A DNA stretch of 64,000 nucleotides. It comes from Deltaproteobacteria bacterium. GTDB lineage: Bacteria; Myxococcota; Kuafuiibacteriia; Kuafuiibacteriales; Kuafuiibacteriaceae. The position numbers and the translations under genes were made by a program. How positions within the stretch are numbered: the first letter of the stretch is position 1; each line of letters opens with the position of its first letter. Location: contig JAVJQW010000008.1 in NCBI GenBank assembly GCA_040218735.1, positions 128,001 through 192,000 of the forward strand, given 5' to 3'. Positions 1 to 64,000 of the stretch are shown piece after piece. The notes beneath the pieces were generated by a model that had not been told where the DNA came from, made no database searches, and saw only the letters and a list, made by a program, of their open reading frames with translations.

Positions 1-1618
1 GGCCGAAGATGGCCACCGGCAGCGGCTCGCCCTCGTCGTGGCCGCGGGGGATCGACATCGTGAAGTGGATCTTCTTCAGGTCGAACCGACGGTCCTCGCG
101 GCGCGACCGCGACACCGGGTCCATGAAGTCCGGCGTGATGATCGTCCCGTGCACCACCTTGGCGACGCGCAGCAGCGTCAGCGAGGAGAGCGGGAAGTCG
201 AGCGCCGCCTGGATCGGCGACACCTCTTCGATGTCCATCGGATCGACCGGCGTCTCCGCCGTCGCGGCTGCGTCGCGCGCCTGCCGCATCTTCTCGTAGA
301 CGGACATCGTCTTGAACGACCACGCCGCCGCGACCTCGGTGCGATCCAACGCAAGACGATCCAGCGCGCCGACCGTTCGGCTGCGAACGAACTCCACCCG
401 CGCCGCGGTCTCGCCGTCGAGGGTCCCGAGGTCGGAGCGCCCGTCGACGAACACCGGCGCGTCGAGCATCGCGAGTGTGCCGGGGAGCATCGGGACGAGC
501 GGCTGGCCCTCGGTGTCGAGCAAGCCGGTCGTCACGACGACGACGTGACGCGTCGCGGGCTCGAGCGGCTTGCCGGGGAGCTCGATGGTGATCGACTGGT
601 CGCGCGTCCGCGTGCGCAGCTCGATCTCGACCTCCTCCACGTCGCCGTCTTCGGGCACCGCGTACAGACGCACCGTCTCGGGCGTGAGGGTGCTCGGATC
701 GATCGGGTCGGTGAGCTCGAACGTCAGGTTCGCCGACAGCGCGAACCCGTCCAGCGTCCGCAGGTCCGTCTTGATGTTCTTGAACATCTCGGAGTCGTCG
801 TCGTGGATCGGAATGTCGATCAGCCCGCTCCCCGGGTCGCGGAGGAAGTCGGAGGGCAGCGGCATCTTCCCTTCGTCGGAGTCCATGACGATCGCGGTGC
901 GCGCGCTGACGGTGAACGACCACAGCGACACGACCTCCTCACGCGGGACGCCGAGCGACTCGAGGTGCTCGAAGTACGGGGCGAGCTCGAGTCGGATCTC
1001 CTCGAGTTTCTCGGCCGCCTCCTCGCGCTCCTCGACGGTGTCGCCGGGCAGCGCGTTGACGTGATCCGTCAGCGGCTCCTCGAGGCGGAGGAAGTAGAAC
1101 GCGGCGTCGGCCACGACCTCTTCACCCTCGGCGCCGCGCAGGCCGCGCTCGCCGCCGAGCGCGACGGCGAAGTACGAACGTCCGCGCGTCCACCGACCGG
1201 CGGTCGGGTGGGCGAGGAGTTTCTTCGGGCGGAACTCCGTGTCGCCGTCGACATGGACCTCGACGCTCTTGATCCCCTCCGGGGCGATCTCGAAGACCCG
1301 CAAGTTGTCTTGCGTGACGCTGCGCTCGTCGAGCGGCGCGGTGAAATTCACCTCGGCGTCCATCTCCGGGGGCCACGCGTCGCGCGAGTTGAGCGCGTGG
1401 ATGAACGCGATCTCCGCGGGCGTCTTTTCCTCGAGGTCAGTCGGTTCCGCCGGGATCTGAAGCTGGGGGATCGCGGCGTCGCGCAGGATGTCCGTCGGGC
1501 GTGGGATCTCCCCGGCGTTCGGGTCGAACACCGCCCGTACATAGTCGGGCTCGACACTCGGTGCTTCGAGCGCGCAGCCCAGAGCGAGGGAAGTCAGTGC
1601 AATCGCGGCCTTCCTCAT
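1..1618 (-). CDS. Secreted lipoprotein, lipase-like alpha/beta-hydrolase (Pla-1/cef-like), 3'-truncated by the window edge
   Basis: Absent from the ORF track because no stop falls inside the window. Manual translation gives MRKAAIALTSLALGC (lipobox), DPNAGEIPRPTDILRD and, in the same frame at the edge, GEPLPVAIFG, resembling the PVxIFxHG oxyanion strand. Confidence 0.6.
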   Translation of the reverse strand, partial: MRKAAIALTSLALGCALEAPSVEPDYVRAVFDPNAGEIPRPTDILRDAAIPQLQIPAEPTDLEEKTPAEIAFIHALNSRDAWPPEMDAEVNFTAPLDERSVTQDNLRVFEIAPEGIKSVEVHVDGDTEFRPKKLLAHPTAGRWTRGRSYFAVALGGERGLRGAEGEEVVADAAFYFLRLEEPLTDHVNALPGDTVEEREEAAEKLEEIRLELAPYFEHLESLGVPREEVVSLWSFTVSARTAIVMDSDEGKMPLPSDFLRDPGSGLIDIPIHDDDSEMFKNIKTDLRTLDGFALSANLTFELTDPIDPSTLTPETVRLYAVPEDGDVEEVEIELRTRTRDQSITIELPGKPLEPATRHVVVVTTGLLDTEGQPLVPMLPGTLAMLDAPVFVDGRSDLGTLDGETAARVEFVRSRTVGALDRLALDRTEVAAAWSFKTMSVYEKMRQARDAAATAETPVDPMDIEEVSPIQAALDFPLSSLTLLRVAKVVHGTIITPDFMDPVSRSRREDRRFDLKKIHFTMSIPRGHDEGEPLPVAIFG

Positions 1619-1728
1619 AACGCGCGGAGTCAAATCGATTCCGGAGTCAATGTCTATCCTGCCGCCGGACGAGAGGACGCGCGTCCACACCTCGGACCGC
1701 TGCGTCCAAGGTGGTAGGGTCGCCGGCC

Positions 1729-2052
1729 ATGGCCCTGACGGAGTCGCAGTTCGAGATGCAGGCCGACACCACCCTCAACAAGATGGTGGACGCCCTCGCG
1801 GACCTCGAGGACGACGCGCTCGAGGCGGACCTCGAGAGCGGCGTGCTCAGCCTGCGCTTCGAGGACGGATCCAAGTATGTGGTGAACAGCCATCGCGCGG
1901 CGCGTCAGATCTGGATGGCCGCCGGCGCCACCGCCTGGCACTTCGACTACGACGGGCAGCAGTGGATCGCCGCGAAGTCGGGTGACGAGCTGTGGGATAC
2001 CGTCGAGAAGTGTACGAGCGAGAAGCTCGGCCGTCCCATCCGACTGCGCTGA
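1729..2052 (+). CDS. cyaY: Iron donor protein CyaY (frataxin family)
   Basis: GVLSLRFEDGSKYVVNSHRAARQIWMAA...WHFDY signature; acidic N-terminal helix; about 107 aa. Confidence 0.92.
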   Translation: MALTESQFEMQADTTLNKMVDALADLEDDALEADLESGVLSLRFEDGSKYVVNSHRAARQIWMAAGATAWHFDYDGQQWIAAKSGDELWDTVEKCTSEKLGRPIRLR

Positions 2053-2137
2053 TCATCCGCTGAGATCATAAATCCGCGCTCAAGCCGAGACGGAAAACGT
2101 CGACCTGATCCGTCGTGAAGGGGGACGTCCGTTTTCG

Positions 2138-3331
2138 ATGAGCAAGGCCGCGACCATCCTGGTGCTGGGCGATCCCGGCCCGTTTCGTAAGGAGCTCCTC
2201 ATCCACAAGGAGATCGAGGTCATCTGGGCGTCGTCCCCGGAAGACGCCGCGCGGATCCTCGCCGACACGACGATCGACGCGTGCATCGTCGCGCCCGAGT
2301 TTCGGGATCGCGTCGACGTGCTGAAGACGGATCTCATCCACGTCCCGTGCATCGCGCTGCAGCCGACGAACCGTGAAGCGCAGCGCCCCGACTTCGCGTC
2401 CGTCGTCGAAGTCGAGAAGGTCGACTCACTCGTCGCGCTCCTCTCCGAGCATACCGGCCTGCAGTTCGCGCGTTACCCGCGCGCCGACGTCCTCGCGCCC
2501 GTCACGCTCCAACACAACGGTCGCGTTCATCACCTCGACTCGATCGACCTGTCGCTCTCTGGCATCGCGATAGCCGCGTTCCCACCCGCGCAGGTCGGCA
2601 CGCGCTTCGAGCTGATCCTCGACGTCGGCGAACGGAGCCTGCACCTCACCGCGCGCGTCGTTCGTTGGTTCGAGCACCAGGGCCAGCGCGCCGCGGGGCT
2701 CACCTTCGTCGACGTGACCGAGTCGCAACGCGAAGTGATCGGCGCGGCGGTCAAGAAGGTCCTGCAGTGGGGTGGCGACGATCGCCTCTCCGCGGACACG
2801 CTGTTCGGTGACCTCGGCCTCGAGAACCTCGAGCCGCAGGCGCTCCGCACGCTCGACGTGGCCAACAAGGTCCCGGCGTTCGTCCTGCGCACACAAGACC
2901 TCGAGATTCCGCGGTTGTGCCAGCTGCTCGACGGCGAAGAGATCCTCGCCCCCGATTGGCTCGGGGAGCTCGCCGAAGATCTCACCGCCGTCGAAGCCGC
3001 CGCGGCGCGCGGGCGCCCCTGTCCGGCGTGGGCGCACCGCGTCCTCCGGCTGCGACTCCACCTCGCGCACGCGAAGAGCACGACGCGGAAGGACAAGATC
3101 CCATCCTCGCTCCTCGACGAGGCGTACCGGGTGTTCGAGTCCCTCCGCGACGAGGGCGTGGGTCAGAGCGGCTCGATGGTTGCGCAGATCGGTCGCATCC
3201 GCGCGGCGCTTCTGCGGAACATCGTCTCCTCGCGGAAGAAGCCGCTCCCCGTTCCGCGCCGCGCCGGGTCCGAGGTGAAGGCGGTCGACGCCTCGGAGAT
3301 CATCACCGGGCCGCTCCCCGCCTTCCGCTGA
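2138..3331 (+). CDS. PilZ-domain protein with degenerate receiver-like N-terminus
   Basis: ARYPR...DLSLSG...ARVVR...GLTF PilZ pattern; N-terminus TILVLGD is REC-like. Confidence 0.7.
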   Translation: MSKAATILVLGDPGPFRKELLIHKEIEVIWASSPEDAARILADTTIDACIVAPEFRDRVDVLKTDLIHVPCIALQPTNREAQRPDFASVVEVEKVDSLVALLSEHTGLQFARYPRADVLAPVTLQHNGRVHHLDSIDLSLSGIAIAAFPPAQVGTRFELILDVGERSLHLTARVVRWFEHQGQRAAGLTFVDVTESQREVIGAAVKKVLQWGGDDRLSADTLFGDLGLENLEPQALRTLDVANKVPAFVLRTQDLEIPRLCQLLDGEEILAPDWLGELAEDLTAVEAAAARGRPCPAWAHRVLRLRLHLAHAKSTTRKDKIPSSLLDEAYRVFESLRDEGVGQSGSMVAQIGRIRAALLRNIVSSRKKPLPVPRRAGSEVKAVDASEIITGPLPAFR

Positions 3332-3334
3332 TTC

Positions 3335-5830
3335 CTACGGCGCGTAGCGAAGCGTCTGCACCGACATCTCCGTCACCAACGCGCGCGTGAGCGGCGCGGG
3401 GAGGAGCGCGTCGAGGTCGCCCTCCGCCACGTTCTCCAACGCCGGCAACACGTCCGCGAAGTGCGGGCTCGTGACGTGCTCGCTCACGCCGGGCGGCGCG
3501 ATCGCTTCCGCCGCGTCCACGTCCGAGAAGTCGATCGACGCGGTGTACGACGTGACGTTCACCGACGCGATCGTGTTGGTGTTGTTGCGGTCGAGTCGAA
3601 CCGACGTGTCGTACTGCGTGTCGAGCGAGCAGAAGTTGGCGTTCGTCGTGTAGTCGAGGCAGCTCCAGTTCGCCTGGAACTGAATCGGCGTCGGCGGCGG
3701 CGGGACGACGCTCGGCCACTGTGACGGGTCGGCGACCACGCCGTCACCGCGCGCGTCGTTCCACAACAGCGCCGCGACGGTGATCGCGAACTGCTGCAGC
3801 TCGGGCGTGACCTGGCCGGTGCGATCGAACGTCTTGAGCGCGAAGGCCACGCCGCCGGCGGCTTCGTTGTACGTGCAGGAGAACTCGGGGTTCGCGCCGT
3901 AGCGGGACTGCTGGATCATGCGCGGCCCGGCGCGGCGGGTGATCGGGAACCACGGGTTCGAATTCTCGATCTGCGCGCCGCTCGCGAGCCACAGCCGCAG
4001 CGCGGCGAGCGTCTTGCCGGCCATCTCGTTGCGCGTCACGCCGAAGTCGTTGGCGGCTGGGATCGAGATCGTCCCACTCGCGAGGAGGGCTTCGAGGACG
4101 TCGGCGAGGAGCTCGACGTGTGTTCCGCCCGCGTCGAAGTGGAACGCGTGGATCGTGCGCGGCGTGACCGCCGCGGACGTCCCGAGCGCGCGATCGAAGA
4201 GGTAGCGGAGTCGGAGGCTGCGGAGCGAGTCACCGTTGCCGGCGAGCCCGGTGTAGCCGACGACGTCGTCGTACCAGCTGCCGACCGGGAGGTGGTTCCC
4301 GGAGAAGAGGTAGCCCTCCGGCGGGTCGATCACGAAGGGGTGCCAGTCGAGGCCGCGGATGCTCCGCCAGTCGTTGGCGCGCGTACTGCCGTCGAACGGG
4401 ATGCGGCCGGTGAGGTCGAGGCCCTGCACGACGTTCCGCACGCGCTCCGGCATCCCGAACAGCGCGTGGTAGGCGATGTGGCCGGGGCCAGTGTCGCCGC
4501 GGTCGACGCCCGCGTAGAGCGCGTTGACGGTCGGCGACATCCACTCGTTCAGCGCGGCCCGGTATTCTGCAAGGGAGGTTGCGCGCATCATGTTCAGGAC
4601 GGCGACCATCGTGTGGCGGTCGGGCTCGAAGTGCTCCACGTGGCGCACGGCGAACTCACGGCCGGCGGGGACGTTCGCCAGTGACTCGGTGACGACGGGT
4701 CCGAAGACCGACTCGCGGATCGTGATGGTGACCGGGGCGCCGAACCGAACGGCGATCGTCTCGGTGTGGGTGTCGTAGGTGAGCGTCTGTCCGTCGACGA
4801 CGTAGCCGGTGCCGCGCGGGGAGAGCTCGAAGAGGTCGCCGATGTCGCCGCCGCCGGCGGTGACGGTCTGGCCGACGTACTCGTTCCAGAAGATGATGAA
4901 GCCGGGCGCGCCCGCGAAGCCGACGCCGCGCGCGTTCATCTCCTGCGTGTGCACGTGAGATTGGTACAGCGGCGAGGGACCGTTGAGCGGGAGCTTCGGA
5001 TCCGTGAACAGCGCGCTCTTGCCGGTGGTGAGCCGCGACCCGTGCACGACCCAGCCGTGGCTCGCCTTGAACTCGATCTCGGGGCGAATCTCCGTGCCCG
5101 GTTGGTGGCAGGCGTAGATGCTCCCCGGCGGCGGCCACTCGCCGTCTTCGGGTTGCGGTACGACCGCGGCGCTCTCGTCGATCGGGCGGTCGCAGGGCGG
5201 GAGGGAGCAGCCGTTGCCATCCTCGCAGTCGAGGAGTTTGTTGATCTCCGACTGGATGTTGGGTCCGCCGAACGCGCGACCGACGAAGTCCCAGACGAGG
5301 AGGGCGTCCTCCGGGCGCCACGGATCGACGCTCGTGATGCCCGCCGACGTGAACGCGTCCGACAGTGTGAAGCTCGAGCTCGCGAGGTACGCGTTGACGC
5401 CGTCGGCGAAGGCCTTCAGGAGCCTGGGCGTGTCGCCGGGGAGGCGGTTCCACTTGGCCTGCGCGATGCGGTCGTAGCCGATGCGTCGGACGAGGCTGTC
5501 CTTCGCGATCAGGTCTTGGTTGAAGGCGCGTCGTTGATTGAGGTCGGCGCCGGTCGCCTGACTCTCGTCCTCGGCGAAGTGCTCCGCGAGGCGGCCTTGC
5601 ATCGCGAGGCGTCGATAGTTCATCTGGAAGAGGCGGTCCTGCGCCTGGGCGTAGCCGAGCCCGTACATCGCGGCGGCGGTGCTGCGCGCGTAGATGTGGG
5701 GAGTGCCGGTTTCGTCGCGCGCGATCGTGACGCTTTCGCCCGTGACGTGATCGAGGGTGGTGGCGGTGTCTTCTGCGCCGCGCTCGCAGGCGAGCAGCGC
5801 GAGCGGGAGCAGGGTGAGGATGCGTTTCAT
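3335..5830 (-). CDS. Penicillin acylase family (Ntn-hydrolase) lipoprotein
   Basis: RDETGTPHIYA and YGLGYAQAQDRLFQM; nucleophile region ASHGWVVHG...DPKL; lipobox LALLAC after MKRIL. Confidence 0.88.
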   Translation of the reverse strand: MKRILTLLPLALLACERGAEDTATTLDHVTGESVTIARDETGTPHIYARSTAAAMYGLGYAQAQDRLFQMNYRRLAMQGRLAEHFAEDESQATGADLNQRRAFNQDLIAKDSLVRRIGYDRIAQAKWNRLPGDTPRLLKAFADGVNAYLASSSFTLSDAFTSAGITSVDPWRPEDALLVWDFVGRAFGGPNIQSEINKLLDCEDGNGCSLPPCDRPIDESAAVVPQPEDGEWPPPGSIYACHQPGTEIRPEIEFKASHGWVVHGSRLTTGKSALFTDPKLPLNGPSPLYQSHVHTQEMNARGVGFAGAPGFIIFWNEYVGQTVTAGGGDIGDLFELSPRGTGYVVDGQTLTYDTHTETIAVRFGAPVTITIRESVFGPVVTESLANVPAGREFAVRHVEHFEPDRHTMVAVLNMMRATSLAEYRAALNEWMSPTVNALYAGVDRGDTGPGHIAYHALFGMPERVRNVVQGLDLTGRIPFDGSTRANDWRSIRGLDWHPFVIDPPEGYLFSGNHLPVGSWYDDVVGYTGLAGNGDSLRSLRLRYLFDRALGTSAAVTPRTIHAFHFDAGGTHVELLADVLEALLASGTISIPAANDFGVTRNEMAGKTLAALRLWLASGAQIENSNPWFPITRRAGPRMIQQSRYGANPEFSCTYNEAAGGVAFALKTFDRTGQVTPELQQFAITVAALLWNDARGDGVVADPSQWPSVVPPPPTPIQFQANWSCLDYTTNANFCSLDTQYDTSVRLDRNNTNTIASVNVTSYTASIDFSDVDAAEAIAPPGVSEHVTSPHFADVLPALENVAEGDLDALLPAPLTRALVTEMSVQTLRYAP

Positions 5831-6042
5831 GCGCCCCGGCCAGAGCAACGCGCGAGCCAATCCGCGCGACGTCGCGGGAGGGCGCCCGCGGGAGGGGGCT
5901 GTCCTCGCGCCCTGTCAGAGGCGTCGGACGATCCTGTCGAACGTGTCGGGTGAAACTGTCACCCGCCGTCGCGGTAGAAGACACCGGCGTCGCCTTGGGC
6001 TCCGACCTTTCGCCGCGCCCCCCTTTCTCCTAAGTTGCGCGC

Positions 6043-7740
6043 GTGCGCGCCGCGCAGATCATCGCCCTGTCGCTGGTCGCGGGATGCGCGCTCGAGCCGG
6101 ACGGCGCCATCGGACACGACCCGGTGCCCGCCGGCCTGAGTCACTTCGCGTGGGTGTTTCAGGACGCGTCCGGCGCGCAGATCCACGCGACCGCGTTGCT
6201 CCCCGCCGTCGAAGTCGACATCGGCTTGCGCAGCTTGCCCGAGCCGGGCGCGGATCCGCACGCCGCTGCGACCGTTCGTCTCTACGGATTCTCCGCGGAG
6301 CAGATCATGTCGCTCGGCGCGGTGGGTACCGACCCCGTTCGTTTGAGTGGACCGGGCGATCCTCTTCTCCCGACCCCCGCGTGGCACGTCGCGGGTGACG
6401 GCGGCAAAATCATTCGCCTCGAGGAAGACGCCAGCGCGCCTCCGCTCACCGCGGATTGGATCGCGCCGTGCCCGCTCGACGTCCCAGCCGACGCCGCTGT
6501 GCAATTCTCCTGCGCGACGCAGACGTGTGTGCCGCTCACGTCGTCGAACATGTGTGCGCTCGACCTCCCGCTCGCGGACTGCGGCGCGGTCGACTGGCGC
6601 GTCACGCCCAAGGACGACGACCTCGCCGTCTCGGAGTCGGGCTGCGAAGTGATCGGCGACGCGACGAGCGCGCTGTCGATCGGGTGCGCGGCGCCGCGCT
6701 GCCGAGTCGACGTCTACCCTAAAGCGGATCCGCTCCCCGTCATGCGCATCCCGGTCGTGAACGTGCCGGACCGCGGCGGGGACGAACCCACGCCGTTTCC
6801 TTCGGGCTACCTCGGGGACGCGGCGCTGTTGTCGGACCGCGTCGTCGTCGCCTCCCACGACGGTTTGTTCCTCCCGAACGACTGCACCTCGGACGCGGAC
6901 GGCAAGTTCGAGTTCTTCGCGCTGACGGGGGAGCACGTCGCGACTTCGACGGCGCCCCCGTGTGTGTGGTTCGTCGAGCCGGAGGGCGATGGCTTCTACG
7001 CGACCTTCGGCTCGGACCACTCGAACCTCGGTCGATTCGATCCCACGGGCCAGCTCGTGGAGACGTTCGATCGCATCCGCGATCTCGGCACGCGCTACGT
7101 GTGGCGTGCCTTCATGAAGAACAAACAGTCGCCGTCGCTGAGCGGGCTCGTGTTCGCGCGTTCGCTCCCGGCGTCCAACGCGGTGTTCCTGGAGATCGAT
7201 CCCGTGTCGAAGCTCGTCTACCCGACGCCCGACATCTCACCCAACGCGAACCAGCTCCTCGAGATCAGCGAGACGCGGGTCGGCGCGTACGATCCGACCG
7301 CCAATCAGCTCCAAGTGATCGACCTCGACACGAACACGGTGGTGTCGACGACTCAGCTCATGCGCCTGTGCGACGGCGCCGAGAACATCACCCGCGTGTA
7401 CTGGGACGCGACGACCGATACGTTCGTGGGTGTCTCGGGGGAGCCGGCGCCGGCGGCGTTCACGTTCGACGCGACGCTGATGACCTGCAACCGCATCGGG
7501 TACTCGCTCAGCGCCACGGATCTCGATCGGATCGCGTCGTTCACCGAGAGCCGCGTCTTGATCGGCGGTGTCTCGGCCGCGGGCGTCACCTCGATCGCGC
7601 TCTACGACGCGGTCAACGGGCGTGTGTTCCCGGGTCACCGAACGGCGGGCCGCGGTCCCATCGGAAACATCGCCGTCGGACGCGAGCGCCACTACGCGAC
7701 GCTCCCCTTCACCGGCGAGCTCCTGGTGATCGGCCGGTGA
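6043..7740 (+). CDS. Hypothetical lipoprotein, Cys-rich middle and probable beta-propeller C-terminus
   Basis: Lipobox LVAGC; repeated short beta-strand/turn units in the C-terminal half. Confidence 0.6.
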   Translation: MRAAQIIALSLVAGCALEPDGAIGHDPVPAGLSHFAWVFQDASGAQIHATALLPAVEVDIGLRSLPEPGADPHAAATVRLYGFSAEQIMSLGAVGTDPVRLSGPGDPLLPTPAWHVAGDGGKIIRLEEDASAPPLTADWIAPCPLDVPADAAVQFSCATQTCVPLTSSNMCALDLPLADCGAVDWRVTPKDDDLAVSESGCEVIGDATSALSIGCAAPRCRVDVYPKADPLPVMRIPVVNVPDRGGDEPTPFPSGYLGDAALLSDRVVVASHDGLFLPNDCTSDADGKFEFFALTGEHVATSTAPPCVWFVEPEGDGFYATFGSDHSNLGRFDPTGQLVETFDRIRDLGTRYVWRAFMKNKQSPSLSGLVFARSLPASNAVFLEIDPVSKLVYPTPDISPNANQLLEISETRVGAYDPTANQLQVIDLDTNTVVSTTQLMRLCDGAENITRVYWDATTDTFVGVSGEPAPAAFTFDATLMTCNRIGYSLSATDLDRIASFTESRVLIGGVSAAGVTSIALYDAVNGRVFPGHRTAGRGPIGNIAVGRERHYATLPFTGELLVIGR

Positions 7741-8354
7741 TCGGGCTGCTCCTCATCGCGAGCGTTGGTGTCGGTGTCTCCGTCGTCGACGGCGTGGACG
7801 AACCGACGGCCGACGCGATCGTCGACGCCGTCGCGGAGGCGGTTCGCACGTCGACGACCTCCGCCGTGAAGCGTTGCGAAGGCTGCGCGGAGCCTGCGGT
7901 CGTGTTGCAGCTGTTCGGGGGCCCGACGCTCGTGCGCGTCGTCGCGCGTTCGGTGGGGCGATCCGACGAGCCGCTCACGGTGGACGTCGACCGCAACCAG
8001 ATCGAGCCGGCCGCGTTCGACGCGCTGGCGAAGGCGTTCTTCCCCCCTGCGCCTCCGGCGTTGTCGAAGCCGCCGCCACCGCCCTCGGTGGCGATCGTCG
8101 CCCCGCCCGAACCGAGCACTTCGGTCGCACCGTTCGTGCTCCTCGGGACCGCGTTCGCCGCGGGTACCGCCGCGGCGATCCTCGGCGCGCGGAGCCGCTC
8201 GGCGAAGAACCAGCTCGAGGCCGGGCTGCTCGACAACGCCGAGCTGAATCAACTCCTGGACCAGCAGCGAAACGAAGGGCTGGCGGCGAACGTCCTGATC
8301 GGCGCGTCCGTCACGCTCGCGGTGTCGGCCGTGGTGTGGTGGGTGCTGGATTGA
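7737..8354 (+). CDS. Hypothetical exported protein with Pro-rich linker and C-terminal hydrophobic helices
   Basis: GTG start overlaps the upstream TGA (GTGA); signal-like N-terminus; PPAPPALSKPPPPP linker; two hydrophobic segments. Confidence 0.6.
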   Translation: MIGLLLIASVGVGVSVVDGVDEPTADAIVDAVAEAVRTSTTSAVKRCEGCAEPAVVLQLFGGPTLVRVVARSVGRSDEPLTVDVDRNQIEPAAFDALAKAFFPPAPPALSKPPPPPSVAIVAPPEPSTSVAPFVLLGTAFAAGTAAAILGARSRSAKNQLEAGLLDNAELNQLLDQQRNEGLAANVLIGASVTLAVSAVVWWVLD

Positions 8355-8357
8355 TGC

Positions 8358-17796: not shown

Positions 17797-17862
17797 CGGC
17801 AGCCCTCAACAAACGAAACTCTCGTCTTCATCCATCGACCAAACACGCTACGGTGCCGAGCG

Positions 17863-18744
17863 ATGGACGGGGCGCACGCCACCAGGACGCGCGGCGTGCT
17901 CCTCACCGCCGCGGCGTCGGCGTTCGGGGCGATCTTCCTCGTGCCCTACCAGGCGGCGGTCGCCGCGGGCGACCGTGCCTCCGCGACCGCGGCGATGATC
18001 GCGTCGGCGGCGTTGTTCAACGTCATCGTGGCGATGTGGCGTCGGCGCGGTGTGGAGCCGCCCGCGCCCGGCACGATGCGTGTCGCCCTCGCGCTCGCGG
18101 TGCTCACGATCGTCGGGAACGTCTCGATCGCGCACTCCCTCCCGCAGATCGGCGCGGGCATGACGAGCGTCGTGATGAAGTCACAAGCGGTGCTCACCCC
18201 CCTCATCGCGTGGGTGACGATCCGCGAGAAGGTGAGCCCACACCTCTTCGTCGGCCTCGCGTTCGCGCTCGGCGGGTTCCTCGTCATGCAGTACGCCGAC
18301 GTCGACGCCAACGCGGTCTTCCCGTGGTGGGCGCTCGCGGCGGCGGTGGCGTTCTCGGGGATGTTGATCGTGACGCGCCGCTACATCCGCGGGCGCTCCA
18401 CCACCGACATCAACGCGATTCGGTTGGTGATCGCGGTGGTGCTCCTCTACGCGATCCCCGCCGAGCTCGGCGGCGCGCGGTTCTCGGACGACAGCGCGCT
18501 GTGGATCAACGCAGCGCTCGCAGGGGTGCTCGGACCGGGCATCAGTCGGCTGCTCCTGATGTCGGCGCTCCGCCACGTCACGGCGTCGATGGTCGCGTTG
18601 ATCGGGCTCGTCGGTCCGGTGTTTGCGTTCGTCGTCGCCTACTTCGTGTTCGCCGACGTACCGACGCCGATCGAGATCGCGGGCGCGCTGCTGATCCTCG
18701 GCGGCGTGGCCTGGCCGGTGTGGCGCGCTCAGTCGGTGAAGTAG
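17863..18744 (+). CDS. DMT/EamA family transporter
   Basis: About 10 hydrophobic segments in two repeats; C-terminal GALLILGGV. Confidence 0.8.
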   Translation: MDGAHATRTRGVLLTAAASAFGAIFLVPYQAAVAAGDRASATAAMIASAALFNVIVAMWRRRGVEPPAPGTMRVALALAVLTIVGNVSIAHSLPQIGAGMTSVVMKSQAVLTPLIAWVTIREKVSPHLFVGLAFALGGFLVMQYADVDANAVFPWWALAAAVAFSGMLIVTRRYIRGRSTTDINAIRLVIAVVLLYAIPAELGGARFSDDSALWINAALAGVLGPGISRLLLMSALRHVTASMVALIGLVGPVFAFVVAYFVFADVPTPIEIAGALLILGGVAWPVWRAQSVK

Positions 18745-20078
18745 AAGTAAGTCCCGTTCACGATGTTGAGTCGGGTGTGCCAGCCCTTGGGCATCGTGGG
18801 CCGCGACCAGTAGTACATCCAGCGCGCGTCGGCCGGGGCGAGGTTGGTGCAGCCGTGGCTTCGGGTGTTGCCGAAGACATCGTGCCAGTACGCGCCGTGC
18901 ACCGCGTACGGGCCGCGGTAGTACATCGTCCAGGGCACGTCTTCGACGTGGTAGATGCCTTCGACGGCGTCCTTCCCGCGCATCGTCTTCGTCAGGTACT
19001 TGCGCTGGATCTGGTAGAGGCCGTCCGGCGTATCGCGCCCGGGTTTGCCGGACGAGAACAGGCTCGCGTACACCGGCTCGTCGCCCTCGTACGCGACGAA
19101 GGCCTGCTGCTCGAGATCGAAGTGCACCCACTTCGCGTAGCTCGGAACCTTCGACGGTCTTCGGACCTCGCTCGCGATACGCACGCTGTCCGTGGCCACC
19201 AGCCGATTCCGCGGCGTGACGACGTAGCGCTCGCCGTCGATCTCGACCTGTCGATCGACCTCGAATCGCGCGTGGTGCTCGGCCGTGCCGCACGCTTCGA
19301 GGCCATCCGGTGCGTTGCAGAAGACCGGCTGCGCTTCTTCGTGGTGCACGAACGCAATCGGCAGCTCGACGTGGTCGCCGAGGTGCTCGCCGAGCATCGG
19401 GGAGCCGTTGCGGATCTTCAGCGCGTCCGCCCGCACGTACTCACCGCGAACGGTGCGGAACCAGGTTCGGTCGAGTTTGTTCTCTCGGCGATCGAGCGAG
19501 AGGAAGAAGTCACCGAACATCGGCTCCACCACGACGTTGGGACGCTTTCGTCCCCAGTCGCGGGTCTCGAGGGTGTGAAGCTCGTCGGCGTCGCGCGGGA
19601 GGCGCTTCAGGCGGAGCGCGCCTTTGTCGGTCACACGTGCGTAGCGAAACGGGAGCGGTCGATCCACGTCGGGGCGGCGGGTGTTGGACGCCGGACCACG
19701 CGCTCGCGAGAAGCCGTACGTGTTGCAGAGGTAGCCGCCGTTGGGGAGCGCGTACCAGCGTCCGCGTCTGCCGTTGCAGCGTCGCCACGTGCGCGCGCGT
19801 CGCGCGACGGTCATCGCTCCGCGCCAGAACCGACCGATCACGCGCCGTCCTCGCTGAACCTTGTTGTAGATCGGTGCGCGGAATCGGTCCGCGACGAAGA
19901 CGTAGGGGTGTGCGTCGGTGCCGTCCTCGAACGTGCGTGCGCCGGTTCCGTCGTAGACCGGCGTCCAATCGTCGCGTTCGGGGCCCTCGAGAACGATCTC
20001 TTCCGCGAACGCGTCGTGGGTGGACGCGCAGACGAGGGCGAGTCCGGCGACCGCGCATAGGATGCGTCGATGCCTCAA
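18729..20078 (-). CDS. L,D-transpeptidase (YkuD) family protein
   Basis: YAVHGAYWHDVFGNTRSHGCTNL catalytic His/Cys motif; SSGKPGRDTPDG; signal peptide. Start uncertain (TTG). Confidence 0.85.
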   Translation of the reverse strand: MRHRRILCAVAGLALVCASTHDAFAEEIVLEGPERDDWTPVYDGTGARTFEDGTDAHPYVFVADRFRAPIYNKVQRGRRVIGRFWRGAMTVARRARTWRRCNGRRGRWYALPNGGYLCNTYGFSRARGPASNTRRPDVDRPLPFRYARVTDKGALRLKRLPRDADELHTLETRDWGRKRPNVVVEPMFGDFFLSLDRRENKLDRTWFRTVRGEYVRADALKIRNGSPMLGEHLGDHVELPIAFVHHEEAQPVFCNAPDGLEACGTAEHHARFEVDRQVEIDGERYVVTPRNRLVATDSVRIASEVRRPSKVPSYAKWVHFDLEQQAFVAYEGDEPVYASLFSSGKPGRDTPDGLYQIQRKYLTKTMRGKDAVEGIYHVEDVPWTMYYRGPYAVHGAYWHDVFGNTRSHGCTNLAPADARWMYYWSRPTMPKGWHTRLNIVNGTYFYFTD

Positions 20079-20160
20079 GCCACCTGTGACAGTAGGGGGT
20101 GAGGGTGACCGGCCGCAACCGCGGACCATCGGTTGCGAGCTGCAGTTCGTTCGCTACACT

Positions 20161-21060
20161 GTGCGCGTGCCGCCTTCGTGGAAGGAGAGCGTCGAGCACA
20201 CCGTCCTGCAACACCCGCTCCTCGAGACGAAGCCGTCGCTGGCGGGGTTGCGGGCCGGGCGCGAGGCGCGCCCCGAGACCATCTTCATGGGTTTCGGACT
20301 CTGCACGCAGGCTCGCCTGACTCGCGCTGTACCCATCGACATCCTCGGGATGCTGTTGCCCGGCGAAGCGCTGCGCCGCGCGGCCGGTGCGCGACGAATC
20401 ATCGTGCTGATCGCCGACCGCCACGCCGTCATGCATCACCCCGCGGACGGCGTCGAACGCTGCGCGCGTTACATGCAGCGTGTCCTGGAGCGAGCGTCGT
20501 CGCAGCTTCCGCTCGGGACGTTGGAGGTGTGGCGCGCGTCGGACTTCCACGACGAGCCCGAGTTCAGACGCCGCCTCGATCACATCGACGAGCTCGCGAG
20601 CGACGAAGCCTCGGCGTACCTGCTCCGGCAAGTCGCGGACGTCGATTATCTTCAAGAGAACGTCGGCCCTCTGCTCAAGCTGGGGTGGTGTCTCTCCGGG
20701 CGTCGTGTGCACGACGTCTCGAACCTCTACGACGAGCGCGGCTTCGACGCGTACGTGAAGCCGCTCGCCGGCAAACGCCCGCCGTTCGTCTACGCGAAGG
20801 CGGGGCGCACGCTGAACGACCGTCGCAAGAAGGCACCGCCCTACGTCGTGGCGGAGCCGGAGCGGCGCATCTGCCTCACGCCCGAGGAGGACCCGGTCTC
20901 GAAGCTCGAGCGCGTCAGCAAGGAGGTCTCGCGCGAGACCTACCGCGGTGTGAAGAACCACCTCGCGGCGATCGCGAAGTCATACGCGGACCTCGTCCCG
21001 GACGCCGCGTCGGAGCTCGACGAGCGCCTCGAAGGTCTGGTGAGGAAACTCGCGGCTTGA
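20161..21060 (+). CDS. Hypothetical protein resembling a class Ic aminoacyl-tRNA synthetase catalytic domain (TyrRS/CDPS-like fold)
   Basis: IFMGFG, IIVLIADRHA, WRASDF, YLLRQVADVDYL and RICL..EED..SKL occur in the same order as archaeal TyrRS motifs; no HIGH, KMSKS or anticodon domain. Start uncertain. Confidence 0.5.
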   Translation: MRVPPSWKESVEHTVLQHPLLETKPSLAGLRAGREARPETIFMGFGLCTQARLTRAVPIDILGMLLPGEALRRAAGARRIIVLIADRHAVMHHPADGVERCARYMQRVLERASSQLPLGTLEVWRASDFHDEPEFRRRLDHIDELASDEASAYLLRQVADVDYLQENVGPLLKLGWCLSGRRVHDVSNLYDERGFDAYVKPLAGKRPPFVYAKAGRTLNDRRKKAPPYVVAEPERRICLTPEEDPVSKLERVSKEVSRETYRGVKNHLAAIAKSYADLVPDAASELDERLEGLVRKLAA

Positions 21061-21932
21061 GGTTCTTCGAACGGCTCGCCGTTCGCGGGTTCGACGTCGC
21101 AGCGCGCGGATTCGAGAGGCTCGCCGCGGTGAACGCGGACGCCGCCCGCACCTCGCGTTTCCTCCGCGAGCACGTGCGCATGGAGGCGCGTGCCTCCGAT
21201 ATCTATGTCGCGAGTTATCCGCGCAGCGGGACGACGTGGATGCAGATGGTGCTGCACCAACTCACGACCGACGGCGCGCTCGACTTCGCGCACATCAGCG
21301 AGGTCCAGCCCTGGTACGAGCGGAGCCTCGCGCTCGGTACACGAACGGCGTCGTCGTTCGCGTCGATGGCGTCGCCGCGGGTCTTCAAGAGTCACCTGCT
21401 GCGCCAGTGGTTACCGCGCACAGGGCGCTTCGTGTACGTGGTGCGCGACGTCTGCGATGTCGTCGTCTCGTACCACCGCTTCTACGAGAGTCACCTCGGG
21501 TACCGCGGGACGTTCGATGCGTTCTTCGATCGCTTCGTAGAGGGTCATGTGCAGTACCGGTCGTGGTTCGATCACGTCGCCGCCTGGCGGGACCACGAGG
21601 GGGAGCCGGACGTCTTCTTCGTCGACTACGGTGCGATGAAGGCGGACCCCGTCGCCACGGTGCAGCGGCTCGCGACGTGGCTCGGGTCGACGTCGGTCGA
21701 CGTGGAGCGCGCGGTGGAACGTTCGAGCTTCGCGGCGATGAAGGCTCACGAGTCGAAGTTCGATCCGATCACCGAGCATCTGATCGACCGCGGACACATC
21801 GCGGGTCGTTTCCTACGCGAGGGCAACAGCGGGGTTGGTGCGTCGGCGCTGACGGACGCTCAGCGGGCGCGGCTCTCGGAGCCCGCGACGCGTCGCGTGG
21901 CGCCGTGGGACATCGCGGCGTTCCTTCACTGA
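21057..21932 (+). CDS. PAPS-dependent sulfotransferase (Sulfotransfer_1 family)
   Basis: 5'-PSB YVASYPRSGTTW; KSHL; 3'-PB RDVCDVVVS; FLREG. TTG start overlaps the upstream TGA. Confidence 0.88.
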   Translation: MRFFERLAVRGFDVAARGFERLAAVNADAARTSRFLREHVRMEARASDIYVASYPRSGTTWMQMVLHQLTTDGALDFAHISEVQPWYERSLALGTRTASSFASMASPRVFKSHLLRQWLPRTGRFVYVVRDVCDVVVSYHRFYESHLGYRGTFDAFFDRFVEGHVQYRSWFDHVAAWRDHEGEPDVFFVDYGAMKADPVATVQRLATWLGSTSVDVERAVERSSFAAMKAHESKFDPITEHLIDRGHIAGRFLREGNSGVGASALTDAQRARLSEPATRRVAPWDIAAFLH

Positions 21933-22822
21933 GCCGAGCGCGCGAGGCCCTCGGCGAGGAGGTCGAACACCACCCGGATGCGGCGGCTCGTGCGCAGCTC
22001 GCGGTGCGCGGTGAGCCACACCGGGACGGGGAGCGCCGGCAGGTCGGGGAGGACACGTTCCATGAGCGGGTCGCGGTCGCCGACTTCGTCCATCACGATG
22101 CAGATGCCCATGCTCTGGCGCGCGAGCTCCCACTGCACGAGGTGGTTCTCGGTGACGATCGGGAAGTGCTTCGGCGTGAGCTCGACGCCGAGCTGCGCGA
22201 GCCCTTGGATCATGCGTTCGGAGCGATCGAAACCGAAGAACTCGGCGCGCTTCAGATCCTCGGGTTTCTTGGGGCGGCCGATCCGTTCGAGGTACTCGGT
22301 CGACGCGTAGAGGCGCGCGCTTCGATCCGCGATCTTCTTGGCGATGAGCTCCGGTTGTTTGGGTTGGAAGTTGCGCACCGCGATGTCGGCTTCGCGTCGG
22401 CGGAGGTCGCGCGCCGCGTTCGACGGGACGATCTCCAGCTCGATGCCGGGATACTCGAGCCGACACCGCGCGAGGATCGGCGGGAGGACGTGTGCGGCGA
22501 TGAGCTCACTCGACGTGAGGACGACGGTCCCGTCGACTTCGAGCGATTGCCCGGCCGCGGTGCGGGAGATCGCGGTCGCGGCTTGGCCCATCGCGCGGAC
22601 GTGCTCCAACAACTCGAGCCCGGCGGCGGTCAGCTTCAGTCGGTGCCCGACACGTTCGAAGAGCGCGACGCCGAGCTCCTCCTCCAGCGCGGTGACCTGA
22701 CGTCCGACGGTGGGTTGCGCCATCTTGAGCGCCCGCGCGGCGGCCGAGAACGTCCCCTCCTCGGCCGCGACGAGGAACGCCCGTGCTCGGTTCCAGTCGA
22801 AGCGAACGGACCGCCATTCCAT
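21926..22822 (-). CDS. LysR family transcriptional regulator
   Basis: AFLVAAEEGTFSAAARALKMAQPTVGRQVTALEEELGVALFER HTH; READIAVR. Confidence 0.93.
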   Translation of the reverse strand: MEWRSVRFDWNRARAFLVAAEEGTFSAAARALKMAQPTVGRQVTALEEELGVALFERVGHRLKLTAAGLELLEHVRAMGQAATAISRTAAGQSLEVDGTVVLTSSELIAAHVLPPILARCRLEYPGIELEIVPSNAARDLRRREADIAVRNFQPKQPELIAKKIADRSARLYASTEYLERIGRPKKPEDLKRAEFFGFDRSERMIQGLAQLGVELTPKHFPIVTENHLVQWELARQSMGICIVMDEVGDRDPLMERVLPDLPALPVPVWLTAHRELRTSRRIRVVFDLLAEGLARSAQ

Positions 22823-22834
22823 GCGAAAACGCAT
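22821..22834. promoter_or_regulatory. Inverted repeat ATGCG-AAAA-CGCAT, candidate LysR binding site
   Basis: Perfect 5-bp inverted repeat at the lysR start, between the divergent lysR and oxidoreductase genes. Confidence 0.4.
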
Positions 22835-22907
22835 ATCACGGTTTCAGGATCGGGCGTCGACCGAATCGCGCTACGCGCGTATCAATGGACCCAAGGAGAC
22901 CGACAGA

Positions 22908-23708
<801 letters not shown>

Positions 23709-24978
23709 ATCGCGACGTAGCCGATCCTCCCCCCGACCGAGGCGTTCGCGCCGGGCCCGTTTCCGATGAACACCGAGTCGCCGGCGAGGAGCTTGATGGA
23801 CCTGTGGCGATCGGGGCCGAGCTGCGACGACGGGCCGGGCGATCCGTCCAAGTAGAGGTCGACACGGTTAGTGATGAACGGTTGGCTCGTGTCGAGGACG
23901 ACCGTGATCACTTCGCGCTGAAGGGGCCCACCGAGCACGACGTTCCAACGGATGTCGGTGCTGCCGTCGAGCGCGAGGATCAGCTGGTTTTGGGTGACGT
24001 AGAGGCCGAGCGCTCCGCCAGACATCGGTCCGAGGTACACCAGGCTCGACGCCACGCTGCTCGGGGCCAAATCCTCGACGACGATCTCGATCGTCGCGCG
24101 ACGCCCATCCTGCAAGCCCACCAACACCTTCGGCGACACGAGGTCCCCGAACGCACCCGCGCCACCGGGAACGCTCCACGACGCGCTTCGCCCGGCCGAC
24201 CCTTCGACGTAGGTCGGACCGTTCGGGGAGGTCATACGCTCCAGGTTCAGCGGCTCACCCGGCGCCGAATCGATGGCCCGCCGCGCGGCGCCCGACTGGG
24301 GGTCTTCGTCGAGGAAGTACCGCACGAGGAGGCCGTTCTCGACGAGCGGAGGGATCCCGCTGTCGCGGTTCGTGCCGCCGTCCCGGACGCCGGCGTCCTG
24401 TGTACCCCCGTCGCGTGCGACGCCGCCGTCGCGGCGATCCATGTCGCCCCCGTCGCGCTCTTGGCCGGCGTCCTGTGCGGGGGGGCCGCCGTCGCGGATC
24501 CCGGCGTCGCGTCGCTCGGGCGCACACGCGGCGACGGTGGCGGCGATGTCGCTGCCGTCGACGCCGCAGGGTTCGGCGGGGACACACGGTGGGCAGTCGT
24601 CGGAACACCAGCGCTCGAAGCGACCGACGACGACGACGCGGGTGTTGTCGACGAACGCGGACTCCAGGCAGAGGTCGGCGCTGCGGTCGTCATTCTCGGC
24701 TCTCAAGTGAACGAACAACGCGCCCTCGCGATCGTCGCCGGGGACGATCGCGTAGGACAGCGGCAGCGGTCCGTGGTCCGCGAGCTCGAACGTTGTCGCG
24801 TCGACCGGCGCGGCCGGGGCCGCGGAGCCGAGGGACGACCACGCGTGCACCCGGTCGATCGAGGACCACAGCTCGGACGTCGCGTCGACGACCACGACCA
24901 GCTGCGTCGGCTCGCGGCACCCGGCGCACGCCAAGAGGCAGAGGCCGACCCAGCGTCCGGTCCGTCCGATGCCGACCG

Positions 24979-25683
24979 TCATCCCTCGGGACCTCGGGAG
25001 GGCATCGTAAACGCGCCGGTCGTTCCGCCGAACGGATCGCGTTCCGTCGTCGCGGCGACGCCGATGGCGATGGCGCCGAGCACGACGACGACGGCGCCGC
25101 CGACGATCCAGGGCCAAGCCGGCCCCGACGTTTCTTCGGACGGCGCCGGTGAGGTCGCCGCCGTAGCCGGCGACGAAGCGACCGGCGTTGGCGGGGTCGT
25201 TACCGCTTCGAGCTTCGGCTTCGGGCGCTCGACCGGGCAGGACCAGGTCTCCGTCTCTTCGTTGCGGCGACGCACCTCGGCATCGAGATCTTCGGCGCCG
25301 TCGACGGAGCGGGCCATCACCGCGCGGGCACCGAAGACGTCGCCGCCCGTGGCGACGTACGCTTCGGCGCAGCGGTAGAGTCGGTCGGTCGAGCGCTTCG
25401 ACTTGGGCCGGGTGAACTCCAGGTCCGGAGCGTGGGTCTCGGCCTCGACGAAACACGCGAATGCGGCGATCGGCTCGCCGAGCGCGTTGCGAACGACACC
25501 TTCGCCGTAGGCGAGCCGCGCGATGTCTTCACGTGAAGTCGCCGAAGCGCGCGCTTCGAGGATGACTTGGAGCGCGGGCTCCATCGCGGCGAAGACCATG
25601 AACTCGTCGGCCTTCGCGAGCGCGACGTCGGCGGTGGGTGGCGCGGCGATCGACAGAGTCATCGCCGCGATCAACCCGTGCAT
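24979..25683 (-). CDS. Hypothetical exported helical (TPR-like) protein with C-terminal TM
   Basis: Signal-like N-terminus; PAWPWIVGGAVVVVLGAIAIG TM; ATGA overlap with the downstream gene. Confidence 0.6.
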   Translation of the reverse strand: MHGLIAAMTLSIAAPPTADVALAKADEFMVFAAMEPALQVILEARASATSREDIARLAYGEGVVRNALGEPIAAFACFVEAETHAPDLEFTRPKSKRSTDRLYRCAEAYVATGGDVFGARAVMARSVDGAEDLDAEVRRRNEETETWSCPVERPKPKLEAVTTPPTPVASSPATAATSPAPSEETSGPAWPWIVGGAVVVVLGAIAIGVAATTERDPFGGTTGAFTMPSRGPEG

Positions 25684-25721
25684 CGTCTCGGAGCGTGGCT
25701 GCTACCCGCCGCCGACGCAAG

Positions 25722-28157
25722 TCACCGGAAGACGCGGCGGGTGCTGGCGCCCGGATCGAGCTCGACCTCGGCGCGTTCGACGCGGCCATCGCCGAGGTCG
25801 ACGGCGACGACGACTTTGCGGCACGCGGGGACGTGGACGCGCGCAGGGGTTCGACTGACGCGCCGGCCGTCCACTTCGATCGGTCGGTCGGTCGGTGACG
25901 ACGCGATCGCGATCGTCGCGCGGTCCGAGGGGCGGCAGACGACGAGGCGCACTGCACGCGAACGACCACCTCGGACCACGAACGAGCGTCGCGCCCGCCG
26001 GGTCCCCTCCGGGCGCGCCTCGACGACGTGGCGACCCTCCGCGACGCGCGTCCGGAGCGGGCTGAGTCCCGCGAGCGCGCCGTCCAGGTAGATCGGCGTC
26101 TTCGTCGCGCGGCCCTCGTGGTCCTGCGTGTGGATCTCCACGGCGGTCAGCGACGGGGGCGCGACGTCCGCGGCCCCCGCGCCGGCGTCGGGCGCGTTCG
26201 TGGCGAGGCGCGGTGGTTTCTCCGAGCTCGATCGCGCGCTGTCGCGGTTCGAGGAGGGCGGCGGTGCTTCGCGTGGGACGATCGCGCCGGACGAGCGCGC
26301 GCCGTTCGCGGGCGCGCCGTTCGCGGGCGCGCGGGCTGTCGCCCCGCCGTTCGAGGCTCCGCCGCTCGCGGGCGCGCCCGTCGGTGCGCCGCCGTTCGCG
26401 GTTACGCCGTTCGACGCGCGGCCGCTCGGTGCTCCGCCGTTGGAGGCTCCGCCGCTCGCGCGAGCACCGTTCGCGGGCGCGCGGGCCGTCGCCCCGCCGT
26501 TCGAGGCTCCGCCGCTCGCGCGAGCACCTTTCGCGGTCGCGCCGTTCGCGGTCTCGCCCTTCGCGCGCGCGCGGGCCGACGCCCCGCCGTTCGCGGTTGC
26601 GCCGTTCGACGCTCCGCCGGTTGGTGCTCCGCGGTTCGGCGCTCCGCCGTTCGCACGTGCACCGTTCGCGGTTGCGCGGTTCGATTCTCCGCCGTTCGCG
26701 GTAGCGCCCGTCGGTGCTCCGCCGTTCGCGGTTGCGCCGTCCGACGCGCCTCGCGCCGACGCTCCGCCGTTCGCGGCTGCGCCGTCCGACGCGCCTCCCG
26801 TCGACGCTCCGCCGTTCGCGGCGCCGACCGCCGTCGCTCCGCCGTTCGCGGCTGCGCCATTCCACGCGCCTCCCGCCAACGCTCCGCCGTTCGCGGCCGC
26901 GCCGTCCGAGGCTCCGCCGATCTCTGCGCCGCGGATCGCCGCCACGGCGTTCGAGCCCATGGGCGACGGCTCCGCCGCGCGCCTCTCTGCAGACGTCCCC
27001 GACCGCGGGACGACGACGGGCTGCGCCTCCACGCGGCTGACACTCGCCGCGGCCACGGGCGCTTCGCCCGACGATCGCGGGGCGGCCTGCATGGCAACGA
27101 TCGCGATCGCCGCCGCCATCGCGACGGCGCCCCACAGCCACCAGCGGCGCCTCGGCGGTTCGGCCGGGGTGGCTTCGATCTTCGTGTCCACGGGCGCGGC
27201 GATCGCGATCGGAACCGTCGGCGGGGCTTCCGGTTCCAGCTCGTGGACATCCGTCGAGTGCGCCACGAGGGGCAGCGCATCGATGGTGCCGCTCGGCGGC
27301 GCGGACAAGTCGAGCTCCGCGAGTCGCGCCTCGAGCTCGGCGGCGCTGGGCCGCGCCTCGGGGACGAACGCCAGGCAGTCCTCGATCAGCGCTTCGAGCC
27401 CGTCGATCGAGCGGACGTCGCCGAGCTCGAGCGGCGGTCGCAGCCCGAGTGACTTGTTGTGCATGATCGCGATCGCGGTGCCTTCGTACAGGCGCCGCCC
27501 CGTGCACATCTCGTGGAGCAACAGACCGAGCGCGTACACGTCCGACGCCGCGGTCACGCCGTCGTTGGTCACCTGCTCGGGCGCCATGTAGCGCGGCGTC
27601 CCGAGGAAGACGCCCGTCGCGGTGAGCGAGGCTTCGTCATCGAGGTGGTGTTCGAGCTTCGCGATACCGAAGTCGAGGAGCTTCAGGGTGCGGCCGTCCG
27701 GGAGGACGAAGACGTTCGACGGCTTGAGGTCGCGATGGGTCACGCCGGCTTCGTGCAGCACGACGAGCGCGTGTGCGATCTGCGTCGTGAAGTCGACGGC
27801 GCGTTCGATGGTGATCGGCCCCTCGGCGAGGAACCGGTCGAGCCCCTTGCCGTCGAGGAGCTCCATCACGAGCGCGACGCACGGCGGATCGTCCGACTCG
27901 ATGAAGTCGAAGACGTCGACGAACGACGGGTGTCGGATCTGATTGACGATGCGCGCCTCGCGCATCATGCGCGCGACCGCTTCGGGGTCCGCGGACTGTC
28001 CGGGGACGAGGATCTTGATCGCCGCGGTGCGCCCCAGCCGAACGTGTGTCGCGCGGTAGACCGTGCCGACGCCGCCTCGACCGATCACGCCGTTGAGGCG
28101 AAAGCTGCCGAGGGTCGAGCCGATAGGTACGGGGAGTGTGCGTTTCTTCGGGGGCAC
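25722..28157 (-). CDS. Membrane Ser/Thr protein kinase with Gly/Ala/Asn pentapeptide-like repeat region and PEGA domain
   Basis: GRGGVGTVY, AAIKIL, HRDLKPSN, DFG, YMAPEQ; TM after RRRWW; PEGA-like IYLDGALAGLSPL...GRHVVEAR. Confidence 0.9.
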   Translation of the reverse strand: MPPKKRTLPVPIGSTLGSFRLNGVIGRGGVGTVYRATHVRLGRTAAIKILVPGQSADPEAVARMMREARIVNQIRHPSFVDVFDFIESDDPPCVALVMELLDGKGLDRFLAEGPITIERAVDFTTQIAHALVVLHEAGVTHRDLKPSNVFVLPDGRTLKLLDFGIAKLEHHLDDEASLTATGVFLGTPRYMAPEQVTNDGVTAASDVYALGLLLHEMCTGRRLYEGTAIAIMHNKSLGLRPPLELGDVRSIDGLEALIEDCLAFVPEARPSAAELEARLAELDLSAPPSGTIDALPLVAHSTDVHELEPEAPPTVPIAIAAPVDTKIEATPAEPPRRRWWLWGAVAMAAAIAIVAMQAAPRSSGEAPVAAASVSRVEAQPVVVPRSGTSAERRAAEPSPMGSNAVAAIRGAEIGGASDGAAANGGALAGGAWNGAAANGGATAVGAANGGASTGGASDGAAANGGASARGASDGATANGGAPTGATANGGESNRATANGARANGGAPNRGAPTGGASNGATANGGASARARAKGETANGATAKGARASGGASNGGATARAPANGARASGGASNGGAPSGRASNGVTANGGAPTGAPASGGASNGGATARAPANGAPANGARSSGAIVPREAPPPSSNRDSARSSSEKPPRLATNAPDAGAGAADVAPPSLTAVEIHTQDHEGRATKTPIYLDGALAGLSPLRTRVAEGRHVVEARPEGTRRARRSFVVRGGRSRAVRLVVCRPSDRATIAIASSPTDRPIEVDGRRVSRTPARVHVPACRKVVVAVDLGDGRVERAEVELDPGASTRRVFR
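26290..26918 (-). repeat. Degenerate 15-bp tandem repeat encoding ANGGA/SNGAT-type pentapeptides
   Basis: Recurrent gctccgccgttcgcg / gcgccgttcgcg units on the + strand over about 630 bp. Confidence 0.8.
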
Positions 28158-28221
28158 GGGCCTGACGGCGCCGAGTATACAGTTTCCGCGCGCGGGGGGA
28201 GCTAGCCCGGACGATCGGAGC

Positions 28222-28524
28222 TCACGGACCGACGAGGTCGAGCAGGGCGCGAATCGTGACGTTGCTCTCGAGGTGGTGACGGAGCTTCTTCTTGTCCCGG
28301 ATGCGGTACGTGTTGCGGCGCCCGTCCTTCTTGACGGTCACGTAGCCCTCCTGCGCGAGTTCGGCGACGATGCGCTGAGCGGCGCGCTCCGTGATGCCGA
28401 CGTGCGTCGCCACGTCACGAAGACGCATCGAAGGGTCCTGCGCCAGGCAGAAGAGCACGTGGGCGTGGTTGGTGAGGAACGTCCAACCCTCCGTATGGGT
28501 CGGTGCTGCCGGTAGCTGAATCAT
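28222..28524 (-). CDS. Small winged-helix transcriptional regulator (MarR/ArsR-like)
   Basis: WTFLTNHAHVLFCLAQDPSMRLRDVATHVGITERAAQRIV...GRRNTY. Confidence 0.85.
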   Translation of the reverse strand: MIQLPAAPTHTEGWTFLTNHAHVLFCLAQDPSMRLRDVATHVGITERAAQRIVAELAQEGYVTVKKDGRRNTYRIRDKKKLRHHLESNVTIRALLDLVGP

Positions 28525-28546
28525 CGAAATCCCCTTCGTGCTCGTT

Positions 28547-29929
28547 TCACAGCGCCGCGGTGACGGCGCGATAACGTGCGGCCGCGCGATGGCTGGTGAC
28601 CAGCGCGTCCACGAGGTCCTTGGCGGCCTTCGCCGTGGCTTCTTCTCGCAGGTTGACTTGCAGGATGCTGGAGTCGCCCAGCTCGAAGCGTCGTCGCTCG
28701 GCGACCTCCACCTGCCTCGTGAGCTCCAGCGTCTTGCGGGAGAGCGTCGCTCGCGTTCGCGCGGTCGACAGCTCGGACCAGGCGTCGTTGACCTCCATCT
28801 TCACGACGTCCTGCAAGAAACCTTGCTTCGCGCGGACGGCGCGCAGCTTCGCCGACACGGATTGGATCTTGCCGCGTGCCTTGCGCTGTTGGGCGGGCCA
28901 CTTGAACGCCAACGACAGCCCGAGCGTCGTGTCGTTCTTCGTGGTCTCGTTCGGGTCGGGCCCGTAGGGGCGCTCGACGCCGAAGTCCTTCGAGCCCTCG
29001 ACCTTCAGATCCACGTTCGGTGCGCGCATGTTCTCCGCGAGCTCCAGCTCCGTTCGGAGCCGCTTCATGATCCCCGCGTACTGCGCGAGATCCGGGCGTC
29101 GCGCCAACGCCGAGCGTATGTCCTCATCCCGCACCGGCGGGACGGGTCGAGGCCCATCGAGCGCTCCGGGCGCGCGCGCGTAGGTCGGGACGTCGGGGCG
29201 CCCGTCGTCGTCGCGTTGAAACAAGGACAGCGCGAAGGCGCTCGCCTGCACGGCGCGGCGCGCCTCGACGACACCTTGTTGTCGCGAAACGATCAGCCGC
29301 TCGTTGTCGACGAGCTCGATTCTGGGGATGTCGCCACGCGCCACCCGCCGCTCGATGCCGGTCACACGTTGCTGCGCGAGCTCGAGGAGCGACTCCGCGA
29401 TGCGGAGCTTCTCGTGCGACGCGACCCACTTGAAGTACAGCTCCGCCGCCTTGAGCTTGGTCATTCGGAGCTTCTCGTTCGCCGCGAGCTTCGCGACCTC
29501 GACGCCGACCTCGGCCTGCCACATCTCGGCGCGTCGTGCGTCGATCGGACCGTCGCGCCAGAGGGGGACGATGATGCCCGCGGCGATTTCGCCGCTGTCG
29601 CTCGTGAGCTTCTGTGCGTCGTAGATCGGGTGGTCCTCGCCGTACCGGTAGCCGGCGTACAGCTCCGTGCCCCAGAGCGTCGTCGGTTGGCGGACGCCGA
29701 CCTCCGAAGCGATCCCTTCGTAGTACCCGGCCGCGTAGCCGCCCGCCTTGCCGTGCAGGTAGACGTCGAAGCCGCCCTCCGCCGAGAGCAACGCACCGCG
29801 CGCGACGTCGATCTCGGTGTTCGCCGCGACGACGAGGGGGTGATGGAGCTCGACGGACTTCAACACCTCGTCGAGCGTGAGCGGAGGTCCGACGGCGAGT
29901 GTGGCCGTGACGGCGAGCGCGACGCTCAC
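28547..29929 (-). CDS. TolC family outer membrane efflux protein
   Basis: LTLDEVLKSVELHHP; AERRRFELGDSSILQVNLRE; GTG overlaps the HlyD stop. Confidence 0.88.
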   Translation of the reverse strand: MSVALAVTATLAVGPPLTLDEVLKSVELHHPLVVAANTEIDVARGALLSAEGGFDVYLHGKAGGYAAGYYEGIASEVGVRQPTTLWGTELYAGYRYGEDHPIYDAQKLTSDSGEIAAGIIVPLWRDGPIDARRAEMWQAEVGVEVAKLAANEKLRMTKLKAAELYFKWVASHEKLRIAESLLELAQQRVTGIERRVARGDIPRIELVDNERLIVSRQQGVVEARRAVQASAFALSLFQRDDDGRPDVPTYARAPGALDGPRPVPPVRDEDIRSALARRPDLAQYAGIMKRLRTELELAENMRAPNVDLKVEGSKDFGVERPYGPDPNETTKNDTTLGLSLAFKWPAQQRKARGKIQSVSAKLRAVRAKQGFLQDVVKMEVNDAWSELSTARTRATLSRKTLELTRQVEVAERRRFELGDSSILQVNLREEATAKAAKDLVDALVTSHRAAARYRAVTAAL

Positions 29930-31218
29930 TTCTTCTCCCCCACCACTTCGTCGTCGGCCGCGGCGACGGGCGCGGCCGTCGCCGGGAAGCCGTTGGCGCG
30001 ACGCCAGAGCTCGTACCCGAGTCGGACCTCGTCGAGCAGCACCCACGCCTTCGACTTCACGCCCTGCCGTAGGTACCGCCCGCTCGGCCAGGGCTCGCCC
30101 TCCGGGTCCGGCACCACCAGCGCCCGGAACTGCCCGCCGCGCCGGCTCTGTGCATCGACGACCGACACGATCCCCCCGAACGTTCCGACGGCGACCGAAG
30201 GCCACCCGGCGAACTGAACGGCGGGCCAACCCTCGAACTGGAGGCGGACCTTGCGATTCTCCTGCACCAGCGGAACGTCGTTCCCGTCCACCCAGATCTC
30301 GACCGCGACCGCGCTCGTCTCCGGGACGATCGTCGCGAGCGGGTCACTCTCCTTTACGATCTCGGCGCCGAGCCCCGCTTCGAGGCGAAGGACGACGCCG
30401 TCCGTCGGCGCGGTGACGAGCCGGGACTCTTGCCGTGCAAGCTGAACGTCGATCTTGGTGAGCTCCGCCGAGGCCTTCGCCGCTTCGGCCGCCGCCTTCT
30501 TCGCAGAGCCGTCGGCCGACGCGACCTTCGCGAGGAACTCCGACTCCTTCACCATACGTTCCGCGCGGCTCGCGATCAGCGCCGCGCGCGACTCCTGCAG
30601 CGCGGCCTCCGCTGCACCGACCCCCGTCTCCGCCTTGGTGACCGCGAGCTCCGCGAGCTCGCCGTCGCGTCGGGACGCCAGACCCTCGTCGACGAGCTTC
30701 GACTTACGGGTGAGGTTGAGGCGCGCCGCCTTCAGGCTTCCACGCTCGGCTTCGAGCTTCGTCTTCGCGGCGTCGACCTTCCGCGCCGCGACGTCGATCT
30801 TCCGCTCCGCGGCTTCGACGGCCATCACGCGGGCCTTGTCGTACGCATCGACCTGCCGATCGTACGCGGCGGCCTGCGCTTCCGCTGCGCCACGCCGCGC
30901 CTCGATCGCCGCGCGCTGTTGCTGAAGACGACCGACATAGTTCGGGTCGACATCGGTCAGCTCGACGATCGGGTCGCCGGTCTTGACGACGGAGCCTTCG
31001 ACGACGTGCCACTTCTTGACGCGGCCCTTGATCGGCGCGTCGACGACTTGTGCGCGGTCCGTCGGCGAGAGCGCTACGACCCGACCGACGCCGCTCGCCG
31101 TCTGCTGCCACGGCGCGAGGAGCAGCGCGGCGAAGAGGAAGATCATCGCGATCGCGACGGCCTGGGCCGGGCGGCGGATGCGCGGTGCGGACTGGACGGT
31201 GGCGAGGACGGCGCTCAT
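29926..31218 (-). CDS. HlyD family membrane fusion protein
   Basis: PWQQTASGVG; APIKGRVKKWHVVEG lipoyl-like motif; coiled coil; VRLQFEGWPAVQFAGWP. Confidence 0.9.
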   Translation of the reverse strand: MSAVLATVQSAPRIRRPAQAVAIAMIFLFAALLLAPWQQTASGVGRVVALSPTDRAQVVDAPIKGRVKKWHVVEGSVVKTGDPIVELTDVDPNYVGRLQQQRAAIEARRGAAEAQAAAYDRQVDAYDKARVMAVEAAERKIDVAARKVDAAKTKLEAERGSLKAARLNLTRKSKLVDEGLASRRDGELAELAVTKAETGVGAAEAALQESRAALIASRAERMVKESEFLAKVASADGSAKKAAAEAAKASAELTKIDVQLARQESRLVTAPTDGVVLRLEAGLGAEIVKESDPLATIVPETSAVAVEIWVDGNDVPLVQENRKVRLQFEGWPAVQFAGWPSVAVGTFGGIVSVVDAQSRRGGQFRALVVPDPEGEPWPSGRYLRQGVKSKAWVLLDEVRLGYELWRRANGFPATAAPVAAADDEVVGEKK

Positions 31219-33095
31219 GCGGCCTCCGCGGAGGCGCCGAGACGAACGCTCCGATCGAAGAGTCGTGCGATGGATTCGCGCTCGGTGAGGCACACGATCG
31301 TCGTGTCCTCGAGCGCGAACAGCGCTTGAACGAGTGTGCCGGCCTTGGTCTCGTCGAGCTCTTCGAACACGTGGTCGAGCACCAGCACTCGGCTCGGCCT
31401 CAGCAGCGCTCGCGCGACGAGGAGGCGCGTACGTTGCTCGGGGCTCAGCCCAGCCCCCTGGGGCCCGATGGGGCGCTCGATGTCACGAGCGAGATCGTGT
31501 GCGCCGGCCGCTTCGAGCGTCTCCCGTGCGGCCTCGTGGGTGACGTTGGCGTCCGCGACCGCGAGGTTGTCGAGCAGGTCGCCCTCGAAGATGCCGTCGT
31601 GACACAACACGACGATCTGCTCTCGGATGCCGGCCGGGTCGAGGTCGATGCACCGTACGCCGCCGACGATCACGCCGTCGGACAGCCCGATGAGTCGGGA
31701 CGGCGCGCCGAAGATCGCGACGCGCTCGTTGGGCGTGGCCTCGAACGCGCCTTCCAGCCCGAAGCTGAGCGCGTTGCCCTTGCGGACACGTTCACCTTCG
31801 TCATGGCGCAGCGGGAGGTCAACGATCTCGCCGAGCTTCCCGACCGCCGCGACGAGGTCGTAGACCTTGCCGAACAACTTTCCGATCTTCGCGAGCGACC
31901 CGACCGTCACGGACATGACGACCTCCGCTGCCACGAGCTGGCCGAGGCTGAGCTGCCCGCCGATGACGAGCGCACCACCGAGCGCGAGCAACCCGACGCT
32001 CGCACCGATCTGCAGCAGCAACATGCCGCCGAACTGCCGGAGCTGAATCCTGAAGTGGTTCTTTCGCGAATCGAGCCAGTGCGCGAGGAGATCGTCGGCT
32101 CGGGCTTCCGCGTGACGGAGGCCCGTCGCCGATCCGAATGCGTGCGGCGCCGACGCCAACTCTTGCAGCCACGCGGCGACCTTGTACTTGTCCTTCGACT
32201 CCTGCACCGCGGTCGTCACGGCGCGTCGTCCGAGCGGGAACACGACGACCGCAATGCCGACGATGAGCGCGAGGTCGAACGCCAGGAGGAACGGGTGATA
32301 GAAGGCGAGGAGGAGGAGCCCGACGCCGATCTGGAGGACGGCGGTGACGCCGTCGAGGAGCACGGTCGTCGCGCTCTTCTCCGCGATGGCCGCGTCGAAG
32401 AAACGCGTCACCTTCTCGCGTAGCTCCTTGGAGGACATCCGGTTGCGGTCGACGAGCGGTACGCGGTGCGCGAAGTCCGTCGCGGCGCGTACGAAGATTC
32501 GCCGGGCGATCAGCTCGACCGCGATCGCCTCCAGCACGCGCAGCACGCCGGAGAACGCGAGGACCGCGAGCAGGATCAGCGCGACGACGATCAGGGGTTG
32601 AAGGAGCGTCCCGAACGCGACGATGTCGAACATCGTCTGGACTGCGATCGGCGTGGCGAGCGTCATCAGCCCGATCGCGGCGGCGTAGACGAAGACGGTC
32701 CACAGCTCCGCCCGCTCCATCGCCACGAACGCGCCGACGCGACGCCATGGCGTCCGACCGGCGAGCGCCTGGAGTGGGCGCCTCGGCACCACAAAACCTG
32801 CGGGCAGCGCGCTGGCGTCGGGGCGGCCCGCTTTGGCAGCGAGCTCCGCAAACGGGATGTGGTCTCCCCGCTCGACGAGGACGATGTTGTCACCGAAGAC
32901 GACGATCGGCGCGCGTCCGTCGGACGGTCCGTATTGCGTAGGTACGAGATCGTAGCCCAATGCGAACAGCGCCCGACGCGCCACCTCTTCCTGGTGTTCG
33001 CAGTCCGCTCGGGCTTCACGAAGAGATCGCCGCGCGGCCTTTCCGCCGACGGCGGCACCGAGGTGCAGCACGGTTGCTTCCAAGCCGATGCGCAT
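31215..33095 (-). CDS. T1SS-type ABC transporter (TMD plus degenerate NBD)
   Basis: LATPIAVQ and GQLSLGQLVAAE TMD motifs; signature-like LSPEQRTRLLVARALL and VLVLD, but no GxxGxGK(S/T). Confidence 0.8.
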   Translation of the reverse strand: MRIGLEATVLHLGAAVGGKAARRSLREARADCEHQEEVARRALFALGYDLVPTQYGPSDGRAPIVVFGDNIVLVERGDHIPFAELAAKAGRPDASALPAGFVVPRRPLQALAGRTPWRRVGAFVAMERAELWTVFVYAAAIGLMTLATPIAVQTMFDIVAFGTLLQPLIVVALILLAVLAFSGVLRVLEAIAVELIARRIFVRAATDFAHRVPLVDRNRMSSKELREKVTRFFDAAIAEKSATTVLLDGVTAVLQIGVGLLLLAFYHPFLLAFDLALIVGIAVVVFPLGRRAVTTAVQESKDKYKVAAWLQELASAPHAFGSATGLRHAEARADDLLAHWLDSRKNHFRIQLRQFGGMLLLQIGASVGLLALGGALVIGGQLSLGQLVAAEVVMSVTVGSLAKIGKLFGKVYDLVAAVGKLGEIVDLPLRHDEGERVRKGNALSFGLEGAFEATPNERVAIFGAPSRLIGLSDGVIVGGVRCIDLDPAGIREQIVVLCHDGIFEGDLLDNLAVADANVTHEAARETLEAAGAHDLARDIERPIGPQGAGLSPEQRTRLLVARALLRPSRVLVLDHVFEELDETKAGTLVQALFALEDTTIVCLTERESIARLFDRSVRLGASAEAA

Positions 33096-33103
33096 CGGTG
33101 CGC

Positions 33104-33142
33104 AGACTGGACACCGAATACATGAAAGTCAAGTCGTGTATT
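33104..33142 (-). promoter_or_regulatory. Candidate promoter (TTGACT-17-CAGTCT) overlapped by inverted repeat AATACATGA-N8-TCGTGTATT
   Basis: AT-rich island upstream of the ABC gene; 8 of 9 bp inverted repeat at 33117-33125 and 33134-33142. Confidence 0.45.
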
Positions 33143-33163
33143 TCGTGTCGCGAAACCGCGGTC

Positions 33164-34141
33164 CTAGTCCCCTCCGCGTCGCTGGTTACGCCAGCGTTTC
33201 GCCTCGCGGATCATTCGTCCCATCTTCTTACCCTCACGTCGCGACGCCGCAGCGTCTTGGCGCAGGGCTTCGGCGGCCTGCTCCTTCAGCAACTGTCGGT
33301 AGTGACCGACACGTTCCGTGTCGAGTGTGCCGTCCTCGACGGCCTCGCGGACGGCGCAGCCTGGTTCCTCCGCATGCGTGCAGTCTCCGAAGCGACAGCG
33401 TTCGGCGACGGCGTCGACGTCGTCGAACGTCAGGCGAATGCCTTCCTCGCCGCCCGCGAGCCCGATTTCCCGGAGGCCAGGCGTGTCGATGACGGCGTAG
33501 CGCTCCAGCACGGAGAGCGTTCGACGCGTGGTCGTGTGCCGGCCTTTGTCGTCCCCCGATCGCACGTCGGAGGTTTGGGCGATGTCGTTGCCGGCGAGGC
33601 GGTTGAGCAGGGTGCTCTTGCCGACGCCCGACGGTCCGAGCAGCGCGATCGTCGCGCCTTCGGGGATCGTCGCCGTGAGGGCGTCGATGTCCTCGTCCTC
33701 GATCGCGCTGAGCGCGACGACCGAGACCCCGAGGAAGGCCTCCTCCGCCGCCTCGACATCGGCGGCGAGGTCGACGGATCGGTCTGCTTTGCTCAGCACG
33801 ATCACTGGCGTCGCGCCGCCGTCCCAAACGAGGGTGAGGTAGCGCTCGATGCGGCGTTCGTTGATCGGTGTGCCGAGCGCTTCGACGATGAAGACCACGT
33901 CGACGTTTGCGGCGAGGGCCTGGACCTCGGAGCGCCGTCCTGGTCGACGCCGGGCGATGACGGTGCGACGCTCGAGGACATCGGTGATGCGGTCTTCTTC
34001 GACGACGACCCAGTCGCCGGTCACGACGTCGTGGCCGCTGCAGTGAACGGCGCCGTCACGCCCGAGGACCTCGGCGAGCGCACCGTGGCGGGTGACGACG
34101 CGGACCGCGCCGTCGGGGGGAGAGAGCTGTATCGATGACAC
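33164..34141 (-). CDS. rsgA: Ribosome small subunit-dependent GTPase A
   Basis: LAANVD, RIERYL, SKAD, GPSGVGKSTL, KGRHTTT, DTPGLRE and CRFGDCTHAEEPGC motifs. Confidence 0.93.
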   Translation of the reverse strand: MSSIQLSPPDGAVRVVTRHGALAEVLGRDGAVHCSGHDVVTGDWVVVEEDRITDVLERRTVIARRRPGRRSEVQALAANVDVVFIVEALGTPINERRIERYLTLVWDGGATPVIVLSKADRSVDLAADVEAAEEAFLGVSVVALSAIEDEDIDALTATIPEGATIALLGPSGVGKSTLLNRLAGNDIAQTSDVRSGDDKGRHTTTRRTLSVLERYAVIDTPGLREIGLAGGEEGIRLTFDDVDAVAERCRFGDCTHAEEPGCAVREAVEDGTLDTERVGHYRQLLKEQAAEALRQDAAASRREGKKMGRMIREAKRWRNQRRGGD

Positions 34142-34143
34142 GG

Positions 34144-36153
<2,010 letters not shown>

Positions 36154-36217
36154 GGCTCTGTCAGATTAGCAGGGTTCCTTTCCTGAAGCGCGTCGTCGCG
36201 GCATGCTCCGGCGCACG

Positions 36218-38116
36218 ATGACGAGCGCGGACTCCGATTACGCCGCAGTGTATACGGCTGCCTCCGATGACCCCGAGAAGTTCTGGCGCGCGGCGGCCGA
36301 ACGAATTCACTGGGAGCATCCGCCGGAACACGTCCTCGACGCGAATCACGCACCGCTCTATCGCTGGTTCGCAGGCGGCAAACTCAACACGGCGTACAAC
36401 GCGCTCGACCGTCACGTAGAGGAAGGTCGTGGTGATCAACTCGCGCTGATCTGGGACAGCCCGCTCGCGAGCGCAAAGCTTGCGCTCACCTACGCCGAGC
36501 TCCGCGACCGCGTTGCCCAGTTCGCCGGCGCGCTCGCCGCACAAGGCGTCGAGAAGGGCGACCGCGTCCTCATCTACATGCCGATGGTTCCTGAAACCGC
36601 CGTGGCGATGCTCGCATGTGCGCGCCTGGGCGCAGTGCACTCCGTGGTCTTCGGTGGGTTCGCTTCCGCCGAGCTCGCCAAGCGCATCGACGACGCTGCG
36701 CCGAAGCTCGTCGTCTCCGCGTCCTGCGGAATCGAACCCACCCGCGTCGTCGAATACAAGCCGCTGCTCGACGCCGCGATCGACATGAGTCGTCATCGCC
36801 CCGCGCGGTGCATCATCCTTCAGCGTCCTCAGGCCACCGCCGCCCTCGTCGAGGGCCGTGACCTGACCTGGGACGCCGCGCTCGAAGGCGTCGAGCCGCA
36901 CGACTGCGTGATGGTCGACGCCACGGATCCGCTCTATGTGCTCTACACCTCCGGGACGACCGGTGAGCCGAAGGGGGTCGTTCGCGACAATGGCGGGCAC
37001 GCCGTCGCGTTGTCCTGGTCGCTCGAACACGTCTACGGCGTGCGGCCGGGTGACGTGTTCTGGTCTGCGTCCGACGTCGGCTGGGTCGTCGGCCACTCGT
37101 ACATCGTCTACGCGCCGCTGATCCTCGGCGCGACGACCATCATGTACGAAGGCAAGCCCGTCGGGACGCCGGACCCGGGTGCGTTCTGGCGGGTGATCGA
37201 GGAGTACGGCGTTCGAGTGTTCTTCACCGCGCCGACCGCGTTCCGTGCGATTCGCCAGCAGGACCCGAACGGCGAGCACATCGGCCGCTACGATCTCTCC
37301 AAGTTCGAGGCGCTGTTCCTCGCCGGCGAGCGCTGCGATCCCGACACGCTGAACTGGGCGCGCGAGAGCCTCGGCGTCGACGTGATCGATCACTGGTGGC
37401 AGACCGAGACGGGGTGGCCGATGGTCGCGAATTGTCTCGGCATCGAGAAGCTCCCCGTGAAGCCCGGTTCCTCCACGCGGCCCGTACCGGGGTGGCGCGT
37501 CGAGGTGCTCGACGATCTCGGTCGGCCGGTCGAGGCCAACGTCGTCGGTAACATCGTCGTTCGGCTACCGCTCCCGCCCGGTGCGCTACCCACCCTGTGG
37601 AACGCCGACCAACGATTCATCGATGCGTACCTGTCGCGCTTCGACGGCTACTACCAGACGGCGGACGCCGGGTACCTCGACGAGGATGGGTACCTGTTCA
37701 TCATGTCGAGGACCGACGACGTCATCAACGTCGCGGGGCACCGGCTCTCCACCGGCGCGATCGAAGAGGTCCTCGCCGAGGTGCCCGACGTCGCGGAGTG
37801 CGCGGTGGTCGGTGCGACCGACGAGCTCAAGGGCCAGCGCCCGCTCGCGTTGCTCGTGCTCGACGCGAAGGCGACGCGCAGCGAAGAAGAGATCGAAGCG
37901 GAGTGCAAACAGCGCGTCCGCGATCGCATCGGGCCGATCGCTTCGTTGTCGCACGTGCTGGTCGTGAAGCGTCTACCGAAGACCCGCAGCGGAAAGATCC
38001 TCCGCCGCACGATGCGCGCGATCGCGGACGAGCAGCCCTATGATCTCCCCGCGACGATCGACGACCCCGCCATCCTCGACGAGATCAGCTCGGCGCTCGA
38101 TCGCACGCGCTCGTGA
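36218..38116 (+). CDS. prpE: Propionyl-CoA / acetyl-CoA synthetase
   Basis: YTSGTTGEPKG, IDHWWQTETG, LFLAGERCD, NVAGHRL, PKTRSGKILR. Confidence 0.85.
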   Translation: MTSADSDYAAVYTAASDDPEKFWRAAAERIHWEHPPEHVLDANHAPLYRWFAGGKLNTAYNALDRHVEEGRGDQLALIWDSPLASAKLALTYAELRDRVAQFAGALAAQGVEKGDRVLIYMPMVPETAVAMLACARLGAVHSVVFGGFASAELAKRIDDAAPKLVVSASCGIEPTRVVEYKPLLDAAIDMSRHRPARCIILQRPQATAALVEGRDLTWDAALEGVEPHDCVMVDATDPLYVLYTSGTTGEPKGVVRDNGGHAVALSWSLEHVYGVRPGDVFWSASDVGWVVGHSYIVYAPLILGATTIMYEGKPVGTPDPGAFWRVIEEYGVRVFFTAPTAFRAIRQQDPNGEHIGRYDLSKFEALFLAGERCDPDTLNWARESLGVDVIDHWWQTETGWPMVANCLGIEKLPVKPGSSTRPVPGWRVEVLDDLGRPVEANVVGNIVVRLPLPPGALPTLWNADQRFIDAYLSRFDGYYQTADAGYLDEDGYLFIMSRTDDVINVAGHRLSTGAIEEVLAEVPDVAECAVVGATDELKGQRPLALLVLDAKATRSEEEIEAECKQRVRDRIGPIASLSHVLVVKRLPKTRSGKILRRTMRAIADEQPYDLPATIDDPAILDEISSALDRTRS

Positions 38117-38498
38117 AGCTCCGCCTCGGCGGGAGGTTGTACATGCGGTGGAGCGTCGAGTGGTTGCGCAGACCGATCGCTTCGCGCGTGATCTTCAGAT
38201 CGAGCAACGCGCGCGCCGCGGCTTCGTACGCGTCGAGGTACGCCGCGCGCCGCGTCTCGTAGTTCGCCTCGGTCGATTCGTCGAGCGCGAGCGTCGAGGC
38301 TTCGAGCGCCAGCATCGCGTAGTCGACTTTCACGCCGGCGCGACCGAGCGACGCGGCCGTCTCGCGGCGGATCTCGATCTCGAGGGACTCTTGGCGCTCC
38401 TCGATCGAGAGGTGCGCTTCGAGGCGGTCGAGGTACGGGCTGGAGTGGCCGCGCGCCTTCATCGTCGACGCGAGCTCGCGGTAGCGGTTGGGCGCCAT
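38085..38498 (-). CDS. Hypothetical helical protein
   Basis: Plausible composition ending LKITREAIGLRNH...YNLPP; fills an otherwise empty gap. Confidence 0.6.
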   Translation of the reverse strand: MAPNRYRELASTMKARGHSSPYLDRLEAHLSIEERQESLEIEIRRETAASLGRAGVKVDYAMLALEASTLALDESTEANYETRRAAYLDAYEAAARALLDLKITREAIGLRNHSTLHRMYNLPPRRSFTSACDRAPS

Positions 38499-38517
38499 CG
38501 TCGTTAGATTGTAGAGC

Positions 38518-38991
38518 ATGGCCGAACCTTCGCTGCGACTGATCGAAGCGCTCCGGCAGACGGCGGATCGCCTCGACGGTGGAGCCCCCTATCGCTGGAC
38601 GCACATGGGGTCCTGCAACTGCGGACACCTCGTACAGACGGTGACGAACAAGACCGCCGCCGAGATCCACGCCCGGGCGTTGGAGAAGGCGGGGGACTGG
38701 TCGGCGCAAGCGATCGATCACTGCCCGACGAGCGGTCTCACGATCGATCACATCATCGACGCGCTGCTCGGCCTCGGGCTCGGCCGGTCGGACATCGTCG
38801 AGCTCGAACGACTCGGCTCGCGCCGCGTCCGCCAGCGGCTGGACGGCGAGGTCTCGCACAAACGTCGGTCGGACGTCGTGCGGTACATGCGCGCCTGGGC
38901 CGTCCTTCTCGAAGAGGAGCTCGCCGAGCAGATCGCGGCGGTCGGGCAGGGCGGTACGGTGCGCAAGGCGCCGGTCCTCAGCCGAACGTGA
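38518..38991 (+). CDS. Conserved hypothetical protein with CxCxH motif
   Basis: YRWTHMGSCNCGHLVQ and DHCPTSG motifs; GTGA overlap with the DUF1295 gene. Confidence 0.7.
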   Translation: MAEPSLRLIEALRQTADRLDGGAPYRWTHMGSCNCGHLVQTVTNKTAAEIHARALEKAGDWSAQAIDHCPTSGLTIDHIIDALLGLGLGRSDIVELERLGSRRVRQRLDGEVSHKRRSDVVRYMRAWAVLLEEELAEQIAAVGQGGTVRKAPVLSRT

Positions 38992-39857
38992 CGAAGAACG
39001 CCGGGGGCCTCCGCGTCCTCATCGCGTACGTCGCTGCGATCGTCGCCGCCGTCGTCGCGGGCTGGCTCGCGCGCGCGATGCACCCGTGGTGGATCGTCGC
39101 CATCGCCGACGTCGCCGGGACCGCGGTGATCTTCGGCTTCAGCCGCGCCTACGACAACTCGAGCTTCTACGACGCGTACTGGAGCGTCGCGCCGCCGCTG
39201 ATCGGTGCGTACTTCGTTTGGGAGGCCGGCGCTTCGCCGCGGCTGCTGCTCGCACTCGTGCTGGTCACCGCGTGGGCGGTTCGGCTGACGTTCAACTGGT
39301 GGCGTCGCTGGGATGGGCTCACCCATGAGGACTGGCGCTACGTGGATCTTCGCGACCAGACGGGGCGCATGTACTGGGCCGTGAGTTGGCTCGGGCTGCA
39401 CCTGTTCCCGACCGTCCTCGTCTACCTCGGCTGCCTCCCGCTGTGGGCGGCCGCGGAGTCCGAGGTCGTGCTCGGCGTGGTCGACGCGGTCGCGGTGGTG
39501 GTGATGGGGGGCGCGATCACGATCGAGGCAATCGCGGATCGGCAGCTCTTTGCGCACGTCGCCGAGGGCGGTGGCGGTGTCCTCGATCGCGGCCTGTGGC
39601 GCTGGAGCCGACACCCGAACTACTTCGGCGAGCTCGCGCTCTGGTGGGGCGTCGCGTTGTTCGGCGTGGCGTCCGGCTCGCGTGAATGGTTCGTGTTCGC
39701 GGGCGCGGTCGCGATGACGGGCCTGTTCGTGTTCATCAGCATCCCGATGGTGGAGCGGCGATCGCTCGCGCGGCGTGGTGATGCCTTCCGCGCGTACTCC
39801 GCGCGGACGTCGATGTTGATCCCCTGGCCCCCCAAAGAACGCGACCGCGAGGCGTGA
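38988..39857 (+). CDS. DUF1295 / steroid 5-alpha-reductase-like membrane protein
   Basis: NSSFYDAYWS, HEDWRY, ADRQL, GLWRWSRHPNYFGE. Confidence 0.88.
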   Translation: MTKNAGGLRVLIAYVAAIVAAVVAGWLARAMHPWWIVAIADVAGTAVIFGFSRAYDNSSFYDAYWSVAPPLIGAYFVWEAGASPRLLLALVLVTAWAVRLTFNWWRRWDGLTHEDWRYVDLRDQTGRMYWAVSWLGLHLFPTVLVYLGCLPLWAAAESEVVLGVVDAVAVVVMGGAITIEAIADRQLFAHVAEGGGGVLDRGLWRWSRHPNYFGELALWWGVALFGVASGSREWFVFAGAVAMTGLFVFISIPMVERRSLARRGDAFRAYSARTSMLIPWPPKERDREA

Positions 39858-39956
39858 ACGACTCCGTTCGGGGCGCGCGGCGACGCGGCGTGCGCCTCGA
39901 GTCTCGCGGCGGGGGTACGTCTGCCCGAGCTGTCAGCGGTCGAACCCTCACTCGGC

Positions 39957-39985
39957 TTGACAGGCTCGTTGGGCTTAGTTAGTTT
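39957..39985 (+). promoter_or_regulatory. Sigma70-type promoter TTGACA-17bp-TAGTTT
   Basis: Consensus -35 at 39957-39962; -10 at 39980-39985; upstream of the + strand glycan operon. Confidence 0.7.
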
Positions 39986-40003
39986 GTTGCCCGAACAAAC
40001 AAA
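39979..40003. promoter_or_regulatory. ROK/XylR-type operator TTAGTTTGTT-GCCCG-AACAAACAAA
   Basis: Perfect inverted repeat GTTTGTT/AACAAAC; resembles Firmicute XylR operators; second copy at 52762-52786. Confidence 0.75.
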
Positions 40004-40039
40004 TGCTTCCTCCGCGGGAGCACGGATAGGGTTAATTCT

Positions 40040-41755
40040 ATGACACGGTCTCACCTGATGCGCTTCGCTCTCAGTTCCCTCCTCGCTGGCGCGGTCGCTT
40101 GCAGCGGCGGCGAAGACGACGACGACACCACGAACCCGCCCCGGGACGGCGGCGTCACCAACACCGAACGGGACGGCGGCGAGCCTCCCCGCGACGGCGG
40201 CGAGCCGGAGCGCGACGCGGGCATGGAAGACCCGATCCTCGTCTCCATCACCGTGGAGCCCGACACCGCCACGCTCGACATCGGCGCGACGCAAGGCCTC
40301 ACCGTCACCGGCACCTACGACGACAGCACGTCGGCCATCCTCACCGACGGTGTGACCTACCGGTCCTCCGACGACCTCGTCGCGACGGTCTCCGCGATGG
40401 GTTTGATCACTGCGGTCGACGTCGGCTCCGCCACCATCACCGTTTCGATCGACGCGTTCGAGGCGACCGTGGCCGTGACCGTCAACGCGATGCCCCCGGA
40501 TGACGTCTTCGTCGTGTTCGACGATGACTTCGGCGCTGACATCACGTTCGCGGATTTCGGCGGCTCCAACAACATGTACGAGGTCGACAACGGCATGGCG
40601 ATGGCGGGGACGTCATCGCTGCGCGTCGAGGTGCCCGCAAAGGGTTACACGGGCGGTGCCTTCGCGATCGCCGCGCCGCAGGATCTCACGATGTTCAACG
40701 CGCTGACCTTCTGGGCGCGTTCGAGCTCCGACCTCCCGCTCAACGTCACGGGCATCGCCAACGACGGCAACACCAACGTCTACCAGGCGGAGCTGAACGC
40801 CGTGCCGCTCACCGCCACGTGGACTCAGTTCGTGATTCCGATCCCGGACTCCTCGCGTCTGAGCGCGGTCAACGGACTCTTCCACTTCGCGGAGGGTTCC
40901 GAGGACGGTGCGTACACCATCTGGTTCGACCAGATTCAGTACGAAGTCATCGAGGCGTCGCGGCTCGGGACGCCGATGCCGGCCATCGCCACCGAGACGA
41001 TCATGCGTGACGTGGGTGCGACCTTCAACATCAACGGGACCTCGGTGACGACGCCGGTCGACGGCAATAACGTCACGATCTCGGCGCGGCCCCCCTACTT
41101 CACGTTCGCCTCTTCCATGCCTTCGGTCGCCACCGTCGACGCGATGGGGGTGGGTACGACGCTCGCGGAGGGCTCGACCGACATCACCGGCACACTCGCG
41201 GGCGTCGCCGCGGCCGGCACGCTCACCGTCAACGTGGCCGCACCGACGGTACCCACCGTCGCCGCGCCGACGCCGACGGTCCCCGCTGGCAACGTGATTT
41301 CGCTGTACAGCAACGCGTACACCAACTCGACGATCGACACGTGGTCCGCCGTCTGGGACAGCGCTGACGTCGCGGACGTGCAGGTCGCCGGCGACGACAA
41401 CAAGCTGTACACGAACCTCGTGTTCGCGGGCATCGAGTTCGTCGGTGGAAACTCGATCGACGCTTCGGCGATGACGCACTTCCACATGGACATCTGGACG
41501 GCGGACTCGACGGTGTTCCGCGTGAAGCTCGTCGACTTCGGCGCGGACAACGCCTTTGGCGGTGGTGACGACACGGAGCACGAGCTCACGTTCGACGGTG
41601 CCTCCACGCCGCCGCTCGCGACCGGTCAGTGGATGCAGCTCGAGCTTCCCATGACGGACTTCGTGAACCTCGCGAACGCCGCGAACATCTCGCAGATCGT
41701 CATCGTGGGTTCGACGAGCACCGTCTACGTCGACAACGTGTACTTCCATAACTGA
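40040..41755 (+). CDS. Surface lipoprotein with Ig-like (Big_2) and carbohydrate-binding-like domains
   Basis: Lipobox AVAC; RDGG linker; SITVEP...YRSSDDLVATVS Big_2; jelly-roll-like ends IWFDQIQY and VYVDNVYF. Confidence 0.7.
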   Translation: MTRSHLMRFALSSLLAGAVACSGGEDDDDTTNPPRDGGVTNTERDGGEPPRDGGEPERDAGMEDPILVSITVEPDTATLDIGATQGLTVTGTYDDSTSAILTDGVTYRSSDDLVATVSAMGLITAVDVGSATITVSIDAFEATVAVTVNAMPPDDVFVVFDDDFGADITFADFGGSNNMYEVDNGMAMAGTSSLRVEVPAKGYTGGAFAIAAPQDLTMFNALTFWARSSSDLPLNVTGIANDGNTNVYQAELNAVPLTATWTQFVIPIPDSSRLSAVNGLFHFAEGSEDGAYTIWFDQIQYEVIEASRLGTPMPAIATETIMRDVGATFNINGTSVTTPVDGNNVTISARPPYFTFASSMPSVATVDAMGVGTTLAEGSTDITGTLAGVAAAGTLTVNVAAPTVPTVAAPTPTVPAGNVISLYSNAYTNSTIDTWSAVWDSADVADVQVAGDDNKLYTNLVFAGIEFVGGNSIDASAMTHFHMDIWTADSTVFRVKLVDFGADNAFGGGDDTEHELTFDGASTPPLATGQWMQLELPMTDFVNLANAANISQIVIVGSTSTVYVDNVYFHN

Positions 41756-41764
41756 GTCACCGCT

Positions 41765-43147
41765 GTGAAAGAGCTACGCTTCCCCGAATCGTTCGTGTGG
41801 GGCGTAGCCACGTCGGCGTTCCAGATCGAGGGCGCGACCGAGAAAGACGGTCGCGCCCCGTCGATCTGGGACACCTTCGCGGCTCGCCCGGGTCAGATCG
41901 CCGACGGGAGCGATGGCAAGGTGGCTTGCGACCACTACCATCGCTACCCCGAGGACGTCGGACTCATGAAGTCACTGGGCGTCGCCGCGTATCGGTTCAG
42001 CGTCGCGTGGCCGCGCATCCTCCCCAAGGGGCGCGGTCACGTGAACGCGGCCGGCCTCGACTTCTATGACCGCCTCGTCGACGAGCTCCTACGGGCCGGC
42101 ATCGACCCGTGGGTGACGCTCTATCACTGGGACCTCCCGCAGGCCCTCGAGGATCACGGCGGGTGGACGGAGCGCACCAGCGCGCACGCCTTCGTCGAGT
42201 ACGCGGACGTGGTCTCACGGCGCCTCGGCGACCGCGTGCAGCACTGGATCACGCACAACGAGCCGTGGTGCTCGAGTGTCCTCGGCTACGCGCAGGGGGA
42301 GCACGCGCCCGGCAAGCGCTCTTGGGCCGACGCGCTCGCCGCGTCGCATCATCTCTTGCTCGGGCACGGGTGGTCGGTCCCCGTGATTCGGTCCAACGCG
42401 CGGGGTGCGGAGGTCGGGATCACGCTGAACCTGACACACGTGGATCCCGCGAGTCCGAGTGAGCACGACGCGCACTTCGCGCGGGTCATCGACGGTGAGA
42501 TCAACCGGTGGTACCTCGACCCGCTGTTTCGGGGAGAATATCCCGCCGACATCATCGAGCATCACCGACGCGAGGGGCACATCTCGACGGACGAGCTGGA
42601 GTTCGTCGAGCTCGGCGACCTCAGCGTGATGCGTGCGCCCGTCGATTTCCTCGGCATCAACTACTACACCCGCGCGATCGCGCGGAGCCCGTGGGTCGAT
42701 GAAAGTGACAACCTCCCGCGGACCATCGAAGAGCCGTCGGACGACGTGCGATCCGACATGGGTTGGGAGCAGTGGCCCGACGGCCTTCAGAACCTCCTTC
42801 TTCGCGTGAACGACGAGTACACCCCGCCGAAGATCTACATCACCGAAAATGGCGCGGCGTTCTCGACCGGACCCGACGCCACGGGTCGCGTCCCCGACAC
42901 GCGCCGCCAGAGCTACGTCGAGGAACATCTGAGGGCTTGCCTCACCGCCATCGAAGCGGGCGTGCCGCTCGAGGGCTACTTCCTGTGGTCCCTCCTCGAC
43001 AACTTCGAGTGGGCCTATGGCTACGAGAAACGCTTTGGCATCGTATGGGTCGACTTCGAAACCCAGGAGCGCATCGTGAAGGACACCGGACACTGGTACG
43101 CGGACGTCATCCGCCGCAACGGTCTGACCGCGGAGCACGCAGCGTGA
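41765..43147 (+). CDS. GH1 beta-glucosidase (cytoplasmic)
   Basis: FVWGVATSAFQIEGA, TLYHWDLPQ, THNEP acid/base, ITENG nucleophile, DNFEW. Confidence 0.95.
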   Translation: MKELRFPESFVWGVATSAFQIEGATEKDGRAPSIWDTFAARPGQIADGSDGKVACDHYHRYPEDVGLMKSLGVAAYRFSVAWPRILPKGRGHVNAAGLDFYDRLVDELLRAGIDPWVTLYHWDLPQALEDHGGWTERTSAHAFVEYADVVSRRLGDRVQHWITHNEPWCSSVLGYAQGEHAPGKRSWADALAASHHLLLGHGWSVPVIRSNARGAEVGITLNLTHVDPASPSEHDAHFARVIDGEINRWYLDPLFRGEYPADIIEHHRREGHISTDELEFVELGDLSVMRAPVDFLGINYYTRAIARSPWVDESDNLPRTIEEPSDDVRSDMGWEQWPDGLQNLLLRVNDEYTPPKIYITENGAAFSTGPDATGRVPDTRRQSYVEEHLRACLTAIEAGVPLEGYFLWSLLDNFEWAYGYEKRFGIVWVDFETQERIVKDTGHWYADVIRRNGLTAEHAA

Positions 43148-46100
43148 TCCGCTCGTCCCTCGTCGCCATCGCCATCCTGACCTCCGCCCCGGCATGGGCA
43201 CAGTCGTCGACCAGCTCCACGACGACGACCGCGTCGGTCGCCGCCCGCCCACCGCCCGCCGAATCCCCGCCGGTTCGCCGCTTTCAACCCACCCCGCGCG
43301 CCGAAGGGGCCCCGCACGTCGTGAAGACGTACCGCGACGAGCGGGGCCACCTCCTCCTCGTCGACGGCGTCCCCACGATGGTCTACGGGATGAACTGGGG
43401 CTACATGCCCATCGGCGAGAACTACTCGTACGACTTCTGGGGCAAGTCCGATGACTTCATCCGGGAGGCCCTCGACGCGGAGATTTCTCTGCTCCGCAAG
43501 ATGGGGATCAACGTCATCCGCCAGTACATCGGAATCCCCGCGAAGTGGATTCGGTACATCTACGAGAAACACGGAATCTTCACGGTCCTCAACCACCCCA
43601 TCGGCCGCTACGGCATGAACATCGACGGGGTCTGGGTGAGCCCCGTGGACTACTCCGACGAGCGAATGCGCGAAGTCATCCACGAAGAGATCGATGCGCT
43701 CGTCCGAAAGTACAAGGACGTCCCCGGCTTGATGATGTGGATGCTCGGGAACGAGAACAACTACGGCCTGTATTGGAAGTCGACGGAGATCGAAGACCTC
43801 CCCGAGGAGCAACAAGGCGATATCCGGGCGAAGTATCTGTACTCGCTGTTCGGCGAAGTCATCGATCGGATCCACAACCTCGACAGCAACCACCCGGTCG
43901 TCATCGCCAACGGCGACGTCGGGTTCATCGATGTCATCGCCGAGGAGTGCAAGAACGTCGACATCATGGGTTCGAACGTCTACCGCGGCGCCTCGTCGCG
44001 CGACCTCTTCGAAGTCATCGAGAAGAAGCTCGGCGTCCCGTTCATGTACACGGAGTTCGGCTCCGATGCGTTCGACGCCAAACGGATGCGTGAGGACCAC
44101 CTCGCACAGGCGGAGTACCTGCGGCTTCAGTGGCAGGAGATCTACGAACAGTCGTACGGCCACGGGAACGTAGGCAACGCGATCGGCGGGATGATCTTCC
44201 AGTGGAGTGACGGGTGGTGGAAGTACAAACAGACCGAGAACCTCGACGTCCACGACGAGACCGCCTCCTGGGCCACCGGCGCGTACCCCCACGACTACGT
44301 GGAGGGGCAGAACAACATGAACGAGGAGTGGTTCGGTATCGCGGCGAAGGGGCGCAACGACGAGCGCGGGCTCTACGAGGTCTACCCGCGGAGCGCCTAT
44401 TACCTGCTGCGCGAGGCCTTCCGCCTCGACCCCTACGCACCCTCCACGACCAACGAGAGGATCCGCGAGGTCTTCGGCGCCCTCGATCCGAAGGACTTCC
44501 AAGCGCGCTACGAAGCCACGCAGCTACGCTCGAAGATCGACTTCCTGGAGCGCGTCCGGCTCTCCCAGCTTCGGCTCGATCTCATGACCTTCACGACGGG
44601 TGGAAAGAACCTCAACATCGACGAACGCGAGCCGCGTCGCTTCGACCACCTCCAGTCCGCCTACGTGGGCATCGAGGCGCGCCCCGCCTCAGGCGTCCGT
44701 GCGGACGCTACGGTCAACGTCCTCGGCAACGTCGCGGTCAACCCCATCGACGAGATCTACTTCGAGCGCCGCGGGATCCCGGAAGAGGTTCGCAACACGG
44801 CCGGGGAGGAGGTCGTCCTGACCAGTCTCGAGCGTGTGAAACTCTACCAAGCATCCTTCGAGTGGGAGAACGACTGGTTCGCGGTCGAGGGCTACTATCG
44901 CAAGGGGCACTACCATTGGGGTTACGAGGGTGACTTCTTCGGGCTCTACCCGGAGGCCAACTACGAGCAAGCCGTCGATCAGTTCAACGCCGACACACCC
45001 AGCGGTGTCGTCTTCACCGGTAAGAAGGCGTTGGACGGCCTCAAGATCGCGTTCGGTCCGCAGCTCTACTGGGGCGCGAACCCAACGGTCATCTCGAAGT
45101 ACTACCGAACGATCGGCGACTGGGAGTTTTCTCTCATCCACCAGGAGGACATCGCCCAGCAGGCCTCCGCGCTGACCAGCTCGATCATCCCGCAGCCTCG
45201 AACGCGAAAGTCGACGATCTACGCAGCGCGCGAGTGGGGGCCGCTCAAACTTCAGGTCGGTGGAATCATGGCGGGTACGGACCGGCTGGGCCGTCGCTAC
45301 GTCTCCATCGAAGAGGCCGCCGAACCCACGTATCTCGAGTCAGGCTACTACGTGCTCGACGACGAGATCGAGCTGATCGACACCCTCGGCGCCAAGGCGC
45401 GCGTCACGCTCAACCTCAACCCCTTCTACTGGTACGTCCAGGGTGGCTACCGCGGGTTGGTCGCCGATGCGGGTGGTGACTGGTCCCTCAACATCACGAA
45501 CTGGTCGATGAAGGAGAGCGGGCAGGGCAACCACTGGGCGGTCTCGAGCGGCGCCGCGATGTACCTGGGTGACTTCGTCGTCGCGCCCAACTTCCTGTTC
45601 CAGAAGCCACTGGAGGGACCGCTGGTTCAGATCGAAGACGCGTTCGATCCGAACACCGGCACCTACTACCGCGGTGTCCTACCCAGAAACCAACTCAACG
45701 ATCCCTTCTGGGTTCGCTCCAACCGCGAAACCTACGGTTTCGAGCTCCTCCTCGCCTTCGATCCCACCCCCGACACGTTCATGTGGGCGTGGGACAACCT
45801 CCAGCGCGAGAACGCCTTCTTCACCGCTGCGCTCGACTTCACCTACAAGGTCCATCCCACGAGTCAGGATGCGGCGGTGGCCGTGGCGCAGGAGGGGTTC
45901 GTCTTCGCCTTCGCCGGGGCTGCTCCGGCTCGGAACCTCTGGGATGTGAGCCTCCGGACGATCTTCAACTTCCGCTCCGACATGCAGTGGGTCAACTGGC
46001 TCTACTCGGGCCGCGGGCAGGCGAACGGCGACGACGATCGCCTCGTCGTGCGGTACGGAACCTACGGTCGGTTCCGTTGGGATCAATTCGTCGCGCAGTA

Positions 46101-46359
46101 CCACGTCCGGCTCCACGACTGGGGCCCGTTCGATTACTACCGCGACTTCAACCTGACGTTCCCGCTCCAGACGTTGCTCGACATGAGCTACGCGTTGCAG
46201 ACGCCCGACTGGTTCGCGATCTCGCAGACGCGCCTCGGGCTGCGGGGTAAGTTCAGGTTGCTCGATGAGAACTCGGGGCGCTTCCAAGCCGACCCCGACG
46301 ATCCCGACGCGTTCGGCCAGGAGTGGGAGGTGCTCACCTATGTGCAGATCTCGATTTGA
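43144..46359 (+). CDS. Clan GH-A (GH2/GH158-like TIM barrel) glycoside hydrolase fused to a predicted outer-membrane beta-barrel
   Basis: Signal peptide; MGINVIRQY, WMLGNENN, YTEFG, FQWSDGWWK, NEEWFGI; about 600 aa of aromatic-rich amphipathic strands ending EVLTYVQISI; GTG overlaps the GH1 stop. Confidence 0.7.
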   Translation: MIRSSLVAIAILTSAPAWAQSSTSSTTTTASVAARPPPAESPPVRRFQPTPRAEGAPHVVKTYRDERGHLLLVDGVPTMVYGMNWGYMPIGENYSYDFWGKSDDFIREALDAEISLLRKMGINVIRQYIGIPAKWIRYIYEKHGIFTVLNHPIGRYGMNIDGVWVSPVDYSDERMREVIHEEIDALVRKYKDVPGLMMWMLGNENNYGLYWKSTEIEDLPEEQQGDIRAKYLYSLFGEVIDRIHNLDSNHPVVIANGDVGFIDVIAEECKNVDIMGSNVYRGASSRDLFEVIEKKLGVPFMYTEFGSDAFDAKRMREDHLAQAEYLRLQWQEIYEQSYGHGNVGNAIGGMIFQWSDGWWKYKQTENLDVHDETASWATGAYPHDYVEGQNNMNEEWFGIAAKGRNDERGLYEVYPRSAYYLLREAFRLDPYAPSTTNERIREVFGALDPKDFQARYEATQLRSKIDFLERVRLSQLRLDLMTFTTGGKNLNIDEREPRRFDHLQSAYVGIEARPASGVRADATVNVLGNVAVNPIDEIYFERRGIPEEVRNTAGEEVVLTSLERVKLYQASFEWENDWFAVEGYYRKGHYHWGYEGDFFGLYPEANYEQAVDQFNADTPSGVVFTGKKALDGLKIAFGPQLYWGANPTVISKYYRTIGDWEFSLIHQEDIAQQASALTSSIIPQPRTRKSTIYAAREWGPLKLQVGGIMAGTDRLGRRYVSIEEAAEPTYLESGYYVLDDEIELIDTLGAKARVTLNLNPFYWYVQGGYRGLVADAGGDWSLNITNWSMKESGQGNHWAVSSGAAMYLGDFVVAPNFLFQKPLEGPLVQIEDAFDPNTGTYYRGVLPRNQLNDPFWVRSNRETYGFELLLAFDPTPDTFMWAWDNLQRENAFFTAALDFTYKVHPTSQDAAVAVAQEGFVFAFAGAAPARNLWDVSLRTIFNFRSDMQWVNWLYSGRGQANGDDDRLVVRYGTYGRFRWDQFVAQYHVRLHDWGPFDYYRDFNLTFPLQTLLDMSYALQTPDWFAISQTRLGLRGKFRLLDENSGRFQADPDDPDAFGQEWEVLTYVQISI

Positions 46360-46963
46360 CGCCGTCTGGCTCCTTCCGGCGGTCATCGCCCTCCTCGCGG
46401 GGTGTGAGCTCGATCCGCAGCGCTATCGCTACGGCGAGAACATCACCGGGCTCCAGTTCGAGTACTTCGACGAGACCGAAGGGGTGCATCCGAGCCAGGT
46501 CGTCCTGCTGAACCCGAACAACCCATTCGTCGAGGCCCCGATCGGCGCCGAAACGAAGTTCGACCTGCTCACGGGGGGCGGAAACGCCGCCGGCTTCTAC
46601 GCGTGGGCCACGCTCCTCGCGACGGGCGCGAACGGCGAGAATCAGTTCTACGCGGCGACCAAGCTCCGCGACGTCTACTACGCGAACGAGGTGCCGCCCG
46701 AGGACTCCGAGAAGGTCCGCCTCCTCGCGATCGCCGCGTTTCAGTCGGTGCTCGACAACTTCCCGGACTCGGTGACCTTCGACGCGTCGGGCACGATCCC
46801 GTTCCCGCTCGCGACGCCCGCCTTCCAGGCGATCGTCGACCTCAACGGGCGACCCGAGGGTGACTGGGCGCTCGTGCAGGACGTGAACGGGAACCCCGTC
46901 GCCGTGAAGCGCGCGGGCGTCGATATCCCCCGCACCGTTGTGGAGGAGGAGGACGACTCTTGA
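46340..46963 (+). CDS. Hypothetical lipoprotein
   Basis: Lipobox LLAGC; overlaps the upstream gene by 20 bp. Confidence 0.7.
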   Translation: MCRSRFDAVWLLPAVIALLAGCELDPQRYRYGENITGLQFEYFDETEGVHPSQVVLLNPNNPFVEAPIGAETKFDLLTGGGNAAGFYAWATLLATGANGENQFYAATKLRDVYYANEVPPEDSEKVRLLAIAAFQSVLDNFPDSVTFDASGTIPFPLATPAFQAIVDLNGRPEGDWALVQDVNGNPVAVKRAGVDIPRTVVEEEDDS

Positions 46964-47631
46964 GGTACGTCAACGCAGCCTGCGTGGCACTGCTCGTCAC
47001 GAGCGCGTGCCGACTCGACCCCGGAACGCCCGACTATTCGGGCCACGTCGGACTGTTCGAGCCGGACGGCGACACGGAGCCCGTCGATGGGCCCGACCCC
47101 TACGAACCCGGCGAGGCGCGCCTCGCGTTCGGGTTGTTCTACGAGGGCGGGTTCTCGGACGTCATCGCGAGCAACGGAACGACCATCAACTACTTCATCT
47201 TCGTCATCGAGGGGACGTCCCAACTCACCTACGCGCAGGAGCCCTCGGACGATCGGGTCGAGGGGGTCGTGTCGGATCAAATCACCCTGGAGGGGACGCC
47301 GTTCTGGGGCGGCGGGTTCGTCTGGAACGAACCCATCGACATCTCGGAGTGGACTACGATGTACGTGAGTTTCAAGTCGAGCGACCCCTCGTTCGAAACC
47401 TTCGACCTTCAGGTACAATCGGGCGCGGGGGCCGCGGCCACCAACCTCGACCCGCGCGACTACGGCTACGTCAACGACGGCGAGTGGCACAACCTGGCCA
47501 TCCCCGTGCAGGACTTCGTCGCGGCCGGGTTCGACCCGGCCCAGACGCGTTCGCCGTTCATCCTCGCGTCCCCCGGAGGAGACGCGGGTGACGTGCTGCT
47601 GGTCGACAACCTCTACTACACGCAGGACTGA
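46960..47631 (+). CDS. Lipoprotein with galactose-binding-like/CBM-like domain
   Basis: Lipobox TSAC; WGGGF...DISEW...DGEWHNLAIPVQDF...VDNLYY. Confidence 0.65.
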   Translation: MRYVNAACVALLVTSACRLDPGTPDYSGHVGLFEPDGDTEPVDGPDPYEPGEARLAFGLFYEGGFSDVIASNGTTINYFIFVIEGTSQLTYAQEPSDDRVEGVVSDQITLEGTPFWGGGFVWNEPIDISEWTTMYVSFKSSDPSFETFDLQVQSGAGAAATNLDPRDYGYVNDGEWHNLAIPVQDFVAAGFDPAQTRSPFILASPGGDAGDVLLVDNLYYTQD

Positions 47632-47633
47632 AG

Positions 47634-49052
47634 TCAGGCCGCTCCGCGGCGCTGTTCCAACTCGCCCCGAATCTCCAGCGCTCGGTCTTCGGTGATCTCG
47701 TACCGAGCAATGAGCCAGATCGCGATCATCGAAGTCGCGGCAGGGATGAATGCGTCGAAGGCTCGCATCAGCATGATCGCCTCCGACGTCTGCTGGCCGT
47801 CGAGCTCGACGTCGAAGCCGGTGGCGTTGAGCAGGAAGCCGCCAGCGGCGAGCGCCGCCGCCATACCGAGCTTCACGACCCACCAGAAGATCGAGCCGAA
47901 CATCCCCTCCCGGCGCTGCGCGGTCTCGAGCTCGTCGAGGTCGACGACGTCCGCCACCATCGAAGGCATCAGCGTGAACAGGCCGCCGAGCCCGAACGCG
48001 AGGAAGGGCGCCGGCAGCACCACGAGCCACGGGTTGTTCGGGTCGTAGCAGAACCACTTCATGATGTAACCGAGCACGGACACGCCGGTCGTCAGGAAGA
48101 AGGCGCGCCGCTTTCCGAGCTTCGTGCCGAGGGCGGTGGCGATGATGATGACGACGAACGTCGAGACCGCGGAGAGACTCCCGGCGTAACCCGCGTACTC
48201 CGCTCCGGCGACTTTGTCGCCGCCGCACACGTAATAGATGATCACGTAGGACTGAAACGAAGAGATCAGCATGAAGCCGTTGAAGACGAGGAACGTCGCC
48301 CCGCACAGCTTCTGAAAGGGTCGGAACTTAAGCGTTGCACCGAATCCCTTGAAGAAACTCACGAGCTCTTCCCCGAGCCTCTTCTTGGCGCGCTCCGCTT
48401 TGGCGGGGCCGAGGCGCTCCCGGAGGAAGAGCGCCGGTAGAACGCCGATGCCCATCGTGACGACGCCGATGATGACGGCGAGACCGGCCGCGCCGTCCAT
48501 CATGTCGTCGAAGTAGTCCTCGGCCTGCATGAAGGCGAGGAACCAGGGCGACACCACGTACGCGAGCTGCCCGAGGAAGTTCTGGACGCCCATGAGGCGA
48601 GTGCGTTCGTGGTAGTCGGGCGTCAGCTCGTAGCCGAGCGCGACCCAGGGCGTCGCGTACATCGTGTACGCGAGGTAGAAGACGATGGATCCTGCGAGGA
48701 AGTAGACGAAGTAGAAGGTCTCGCTCTTGTCGCTCGGGAACTGCCAAAGAAGGATGAAGACCACGCCCGCGGCGAGCGCCCCGATGAAGATGTACGGGCG
48801 CCGGCGCCCCCACTTCGACTGGGTCTGGTCCGACACGTAACCCATGAGCGGGTCGGTCAGCGCGTCGGTGAGGCGGGGCAGCGCGCCGAGGAGTCCGACG
48901 AGCGCTGGGTTCATGCCGAGCCCGAGGTTCAGCACGATCGTCATCCCACCGATCGCCGCTGCGAGTAAGTTGTTGATGAGTGCGCCGAGGCCGTAGATCA
49001 GCTTGGCGGCGAAGGTGATTCGGTCTTCGGGGCGCGTCGTGTGGTCGCTCAT
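47634..49052 (-). CDS. MFS transporter, glycoside-pentoside-hexuronide (GPH) family
   Basis: DALTDPLMGYVSDQTQSKWGRRRPY, ELTPDYHERT, ADVVDLDE...RREG. Confidence 0.92.
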   Translation of the reverse strand: MSDHTTRPEDRITFAAKLIYGLGALINNLLAAAIGGMTIVLNLGLGMNPALVGLLGALPRLTDALTDPLMGYVSDQTQSKWGRRRPYIFIGALAAGVVFILLWQFPSDKSETFYFVYFLAGSIVFYLAYTMYATPWVALGYELTPDYHERTRLMGVQNFLGQLAYVVSPWFLAFMQAEDYFDDMMDGAAGLAVIIGVVTMGIGVLPALFLRERLGPAKAERAKKRLGEELVSFFKGFGATLKFRPFQKLCGATFLVFNGFMLISSFQSYVIIYYVCGGDKVAGAEYAGYAGSLSAVSTFVVIIIATALGTKLGKRRAFFLTTGVSVLGYIMKWFCYDPNNPWLVVLPAPFLAFGLGGLFTLMPSMVADVVDLDELETAQRREGMFGSIFWWVVKLGMAAALAAGGFLLNATGFDVELDGQQTSEAIMLMRAFDAFIPAATSMIAIWLIARYEITEDRALEIRGELEQRRGAA

Positions 49053-49879
49053 CGAGGCGCCCGCTCGAACACGCGCACGTAATCGACGAGCATCTCGGCG
49101 GGGAAGACGGTGTCCGAACCGACGGGCCCGACGAAGCTGCCGCCGACCGCAACGTTGAGCAGGAGGAAGAACGGGTGATCGAACACCCAGTCACCACGCG
49201 CTTGGACCTCGGGGGTCGTGACGACCTGATAGACGACGTCGTCGACCAGGAACGCGATTCGCCCCGGATCCCACTCCACGGCAAAGATGTGGAAGTCATC
49301 CGTGAAGCTCTCGTCCTCGGGGAGCGCGAACTTACTCGTAATGGGGCTGCCCCCCGAGTAGCCGGGTCCGTGCAGCGTGCCGTGGACGACGCGCGGCTCT
49401 TGGCCGCGGAACTCCATGATGTCGATCTCACCCGCGCGGGGCCAGTCCGTCTCGGGGAAGTTCGCGCCCAGCATCCAGAACGCGGGCCAGATGCCCTGCC
49501 CCGGGGGGAGCTTGATGCGCGCTTCGAAGCGCCCGTACTTCTGCTCCACCAGGCCCTTGGACTTGATGCGCCCCGAGGTATACGCGCGGCCCATGTAGTC
49601 TTCTTCGCGGGCGACGATGCGGAGGTTTCCGTTGCCGTCGTGGGAGACGTTCTCGGTGCGGTCGGTGTCGAACTCGAGCTGGTTGTTGCCCCACCCGTCG
49701 CCGCCGACGTCGAAGGTCCACATCGCGGGATCCGGCGACGTGCCTTCGGCGCCGTCGAACTCGTCGTACATCGTCACGATCCAGGACACGGGTGGCTCCA
49801 CGACCGGACCTTCTCCAATCTCACATCCCACGATGCTCGCGGCGATGACGACGACCCACGGCTTGAAACCAACCATCAT
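49049..49879 (-). CDS. GH16 laminarinase-like endo-beta-1,3-glucanase, probable lipoprotein
   Basis: GWGNNQLE, GIWPAFWMLG, WPRAGEIDIME catalytic motif, LNVAVGG; lipobox IVGC. Confidence 0.92.
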   Translation of the reverse strand: MMVGFKPWVVVIAASIVGCEIGEGPVVEPPVSWIVTMYDEFDGAEGTSPDPAMWTFDVGGDGWGNNQLEFDTDRTENVSHDGNGNLRIVAREEDYMGRAYTSGRIKSKGLVEQKYGRFEARIKLPPGQGIWPAFWMLGANFPETDWPRAGEIDIMEFRGQEPRVVHGTLHGPGYSGGSPITSKFALPEDESFTDDFHIFAVEWDPGRIAFLVDDVVYQVVTTPEVQARGDWVFDHPFFLLLNVAVGGSFVGPVGSDTVFPAEMLVDYVRVFERAPR

Positions 49880-51117
49880 GTGCTTCCCACTGCCGCGACC
49901 ACGCGGCTGAACATCTCGGGGTTCTCGAGCGCCGATCTGAGAACCAGCGTCGCGGCCCCGACCGCGATTCCTTGTTCATCGAGCTCGCTCCGGAGGATCT
50001 CCGCGTGTGCGATCGAGTCGGCGAGGGAGAGGCGCGACACGGTATCGCGGAGCGGTTCGAGGAGGAGATCTCCGACCCGCATCAAACCGCCGCCGAGCAC
50101 GACCATTCTCGGGTTCAGCAGATTGAGCATGTTCGCGACGCCGATACCGAGCTGCCGTCCGGCGTAGGCGATGACGGCGACGGCCGCTTGATCACCGGCG
50201 AGGGCGTCGTCGACCAGCGCGTCGATCGTCTTGGGAGGCTCGCCTTCGCCGAGCGCGCGATACTCTTGCTGCGCACGCTCGAGGAGCGCGGCGCTGCCCA
50301 CGAGCGTCGTCAGGCAGCCGCGTAGCCCGCAGGAGCAGAGCGGTCCGTTGGCGTCGATCGACGTGTGGCCGATCTCCCCCGCGGCGCCGCCGCTACCGCG
50401 GAAGATCTCACCGTTCATGATCAGCCCGGCGCCGATGCCGGTCGCGACCTTGATGTACGCGAGGTCACTCACCGTCCGGCCCGCGCCCCACCAGCGCTCC
50501 GCGAGCGCGCCGAGGTTGGCGTCGTTGTCGAGCACCACCGGCGAACCGATGCGCGCCTCGAGCTCTTCGATGAGGTCGATGCCCTCCCACTTCGGAATCA
50601 CCGAAGGCAGGAGCTTCCCGGGTTCGGCCGGGTTGAGCGGGCTCGGTACGGCGACGCCGACGCCGACGAGCGACGACGGTTGGGTGCCGTTCGCCAGGCA
50701 GACCTCCAGCACGAGGCGCTTCATCGCCGAGAGCGCCTCCTGGGGAGCGTCACGGACCGGCACGGAGACGGAGCGGTACTCCGAGACGTTGGCGCGGAGG
50801 TCGGTGAGTACGACGGAGACGTGCGTAGCGCCGAGCTCGATCCCGACGATGTTGCTCGCCGCGTCCGAGAACTCCAGGAGGATGGGGCGGCGGCCGCCGG
50901 TCGAGAGACCCGCGCGCGCCTCCCGCACCAAGCCCGTTTCGAGGAGGTCGCTGACGATCGCCGAGACGGTGGAGCGGCTGAGTCCGGTACGACGCGAGAG
51001 GTCGGCGCGGGAGATCGATCGCTCGCACCAGAGCAGGTTGAGGAGGAGGCGGCTGTGCTGGGCTCGGATCGCCGAGGCGCCCAGCACTTCGTCGGGTCTG
51101 TGCACGGTGCGGATCAT
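49876..51117 (-). CDS. ROK family transcriptional repressor (XylR/NagC-like)
   Basis: HTH SRADLSRRTGLSRSTVS, GGRRP, NDANLGALAE, GEIGH, CSCGLRGC. Confidence 0.93.
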   Translation of the reverse strand: MIRTVHRPDEVLGASAIRAQHSRLLLNLLWCERSISRADLSRRTGLSRSTVSAIVSDLLETGLVREARAGLSTGGRRPILLEFSDAASNIVGIELGATHVSVVLTDLRANVSEYRSVSVPVRDAPQEALSAMKRLVLEVCLANGTQPSSLVGVGVAVPSPLNPAEPGKLLPSVIPKWEGIDLIEELEARIGSPVVLDNDANLGALAERWWGAGRTVSDLAYIKVATGIGAGLIMNGEIFRGSGGAAGEIGHTSIDANGPLCSCGLRGCLTTLVGSAALLERAQQEYRALGEGEPPKTIDALVDDALAGDQAAVAVIAYAGRQLGIGVANMLNLLNPRMVVLGGGLMRVGDLLLEPLRDTVSRLSLADSIAHAEILRSELDEQGIAVGAATLVLRSALENPEMFSRVVAAVGST

Positions 51118-51138
51118 GATGGACGGCGCCGCCTCGTG

Positions 51139-52755
51139 CTACGGGCAGGTGTCGCAGCGACCGTAGGCCGCCTCGGTGGTCGTGGGCGCGTCGGGCACCG
51201 TGATTTGCCGGTTCGCGAAGGTCGCGCCGTCGGTGACGGGCGCGCAAGCTCCGTTGCCGGCCATGACGTCGTCGATCAGGTCCTCCTGCGAGGCGAAGTT
51301 GTCGATCATGTACTTGAACTCGAGCGGTCCGGCCGGGAGCGGGAACGTCCCAGAGTAGACGCCGTCGGTGTCCGGGTCGGTGAGCTCGAACCCACCGTCG
51401 CACCACGAGCAGAAGGGCCCGGTCACGAAGACCGTCGTGAACGTCTCCGTCGTGCAACTCATGTCGACGGAGAAGGTCACGTTGTACTCACACGAGCCGT
51501 CGTCGTTCGTCGCGTTGGGGTCGAAGTTGACGGCATCCGTGTCGGTGCAGCCATCGCCCGGGCCGCCGCCCGTGTCCGACGGGTCGTTCTTGTACTGAAT
51601 GTCGTCCACGTAGAACTCGATCGTGTTTCCGGGTGAGGTCGCAACCCATCCGAACCCACCCGCGATGTCCGCGTAGTCCGTGCCGACCAAGAGGATCTGG
51701 TACTCAGTGGGCGTCGCAGCCAGCGTGATCTCCGGAGTCTCCAACGCAAACCCATCCGGCCCCGCGTAACCCACCAGGAATTTCACGACCTCGCCGCCCT
51801 GTGCGCCCCACGCCCAGAAGTTGATGCGCGTCGCACCCTGCGGGACCGGGAAGCCGTCCGCCTCGCCCCAGTTGCCGTCGGGGTACTGCCAGAACACGCC
51901 GCCCCATCCGTTCGGGCCGCCCGCGGTGTACGTGAACGCGTGGCAGAGCCCGGCCTGATCCCCGGCGCGCGTGGGGCAGACTTCAACCGCCGTGATTCCG
52001 CCCGACTCACCATCACCCATGAACCCACTCGGCGCGTAGACATCGTCGACGACGAGCGGGAGCTCCGTACTCACCGCGGGGCACCGTCCGAACGTAAAGG
52101 GTTCGAAGACCGTGTCGGCGGCGGGCATGGTGAGCTCGCGCGCGAGCCCCCCCGACGCGGTGACGCCGCACGCGGCGTCGATGGGTTCTTCGCGGATGGG
52201 ATCGCTGCCGATCACGAACCGCAAGTTGTGTTGCTGCGCCGTGATGACGATCGTTCCGCGGTACACGTTGTCCTGATCACCGTCGGTGAGTACGGCGCAG
52301 GTCCCGCACCAGTTGTTGAAACTCCCGTGCACGTACACGCCGTCGGCGCGGTCGAAGTCCTGAACCCCGGACATGTCCACGCGAAGCGTCGCGATGTAGC
52401 GGCAGGAGCCGTCGTCGTCCGTCGCGGTGTCACTGAAGTTCACGGCCGCGGCGTCCGTGCAGCCGTCGTAGCGACAGGAGCCGTCGTCCGTCGTCGCGGT
52501 CGGGTTGTAGTTGTTCGCTCCGGCGTCCGTGCAGCCGACGCCCGAGTACGTACACGACCCGTCGTCGATCGACGCCCGAGGCAGGAAGTTCTCGGCGAAG
52601 CGATCGGTGCAGCCGACCACCGGCTCCGTGGTGGGCACGCACTGGTTCCCCTGGCGCTCCGTCCCCTCGGGGCAGGGGTTTTCGGGCTCGAACGTGCTCG
52701 AACACCCTACGGCGAGGGCGAAGAGGGCGATCGGGGCTCGGTGAAGGGTACGCAT
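51139..52755 (-). CDS. Multi-domain lipoprotein with GCTD...DDGSC repeats and CBM-like modules
   Basis: Lipobox AVGC; four GCTDxxAxN(F/Y)xxxAxxDDGSC units; two VDMS...G.F..WC modules; central GWGGVFWQYPDGNWG domain. Confidence 0.7.
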   Translation of the reverse strand: MRTLHRAPIALFALAVGCSSTFEPENPCPEGTERQGNQCVPTTEPVVGCTDRFAENFLPRASIDDGSCTYSGVGCTDAGANNYNPTATTDDGSCRYDGCTDAAAVNFSDTATDDDGSCRYIATLRVDMSGVQDFDRADGVYVHGSFNNWCGTCAVLTDGDQDNVYRGTIVITAQQHNLRFVIGSDPIREEPIDAACGVTASGGLARELTMPAADTVFEPFTFGRCPAVSTELPLVVDDVYAPSGFMGDGESGGITAVEVCPTRAGDQAGLCHAFTYTAGGPNGWGGVFWQYPDGNWGEADGFPVPQGATRINFWAWGAQGGEVVKFLVGYAGPDGFALETPEITLAATPTEYQILLVGTDYADIAGGFGWVATSPGNTIEFYVDDIQYKNDPSDTGGGPGDGCTDTDAVNFDPNATNDDGSCEYNVTFSVDMSCTTETFTTVFVTGPFCSWCDGGFELTDPDTDGVYSGTFPLPAGPLEFKYMIDNFASQEDLIDDVMAGNGACAPVTDGATFANRQITVPDAPTTTEAAYGRCDTCP

Positions 52756-52761
52756 GGGGAC

Positions 52762-52786
52762 TTATTTCGTTCGCCGAACAAACTAA
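52762..52786. promoter_or_regulatory. Second ROK/XylR-type operator (minus strand TTAGTTTGTT-CGGCG-AACGAAATAA)
   Basis: Same half-sites as 39979-40003; flanked by GGAC/GTCC extending the palindrome (52758-52790). Confidence 0.75.
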
Positions 52787-52809
52787 GTCCCTCTCCGGGG
52801 CAGTGTCAA
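52780..52809 (-). promoter_or_regulatory. Sigma70-type promoter TTGACA-18bp-TAGTTT
   Basis: tgtcaa at 52804-52809 (TTGACA on the minus strand); aaacta at 52780-52785 (TAGTTT). Confidence 0.7.
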
Positions 52810-55800
52810 GTCGAGCCGAGGAGGCGGTCCGCCGGGATGTCGACCTCGATGCGGTCGACGCGGCCGGTCCGCTCGAAGAGCGCGGCGGAGGTCTCGGCGT
52901 CGAGGATCCCGCCCTTGGCCACGTCCACGTCGCCCCCACCGTACACACGCGCGACGAGGGTGTCGCCGGACGCGACGCGCACGTAGACGACCGGGACCTG
53001 GCAGACTGTGAAGCCGAGCGCGCCGGCCGGCAGCGTCATGCGGTCGGGGGCGCCGCCGACGCGGAAGAAGGACCACGACGCCGGCGCCGCGAGGAGCTCC
53101 TCGGCGCGAAGCAGCGTCGGGTCGAACCGCAGACGGCCGCCCTCGACCGAAATCCCGAGCTCGCCGCGACGTGTGAGGACCTCTTCCTTCACCTGCCCGG
53201 TCATGCCGGGTTGCTGCGCGCTGGCGTGACCGGGGGTGTGGGAGTACGGGTCGGTGGGGAACGCGCCGTAGACCTCGGGGGACTTCGTGAACCCGAGGCC
53301 GTCGCGCACGCGGTAGTACGCGTCGGCGAGGCGCGCCGTGACGCCTGCGTCCTCGCCGCTCTCGACGGCGGCGAAGAAGCGCTCCTGCACCGCCAGCAAG
53401 AGCTTCGACACCATGTGCCAGTAGATCGATCCGATCCCCTCGTAGCCGTACATCGTGCCCGACCGCCCCGTGAACGCGCGGTGCCCGAACACGTCTTCGT
53501 AGAGCGCGCAGGTCTCGTCGCCGTGGGCCTCGACGAGCGCACGCCACACATCGTCGAGCTCCGCGAGCGCCTCCCGCAAACTGCCGACGTTCTCCAGCGC
53601 GGGCGCGAAACGATGCTGCCCGCGCGCGTCGACCGCGACGATCGACGTCTCGTCGGCCTCCACGAGCGCCGACAGCAGTGGGTTCGCCGCGACGTCCGCC
53701 GCGTCGACGACGTTTTTGTCGAGGAACCCGGGGAGCGCGCGGGCCGGGTAGAGCATGAAGCTGTTCTGATCCGCGCGGTACATCGCGCTGTCGAACAGCG
53801 CGTCGATGAGCGCGAGCGCCTCCTTCGCGTCGAGGCGGCCCGAGCTCAGCACCGCGACTTGCCCCTCCAACATCTCGTAGAGGTGCTCGACCCCCGCGCC
53901 CTCGTCGTCCGCGTGCAGCACGTTGTACGCGTGGTAGAGGCCGTCGGGCCGGAGGCTCGCCGCGATCGCGTGGTCGGCGTAGCGCAGCGCCACGCGGCAC
54001 AGCGCAACCAAGTCGTCTCGGCGCCGACGCTCGCGTCCGGTGAGGCCGTGTTCGTAGAGCGACGCGCGGTAGTCGGCGTAGGGAGCGCCGAGGGCGTCGA
54101 GCACTTCGCGGCGCGCGGCGTCCGACACTGCGGGGGCGTCCAGGAGACCGGCGTGTTCTTCGAGCGCCGCGCGGATCGCGTCGAACCAAACCGCGACCTC
54201 CGTCGACAGCTCGACCGCCTCCGGCGCGGACGCCGCGAGCCAGTCCTCGAAGAACGCGAGGTAACGCCGCAGGTAGTCGAGCGTCACCATCGACAGCCCG
54301 TAGCCGGCGAGCGCGTTGTTCGCGTCGTTCCACTCCGGTCGCTGCGTGTTCATCCAGATGCCGCCGTCCACGACGAGGTTCGACAGCTTCGCGAGCGCCG
54401 GTACCAACAGCTTCTCGACCAGGTTCACGTGCCGAATCGACCCGTCCGCGTCGCGCAGGAGCTTGCCGTCCGTCCCGCCCGCCTCCACCCGCGCAGCGAT
54501 CGCGGCGTCGTGTGCCTCGTCCAGCTCGATGCTCGAACGCGGGTTCGCGAGCAACGCCTCGTAGGGGCGGATGCGGTACGGAACGTCGGCGTAGGAGAAG
54601 ATCGCTTCGGTCGCCCATGCCGTGAGCCGCTCCGGGTGGTGCGCGCGCGACAGCTCTAGCAGACGGAGCAGGTACACGATCTGGTGGTCGCCCCAGTACC
54701 CGATGTTGCTCCACGGAGCGTCGGGCTCGGGCACCTCCCACTCGATCCCTTCGCGCGTGACGCGGTACGGGTTGTAGCCGTCCGCGGTCGACGCGTTGAG
54801 GAACTTCGCGACGATGCCCTCCACGAACGCCGGGAACGCGGTGCACAGCGCCTCCCAGTTCTGGAAGATGTCGCGCCAGTTCCCCTGGTACTCGAGGCGC
54901 TGGTTGCCCGCTTCGTCCACGAGGTGGATCGCGAAGCGATTCCAGGGGCGGCTCGGATCACCGTGTCGGCGGCTGAAGGTGATCGGGAGGTACTCGAGCC
55001 CGAGGCGGTGCAGGTTCGGATCTTCGGTCGTCGAGAAGCGTTCGTGGAGCGCGTCGATCGACAAACGCTCCGGGAGCGCTTCGAGCAGCGCCCGGTGTGT
55101 CTCGAACGCGGCGCGGTTTCGCGTGCGCACGAAGTCGGCGACGTCGGCGCCCGGGACGTCGTCGTCGAACGCAAACACGCCGCCGCGCATGTTGTTGAAG
55201 AGGACGTTCGCGAAGTGGTGCGCGTTCGCGGTCGGGTCGGCGGTGTGCTGCAGCCCGTCGGCGCTCGCGACGTTTTGTATCAAGCGATCCGTTCCGGCGG
55301 AGATCTCCTCGGCGAGTATCGTGTCCCAGTCGCGCTCGGCCTCGAGCTCGGCGCGGAGCGCTTCGACCTTCGACTGACTCTGCGCGACGTCGGCGACGAG
55401 ATGCCAACGCACAGGCTCCCCGGGCGACAGCGTCAGGTGTTTGTCCAGGACGTACGCGCCGCGCCGCCCGGTGAGGACCGCCGGTCCGTTCGGTGACTCG
55501 CGGGTGCGAACATCGGCGCCGTCCAACCCGTGGCTCCAGACCACCGTCGCCCGCAACGACTCCGCGGGCTCGGCGCGGTCGGAGAGCTTGGCCTCCAGTG
55601 TGAACAGTCCAAGGCGACCGTCGATCTCGCTGCGACGGTACGCGTTCACGAGGTTGCTCATCTGCTGTTGCGCGGCGAGGTCCACGCCGTGAGGCATCAC
55701 GTTGCGTAGGCCATCGACGATGTGCACGTCGGTCGTTCGTTCCGCGACGAGCGTCGCGCTGCGAACCCATCCGTAGCGCGACGACGAGGACCACGCGTAA

Positions 55801-56153
55801 CGGAAAGTCAGGCCGAGCTCGGCGTGGTGCTCCTCGAACACGATTCGATTCCCCGGGATGTTCTTGTGGAGGGCGGCGCGCCGTTCCCCCGTGAACGGCC
55901 GCCACGTCACATCGCCGACGCGCAGCTGGGTGAACGGTCCCGTGTGCGGCGCCGACAGGTGAAGGCGATCGTCGGTCTCGTACGGGAAGAGGCAGCGCGA
56001 CGCATCGACGCGCCCGGCCGTCAGCCCGCCGCGGCTCGACACGAACATCCAGTGGTCGGCGTCGCTGACGACGCTCATCAAGAACGGGGGGAGCTGGTCG
56101 ACTTGGTCGATGCGGAGCATCGCCTCACCGTCGACGTCGACGAGGGGGAGCAC
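52806..56153 (-). CDS. GH149 beta-1,3-glucan (laminarin) phosphorylase
   Basis: PFLMSVVSDADHWMFVSSRGGLTAGR, RRHGDPSRPWN, GNWRDIFQNWEAL, RPEWNDANNAL, YEGIGSIYWHMVSK, FPTDPYSHTP, QPGMTGQVKE; about 1115 aa. Start is GTG 56153 or ATG 56120. Confidence 0.85.
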   Translation of the reverse strand: MLPLVDVDGEAMLRIDQVDQLPPFLMSVVSDADHWMFVSSRGGLTAGRVDASRCLFPYETDDRLHLSAPHTGPFTQLRVGDVTWRPFTGERRAALHKNIPGNRIVFEEHHAELGLTFRYAWSSSSRYGWVRSATLVAERTTDVHIVDGLRNVMPHGVDLAAQQQMSNLVNAYRRSEIDGRLGLFTLEAKLSDRAEPAESLRATVVWSHGLDGADVRTRESPNGPAVLTGRRGAYVLDKHLTLSPGEPVRWHLVADVAQSQSKVEALRAELEAERDWDTILAEEISAGTDRLIQNVASADGLQHTADPTANAHHFANVLFNNMRGGVFAFDDDVPGADVADFVRTRNRAAFETHRALLEALPERLSIDALHERFSTTEDPNLHRLGLEYLPITFSRRHGDPSRPWNRFAIHLVDEAGNQRLEYQGNWRDIFQNWEALCTAFPAFVEGIVAKFLNASTADGYNPYRVTREGIEWEVPEPDAPWSNIGYWGDHQIVYLLRLLELSRAHHPERLTAWATEAIFSYADVPYRIRPYEALLANPRSSIELDEAHDAAIAARVEAGGTDGKLLRDADGSIRHVNLVEKLLVPALAKLSNLVVDGGIWMNTQRPEWNDANNALAGYGLSMVTLDYLRRYLAFFEDWLAASAPEAVELSTEVAVWFDAIRAALEEHAGLLDAPAVSDAARREVLDALGAPYADYRASLYEHGLTGRERRRRDDLVALCRVALRYADHAIAASLRPDGLYHAYNVLHADDEGAGVEHLYEMLEGQVAVLSSGRLDAKEALALIDALFDSAMYRADQNSFMLYPARALPGFLDKNVVDAADVAANPLLSALVEADETSIVAVDARGQHRFAPALENVGSLREALAELDDVWRALVEAHGDETCALYEDVFGHRAFTGRSGTMYGYEGIGSIYWHMVSKLLLAVQERFFAAVESGEDAGVTARLADAYYRVRDGLGFTKSPEVYGAFPTDPYSHTPGHASAQQPGMTGQVKEEVLTRRGELGISVEGGRLRFDPTLLRAEELLAAPASWSFFRVGGAPDRMTLPAGALGFTVCQVPVVYVRVASGDTLVARVYGGGDVDVAKGGILDAETSAALFERTGRVDRIEVDIPADRLLGST

Positions 56154-56241
56154 GGGCCGTGAACCTGGCAGACGCCGGACGTCGCCGTCTAGGGGGTGAC
56201 TAGGGGTGGCGTCGCGCGACGTCGGGAGGCAGGCTCGGTGC

Positions 56242-57267
56242 GTGCGTCGGTCTCCCTTACTGTTCTTGCTCGCGGCGGCGTGTGCGTCGGCGCAGAAGCC
56301 GGCGCCGACACCGAACACAACGACACCGATCACACAGGCGCCGAACGCGCTGCTCGCCGACACCTCGCGGGCGATCGCCTATTCGGGCTACCGCGAAGGG
56401 CAACACCCGGATCGCGGAGACGGCGAGGTTGCGCCGAGCGACGATCAGCTCCTCGAAGACCTGAAGATCCTCGTCGCCGCCGACTTCACGCTGATTCGCC
56501 TCTATGACTCCGGTGCGTTGTCGACGCGGGTACTGAAGCTCATCGCCGCGCATGACCTCCCGATCCGCGTGATGCTCGGAGCTTGGTTGCAAGCCGAGTT
56601 GTCCAACCACGAAGGGTGCGCGTGGTTGACCGAGCCGATCCCCGAAGCCGAGCTCGCCGCGAACACAAAGGCGAACGGCGAGGAGGTCCAGCGCGTGATT
56701 GCGCTGGCGAATCAGTATCCGAGGATCGTCGTCGCGGTGAACGTCGGCAACGAGGCGCTCGTCACCTGGAACGATCACCTCGTCGCGCTCGACGCGATGC
56801 TCGCGTACATGAAGACGGTGAAGGCGGCGATCGCGCAGCCGGTCACGACCGCCGACAACTACGTCGTGTGGCGCGAGCAGGGCGCGGCGCTCATGACGGT
56901 CGCGGACTTCGCGGCGATCCACACCTACCCGGCGTGGGAGAACAAAACGATCGACGAGGCGATGGCGTACACGATCGAGAACCTCCAGGGCGTGCGCGAC
57001 GCGATCCCCGCGGCGCAGCTCGTGATCGCCGAGGCGGGGTGGGCGACGACCGCCGTGGAGTTTCCCACGGCGAACGAAGCGAACCAGACGCGCTACTTTC
57101 GCGAGCTCATGGCGTGGGCAAAGACGTCGAACGTCACCACGTTCTTTTTCGAAGCCTTCGACGAACCCTGGAAGGGCCACCTCGCGAACCCCGACGGCGC
57201 CGAGAAACACTGGGGGCTGTGGTTCGTGGACCGAACGCCGAAGGCGGCGCTGAAGTCTCTTCAGTAG
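56242..57267 (+). CDS. GH17 beta-1,3-glucanase/glucosidase lipoprotein
   Basis: AYSGYREGQHP, IRLYD, VGNEA, IHTYPAWE, IAEAGWAT, FEAFDEPWKG, EKHWGL; lipobox AAAC. Confidence 0.88.
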   Translation: MRRSPLLFLLAAACASAQKPAPTPNTTTPITQAPNALLADTSRAIAYSGYREGQHPDRGDGEVAPSDDQLLEDLKILVAADFTLIRLYDSGALSTRVLKLIAAHDLPIRVMLGAWLQAELSNHEGCAWLTEPIPEAELAANTKANGEEVQRVIALANQYPRIVVAVNVGNEALVTWNDHLVALDAMLAYMKTVKAAIAQPVTTADNYVVWREQGAALMTVADFAAIHTYPAWENKTIDEAMAYTIENLQGVRDAIPAAQLVIAEAGWATTAVEFPTANEANQTRYFRELMAWAKTSNVTTFFFEAFDEPWKGHLANPDGAEKHWGLWFVDRTPKAALKSLQ

Positions 57268-58328
57268 ATCCCGGGGATGATCCGCCGCGGGACGCGCTCC
57301 TTGTAGCGATCCCACAGCGCCCCGTACTTCGCCGCGCAGCGTTTGTCGTCGTCGCGTTCGCGCGTGCCGAGCAACAGCACGTAGTACAGCGGGTAGAGCC
57401 ACGGCCACGGCACCGCCGGGTGGCCAAGCGCGAGGGTGATGCCGGTCGCCATGAGCACCTCGCCGAGGTAGTTCACGTGGCGCGACACCCCCCAAAAGCC
57501 GCTGCAGAGGAGCGACCGCTCGCCGTCCGAGACGGTCTCGGGGGTGATGACGCCGAGGAACTTCTGCTCCGGGTCACGTTTGAAGACGTACTTCTGCATG
57601 TTCGCGCCGCGCGCGAGGGACCAGCCGGTGAAGAAGACGGCGGCGTAGAGGACGAGCTCGAGGGTGGAGAGCTGGGGCCCGTTGAGGTGCGCGGTGGTGC
57701 CGAGCCCCACCGCGTAGAAGTACGGGTAGAACGCCATGCAGCCCCACCCGAGCTTGAAGCCCACGCGCTCCGCGAACAGGTCGTAGGTGTAGAGGTGGAC
57801 GTGTTCGAAGAACAGGTAGTCGAACACGAACCACGACAGGAGCGCAGCGCTGAGGAGGAGCCCGCGGCTCGGATCATCGTGGGTGATCACGTGGTGCGCG
57901 GTGAACGACAGGACGTTGAGCTCGAGCAGCACCGCGCCGACGAGGTAGAGGTACATCTTCGCGTCGACGCGGCGGCCCAGCCACTGCGGGTTCTCGGCGC
58001 GCCCGAGGAAGAGATCCGCGAGCAGCCCTTTGCCGGTGGGCGGCTCCTTCAGCACGACCACGAGCGTGAAGATCAGGCCGAGCGTCGCGGCGCCCGCGGC
58101 GCCGACGTAGCGGTGGAGCCACAGCGCGTCCCACGTCGTCCACCCCGCGCGGCACACGCCGCTCCACACGACGATCGTCACGACCAGGACGAGGAGCCCG
58201 TTGAGTCGGTAGCGCAGCGGCCGACCGTCCTCCTTCACGTAGCCTTCGACGCGGCGCGCGGGGAGCACTACGTGGAGGACGAGCACCAACGCGTAGACGA
58301 TCCACGGCGCGAAGAACCACACCATCAC
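57261..58328 (-). CDS. ERG4/ERG24 family sterol reductase (delta14-sterol reductase / DHCR7-like)
   Basis: ERVGFKLGWG, ANMQK, LLCSGFWGVSRHVNYLGE, RERDDDKRCAAKYG...RIIPGIY. Confidence 0.85.
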   Translation of the reverse strand: MMVWFFAPWIVYALVLVLHVVLPARRVEGYVKEDGRPLRYRLNGLLVLVVTIVVWSGVCRAGWTTWDALWLHRYVGAAGAATLGLIFTLVVVLKEPPTGKGLLADLFLGRAENPQWLGRRVDAKMYLYLVGAVLLELNVLSFTAHHVITHDDPSRGLLLSAALLSWFVFDYLFFEHVHLYTYDLFAERVGFKLGWGCMAFYPYFYAVGLGTTAHLNGPQLSTLELVLYAAVFFTGWSLARGANMQKYVFKRDPEQKFLGVITPETVSDGERSLLCSGFWGVSRHVNYLGEVLMATGITLALGHPAVPWPWLYPLYYVLLLGTRERDDDKRCAAKYGALWDRYKERVPRRIIPGIY

Positions 58329-59092
58329 GACAACTCCTTGGTGGAGGCCGCCATCACCGCGACGGCCGTGCGCTTCGGGAGGAGGCGGCCCATGAAGAAG
58401 CTCGCGAGGCCGTTCACGAACCCGGGCGTCGTGCGCGGTCCGCGGCCCAGCGCGTCGAGCGTGGCCTCGGCGATGGCTTCGGCGTCGAGGGTTCCGGGCG
58501 CTTCCTTCTTCGATGCGCTTGCGTAGCCGGGCGTTCGGATCGCGCCGGCGCAAGACGCGACGACGTCCACGCCGTGCGGTTTAAGCTCGGACCACAGGCC
58601 CTCCGCGAGCACGGTGTTGAACGCCTTCGTCGCGGCGTAGGTGGCGATGCGCGGGGCGCCTTGCTGGCCTGCGAGGGAGGACATGAGGGCGACGCCGCCG
58701 CGGCCGCGTTCGATCATCGCGGGCGTGAGCGCGCGGACGAGCGCGACGGGGGCGCGGACGTTGACGTCGACGGCGCGGACGAGGTCATCGGTGGTGCGCT
58801 CGACGAACGCGCCGATCGGGGCGTAGGCGGCGTTGTAGACGAGGAGGCCGATCTGCAGGTCTTCGGTTCCGTCGACGACGGCGGCGACGTCGGTCGCGAG
58901 ATCGGCGGTGACACATCGGGTCTGGACGTCCTCGATGCGCCCGGCGATCGCCTCCAGGAGCGCGCCGCGCCGCGCAACGAGCACGACGTTGACACCCCGC
59001 TTCGCGATCGCCTCGGCGAACGCGGCGCCGAGGCCCTCGGAGGCCCCGGCGACGATCGCCCACGGGCCGTATCGATCTGCGAACGCCACCAT
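58325..59092 (-). CDS. SDR family oxidoreductase (17beta-HSD/ketoreductase-like)
   Basis: YGPWAIVAGASEGLG, VYNAA, YAATK; GTGA-coupled to the sterol reductase. Confidence 0.88.
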   Translation of the reverse strand: MVAFADRYGPWAIVAGASEGLGAAFAEAIAKRGVNVVLVARRGALLEAIAGRIEDVQTRCVTADLATDVAAVVDGTEDLQIGLLVYNAAYAPIGAFVERTTDDLVRAVDVNVRAPVALVRALTPAMIERGRGGVALMSSLAGQQGAPRIATYAATKAFNTVLAEGLWSELKPHGVDVVASCAGAIRTPGYASASKKEAPGTLDAEAIAEATLDALGRGPRTTPGFVNGLASFFMGRLLPKRTAVAVMAASTKELS

Positions 59093-59208
59093 GGCGCGGA
59101 CGGTACACGACACGTCGGCGAACCGGGATCGCCGATCGATAACGCACGCCACGTTCAACATTCGGTCGAGCTGACGTCGGGATCGCCGCGTGCTTTCATG
59201 AAGGGGCC

Positions 59209-64000: not shown

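Follow-up and report, generated by a model that had tools for sequence, protein, structure and literature searches.

A TyrRS-like protein without HIGH and KMSKS motifs, encoded beside a sulfotransferase and an L,D-transpeptidase

Paralogues of aminoacyl-tRNA synthetases (aaRS) that no longer activate an amino acid have repeatedly given new biochemistry, as exemplified by the cyclodipeptide synthases (CDPSs). HisZ, GluQRS and PoxA are further aaRS paralogues that revealed new biochemistry, and HisZ, a HisRS-like non-catalytic partner, is a precedent for a regulatory paralogue. For tyrosyl-tRNA synthetase (TyrRS) of M. jannaschii, PMC3105412 assigns the tyrosine pocket to Y32, G34, Y151, Q155, D158 and Q173, with the phenol hydroxyl of tyrosine bound by Y32 and D158, the equivalent environment in the CDPS AlbC being hydrophobic; the same paper names S37 as the catalytic serine of AlbC and gives the CDPS motif residues.

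Here, we describe a TyrRS-like gene located between a sulfotransferase gene and a divergent transpeptidase gene. The window, i.e., the whole stretch of DNA that was analyzed, is 64,000 nucleotides long, and the following features are relevant:

18729..20129, minus strand: secreted L,D-transpeptidase-like protein, 466 aa from ATG 20129, alternative start TTG 20078; PF03734, E 8.4e-16
20130..20160, no strand: intergenic region of 31 nt separating the divergent transpeptidase and TyrRS-like genes, or of 82 nt with the TTG 20078 start
20161..21060, plus strand: TyrRS-like paralogue without HIGH and KMSKS, 299 aa, alternative start GTG 20167; undescribed family
21057..21060, plus strand: TTGA shared by the TyrRS-like gene (stop) and the sulfotransferase gene (start); candidate translational coupling
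21057..21932, plus strand: PAPS-type sulfotransferase of the cytosolic SULT1 phenol/aryl type, 291 aa from TTG 21057; PF00685, E 3e-38

Motifs and extent of the TyrRS-like family

Because the divergent transpeptidase gene ends at 20129, the usable start within the longest frame of the TyrRS-like gene (20020-21060) is GTG 20161 or GTG 20167. All the motifs that a sequence-only reading of this DNA had listed for a protein of ~300 aa were found, in order, in the 299-aa translation: IFMGFG (residues 41-46), IIVLIADRHA (80-89), ASDF (126-129), YLLRQVADVDYL (153-164), KLGW (173-176), DERGFD (191-196) and RICLTPEED (236-244). Most of these sit on columns that are invariant or at least 90% conserved in a 126-sequence family alignment (G44, G46, P58, D60, A85, D86, H88, A89, S127, Y153, D160, K173, W176, D191, E192, D196, G215, P227, Y228 and R236), and thus they are not chance resemblances. 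The ATP-binding motifs are absent, as had been proposed, with no HIGH-like or KMSKS-like sequence in the protein. Residues 47-62 include no histidine and carry instead the invariant P58 and D60, and the loop at the KMSKS site reads RRKKAPPYV (family consensus R-P-K-A-x-P-Y, with P227 and Y228 invariant). The two sites are occupied by the family's own invariant motifs, PxD and PY...R, and a variable inserted loop is found at residues 178-190.

A Pfam search with the TyrRS-like protein returned nothing significant (only Serum_albumin at E 0.11, its bit score well under the cut-off), PF00579 did not match at E≤1, and the NCBIfam archaeal TyrRS model matched only at E 0.065. The thresholds of the TyrRS family HMMs were not reached, NF006330 scoring 12.2 bits against a cut-off of 220. 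Searches of PDB chain sequences with the protein and with an 8-sequence profile yielded nothing meaningful, and a single-protein query for related loci matched no relative. The gene is nevertheless not the orphan it had been taken for: 525 clusters at 50% identity match the family profile at E≤1e-3. These constitute a large, unannotated and previously undescribed TyrRS-like family, no description of which was found in the literature searched on TyrRS-like paralogues and on aaRS-like families other than CDPSs; the literature searched likewise yielded no paper on a TyrRS-like protein with a sulfotransferase, or on a sulfotransferase and a transpeptidase with tyrosyl-tRNA.

Fold and tyrosine pocket

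The AF2 model of the TyrRS-like protein (pLDDT 80.6, pTM 0.84) has a Rossmann-fold catalytic domain of TyrRS type, in which CP1 is arranged as in TyrRS and TrpRS. The top 50 Foldseek matches are all TyrRS, and the best VIA match is 2cya (Z 19.0, rmsd 3.7, 253 residues aligned); the fold is thus that of a class Ic synthetase, as had been suspected from the motifs. In the VIA comparison, archaeal/eukaryotic-type TyrRS (e.g., 2cya, 1j1u and 1n3l) align over nearly the whole length, including CP1, with Z 17.5-19.0, and all TyrRS and TrpRS rows fall at Z 13.9-19.0. The anticodon domain, previously considered absent, may be shortened and not missing: residues ~245-299 align within the 2cya chain, as far as its residue 339, and the C-terminal domain thus appears reduced rather than lost. 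This helical part of ~55 residues has low pLDDT at its end.

At the sequence level, the relationship to TyrRS is weak in hhalign (best probability 47%, E 2e-4; range 18-47%), with three TyrRS domains and then a 61-row profile of archaeal-type TyrRS as targets. Since the second half of the global alignment is unreliable, only three motif blocks were taken from it, in which ADxHA, RAS and YxxxQxxD of the family fall on ADIHA, GSxF and YPxxQxLD of the archaeal-type profile. In this register, obtained by motif alignment and not by superposition, the family has F/Y42, G44, Y153, Q/E157, D160 and E192 with the spacing of the tyrosine pocket, and the signature [F/Y]42-x-G44, A85-D86-x-H88-A89, Y153-xxx-Q/E157-xx-D160 and D191-E192 is invariant or nearly so. 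D160, the equivalent of D158 by motif register, is kept in 116 of 126 family sequences. Judging from the retained pocket residues, the TyrRS-like protein may still bind a tyrosyl group, and the aromatic substrate assumed by the sequence-only reading is in keeping with them.

CDPSs are also among the structural matches, with Z 9.3-13.8 over 154-182 residues, lower than every TyrRS or TrpRS row. The CDPS-like interpretation consequently loses ground, the protein being nearer to full-length TyrRS (Z 19.0) than to any CDPS (Z≤13.8), whereas the accompanying statement that the canonical CDPS motifs are missing and the family distinct was borne out. The position of the GxSxxN serine, two residues after G44, is G46 in 126/126 sequences, and YxxxExP is not matched, the window protein reading Y153-xxx-Q157-x-A159; across the family, 65 of 126 sequences have E and 61 have Q at position 157, and A159 is present in 100/126. 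Membership in the CDPSs was rejected on the replacement of the serine by an invariant glycine and of the YxxxExP proline by alanine, and on the weaker fold match.

A CDPS-like or other tRNA-dependent small-molecule synthase, the aromatic product of which would be sulfated and secreted as a natural product, the transpeptidase playing no part, appears quite improbable to us. The invariant glycine (G44-x-G46) at the nucleophile position argues against it, as do Q157 (Q in 18/18 of the window's clade) and A159, positions occupied in CDPSs by E and P (PMC3105412). It could account for a class Ic fold without ATP motifs, for the CDPSs among the structural matches, for the coupled sulfotransferase and for YxxxE in half of the family, as in CDPSs. 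The Pfam CDPS model does not match the protein, and the gene neighborhood described below points elsewhere.

A different possibility is an ATP-dependent amino-acid ligase in which the new invariant motifs would form an unconventional nucleotide site for the activation of tyrosine. ATP binding without KMSKS is known from other HUP-fold enzymes, and by motif register the acidic D191-E192 pair may lie at the site of the TyrRS GxDQ motif. However, the invariant substitutes at both class I signature motifs comprise neither His nor Lys, and the recurrent physical link of the family to a complete TyrRS (see below) argues that activation is performed by the latter. We consider such a ligase very unlikely.

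A module of three genes

The identification of the downstream gene as a PAPS sulfotransferase was upheld by the PF00685 match, and its best PDB sequence matches are SULT1C2, phenol sulfotransferases and a tyrosine-ester sulfotransferase (E ~1e-29). All 17 orthologues compared share the PRSGTT loop, H113, R130 and S138; we take these to be the 5'-phosphosulfate loop, the catalytic histidine and, for R130 and S138, the 3'-phosphate-binding residues. The overlap with the TyrRS-like gene is as originally described, TGA 21058-21060 overlapping TTG 21057-21059. The N-terminal extension of the sulfotransferase is kept in 16 orthologues (D28, R31 and L36 of the 291-aa reading), which favors a start near TTG 21057 over one at ATG 21180. 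At other loci, the TyrRS-like and sulfotransferase genes overlap or lie no more than ~40 nt apart, in either order.

The transpeptidase consists of a family-specific N-domain of ~285 aa with four invariant cysteines (C118, C135, C271 and C280), followed by a YkuD domain in which H411 and the active-site stretch S424-H425-G426-C427-x-N429 are invariant. The N-termini are hydrophobic and signal-like.

In other genomes of the window's phylum, the transpeptidase gene is adjacent to the family gene in 17/17 loci and the sulfotransferase gene in 16/17. In 17 of 18 loci the three genes directly adjoin one another, five gene orders being seen among the module loci, and no others are conserved at the loci of the 17 other genomes. 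No oxidase, methyltransferase, P450 or transporter/exporter gene is conserved near the family gene at these 17 loci, which counts against the synthase of a secreted natural product considered above, and neither TyrRS nor an editing gene is linked to it in this phylum. The one locus without a sulfotransferase gene (L022) has ABC permeases as neighbors.

Co-occurrence was assessed in 401 genomes, with a cut-off of at least 359 bits for sulfotransferase orthologues. The family is present in 19 genomes, all of which are among the 27 with the transpeptidase N-domain; sulfotransferase orthologues are present in 21, including 17 of the 19 family-positive genomes, although these counts overstate the support because kin genomes are not independent. 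Two family-positive genomes lack a sulfotransferase orthologue, and four have the sulfotransferase and the transpeptidase without the family, which is thus not obligatory for the pair. An amino-acid theme is seen around the transpeptidase subfamily where the family is missing: a sulfotransferase and a class I/II aminotransferase at L058, a sulfotransferase and a TauE/SafE exporter at L059, and a PF01053 Cys/Met PLP enzyme directly upstream in 3/3 family-less loci (L061-L063).

The sulfotransferase is therefore the tightly linked partner that it was initially thought to be. The transpeptidase, which had been set aside as possibly coincidental, is the most constant partner (17/17 loci and 19/19 family-positive genomes), and its constancy makes a cell-envelope module a better reading than a self-contained natural-product pair. 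No further biosynthetic or tailoring genes are conserved around the family gene. Overall, the sequence-only reading stands as to the fold, the motif loss, the distinctness of the family, the sulfotransferase link and the aromatic fit, and gives way as to the orphan status, the transpeptidase and the natural-product pair.

Our preferred reading, held tentatively, is that the family member is a non-activating, tyrosyl-binding enzyme that acts downstream of TyrRS and feeds a sulfated tyrosine-derived unit to the dedicated transpeptidase. The TyrRS-derived protein would no longer activate tyrosine with ATP but would still bind the tyrosyl group, and the cell's genuine TyrRS would supply the ligand, most likely Tyr-tRNA(Tyr), recognized through its tyrosyl-adenosine end, or Tyr-AMP; CDPSs, which reuse the same pocket for aminoacyl-tRNA, would offer a parallel. 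The cytoplasmic SULT1-type sulfotransferase might then O-sulfate the phenol of the tyrosine-derived product, whether this was released by hydrolysis or transferred, and the dedicated secreted L,D-transpeptidase would use or process the sulfated product in the periplasm. L,D-transpeptidases have a known exchange reaction, and this would be the likeliest route by which a non-canonical amino-acid or peptide unit could reach a peptidoglycan stem peptide. The combination of a tyrosine-binding enzyme, an aryl sulfotransferase and a specialized transpeptidase suggests an unreported sulfated, tyrosine-derived modification of the cell envelope.

TyrRS linkage in Patescibacteria and comparison with described systems

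The Patescibacteria clade of the family shares ~30% identity with the window's clade and has E at position 157 in 17/17 loci. A TyrRS/PF00579 gene lies within 6 kb of the family gene in 14 of these 17 loci, and three natural fusions of the family domain to an authentic TyrRS were found (P0079, P0082 and P0089), covering both domain orders and both TyrRS types; in 2/5 genomes checked, no TyrRS other than the linked or fused one is present. Longer, fused homologues were also sought with a 50-row alignment, with which nothing scored, a result that is by nature weak evidence. Since the TyrRS linkage comes from this other clade and no adjacent TyrRS occurs in the window's phylum, the chemistry may differ between clades. 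Calculated for 172 members of the family, net charge and pI are inconsistent between clades and give no steady sign of tRNA binding.

A D-amino-acid and cell-wall theme is apparent around the Patescibacteria genes. Enolase-superfamily NSAR/OSBS or Ala-Glu-epimerase-like genes are nearby in 11/17 loci, Peptidase_M15/VanY in 6/17, an Asp/Glu racemase with a Mur ligase in 1/17, and YbaK-type editing domains in 3/17, the tRNA_edit genes lying between the family gene and an aaRS gene in L047 and L048 and being fused to an aaRS in L053. A 409-aa neighbor (cluster c2) is GNAT-like solely by an Atlas feature search (0.95), with no Pfam or PDB sequence support. DTD (PF02580) is absent from all 5 family-positive Patescibacteria genomes, which says nothing because merely 11 of 81 sampled genomes of the phylum have it.

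These neighborhoods raise the possibility of tRNA(Tyr) quality control, in which the protein would bind the tyrosyl-A76 end and hydrolyze mischarged tRNA(Tyr) carrying D-Tyr or a tyrosine analogue, while the neighboring enzymes would sulfate or convert the D-tyrosine or abnormal tyrosine thus freed, or incorporate it into the wall. According to PMC6765224, TyrRS lacks an editing domain and is very poorly stereoselective. A pocket kept while the phosphate-binding motifs were lost is compatible with an ATP-independent hydrolase. The TyrRS fusions and adjacency and the YbaK-type genes at L047, L048 and L053 agree with such a role. So does the resemblance of the clusters to an acylate-racemise-deacylate shunt (GCS2-like ligase or possible GNAT, NSAR-like enolase, M15 or C26 hydrolase); NSAR genes occur in operons of a D-amino-acid conversion pathway, as stated in PMC12006748. 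However, the GNAT step of that shunt depends on the Atlas lead, the family is rare in Patescibacteria (3/301 genomes), and in the window's phylum, where the family gene is linked to neither a TyrRS nor an editing gene, its constant companion is the gene of a periplasmic transpeptidase. We regard quality control as credible but somewhat unlikely.

The fusions, together with a tyrosine pocket kept without ATP motifs and a gene tightly coupled to that of the sulfotransferase in both orders, could also indicate a non-catalytic tyrosine-binding subunit, a regulatory or specificity partner like HisZ, acting on the sulfotransferase or on TyrRS (in a pseudo-dimer as in trypanosomatid TyrRS); the double-length Leishmania TyrRS is among the structural matches (3p0h, VIA Z 16.2). 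This seems fairly unlikely. Outside the pocket, in place of HIGH and KMSKS, the family has many invariant polar residues (P58, D60, K173, W176, D196, P227, Y228 and R236), which look like an active site of their own. Moreover, in the AF2 model of the P0079 fusion the domains are folded, but their relative placement is not confident (pTM 0.51), and the 50 Foldseek matches listed for it are all single-length TyrRS chains (TM by query 0.27-0.39), with no double-length enzyme among them.

The non-activating, tyrosyl-binding enzyme that we prefer can be extended into a bolder proposal, a long shot in our estimate: the TyrRS-derived enzyme would take tyrosine from Tyr-tRNA(Tyr), possibly in the D-form or epimerized, SULT-type O-sulfation would follow, and the dedicated L,D-transpeptidase would install a sulfotyrosine-type unit on peptidoglycan. 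The family would then represent a third functional class Ic lineage beside TyrRS/TrpRS and the CDPSs, one that works with TyrRS. If true, this would add to class Ic another lineage, of 525 clusters, with clear genomic partners that make its function testable. In Patescibacteria, TyrRS fusion or adjacency together with racemase/epimerase- and D-Ala-D-Ala-peptidase-type enzymes bears on D-tyrosine handling or wall building in reduced organisms.

Among described systems, HisZ and the double-length Leishmania TyrRS (3p0h) resemble the family as aaRS copies without aminoacylation motifs, and the family-TyrRS fusions recall the double-length enzyme; the family differs in its own invariant polar residues and its mostly separate gene, and the pseudo-dimer geometry was not recovered. 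DTD and YbaK might share (D-)Tyr-tRNA(Tyr) as a substrate, and YbaK-type genes adjoin family genes in 3/17 Patescibacteria loci, but their folds are different. A functional analogy can be proposed with FemXAB and MurMN, which bring an amino acid from aminoacyl-tRNA into wall peptides; one member of the TyrRS-like family carries a fused PF13480 GNAT domain, presumably Fem-related, whereas the fold of the family is Rossmann and that of FemXAB and MurMN is GNAT. Such tRNA-dependent aminoacyl transfer to peptidoglycan is mentioned in PMC6765224.

With TyrRS, the family shares the whole-chain fold, the order and register of ADxHA, the (G/A)S strand and YxxxQxxD, and a length of ~300 aa, that of minimal archaeal enzymes. 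It departs from TyrRS in having PxD, PY...R, the invariant K173 and W176 and the variable 178-190 loop instead of HIGH and KMSKS, and, at this locus, a gene context of cell envelope rather than translation. Compared with CDPSs, the structural match is confined to the Rossmann/CP1 part, the window protein exceeds them by ~70 residues and has a C-terminal helical region, the gene neighbors are others, and the family keeps the polar phenol-binding Asp where AlbC has Leu (PMC3105412). Nonetheless, CDPSs such as AlbC and Rv2275 (PMC3105412) also descend from class Ic enzymes, have no ATP motifs and put the aminoacyl pocket (G, Y and E/Q) to a new use, and they are the precedent for the use of aminoacyl-tRNA in place of ATP.

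Composition and gene order of the module

The finding consists of two co-directional genes, a TyrRS-like gene (with its homologues, the family) followed by a sulfotransferase gene, and they adjoin a divergent L,D-transpeptidase gene.

Genes of the module in the window
20161-21060, + strand: TyrRS-like family gene, 299 aa
21057-21932, + strand: sulfotransferase (PF00685, E 3e-38), downstream frame from TTG 21057-21059
18729-20129, - strand: L,D-transpeptidase, 466 aa, C-terminal YkuD domain (E 8.4e-16)

All seven motifs named in the sequence-only reading were found in the 299-aa ORF in the order stated there, and the overlap that it described is present, TGA 21058-21060 of the family gene overlapping TTG 21057-21059 of the sulfotransferase gene. 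The family-gene frame is open from 20020; because the divergent gene occupies positions up to 20129 and conservation begins near residue 19, the start was placed at GTG 20161 or GTG 20167. For the sulfotransferase, an N-terminal extension ahead of the PRSGTT loop is kept in 16 orthologues; translation is therefore more likely to begin at or near TTG 21057 than at ATG 21180.

The family is present in 19 of 401 sampled genomes of the phylum and in 12 of the 19 genomes of the window's own taxonomic family (the 401-genome tallies include G195, an unpublished genome whose publication needs its depositors' consent). We compared 8-kb flanks from 17 of the 18 other family-positive genomes, leaving out G195. 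Only three genes are conserved in these flanks, namely, the transpeptidase (17/17), the family gene (17/17) and the sulfotransferase (16/17); all other window genes recur only in the same-genus genome. The transpeptidase N-domain was found in 27 of the 401 genomes, including all 19 that are family-positive. The transpeptidase, previously thought possibly coincidental, is a constant partner. Sulfotransferase orthologues, set apart by score (359 bits or more, versus at most 224 bits for paralogues), occur in 21 of the 401 genomes, 17 of them family-positive.

Gene arrangements at 18 loci, window included
Transpeptidase divergent from family-sulfotransferase: 6 loci
Transpeptidase divergent from sulfotransferase-family: 7 loci
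Family-transpeptidase-sulfotransferase on one strand: 3 loci
Transpeptidase-sulfotransferase-family on one strand: 1 locus
Transpeptidase-family, without sulfotransferase: 1 locus

The order of the genes is thus shuffled yet their adjacency is kept, which argues for a functional link rather than inheritance alone.

Two repeat-rich genes also lie in the window of this genome, which by its size (11.6 Mb) and composition (about 69% G+C) probably belongs to Myxococcota. The ORF at 25722-28157 (-) has a Ser/Thr-kinase-like N-terminus (HRDLKPSN, by eye), beyond which Gly/Ala/Asn-rich near-repeats of the GGASNGA... type extend over several hundred residues, the stretch being 74% G+C. The 1103-aa protein encoded at 13147-16458 (+), conserved only in the same-genus genome, combines a lipoprotein-like N-terminus with many Asp-rich DxDxDG-type repeats (thrombospondin-type-3-like by eye).

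Partner proteins and their replacements

The sulfotransferase is nearest to cytosolic SULT1 enzymes (SULT1C2, phenol sulfotransferases and tyrosine-ester sulfotransferase, E about 1e-29), with PAPS-binding and catalytic residues conserved. The transpeptidase has an N-domain of about 285 aa with four invariant Cys, keeps the His and the SHGCxN motif, and has a signal-like N-terminus, as do its homologues. As a class, L,D-transpeptidases attach free D-amino acids to the stem peptide by exchange.

The transpeptidase subfamily also occurs without the family gene in the same phylum, at six loci (L058-L063), none of which was matched by the family HMM (0/6). Between sulfotransferase and transpeptidase, L058 carries a class I/II aminotransferase (3160-4515, -) and L059 a TauE/SafE anion exporter (2876-3646, +); gene spacing in L060 equals that of L058, the aminotransferase having been read in L058 only. 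The genomes of L061-L063 have the transpeptidase subfamily and neither a TyrRS-like gene nor a sulfotransferase orthologue; in all three, the gene immediately preceding the transpeptidase gene on its strand encodes a PF01053 Cys/Met-metabolism PLP enzyme (L061:5722-7065, -; L062:5814-7151, -; L063:1489-2655, +). Because other partners replace the missing family gene, the transpeptidase is the hub, and the enzymes that partner it are cytoplasmic and bind or convert amino acids.

Fusions and neighborhoods outside the phylum

Profile search of 1.84 billion representatives yielded 525 clusters at E<=1e-3 (220 at E<=1e-30), and the protein, earlier called an orphan, is clearly not one. Among the best 150 matches of the 525, five exceed 500 aa, and three of these join the family domain to an authentic TyrRS: P0079 (bacterial-type TyrRS, then family domain), P0082 (family domain, then bacterial-type TyrRS) and P0089 (family domain, then archaeal-type TyrRS, E 1e-95). 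The fourth carries a PF13480 GNAT domain. A structural model of a fused protein did not resolve the packing of its domains. A non-catalytic tyrosine-binding subunit is a decidedly unlikely role. Other homologues have N-terminal additions, about 520 aa without a Pfam or NCBIfam match in P0132 (810 aa) and unexplained extensions of about 150 aa in P0091 and P0134.

A five-row alignment, run against species-representative genomes, gave 17 loci, nearly all from Patescibacteria MAGs, where the family is rare (3 of 301 sampled genomes); belonging to a single clade and related genomes, these loci are not independent. Fourteen of the 17 have a TyrRS/PF00579 gene no more than 6 kb away (12 via blastp, L048 and L053 via Pfam); L046 lies at the end of its contig, and L051 and L054 have no such gene within 6 kb. 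Of five genomes checked, two have no TyrRS-sized PF00579 gene other than the linked or fused copy, their remaining PF00579 gene being TrpRS-sized.

Other genes at the 17 loci
Enolase-superfamily proteins scoring as OSBS/NSAR, N-acetyl-D-Glu racemase or L-Ala-D/L-Glu epimerase: 11
Peptidase_M15/VanY: 6
409-aa protein of unknown kind, GNAT-like by Atlas lead alone: 6
GCS2-type carboxylate-amine ligases: 5
GATase1/C26: 3
YbaK-type tRNA_edit domains, one fused to an aaRS: 3
Asp/Glu racemase and Mur ligase: 1
SulP permease: 1

NSAR genes are known to lie in operons that encode a D-amino-acid conversion pathway (PMC12006748). The tRNA_edit genes stand alone between family gene and synthetase gene in L047 and L048; in L053 (4445-5935, +), the domain is N-terminal in a 496-aa PF00579 (Tyr/Trp-type) synthetase. 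TyrRS is described as having very low stereoselectivity and no editing domain (PMC6765224), so the fusion would be unusual if the L053 enzyme is a TyrRS. That family members act as a tRNA(Tyr) quality-control hydrolase is an unlikely reading. Neither DTD, missing from all five family-positive Patescibacteria genomes checked but present in just 11 of 81 sampled genomes of that phylum, nor the net charge of family members, which is inconsistent from clade to clade, discriminates between the readings. The SulP/STAS sulfate-permease-family gene, which immediately precedes the family gene in a single MAG (L047:4251-5954, +), is a second sulfur connection beside the sulfotransferase link, possibly by chance. 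In a Falkowbacteria MAG, the family gene is apparently split into two adjacent ORFs (L054:509-1003 and 1025-1768, +), a pattern that a frameshift, a misassembly or a genuine split could explain.

Fold, tyrosine pocket and possible function

Pfam gave no PF00579 for the window protein, its sole match being a sub-threshold one to an unrelated family; NCBIfam gave archaeal-type TyrRS alone (E 0.065), and PDB sequence and profile searches gave no matches. The AF2 model built from eight homologues (pLDDT 80.6, pTM 0.84) had only TyrRS or engineered TyrRS among its best 50 Foldseek matches (E 1e-8 to 9e-7). Exhaustive structural comparison ranked Aeropyrum TyrRS first (Z 19.0, rmsd 3.7, 253/299 residues, model range 5-299), then Mimivirus, human and Leishmania TyrRS, then TrpRSs (Z 13.9-15.9); cyclodipeptide synthases (CDPSs) scored 9.3-13.8 over 154-182 residues and PvcA 9.3. 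Thus, the predicted structure is TyrRS-shaped and unrecognised by sequence methods. The class Ic fold expected earlier stands, with full-length TyrRS rather than CDPS as closest relative; the observation of a gene pair likewise holds, and its interpretation, supported in part, shifts from a CDPS-like natural-product pair, now a highly improbable reading, to the transpeptidase-sulfotransferase module.

Among 126 full-length members, G44, G46, P58, Y153, K173, W176, E192, P227 and R236 are invariant, D60, D86, D191, D196, G215 and Y228 at least 98% conserved, and A85, A89, H88, D160 and S127 about 90% or more. Statistically weak hhalign comparison with a 61-row archaeal-type TyrRS profile (probability 47%, E 2e-4) paired ADxHA with ADIHA, RAS with GSxF, and Y153-xxx-Q157-xx-D160 with YPxxQxLD. 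The pocket pattern F/Y42-x-G44 and Y153/Q-or-E157/D160 has the spacing of M. jannaschii TyrRS, numbering being equated by motif register, not by superposition; on this register, the phenol-binding Asp is kept. The M. jannaschii pocket is described as Y32, G34, Y151, Q155, D158 and Q173, of which Y32 and D158 grip the phenol OH; at both positions AlbC has Leu (PMC3105412).

Judged from these alignments, the tyrosine-holding residues are retained and those for the ATP phosphates lost, and by register the ribose-side D-E pair is retained as well. A non-canonical ATP-dependent ligase is hard to credit. The most economical reading is that the protein would bind Tyr-tRNA or Tyr-AMP, a tyrosyl ester supplied by TyrRS, and then transfer or release its tyrosyl moiety, much as CDPSs use aminoacyl-tRNA. 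Tentatively, the product may be a tyrosine-derived, O-sulfated unit destined for the cell wall, because the constant partner is a periplasmic L,D-transpeptidase, the replacement partners are amino-acid enzymes, and the Patescibacteria neighbors handle amino-acid stereochemistry and D-Ala-D-Ala-type peptides. Residue 157 (E in 65 and Q in 61 of the 126) is Q in 18/18 loci of the window's clade versus E in 17/17 of the TyrRS-linked clade, so chemistry may differ between the two, a caveat on all readings.

No description of the family was found in a search of main texts; its members form a hitherto undescribed class Ic synthetase-like lineage within a conserved transpeptidase-sulfotransferase module. 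Whereas TyrRSs carry HIGH and KMSKS, the family has neither, and its own invariant P58-x-D60 and P227-Y228...R236 occupy those places. The CDPS motifs are absent, as had been noted: the CDPS nucleophile position is taken by the invariant Gly46, and the Pro of YxxxExP by Ala.

Follow-up and report, generated by a model that had tools for sequence, protein, structure and literature searches.

The locus described here raises the question of how a polymeric glucan crosses the outer membrane where no gene for the usual transporter lies nearby. To our knowledge, outer-membrane uptake of polysaccharide fragments above the porin limit needs TonB-dependent transporters (TBDTs); the SusC/D system of Bacteroidota is the paradigm of polysaccharide uptake. 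Within the window (the whole stretch of DNA analysed, 64 kb), the neighbours of one gene are those of a laminarin locus, and the gene product is predicted to be a single secreted polypeptide made of a GH158/GH157-like retaining β-1,3-glucanase domain, a helical linker and a large outer-membrane β-barrel of no described family (Table 1). This glucanase–barrel architecture is real and new.

Table 1. The glucanase–barrel gene, its parts and its neighbours (positions refer to the window, residues to the encoded protein; a slash in a signal sequence or lipobox marks the cleavage site)
Feature	Positions	Strand	Basis
Big_2 lipoprotein, conserved C-terminal half, candidate surface glycan-binding protein	40040..41755	+	Pfam; lipobox LAGAVA/C
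GH1 β-glucosidase, no signal peptide	41765..43147	+	Pfam, E 1.8e-164
Glycosidase–barrel gene	43144..46359	+	Open reading frame, 1071 aa
Sec signal peptide, residues 1–20 (...APAWA/Q)	43144..43203	+	Read from translation; start matches homologue N-termini
Ser/Thr/Pro-rich disordered linker, residues 21–58	43204..43317	+	Variable among homologues
Clan GH-A (α/β)8 domain, GH158/GH157-like, residues 59–435	43318..44448	+	Foldseek; profile vs PDB
GNENN, residues 202–206, with putative acid/base E204 (43753–43755)	43747..43761	+	Invariant; aligned with GNE of 6pal
YTEFG, residues 302–306, with putative nucleophile E304 (44053–44055)	44047..44061	+	Invariant; aligned with TEWG of 6pal
Helical linker, helices 437–446 and 449–468/470	44449..44553	+	DSSP of both models
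Predicted single outer-membrane β-barrel, about 26 strands, residues 471–1071 (601 aa)	44554..46356	+	AlphaFold2, Foldseek, VIA
Strongest-conserved barrel motif HWGYEGDFFGLYPE, long loop between strands 5 and 6	44914..44955	+	Alignment
Conserved 20-residue turn DPTP.T....WDN...E(D/N)A	45760..45816	+	Short-turn (periplasmic) side
C-terminal β-signal-like strand EWEVLTYVQISI	46321..46356	+	Alternating hydrophobic residues
u232, lipoprotein, candidate barrel partner	46340..46963	+	Lipobox LLAG/C; conserved, no known family
u223, lipoprotein, weak galactose-binding-like/CBM-like C-terminus	46960..47631	+	VTSA/C; Pfam Exop_C, E 6.8e-4, sub-cut-off
MFS_2 sugar:cation symporter, inner-membrane importer	47634..49052	-	Pfam, E 5e-62
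GH16 lipoprotein, laminarinase-type	49049..49879	-	Pfam, E 1.6e-26; lipobox SIVG/C
ROK-family regulator, N-terminal HTH	49876..51117	-	Pfam
Lipoprotein with CBM48/AMPK1_CBM-like modules	51139..52755	-	Pfam; lipobox LAVG/C
GH149 β-1,3-oligoglucan phosphorylase (true start probably downstream of the ORF start)	52806..56363	-	PDB 6hq6, E = 0, residues 71–1176
GH17-like protein	56206..57267	+	Pfam Glyco_hydro_17, E 1.7e-7, C-terminal part only

The GTG start of the gene and the stop of the GH1 gene before it share an overlap of 4 nt. The start of the protein lines up with the N-termini of 35 homologues in the alignment. The full-length AlphaFold2 model reaches pLDDT 81.7 and pTM 0.71, with pLDDT below 50 for residues 1–45. 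In both the full-length and the C-terminal model, DSSP shows the linker helix passing straight into strand 1 of the barrel. The best full-length homologues are found at E = 0, which places the glucanase–barrel feature far beyond chance. A look-up of RNA data sets for the gene returned none. The first-pass annotation had described a signal peptide, a clan GH-A TIM barrel with both catalytic Glu motifs, and a fusion of this hydrolase to a predicted outer-membrane barrel of about 600 aa of alternating, aromatic-rich strands with a β-signal-like end. All of this was recovered: both motifs lie within the GH-A domain, long antiparallel strands follow from residue 471 in the AlphaFold2 models, F, W and Y together make up 15% of the C-terminal part, and the pattern of the tail is kept among homologues.

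Structural comparison of the TIM domain with Foldseek gives the GH158 structures 9p26 and 6pal (E 1e-12) and the GH157 structure 9g4n (2e-11) as top matches, true GH2 enzymes being more distant. A profile of the domain matches 6pal in the PDB at E 1e-6, with GH157 and GH2 scoring nearly equal, and phmmer of the hydrolase finds 9oro (E 9.8e-5) and 6pal (E 0.005). The features of the GH158 fold are present, namely an (α/β)8 barrel whose acid/base and nucleophile Glu motifs align with the GNE and TEWG of BuGH158 (chain 6pal) in the profile alignment. E204 and E304 are unchanged in 36 of 36 aligned sequences. According to the accessible portion of one report, GH158 carries an Ig-like domain C-terminal to the TIM barrel in both solved structures (PMC13195107). 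DSSP finds no such domain after the TIM barrel here, where two short strands and helices are followed by the membrane barrel.

The earlier reference to GH2-annotated proteins stands in part. Relatives do bear such names (e.g. "GH2 TIM-barrel protein", "beta-galactosidase" or "hypothetical" in NCBI/JGI), but the label goes back to a borderline Pfam match alone (Glyco_hydro_2_C, 21.1 bits against a cut-off of 21, residues 108–212), and GH158/GH157 are nearer. The Pfam families GH2_N and GH2 have no match on the whole protein, and NCBIfam GalB stays below threshold (14.6 against a cut-off of 900). Assignment to GH2 was rejected: the sugar-binding and Ig-like domains of GH2 are missing, and there is no full-length GH2 TIM match. 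The hydrolase is closer to the GH158/GH157 endo-β-1,3-glucanases than to GH2. From the GH16, GH17, GH149, GH1 and GH3 neighbours, we infer β-1,3-glucan as its predicted substrate.

The C-terminal part folded alone reaches pLDDT 93.3 and pTM 0.89 in AlphaFold2. From residue 471 onwards both models contain only long antiparallel strands, about 26 in number as counted by DSSP on the predicted model. The strands are 7–18 residues long and follow one another in strict hairpin succession. Two-residue turns always lead from an even strand to the next odd one, and loops of 17–40 aa always from an odd strand to the next even one, the classic porin pattern. This strict parity places the start of strand 1, and thus the attachment point of the enzyme, on the same side as the C-terminus. 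The strand topology of the predicted model favours the periplasm as the side on which the enzyme lies. The general hallmarks of outer-membrane barrels occur together: a signal peptide, an even strand count (in the predicted model), short turns with long loops, and a β-signal.

Structural searches with the C-terminal model point the same way. Among the matches listed, Foldseek returned membrane β-barrels only, and all 50 of the 50 VIA matches listed are membrane barrels; the best of these are AlgE (Z 15.1), OmpM1 (14.7) and MOMP (14.2), and others include PelB (Z 11.8) and PgaA (Z 10.7). Barrels of 22 and 24 strands (BtuB, FimD and PapC) align over model residues 10–611, with BtuB contributing 360 aligned residues at rmsd 4.6. 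TM-scores to known barrels are low (0.18–0.38, query-normalised, in Foldseek), so the barrel has no close template. Two uncharacterised domains of about 550 aa that are themselves probable barrels were tried as relatives and rejected: DUF5916, where hhalign gave a probability of 0.2 against a DUF5916 protein, and DUF6029, an Atlas lead (feature score 0.93) with an hhalign probability of 0.2. DUF5916 fused to CBM9 does occur just upstream of the gene in four Gemmatimonadota loci.

Conservation within the barrel is uneven. In the loop between strands 5 and 6, H591, W592, G596, D597 and F599 are invariant or nearly so in an alignment of 36 sequences, and the motif tool picked the family pattern W..EGD[FYH]FG[LI]; this loop is a candidate sugar-binding constriction. 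The 20-residue turn on the opposite side is kept in fused and stand-alone barrels alike. Of 119 homologues, 110 have L, Y, I, M or F at the C-terminus (I in the window's copy), and stand-alone barrels end in ...Y.F.

The glucanase–barrel family comprises more than 4,700 proteins. Its carriers belong to Myxococcota, Gemmatimonadota, Latescibacterota, Krumholzibacteriota, Ignavibacteria, Bacteroidota and others, and those named are all lineages that we take to be diderm. Cultured carriers include a Myxococcus sp. and Chryseobacterium aquaticum. The barrel is also found alone, with its own signal peptide and the same conserved loop motifs, and one such barrel adjoins a 1153-aa GH16 protein; the existence of these stand-alone versions implies a function for the barrel by itself. 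The first-pass annotation mentioned neither the stand-alone barrels nor the conserved downstream lipoprotein u232. Literature searches of full article text returned no description of a fusion between a glycoside hydrolase and an outer-membrane barrel. The accessible portions of PMC13195107, PMC5827456 and PMC12175321 likewise describe none, and Fig. S15/Table S11 of PMC12175321 might label some members as GH158.

The laminarin context claimed for the locus was confirmed, with GH1, GH16, GH149 and GH17 proteins, an MFS_2 importer and a ROK regulator. The context is conserved: the 80 genome loci compared, which span many phyla, include 47 with GH16, 40 with Big_2, 32 each with MFS_2 and ROK, 27 with GH1 and 22 with GH149, and GH149 is present in 29 of 80 metagenome loci. 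In Gemmatimonadota loci, pairs of GH3 genes lie directly downstream of the gene.

TBDTs are missing from this context. The claim that the locus holds no TBDT or SusD gene was upheld, since the Plug and SusD families have no match in the GC3-supported ORFs of the window; the glucanase–barrel protein itself has no Pfam match to Plug or TonB_dep_Rec at E up to 1. All 17 Pfam Plug matches in the same genome lie on contigs other than that of the window. The expectation that homologue loci would also lack TBDTs, rather than always carry a SusC/D pair, was borne out: within 10-kb flanks a Plug domain was found in one of 160 loci, the counts being 1 of 80 for genomes and 0 of 80 for metagenomes, although many of these loci are short contigs, where the absence is weak evidence. 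As a control, the home-made Plug HMM recovered nine of ten Bacteroidota plugs. In five Bacteroidota genomes searched with Pfam Plug, the nearest match listed on a target contig lies 20 kb from the gene. In Woeseiaceae, 7 of 11 laminarin loci that include GH158 also have a SusC gene, as far as the accessible portion of the report shows (PMC12175321). Some lineages may therefore use both routes, beyond the 10-kb flanks.

Directly downstream, the u232 reading frame opens with an ATG inside the barrel gene, the two genes sharing 20 nt. A u232 homologue lies directly 3' of the gene in 69 of 80 metagenome loci and in 16 of the 62 genome loci with enough downstream DNA for the count. These homologues keep their lipoboxes, and u232 has no usable match in Pfam or the Atlas. 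Three complex predictions of barrel and u232 gave ipSAE values of 0.54, 0.54 and 0.00 (best control 0.00; contact agreement at least 0%, partner pLDDT at least 70), to be read against a calibration in which 116 of 157 solved complexes passed the ipSAE mark, as did 2 of 215 mismatches, values of 0.60 or less accounting for only 18 of the 116 passing solved complexes but for both passing mismatches. In part of the family u232 probably binds to the barrel, an association to which complex prediction gives weak support. A role as a universal plug was rejected, as 46 of 62 genome loci have no u232 beside the gene. The second lipoprotein, u223, was found in 13 of 80 genome loci.

Taken as a whole, the protein is somewhat more probably than otherwise the outer-membrane component of a TonB-independent pathway of laminarin (β-1,3-glucan) utilisation, with the glucanase tethered to the barrel. 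A plausible mechanism of import can be outlined from the predicted models. The GH16, Big_2 and CBM-like lipoproteins would bind and nick glucan outside the cell. Glucan chains or oligosaccharides would then cross the barrel, with the aromatic-acidic loop HWGYEGDFFG acting as a binding constriction. The tethered glucanase, most likely periplasmic, would shorten the entering chain and so keep it from sliding back. The MFS_2 symporter would move the products across the inner membrane for final breakdown by cytoplasmic GH149 phosphorylase and GH1, and in part of the family u232 may dock on the barrel. A more specific version, in which the barrel of about 26 strands threads laminarin, a processive-type β-1,3-glucanase cuts it at the periplasmic exit and hydrolysis ratchets the direction of movement, is possible yet on the doubtful side. 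The same reserve applies to the proposal that such a pore-and-motor importer, in some clades with a lipoprotein partner, replaces SusC/D in thousands of species of at least eight diderm phyla. Some points speak against an importer. Left open, a barrel of 26 strands would leave a very large gap in the membrane, and one relative bears an N-terminal CBM_4_9, a module more usual in enzymes that meet their polymer outside the cell.

That relative would fit a barrel that serves only as an anchor, its linker helix carrying the glucanase to the cell surface while uptake takes another route. The 20-residue helix directly before strand 1 recalls type Va autotransporters, and BuGH158 is a surface enzyme of Bacteroides. 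The accessible portion of one paper mentions cell-surface glycosidases (PMC7157763). Still, surface display is unlikely. Assignment to the type Va autotransporters was rejected: there is no Pfam autotransporter match, and a barrel of about 600 aa with some 26 strands far exceeds what an anchor needs, given that autotransporters use 12. Moreover, the barrel occurs without a passenger yet keeps the same loop motifs, a folded TIM barrel of 380 aa would be a poor passenger, and the loci encode no other outer-membrane component for uptake.

Transport in the opposite direction must also be weighed, given that the alginate export porin AlgE heads the VIA matches and that PelB and PgaA are among those listed. 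The barrel would then secrete a β-glucan of the cell's own, and the fused periplasmic glucanase would trim or remove it, as in the pairs AlgE/AlgL, BcsC/BcsZ and PelB/PelA. However, no glycosyltransferase or synthase family was matched in the window, the neighbours serve catabolism and import (GH1, GH3, GH16, GH149 phosphorylase, MFS_2, ROK), and AlgE, a barrel of fewer strands, aligns with only 306 of the 611 residues; export is accordingly improbable. Least credible of all, and rejected, is the reading that the C-terminal 600 aa fold into soluble β-sandwich or CBM-like modules, which would make the protein a conventional secreted glycosidase with several domains. The GH2/beta-galactosidase names at NCBI and JGI would suit it, and true GH2 enzymes do have β-sandwich domains. 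Yet no sandwich, the outcome that would have spoken against a membrane barrel, appears among the Foldseek matches listed or the 50 VIA matches; the hairpin strands have the length noted above, complete barrels of 22 and 24 strands align from one end to the other, the tail is β-signal-like and the named carriers are presumably diderm.

The importer reading, if it holds, has consequences beyond this locus. A cross-phylum glucanase–barrel family occurs in laminarin loci without TBDTs, its barrel belonging to no described family, and this widespread, undescribed design may let many bacteria import algal glucan without TonB-powered transporters. Should the barrel be the uptake route, it would explain how Myxococcota, Gemmatimonadota, Latescibacterota, Krumholzibacteriota and other groups feed on a glycan that ranks among the most abundant in the sea, provide a new annotation marker for polysaccharide loci outside Bacteroidota, and offer a simple one-gene system for enzyme-coupled passage of the outer membrane. 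If the pore-and-motor version is true, the family may account for a sizeable part of β-glucan turnover in the sea and in soil. For family databases, the barrel and the u232 lipoprotein are two unannotated families.

Each part of the system has counterparts among known proteins. The hydrolase domain has the clan GH-A fold common to GH158 (BuGH158 6pal; GH158(Pro) 9oro/9p26) and GH157 (LaGH157 9g4n), with the same GNE acid/base and TE(F/W)G nucleophile motifs and the same setting in β-1,3-glucan loci. It differs from them in a structural identity of only 14–16% and sequence E-values of 1e-6 to 1e-4, and the Ig-like domain of GH158 is replaced here by the predicted outer-membrane barrel. The type V proteins EstA and PlpD are likewise single chains that begin with an enzyme and end in an outer-membrane barrel, strand 1 again being preceded by a helix. 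Those barrels, of 12 or 16 strands, serve to export the passenger they carry, whereas the present barrel has no family match and exists in passenger-free form. LptD–LptE is a 26-strand barrel with a lipoprotein inside. It resembles the glucanase–barrel in its strand count, in the order of an N-terminal periplasmic domain followed by a barrel and, for part of the family, in an adjacent gene for a lipoprotein of about 190 aa; cargo and direction of transport differ from those of the proposed model. LptD is absent from the top 50 VIA matches and from the Pfam matches, though a relation may exist. Like SusC/SusD and other TBDTs, the system has a large barrel that would be the uptake component and surface lipoproteins in its locus, and BtuB and the SusC-like BT1762 align over the whole barrel model in VIA. 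TBDTs are energy-coupled and have 22 strands and an N-terminal Plug; here there are about 26 strands and an N-terminal enzyme, without Plug or SusD, and no energy coupling is evident. The sugar porins LamB/ScrY, ChiP, CymA and OprB have 14–18 strands and no fused enzyme, and share no sequence similarity with the barrel (TM-score at most 0.38). ChiP, maltoporin, CymA and OprB nevertheless appear among its structural matches (Foldseek, VIA), and the barrel would, like them, be a TonB-independent oligosaccharide channel with a conserved, aromatic-rich inward loop as its presumed binding site.

The target, a 1071-codon open frame, very probably encodes an enzyme-barrel fusion. A hydrolase joined to a predicted outer-membrane barrel had been proposed in the first-pass annotation, and the models bear this out, with a clan GH-A TIM domain followed by a strands-only C-terminal part. 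A 4-nt overlap links its GTG start codon to the stop codon of the GH1 gene upstream, and the start agrees with the aligned N-termini of 35 homologues.

Layout of the target product (residues) and positions of genes in the window (nucleotides)
Feature	Position	Strand	Remark
Sec signal peptide	residues 1-20		AWA↓Q
Ser/Thr/Pro-rich disordered stretch	residues 21-58		pLDDT <50 to residue 45 in target model
TIM-barrel domain	residues ~59-435		
Two helices	residues 437-446 and 449-468		target model
Long antiparallel strands only	residue 471 to last residue		target models
Type I secretion genes OEP, HlyD, ABC	28547-33095	-	~10 kb upstream of glucan locus
Big_2 lipoprotein	40040-41755	+	operon
GH1	41765-43147	+	operon
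Target	43144-46359	+	
u232, small lipoprotein	46340-46963	+	ATG start; 20-nt overlap with end of target; lipobox LLAG↓C
u223, lipoprotein	46960-47631	+	lipobox; weak CBM-like match
CBM48-like lipoprotein	51139-52755	-	
GH149 beta-1,3-oligosaccharide phosphorylase	52806-56363	-	6hq6 at E = 0
GH17-like gene	56206-57267	+	overlaps GH149 ORF on the other strand

Residues 461-1071, modelled alone from a 53-row alignment including distant and stand-alone relatives, gave a pLDDT of 93.3 and a pTM of 0.89. Our own count from DSSP of this predicted model is 26 wall strands, leaving out three short hairpins within long loops. The Foldseek matches listed for the barrel are all outer-membrane barrels (MOMP, chitoporin, PirA/PfeA/BtuB, OccK and AlgE), at query-normalised TM-scores of only 0.18-0.38. 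The VIA search, independent of Foldseek, returned membrane barrels in 50/50 rows, headed by AlgE (Z 15.1), OmpM1 (14.7) and MOMP (14.2). The last residue is L, Y, I, M or F in 110 of 119 homologues, and the tail is beta-signal-like. The earlier prediction of a barrel rather than a soluble sandwich is upheld by these matches and this tail, and a C-terminal part made of soluble domains is scarcely credible against them. In the VIA alignments the 24-strand ushers FimD and PapC and 22-strand TonB-dependent transporters (TBDTs) span model residues 10-611, which argues for one large barrel, not two small ones; BtuB aligns over 360 residues (rmsd 4.6). The most conserved segment, HWGYEGDFFGLYPE (residues 591-604), is part of the long loop that connects strands 5 and 6 and was also picked by the search tool as the family pattern. 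Kinship of the barrel with DUF6029 was rejected, hhalign giving no link.

For the enzyme domain, Pfam returned a borderline Glyco_hydro_2_C match alone (residues 108-212, scoring 21.1 bits where the cut-off is 21), and the NCBIfam search no usable match. PDB sequence matches were GH158 chains only (9oro, E 9.8e-5; 6pal, E 0.005), and a 36-sequence profile reached 6pal at E 1e-6. With the full model, Foldseek placed GH158 at the top (9p26, 1.2e-12; 6pal, 1.9e-12), then GH157 (9g4n, 2.3e-11), then GH2 and GH35 enzymes. GNENN (202-206) and YTEFG (302-306) line up with GNE and TEWG of BuGH158, and E204 and E304 are unchanged in 36/36 aligned sequences. Both solved GH158 structures, as described in PMC13195107, carry an Ig-like domain after the TIM barrel, whereas the target does not. 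Matches, aligned motifs and invariant Glu residues together point to a GH158/GH157-like retaining hydrolase of clan GH-A, a candidate-level family assignment. Beta-1,3-glucan is its likely substrate. Among relatives, P0205 has CBM_4_9 as an extra module N-terminal to the enzyme, and P0080 and P0086 have ~280-300 extra residues there, outside any Pfam family.

By computation, the barrel exists independently of the enzyme. Of 8000 candidates scored in a full-length search, 4777 proteins passed at E <=0.001; the 119 listed relatives (query coverage 74-100%, identity 49-65%) are named, where at all, hypothetical, beta-galactosidase or "GH2 TIM barrel-domain containing". A barrel-only search of the 50%-identity library gave 392 representatives (107 at E <=1e-30), including stand-alone barrel proteins of ~570-600 aa that have a signal peptide of their own, a C-terminal ...Y.F, no enzyme domain and no Pfam family. 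At least 804 stretches of species-representative genomes encode a relative. The 80 loci kept from these represent Myxococcota, Gemmatimonadota, Krumholzibacteriota, Latescibacterota, Eisenbacteria, Ignavibacteria, Fibrobacteraceae and Bacteroidota, all diderm to our knowledge, with Myxococcus, Pyxidicoccus and Chryseobacterium among the cultured carriers. The metagenome scan, seeded with stand-alone barrels, kept 80 of 573 relatives: enzyme and barrel share a single frame in 66, the contig start truncates the frame in 9, and a barrel ORF starting within the contig lacks the enzyme domain in 5 (L099-L102, L111). In L100 and L101 a large GH16-containing protein precedes the stand-alone barrel. 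In two Bacteroidota MAGs (L068, G004:C11:91967-95007; L076, G005:C9:373152-376130) the homologue is broken, one copy being split in two frames and the other holding 2 TGA and 1 TAA; pseudogenes, or errors of long-read assembly, would explain this.

The target lies in a conserved beta-1,3-glucan catabolic cluster. The plus-strand operon (Big_2 lipoprotein, GH1, target, u232, u223) is tightly coupled, and convergent to it run genes for an MFS_2 symporter, a GH16 lipoprotein, a ROK regulator, a CBM48-like lipoprotein and a 1185-codon GH149 ORF. In the 80 genome loci, window proteins recur as GH16 (47), Big_2 protein (40), MFS_2 (32), ROK (32), GH1 (27), GH149 (22), u232 (17) and u223 (13); Gemmatimonadota loci instead have a GH3 gene pair directly downstream of the target homologue. 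The 5' end of the GH149 ORF lies ~70 codons ahead of the 6hq6-aligned region and overlaps the GH17-like gene; its true start is probably further downstream than listed. The Big_2 lipoprotein, u223 and the CBM48-like lipoprotein share a similar motif, ...(V/I)(D/Y)(N/D)(V/L/I)(Y/Q)(F/Y)..., C-terminal in two and mid-protein in the other, which suggests a CBM-like module missed by Pfam. Type I secretion genes, present in the window, also lie directly downstream of the stand-alone barrel in L101 (5353-10021), where a 1153-aa GH16 protein precedes the barrel; they may export large glucanases. In four Gemmatimonadota loci (L049:3958-6984, L057:7270-9621 and the same cluster in L064 and L066) the target homologue has a CBM9 + DUF5916 protein of 780-1010 aa immediately upstream. 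The uncharacterised DUF5916 (~570 aa) may be a second membrane barrel; hhalign detected no resemblance between it and the target barrel, and kinship was rejected.

The small lipoprotein u232 is clade-specific, since its homologue lies directly downstream in only 16 of the 62 genome loci with >=700 bp of downstream DNA (L030 counted); the metagenome figure is 69/80. Homologues whose N-terminus was found carry a lipobox, and u232 had no match in Pfam or Atlas. Complex prediction of barrel and u232, both as alignments, was returned as "weak support" (ipSAE 0.54, 0.54 and 0.00 in three runs; controls, best of three, 0.00), with partner pLDDT >=70, run-to-run contact agreement reported only as at least 0% and no interface returned. 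In calibration the mark was reached by 116/157 solved complexes and 2/215 mismatches, scores <=0.60 covering only 18 of those 116 and both mismatches. A second GH158-like protein (~600 aa), combining a TIM domain like the target's with a region like the window's CBM48-like lipoprotein, follows u232 in 36/80 metagenome loci (e.g. L146:12568-14400); the window lacks it.

TBDTs are absent, by computation, near genes of the target family. The source genome has 17 Pfam Plug matches, all of them on contigs other than the window's, and a Plug HMM made from these and one TBDT had no match in the window, in line with the earlier remark that the locus lacks a TBDT. Homologue loci are likewise mostly without one: within flanks of <=10 kb, many contigs being shorter, the HMM matched 1/80 genome loci (L059, 3-7 kb upstream) and 0/80 metagenome loci. 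The same HMM recovered 9/10 control Bacteroidota plug regions drawn across the Pfam score range. A Pfam scan of 42 representative large neighbour ORFs gave one TBDT, and in five Bacteroidota genomes searched with Pfam's own Plug model the nearest match on the homologue's contig, among those listed (all but six), was 20 kb off (G001). PMC12175321 reports a SusC gene in 7/11 Woeseiaceae laminarin loci that include GH158.

Beta-1,3-gluco-oligosaccharides or entire laminarin chains would cross the outer membrane through the barrel, and we lean towards such a channel role. The HWGYEGDFFGLYPE loop would act as an aromatic-acidic constriction, comparable to loop 3 in sugar porins. In porins, periplasmic turns are short and external loops long. 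The barrel model follows this rule: in its DSSP, 2-residue connections always lead from even-numbered strands to the odd-numbered ones after them, and long loops (17-40 residues) always from odd to even; with the C-terminus in the periplasm, strand 1 would begin there as well. This parity, together with the precedents for a periplasmic N-terminal domain on a large barrel known to us (LptD, BamA, ushers and PgaA/BcsC), somewhat favours an enzyme suspended on the periplasmic side. Autotransporter-like display of the enzyme on the surface, the opposite placement, is improbable. Export of self-made glucan would use such a barrel too, but is very unlikely; searches of the window gave no glycosyltransferase or synthase.

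With the enzyme in the periplasm, cleavage of the incoming chain would keep the gradient and stop back-sliding, and MFS_2, GH149, GH1 and GH3 would carry out the rest of the pathway. A ratchet is conceivable because one GH158 enzyme is reported, in PMC13195107, to be processive with a tunnel-like active site; import driven by hydrolysis is nevertheless doubtful.

Full-text literature searching turned up no account of a glycoside hydrolase in one chain with an outer-membrane barrel. With the locus come two new families, one of barrels and one of lipoproteins (u232), and a fusion without precedent in the literature found. The target would rank among the outer-membrane nutrient channels that serve polysaccharide loci. 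It would work like a sugar porin or stand in for SusC, yet belongs to neither group: it lacks a Plug, matches no family and has a predicted ~26 strands against 14-22.
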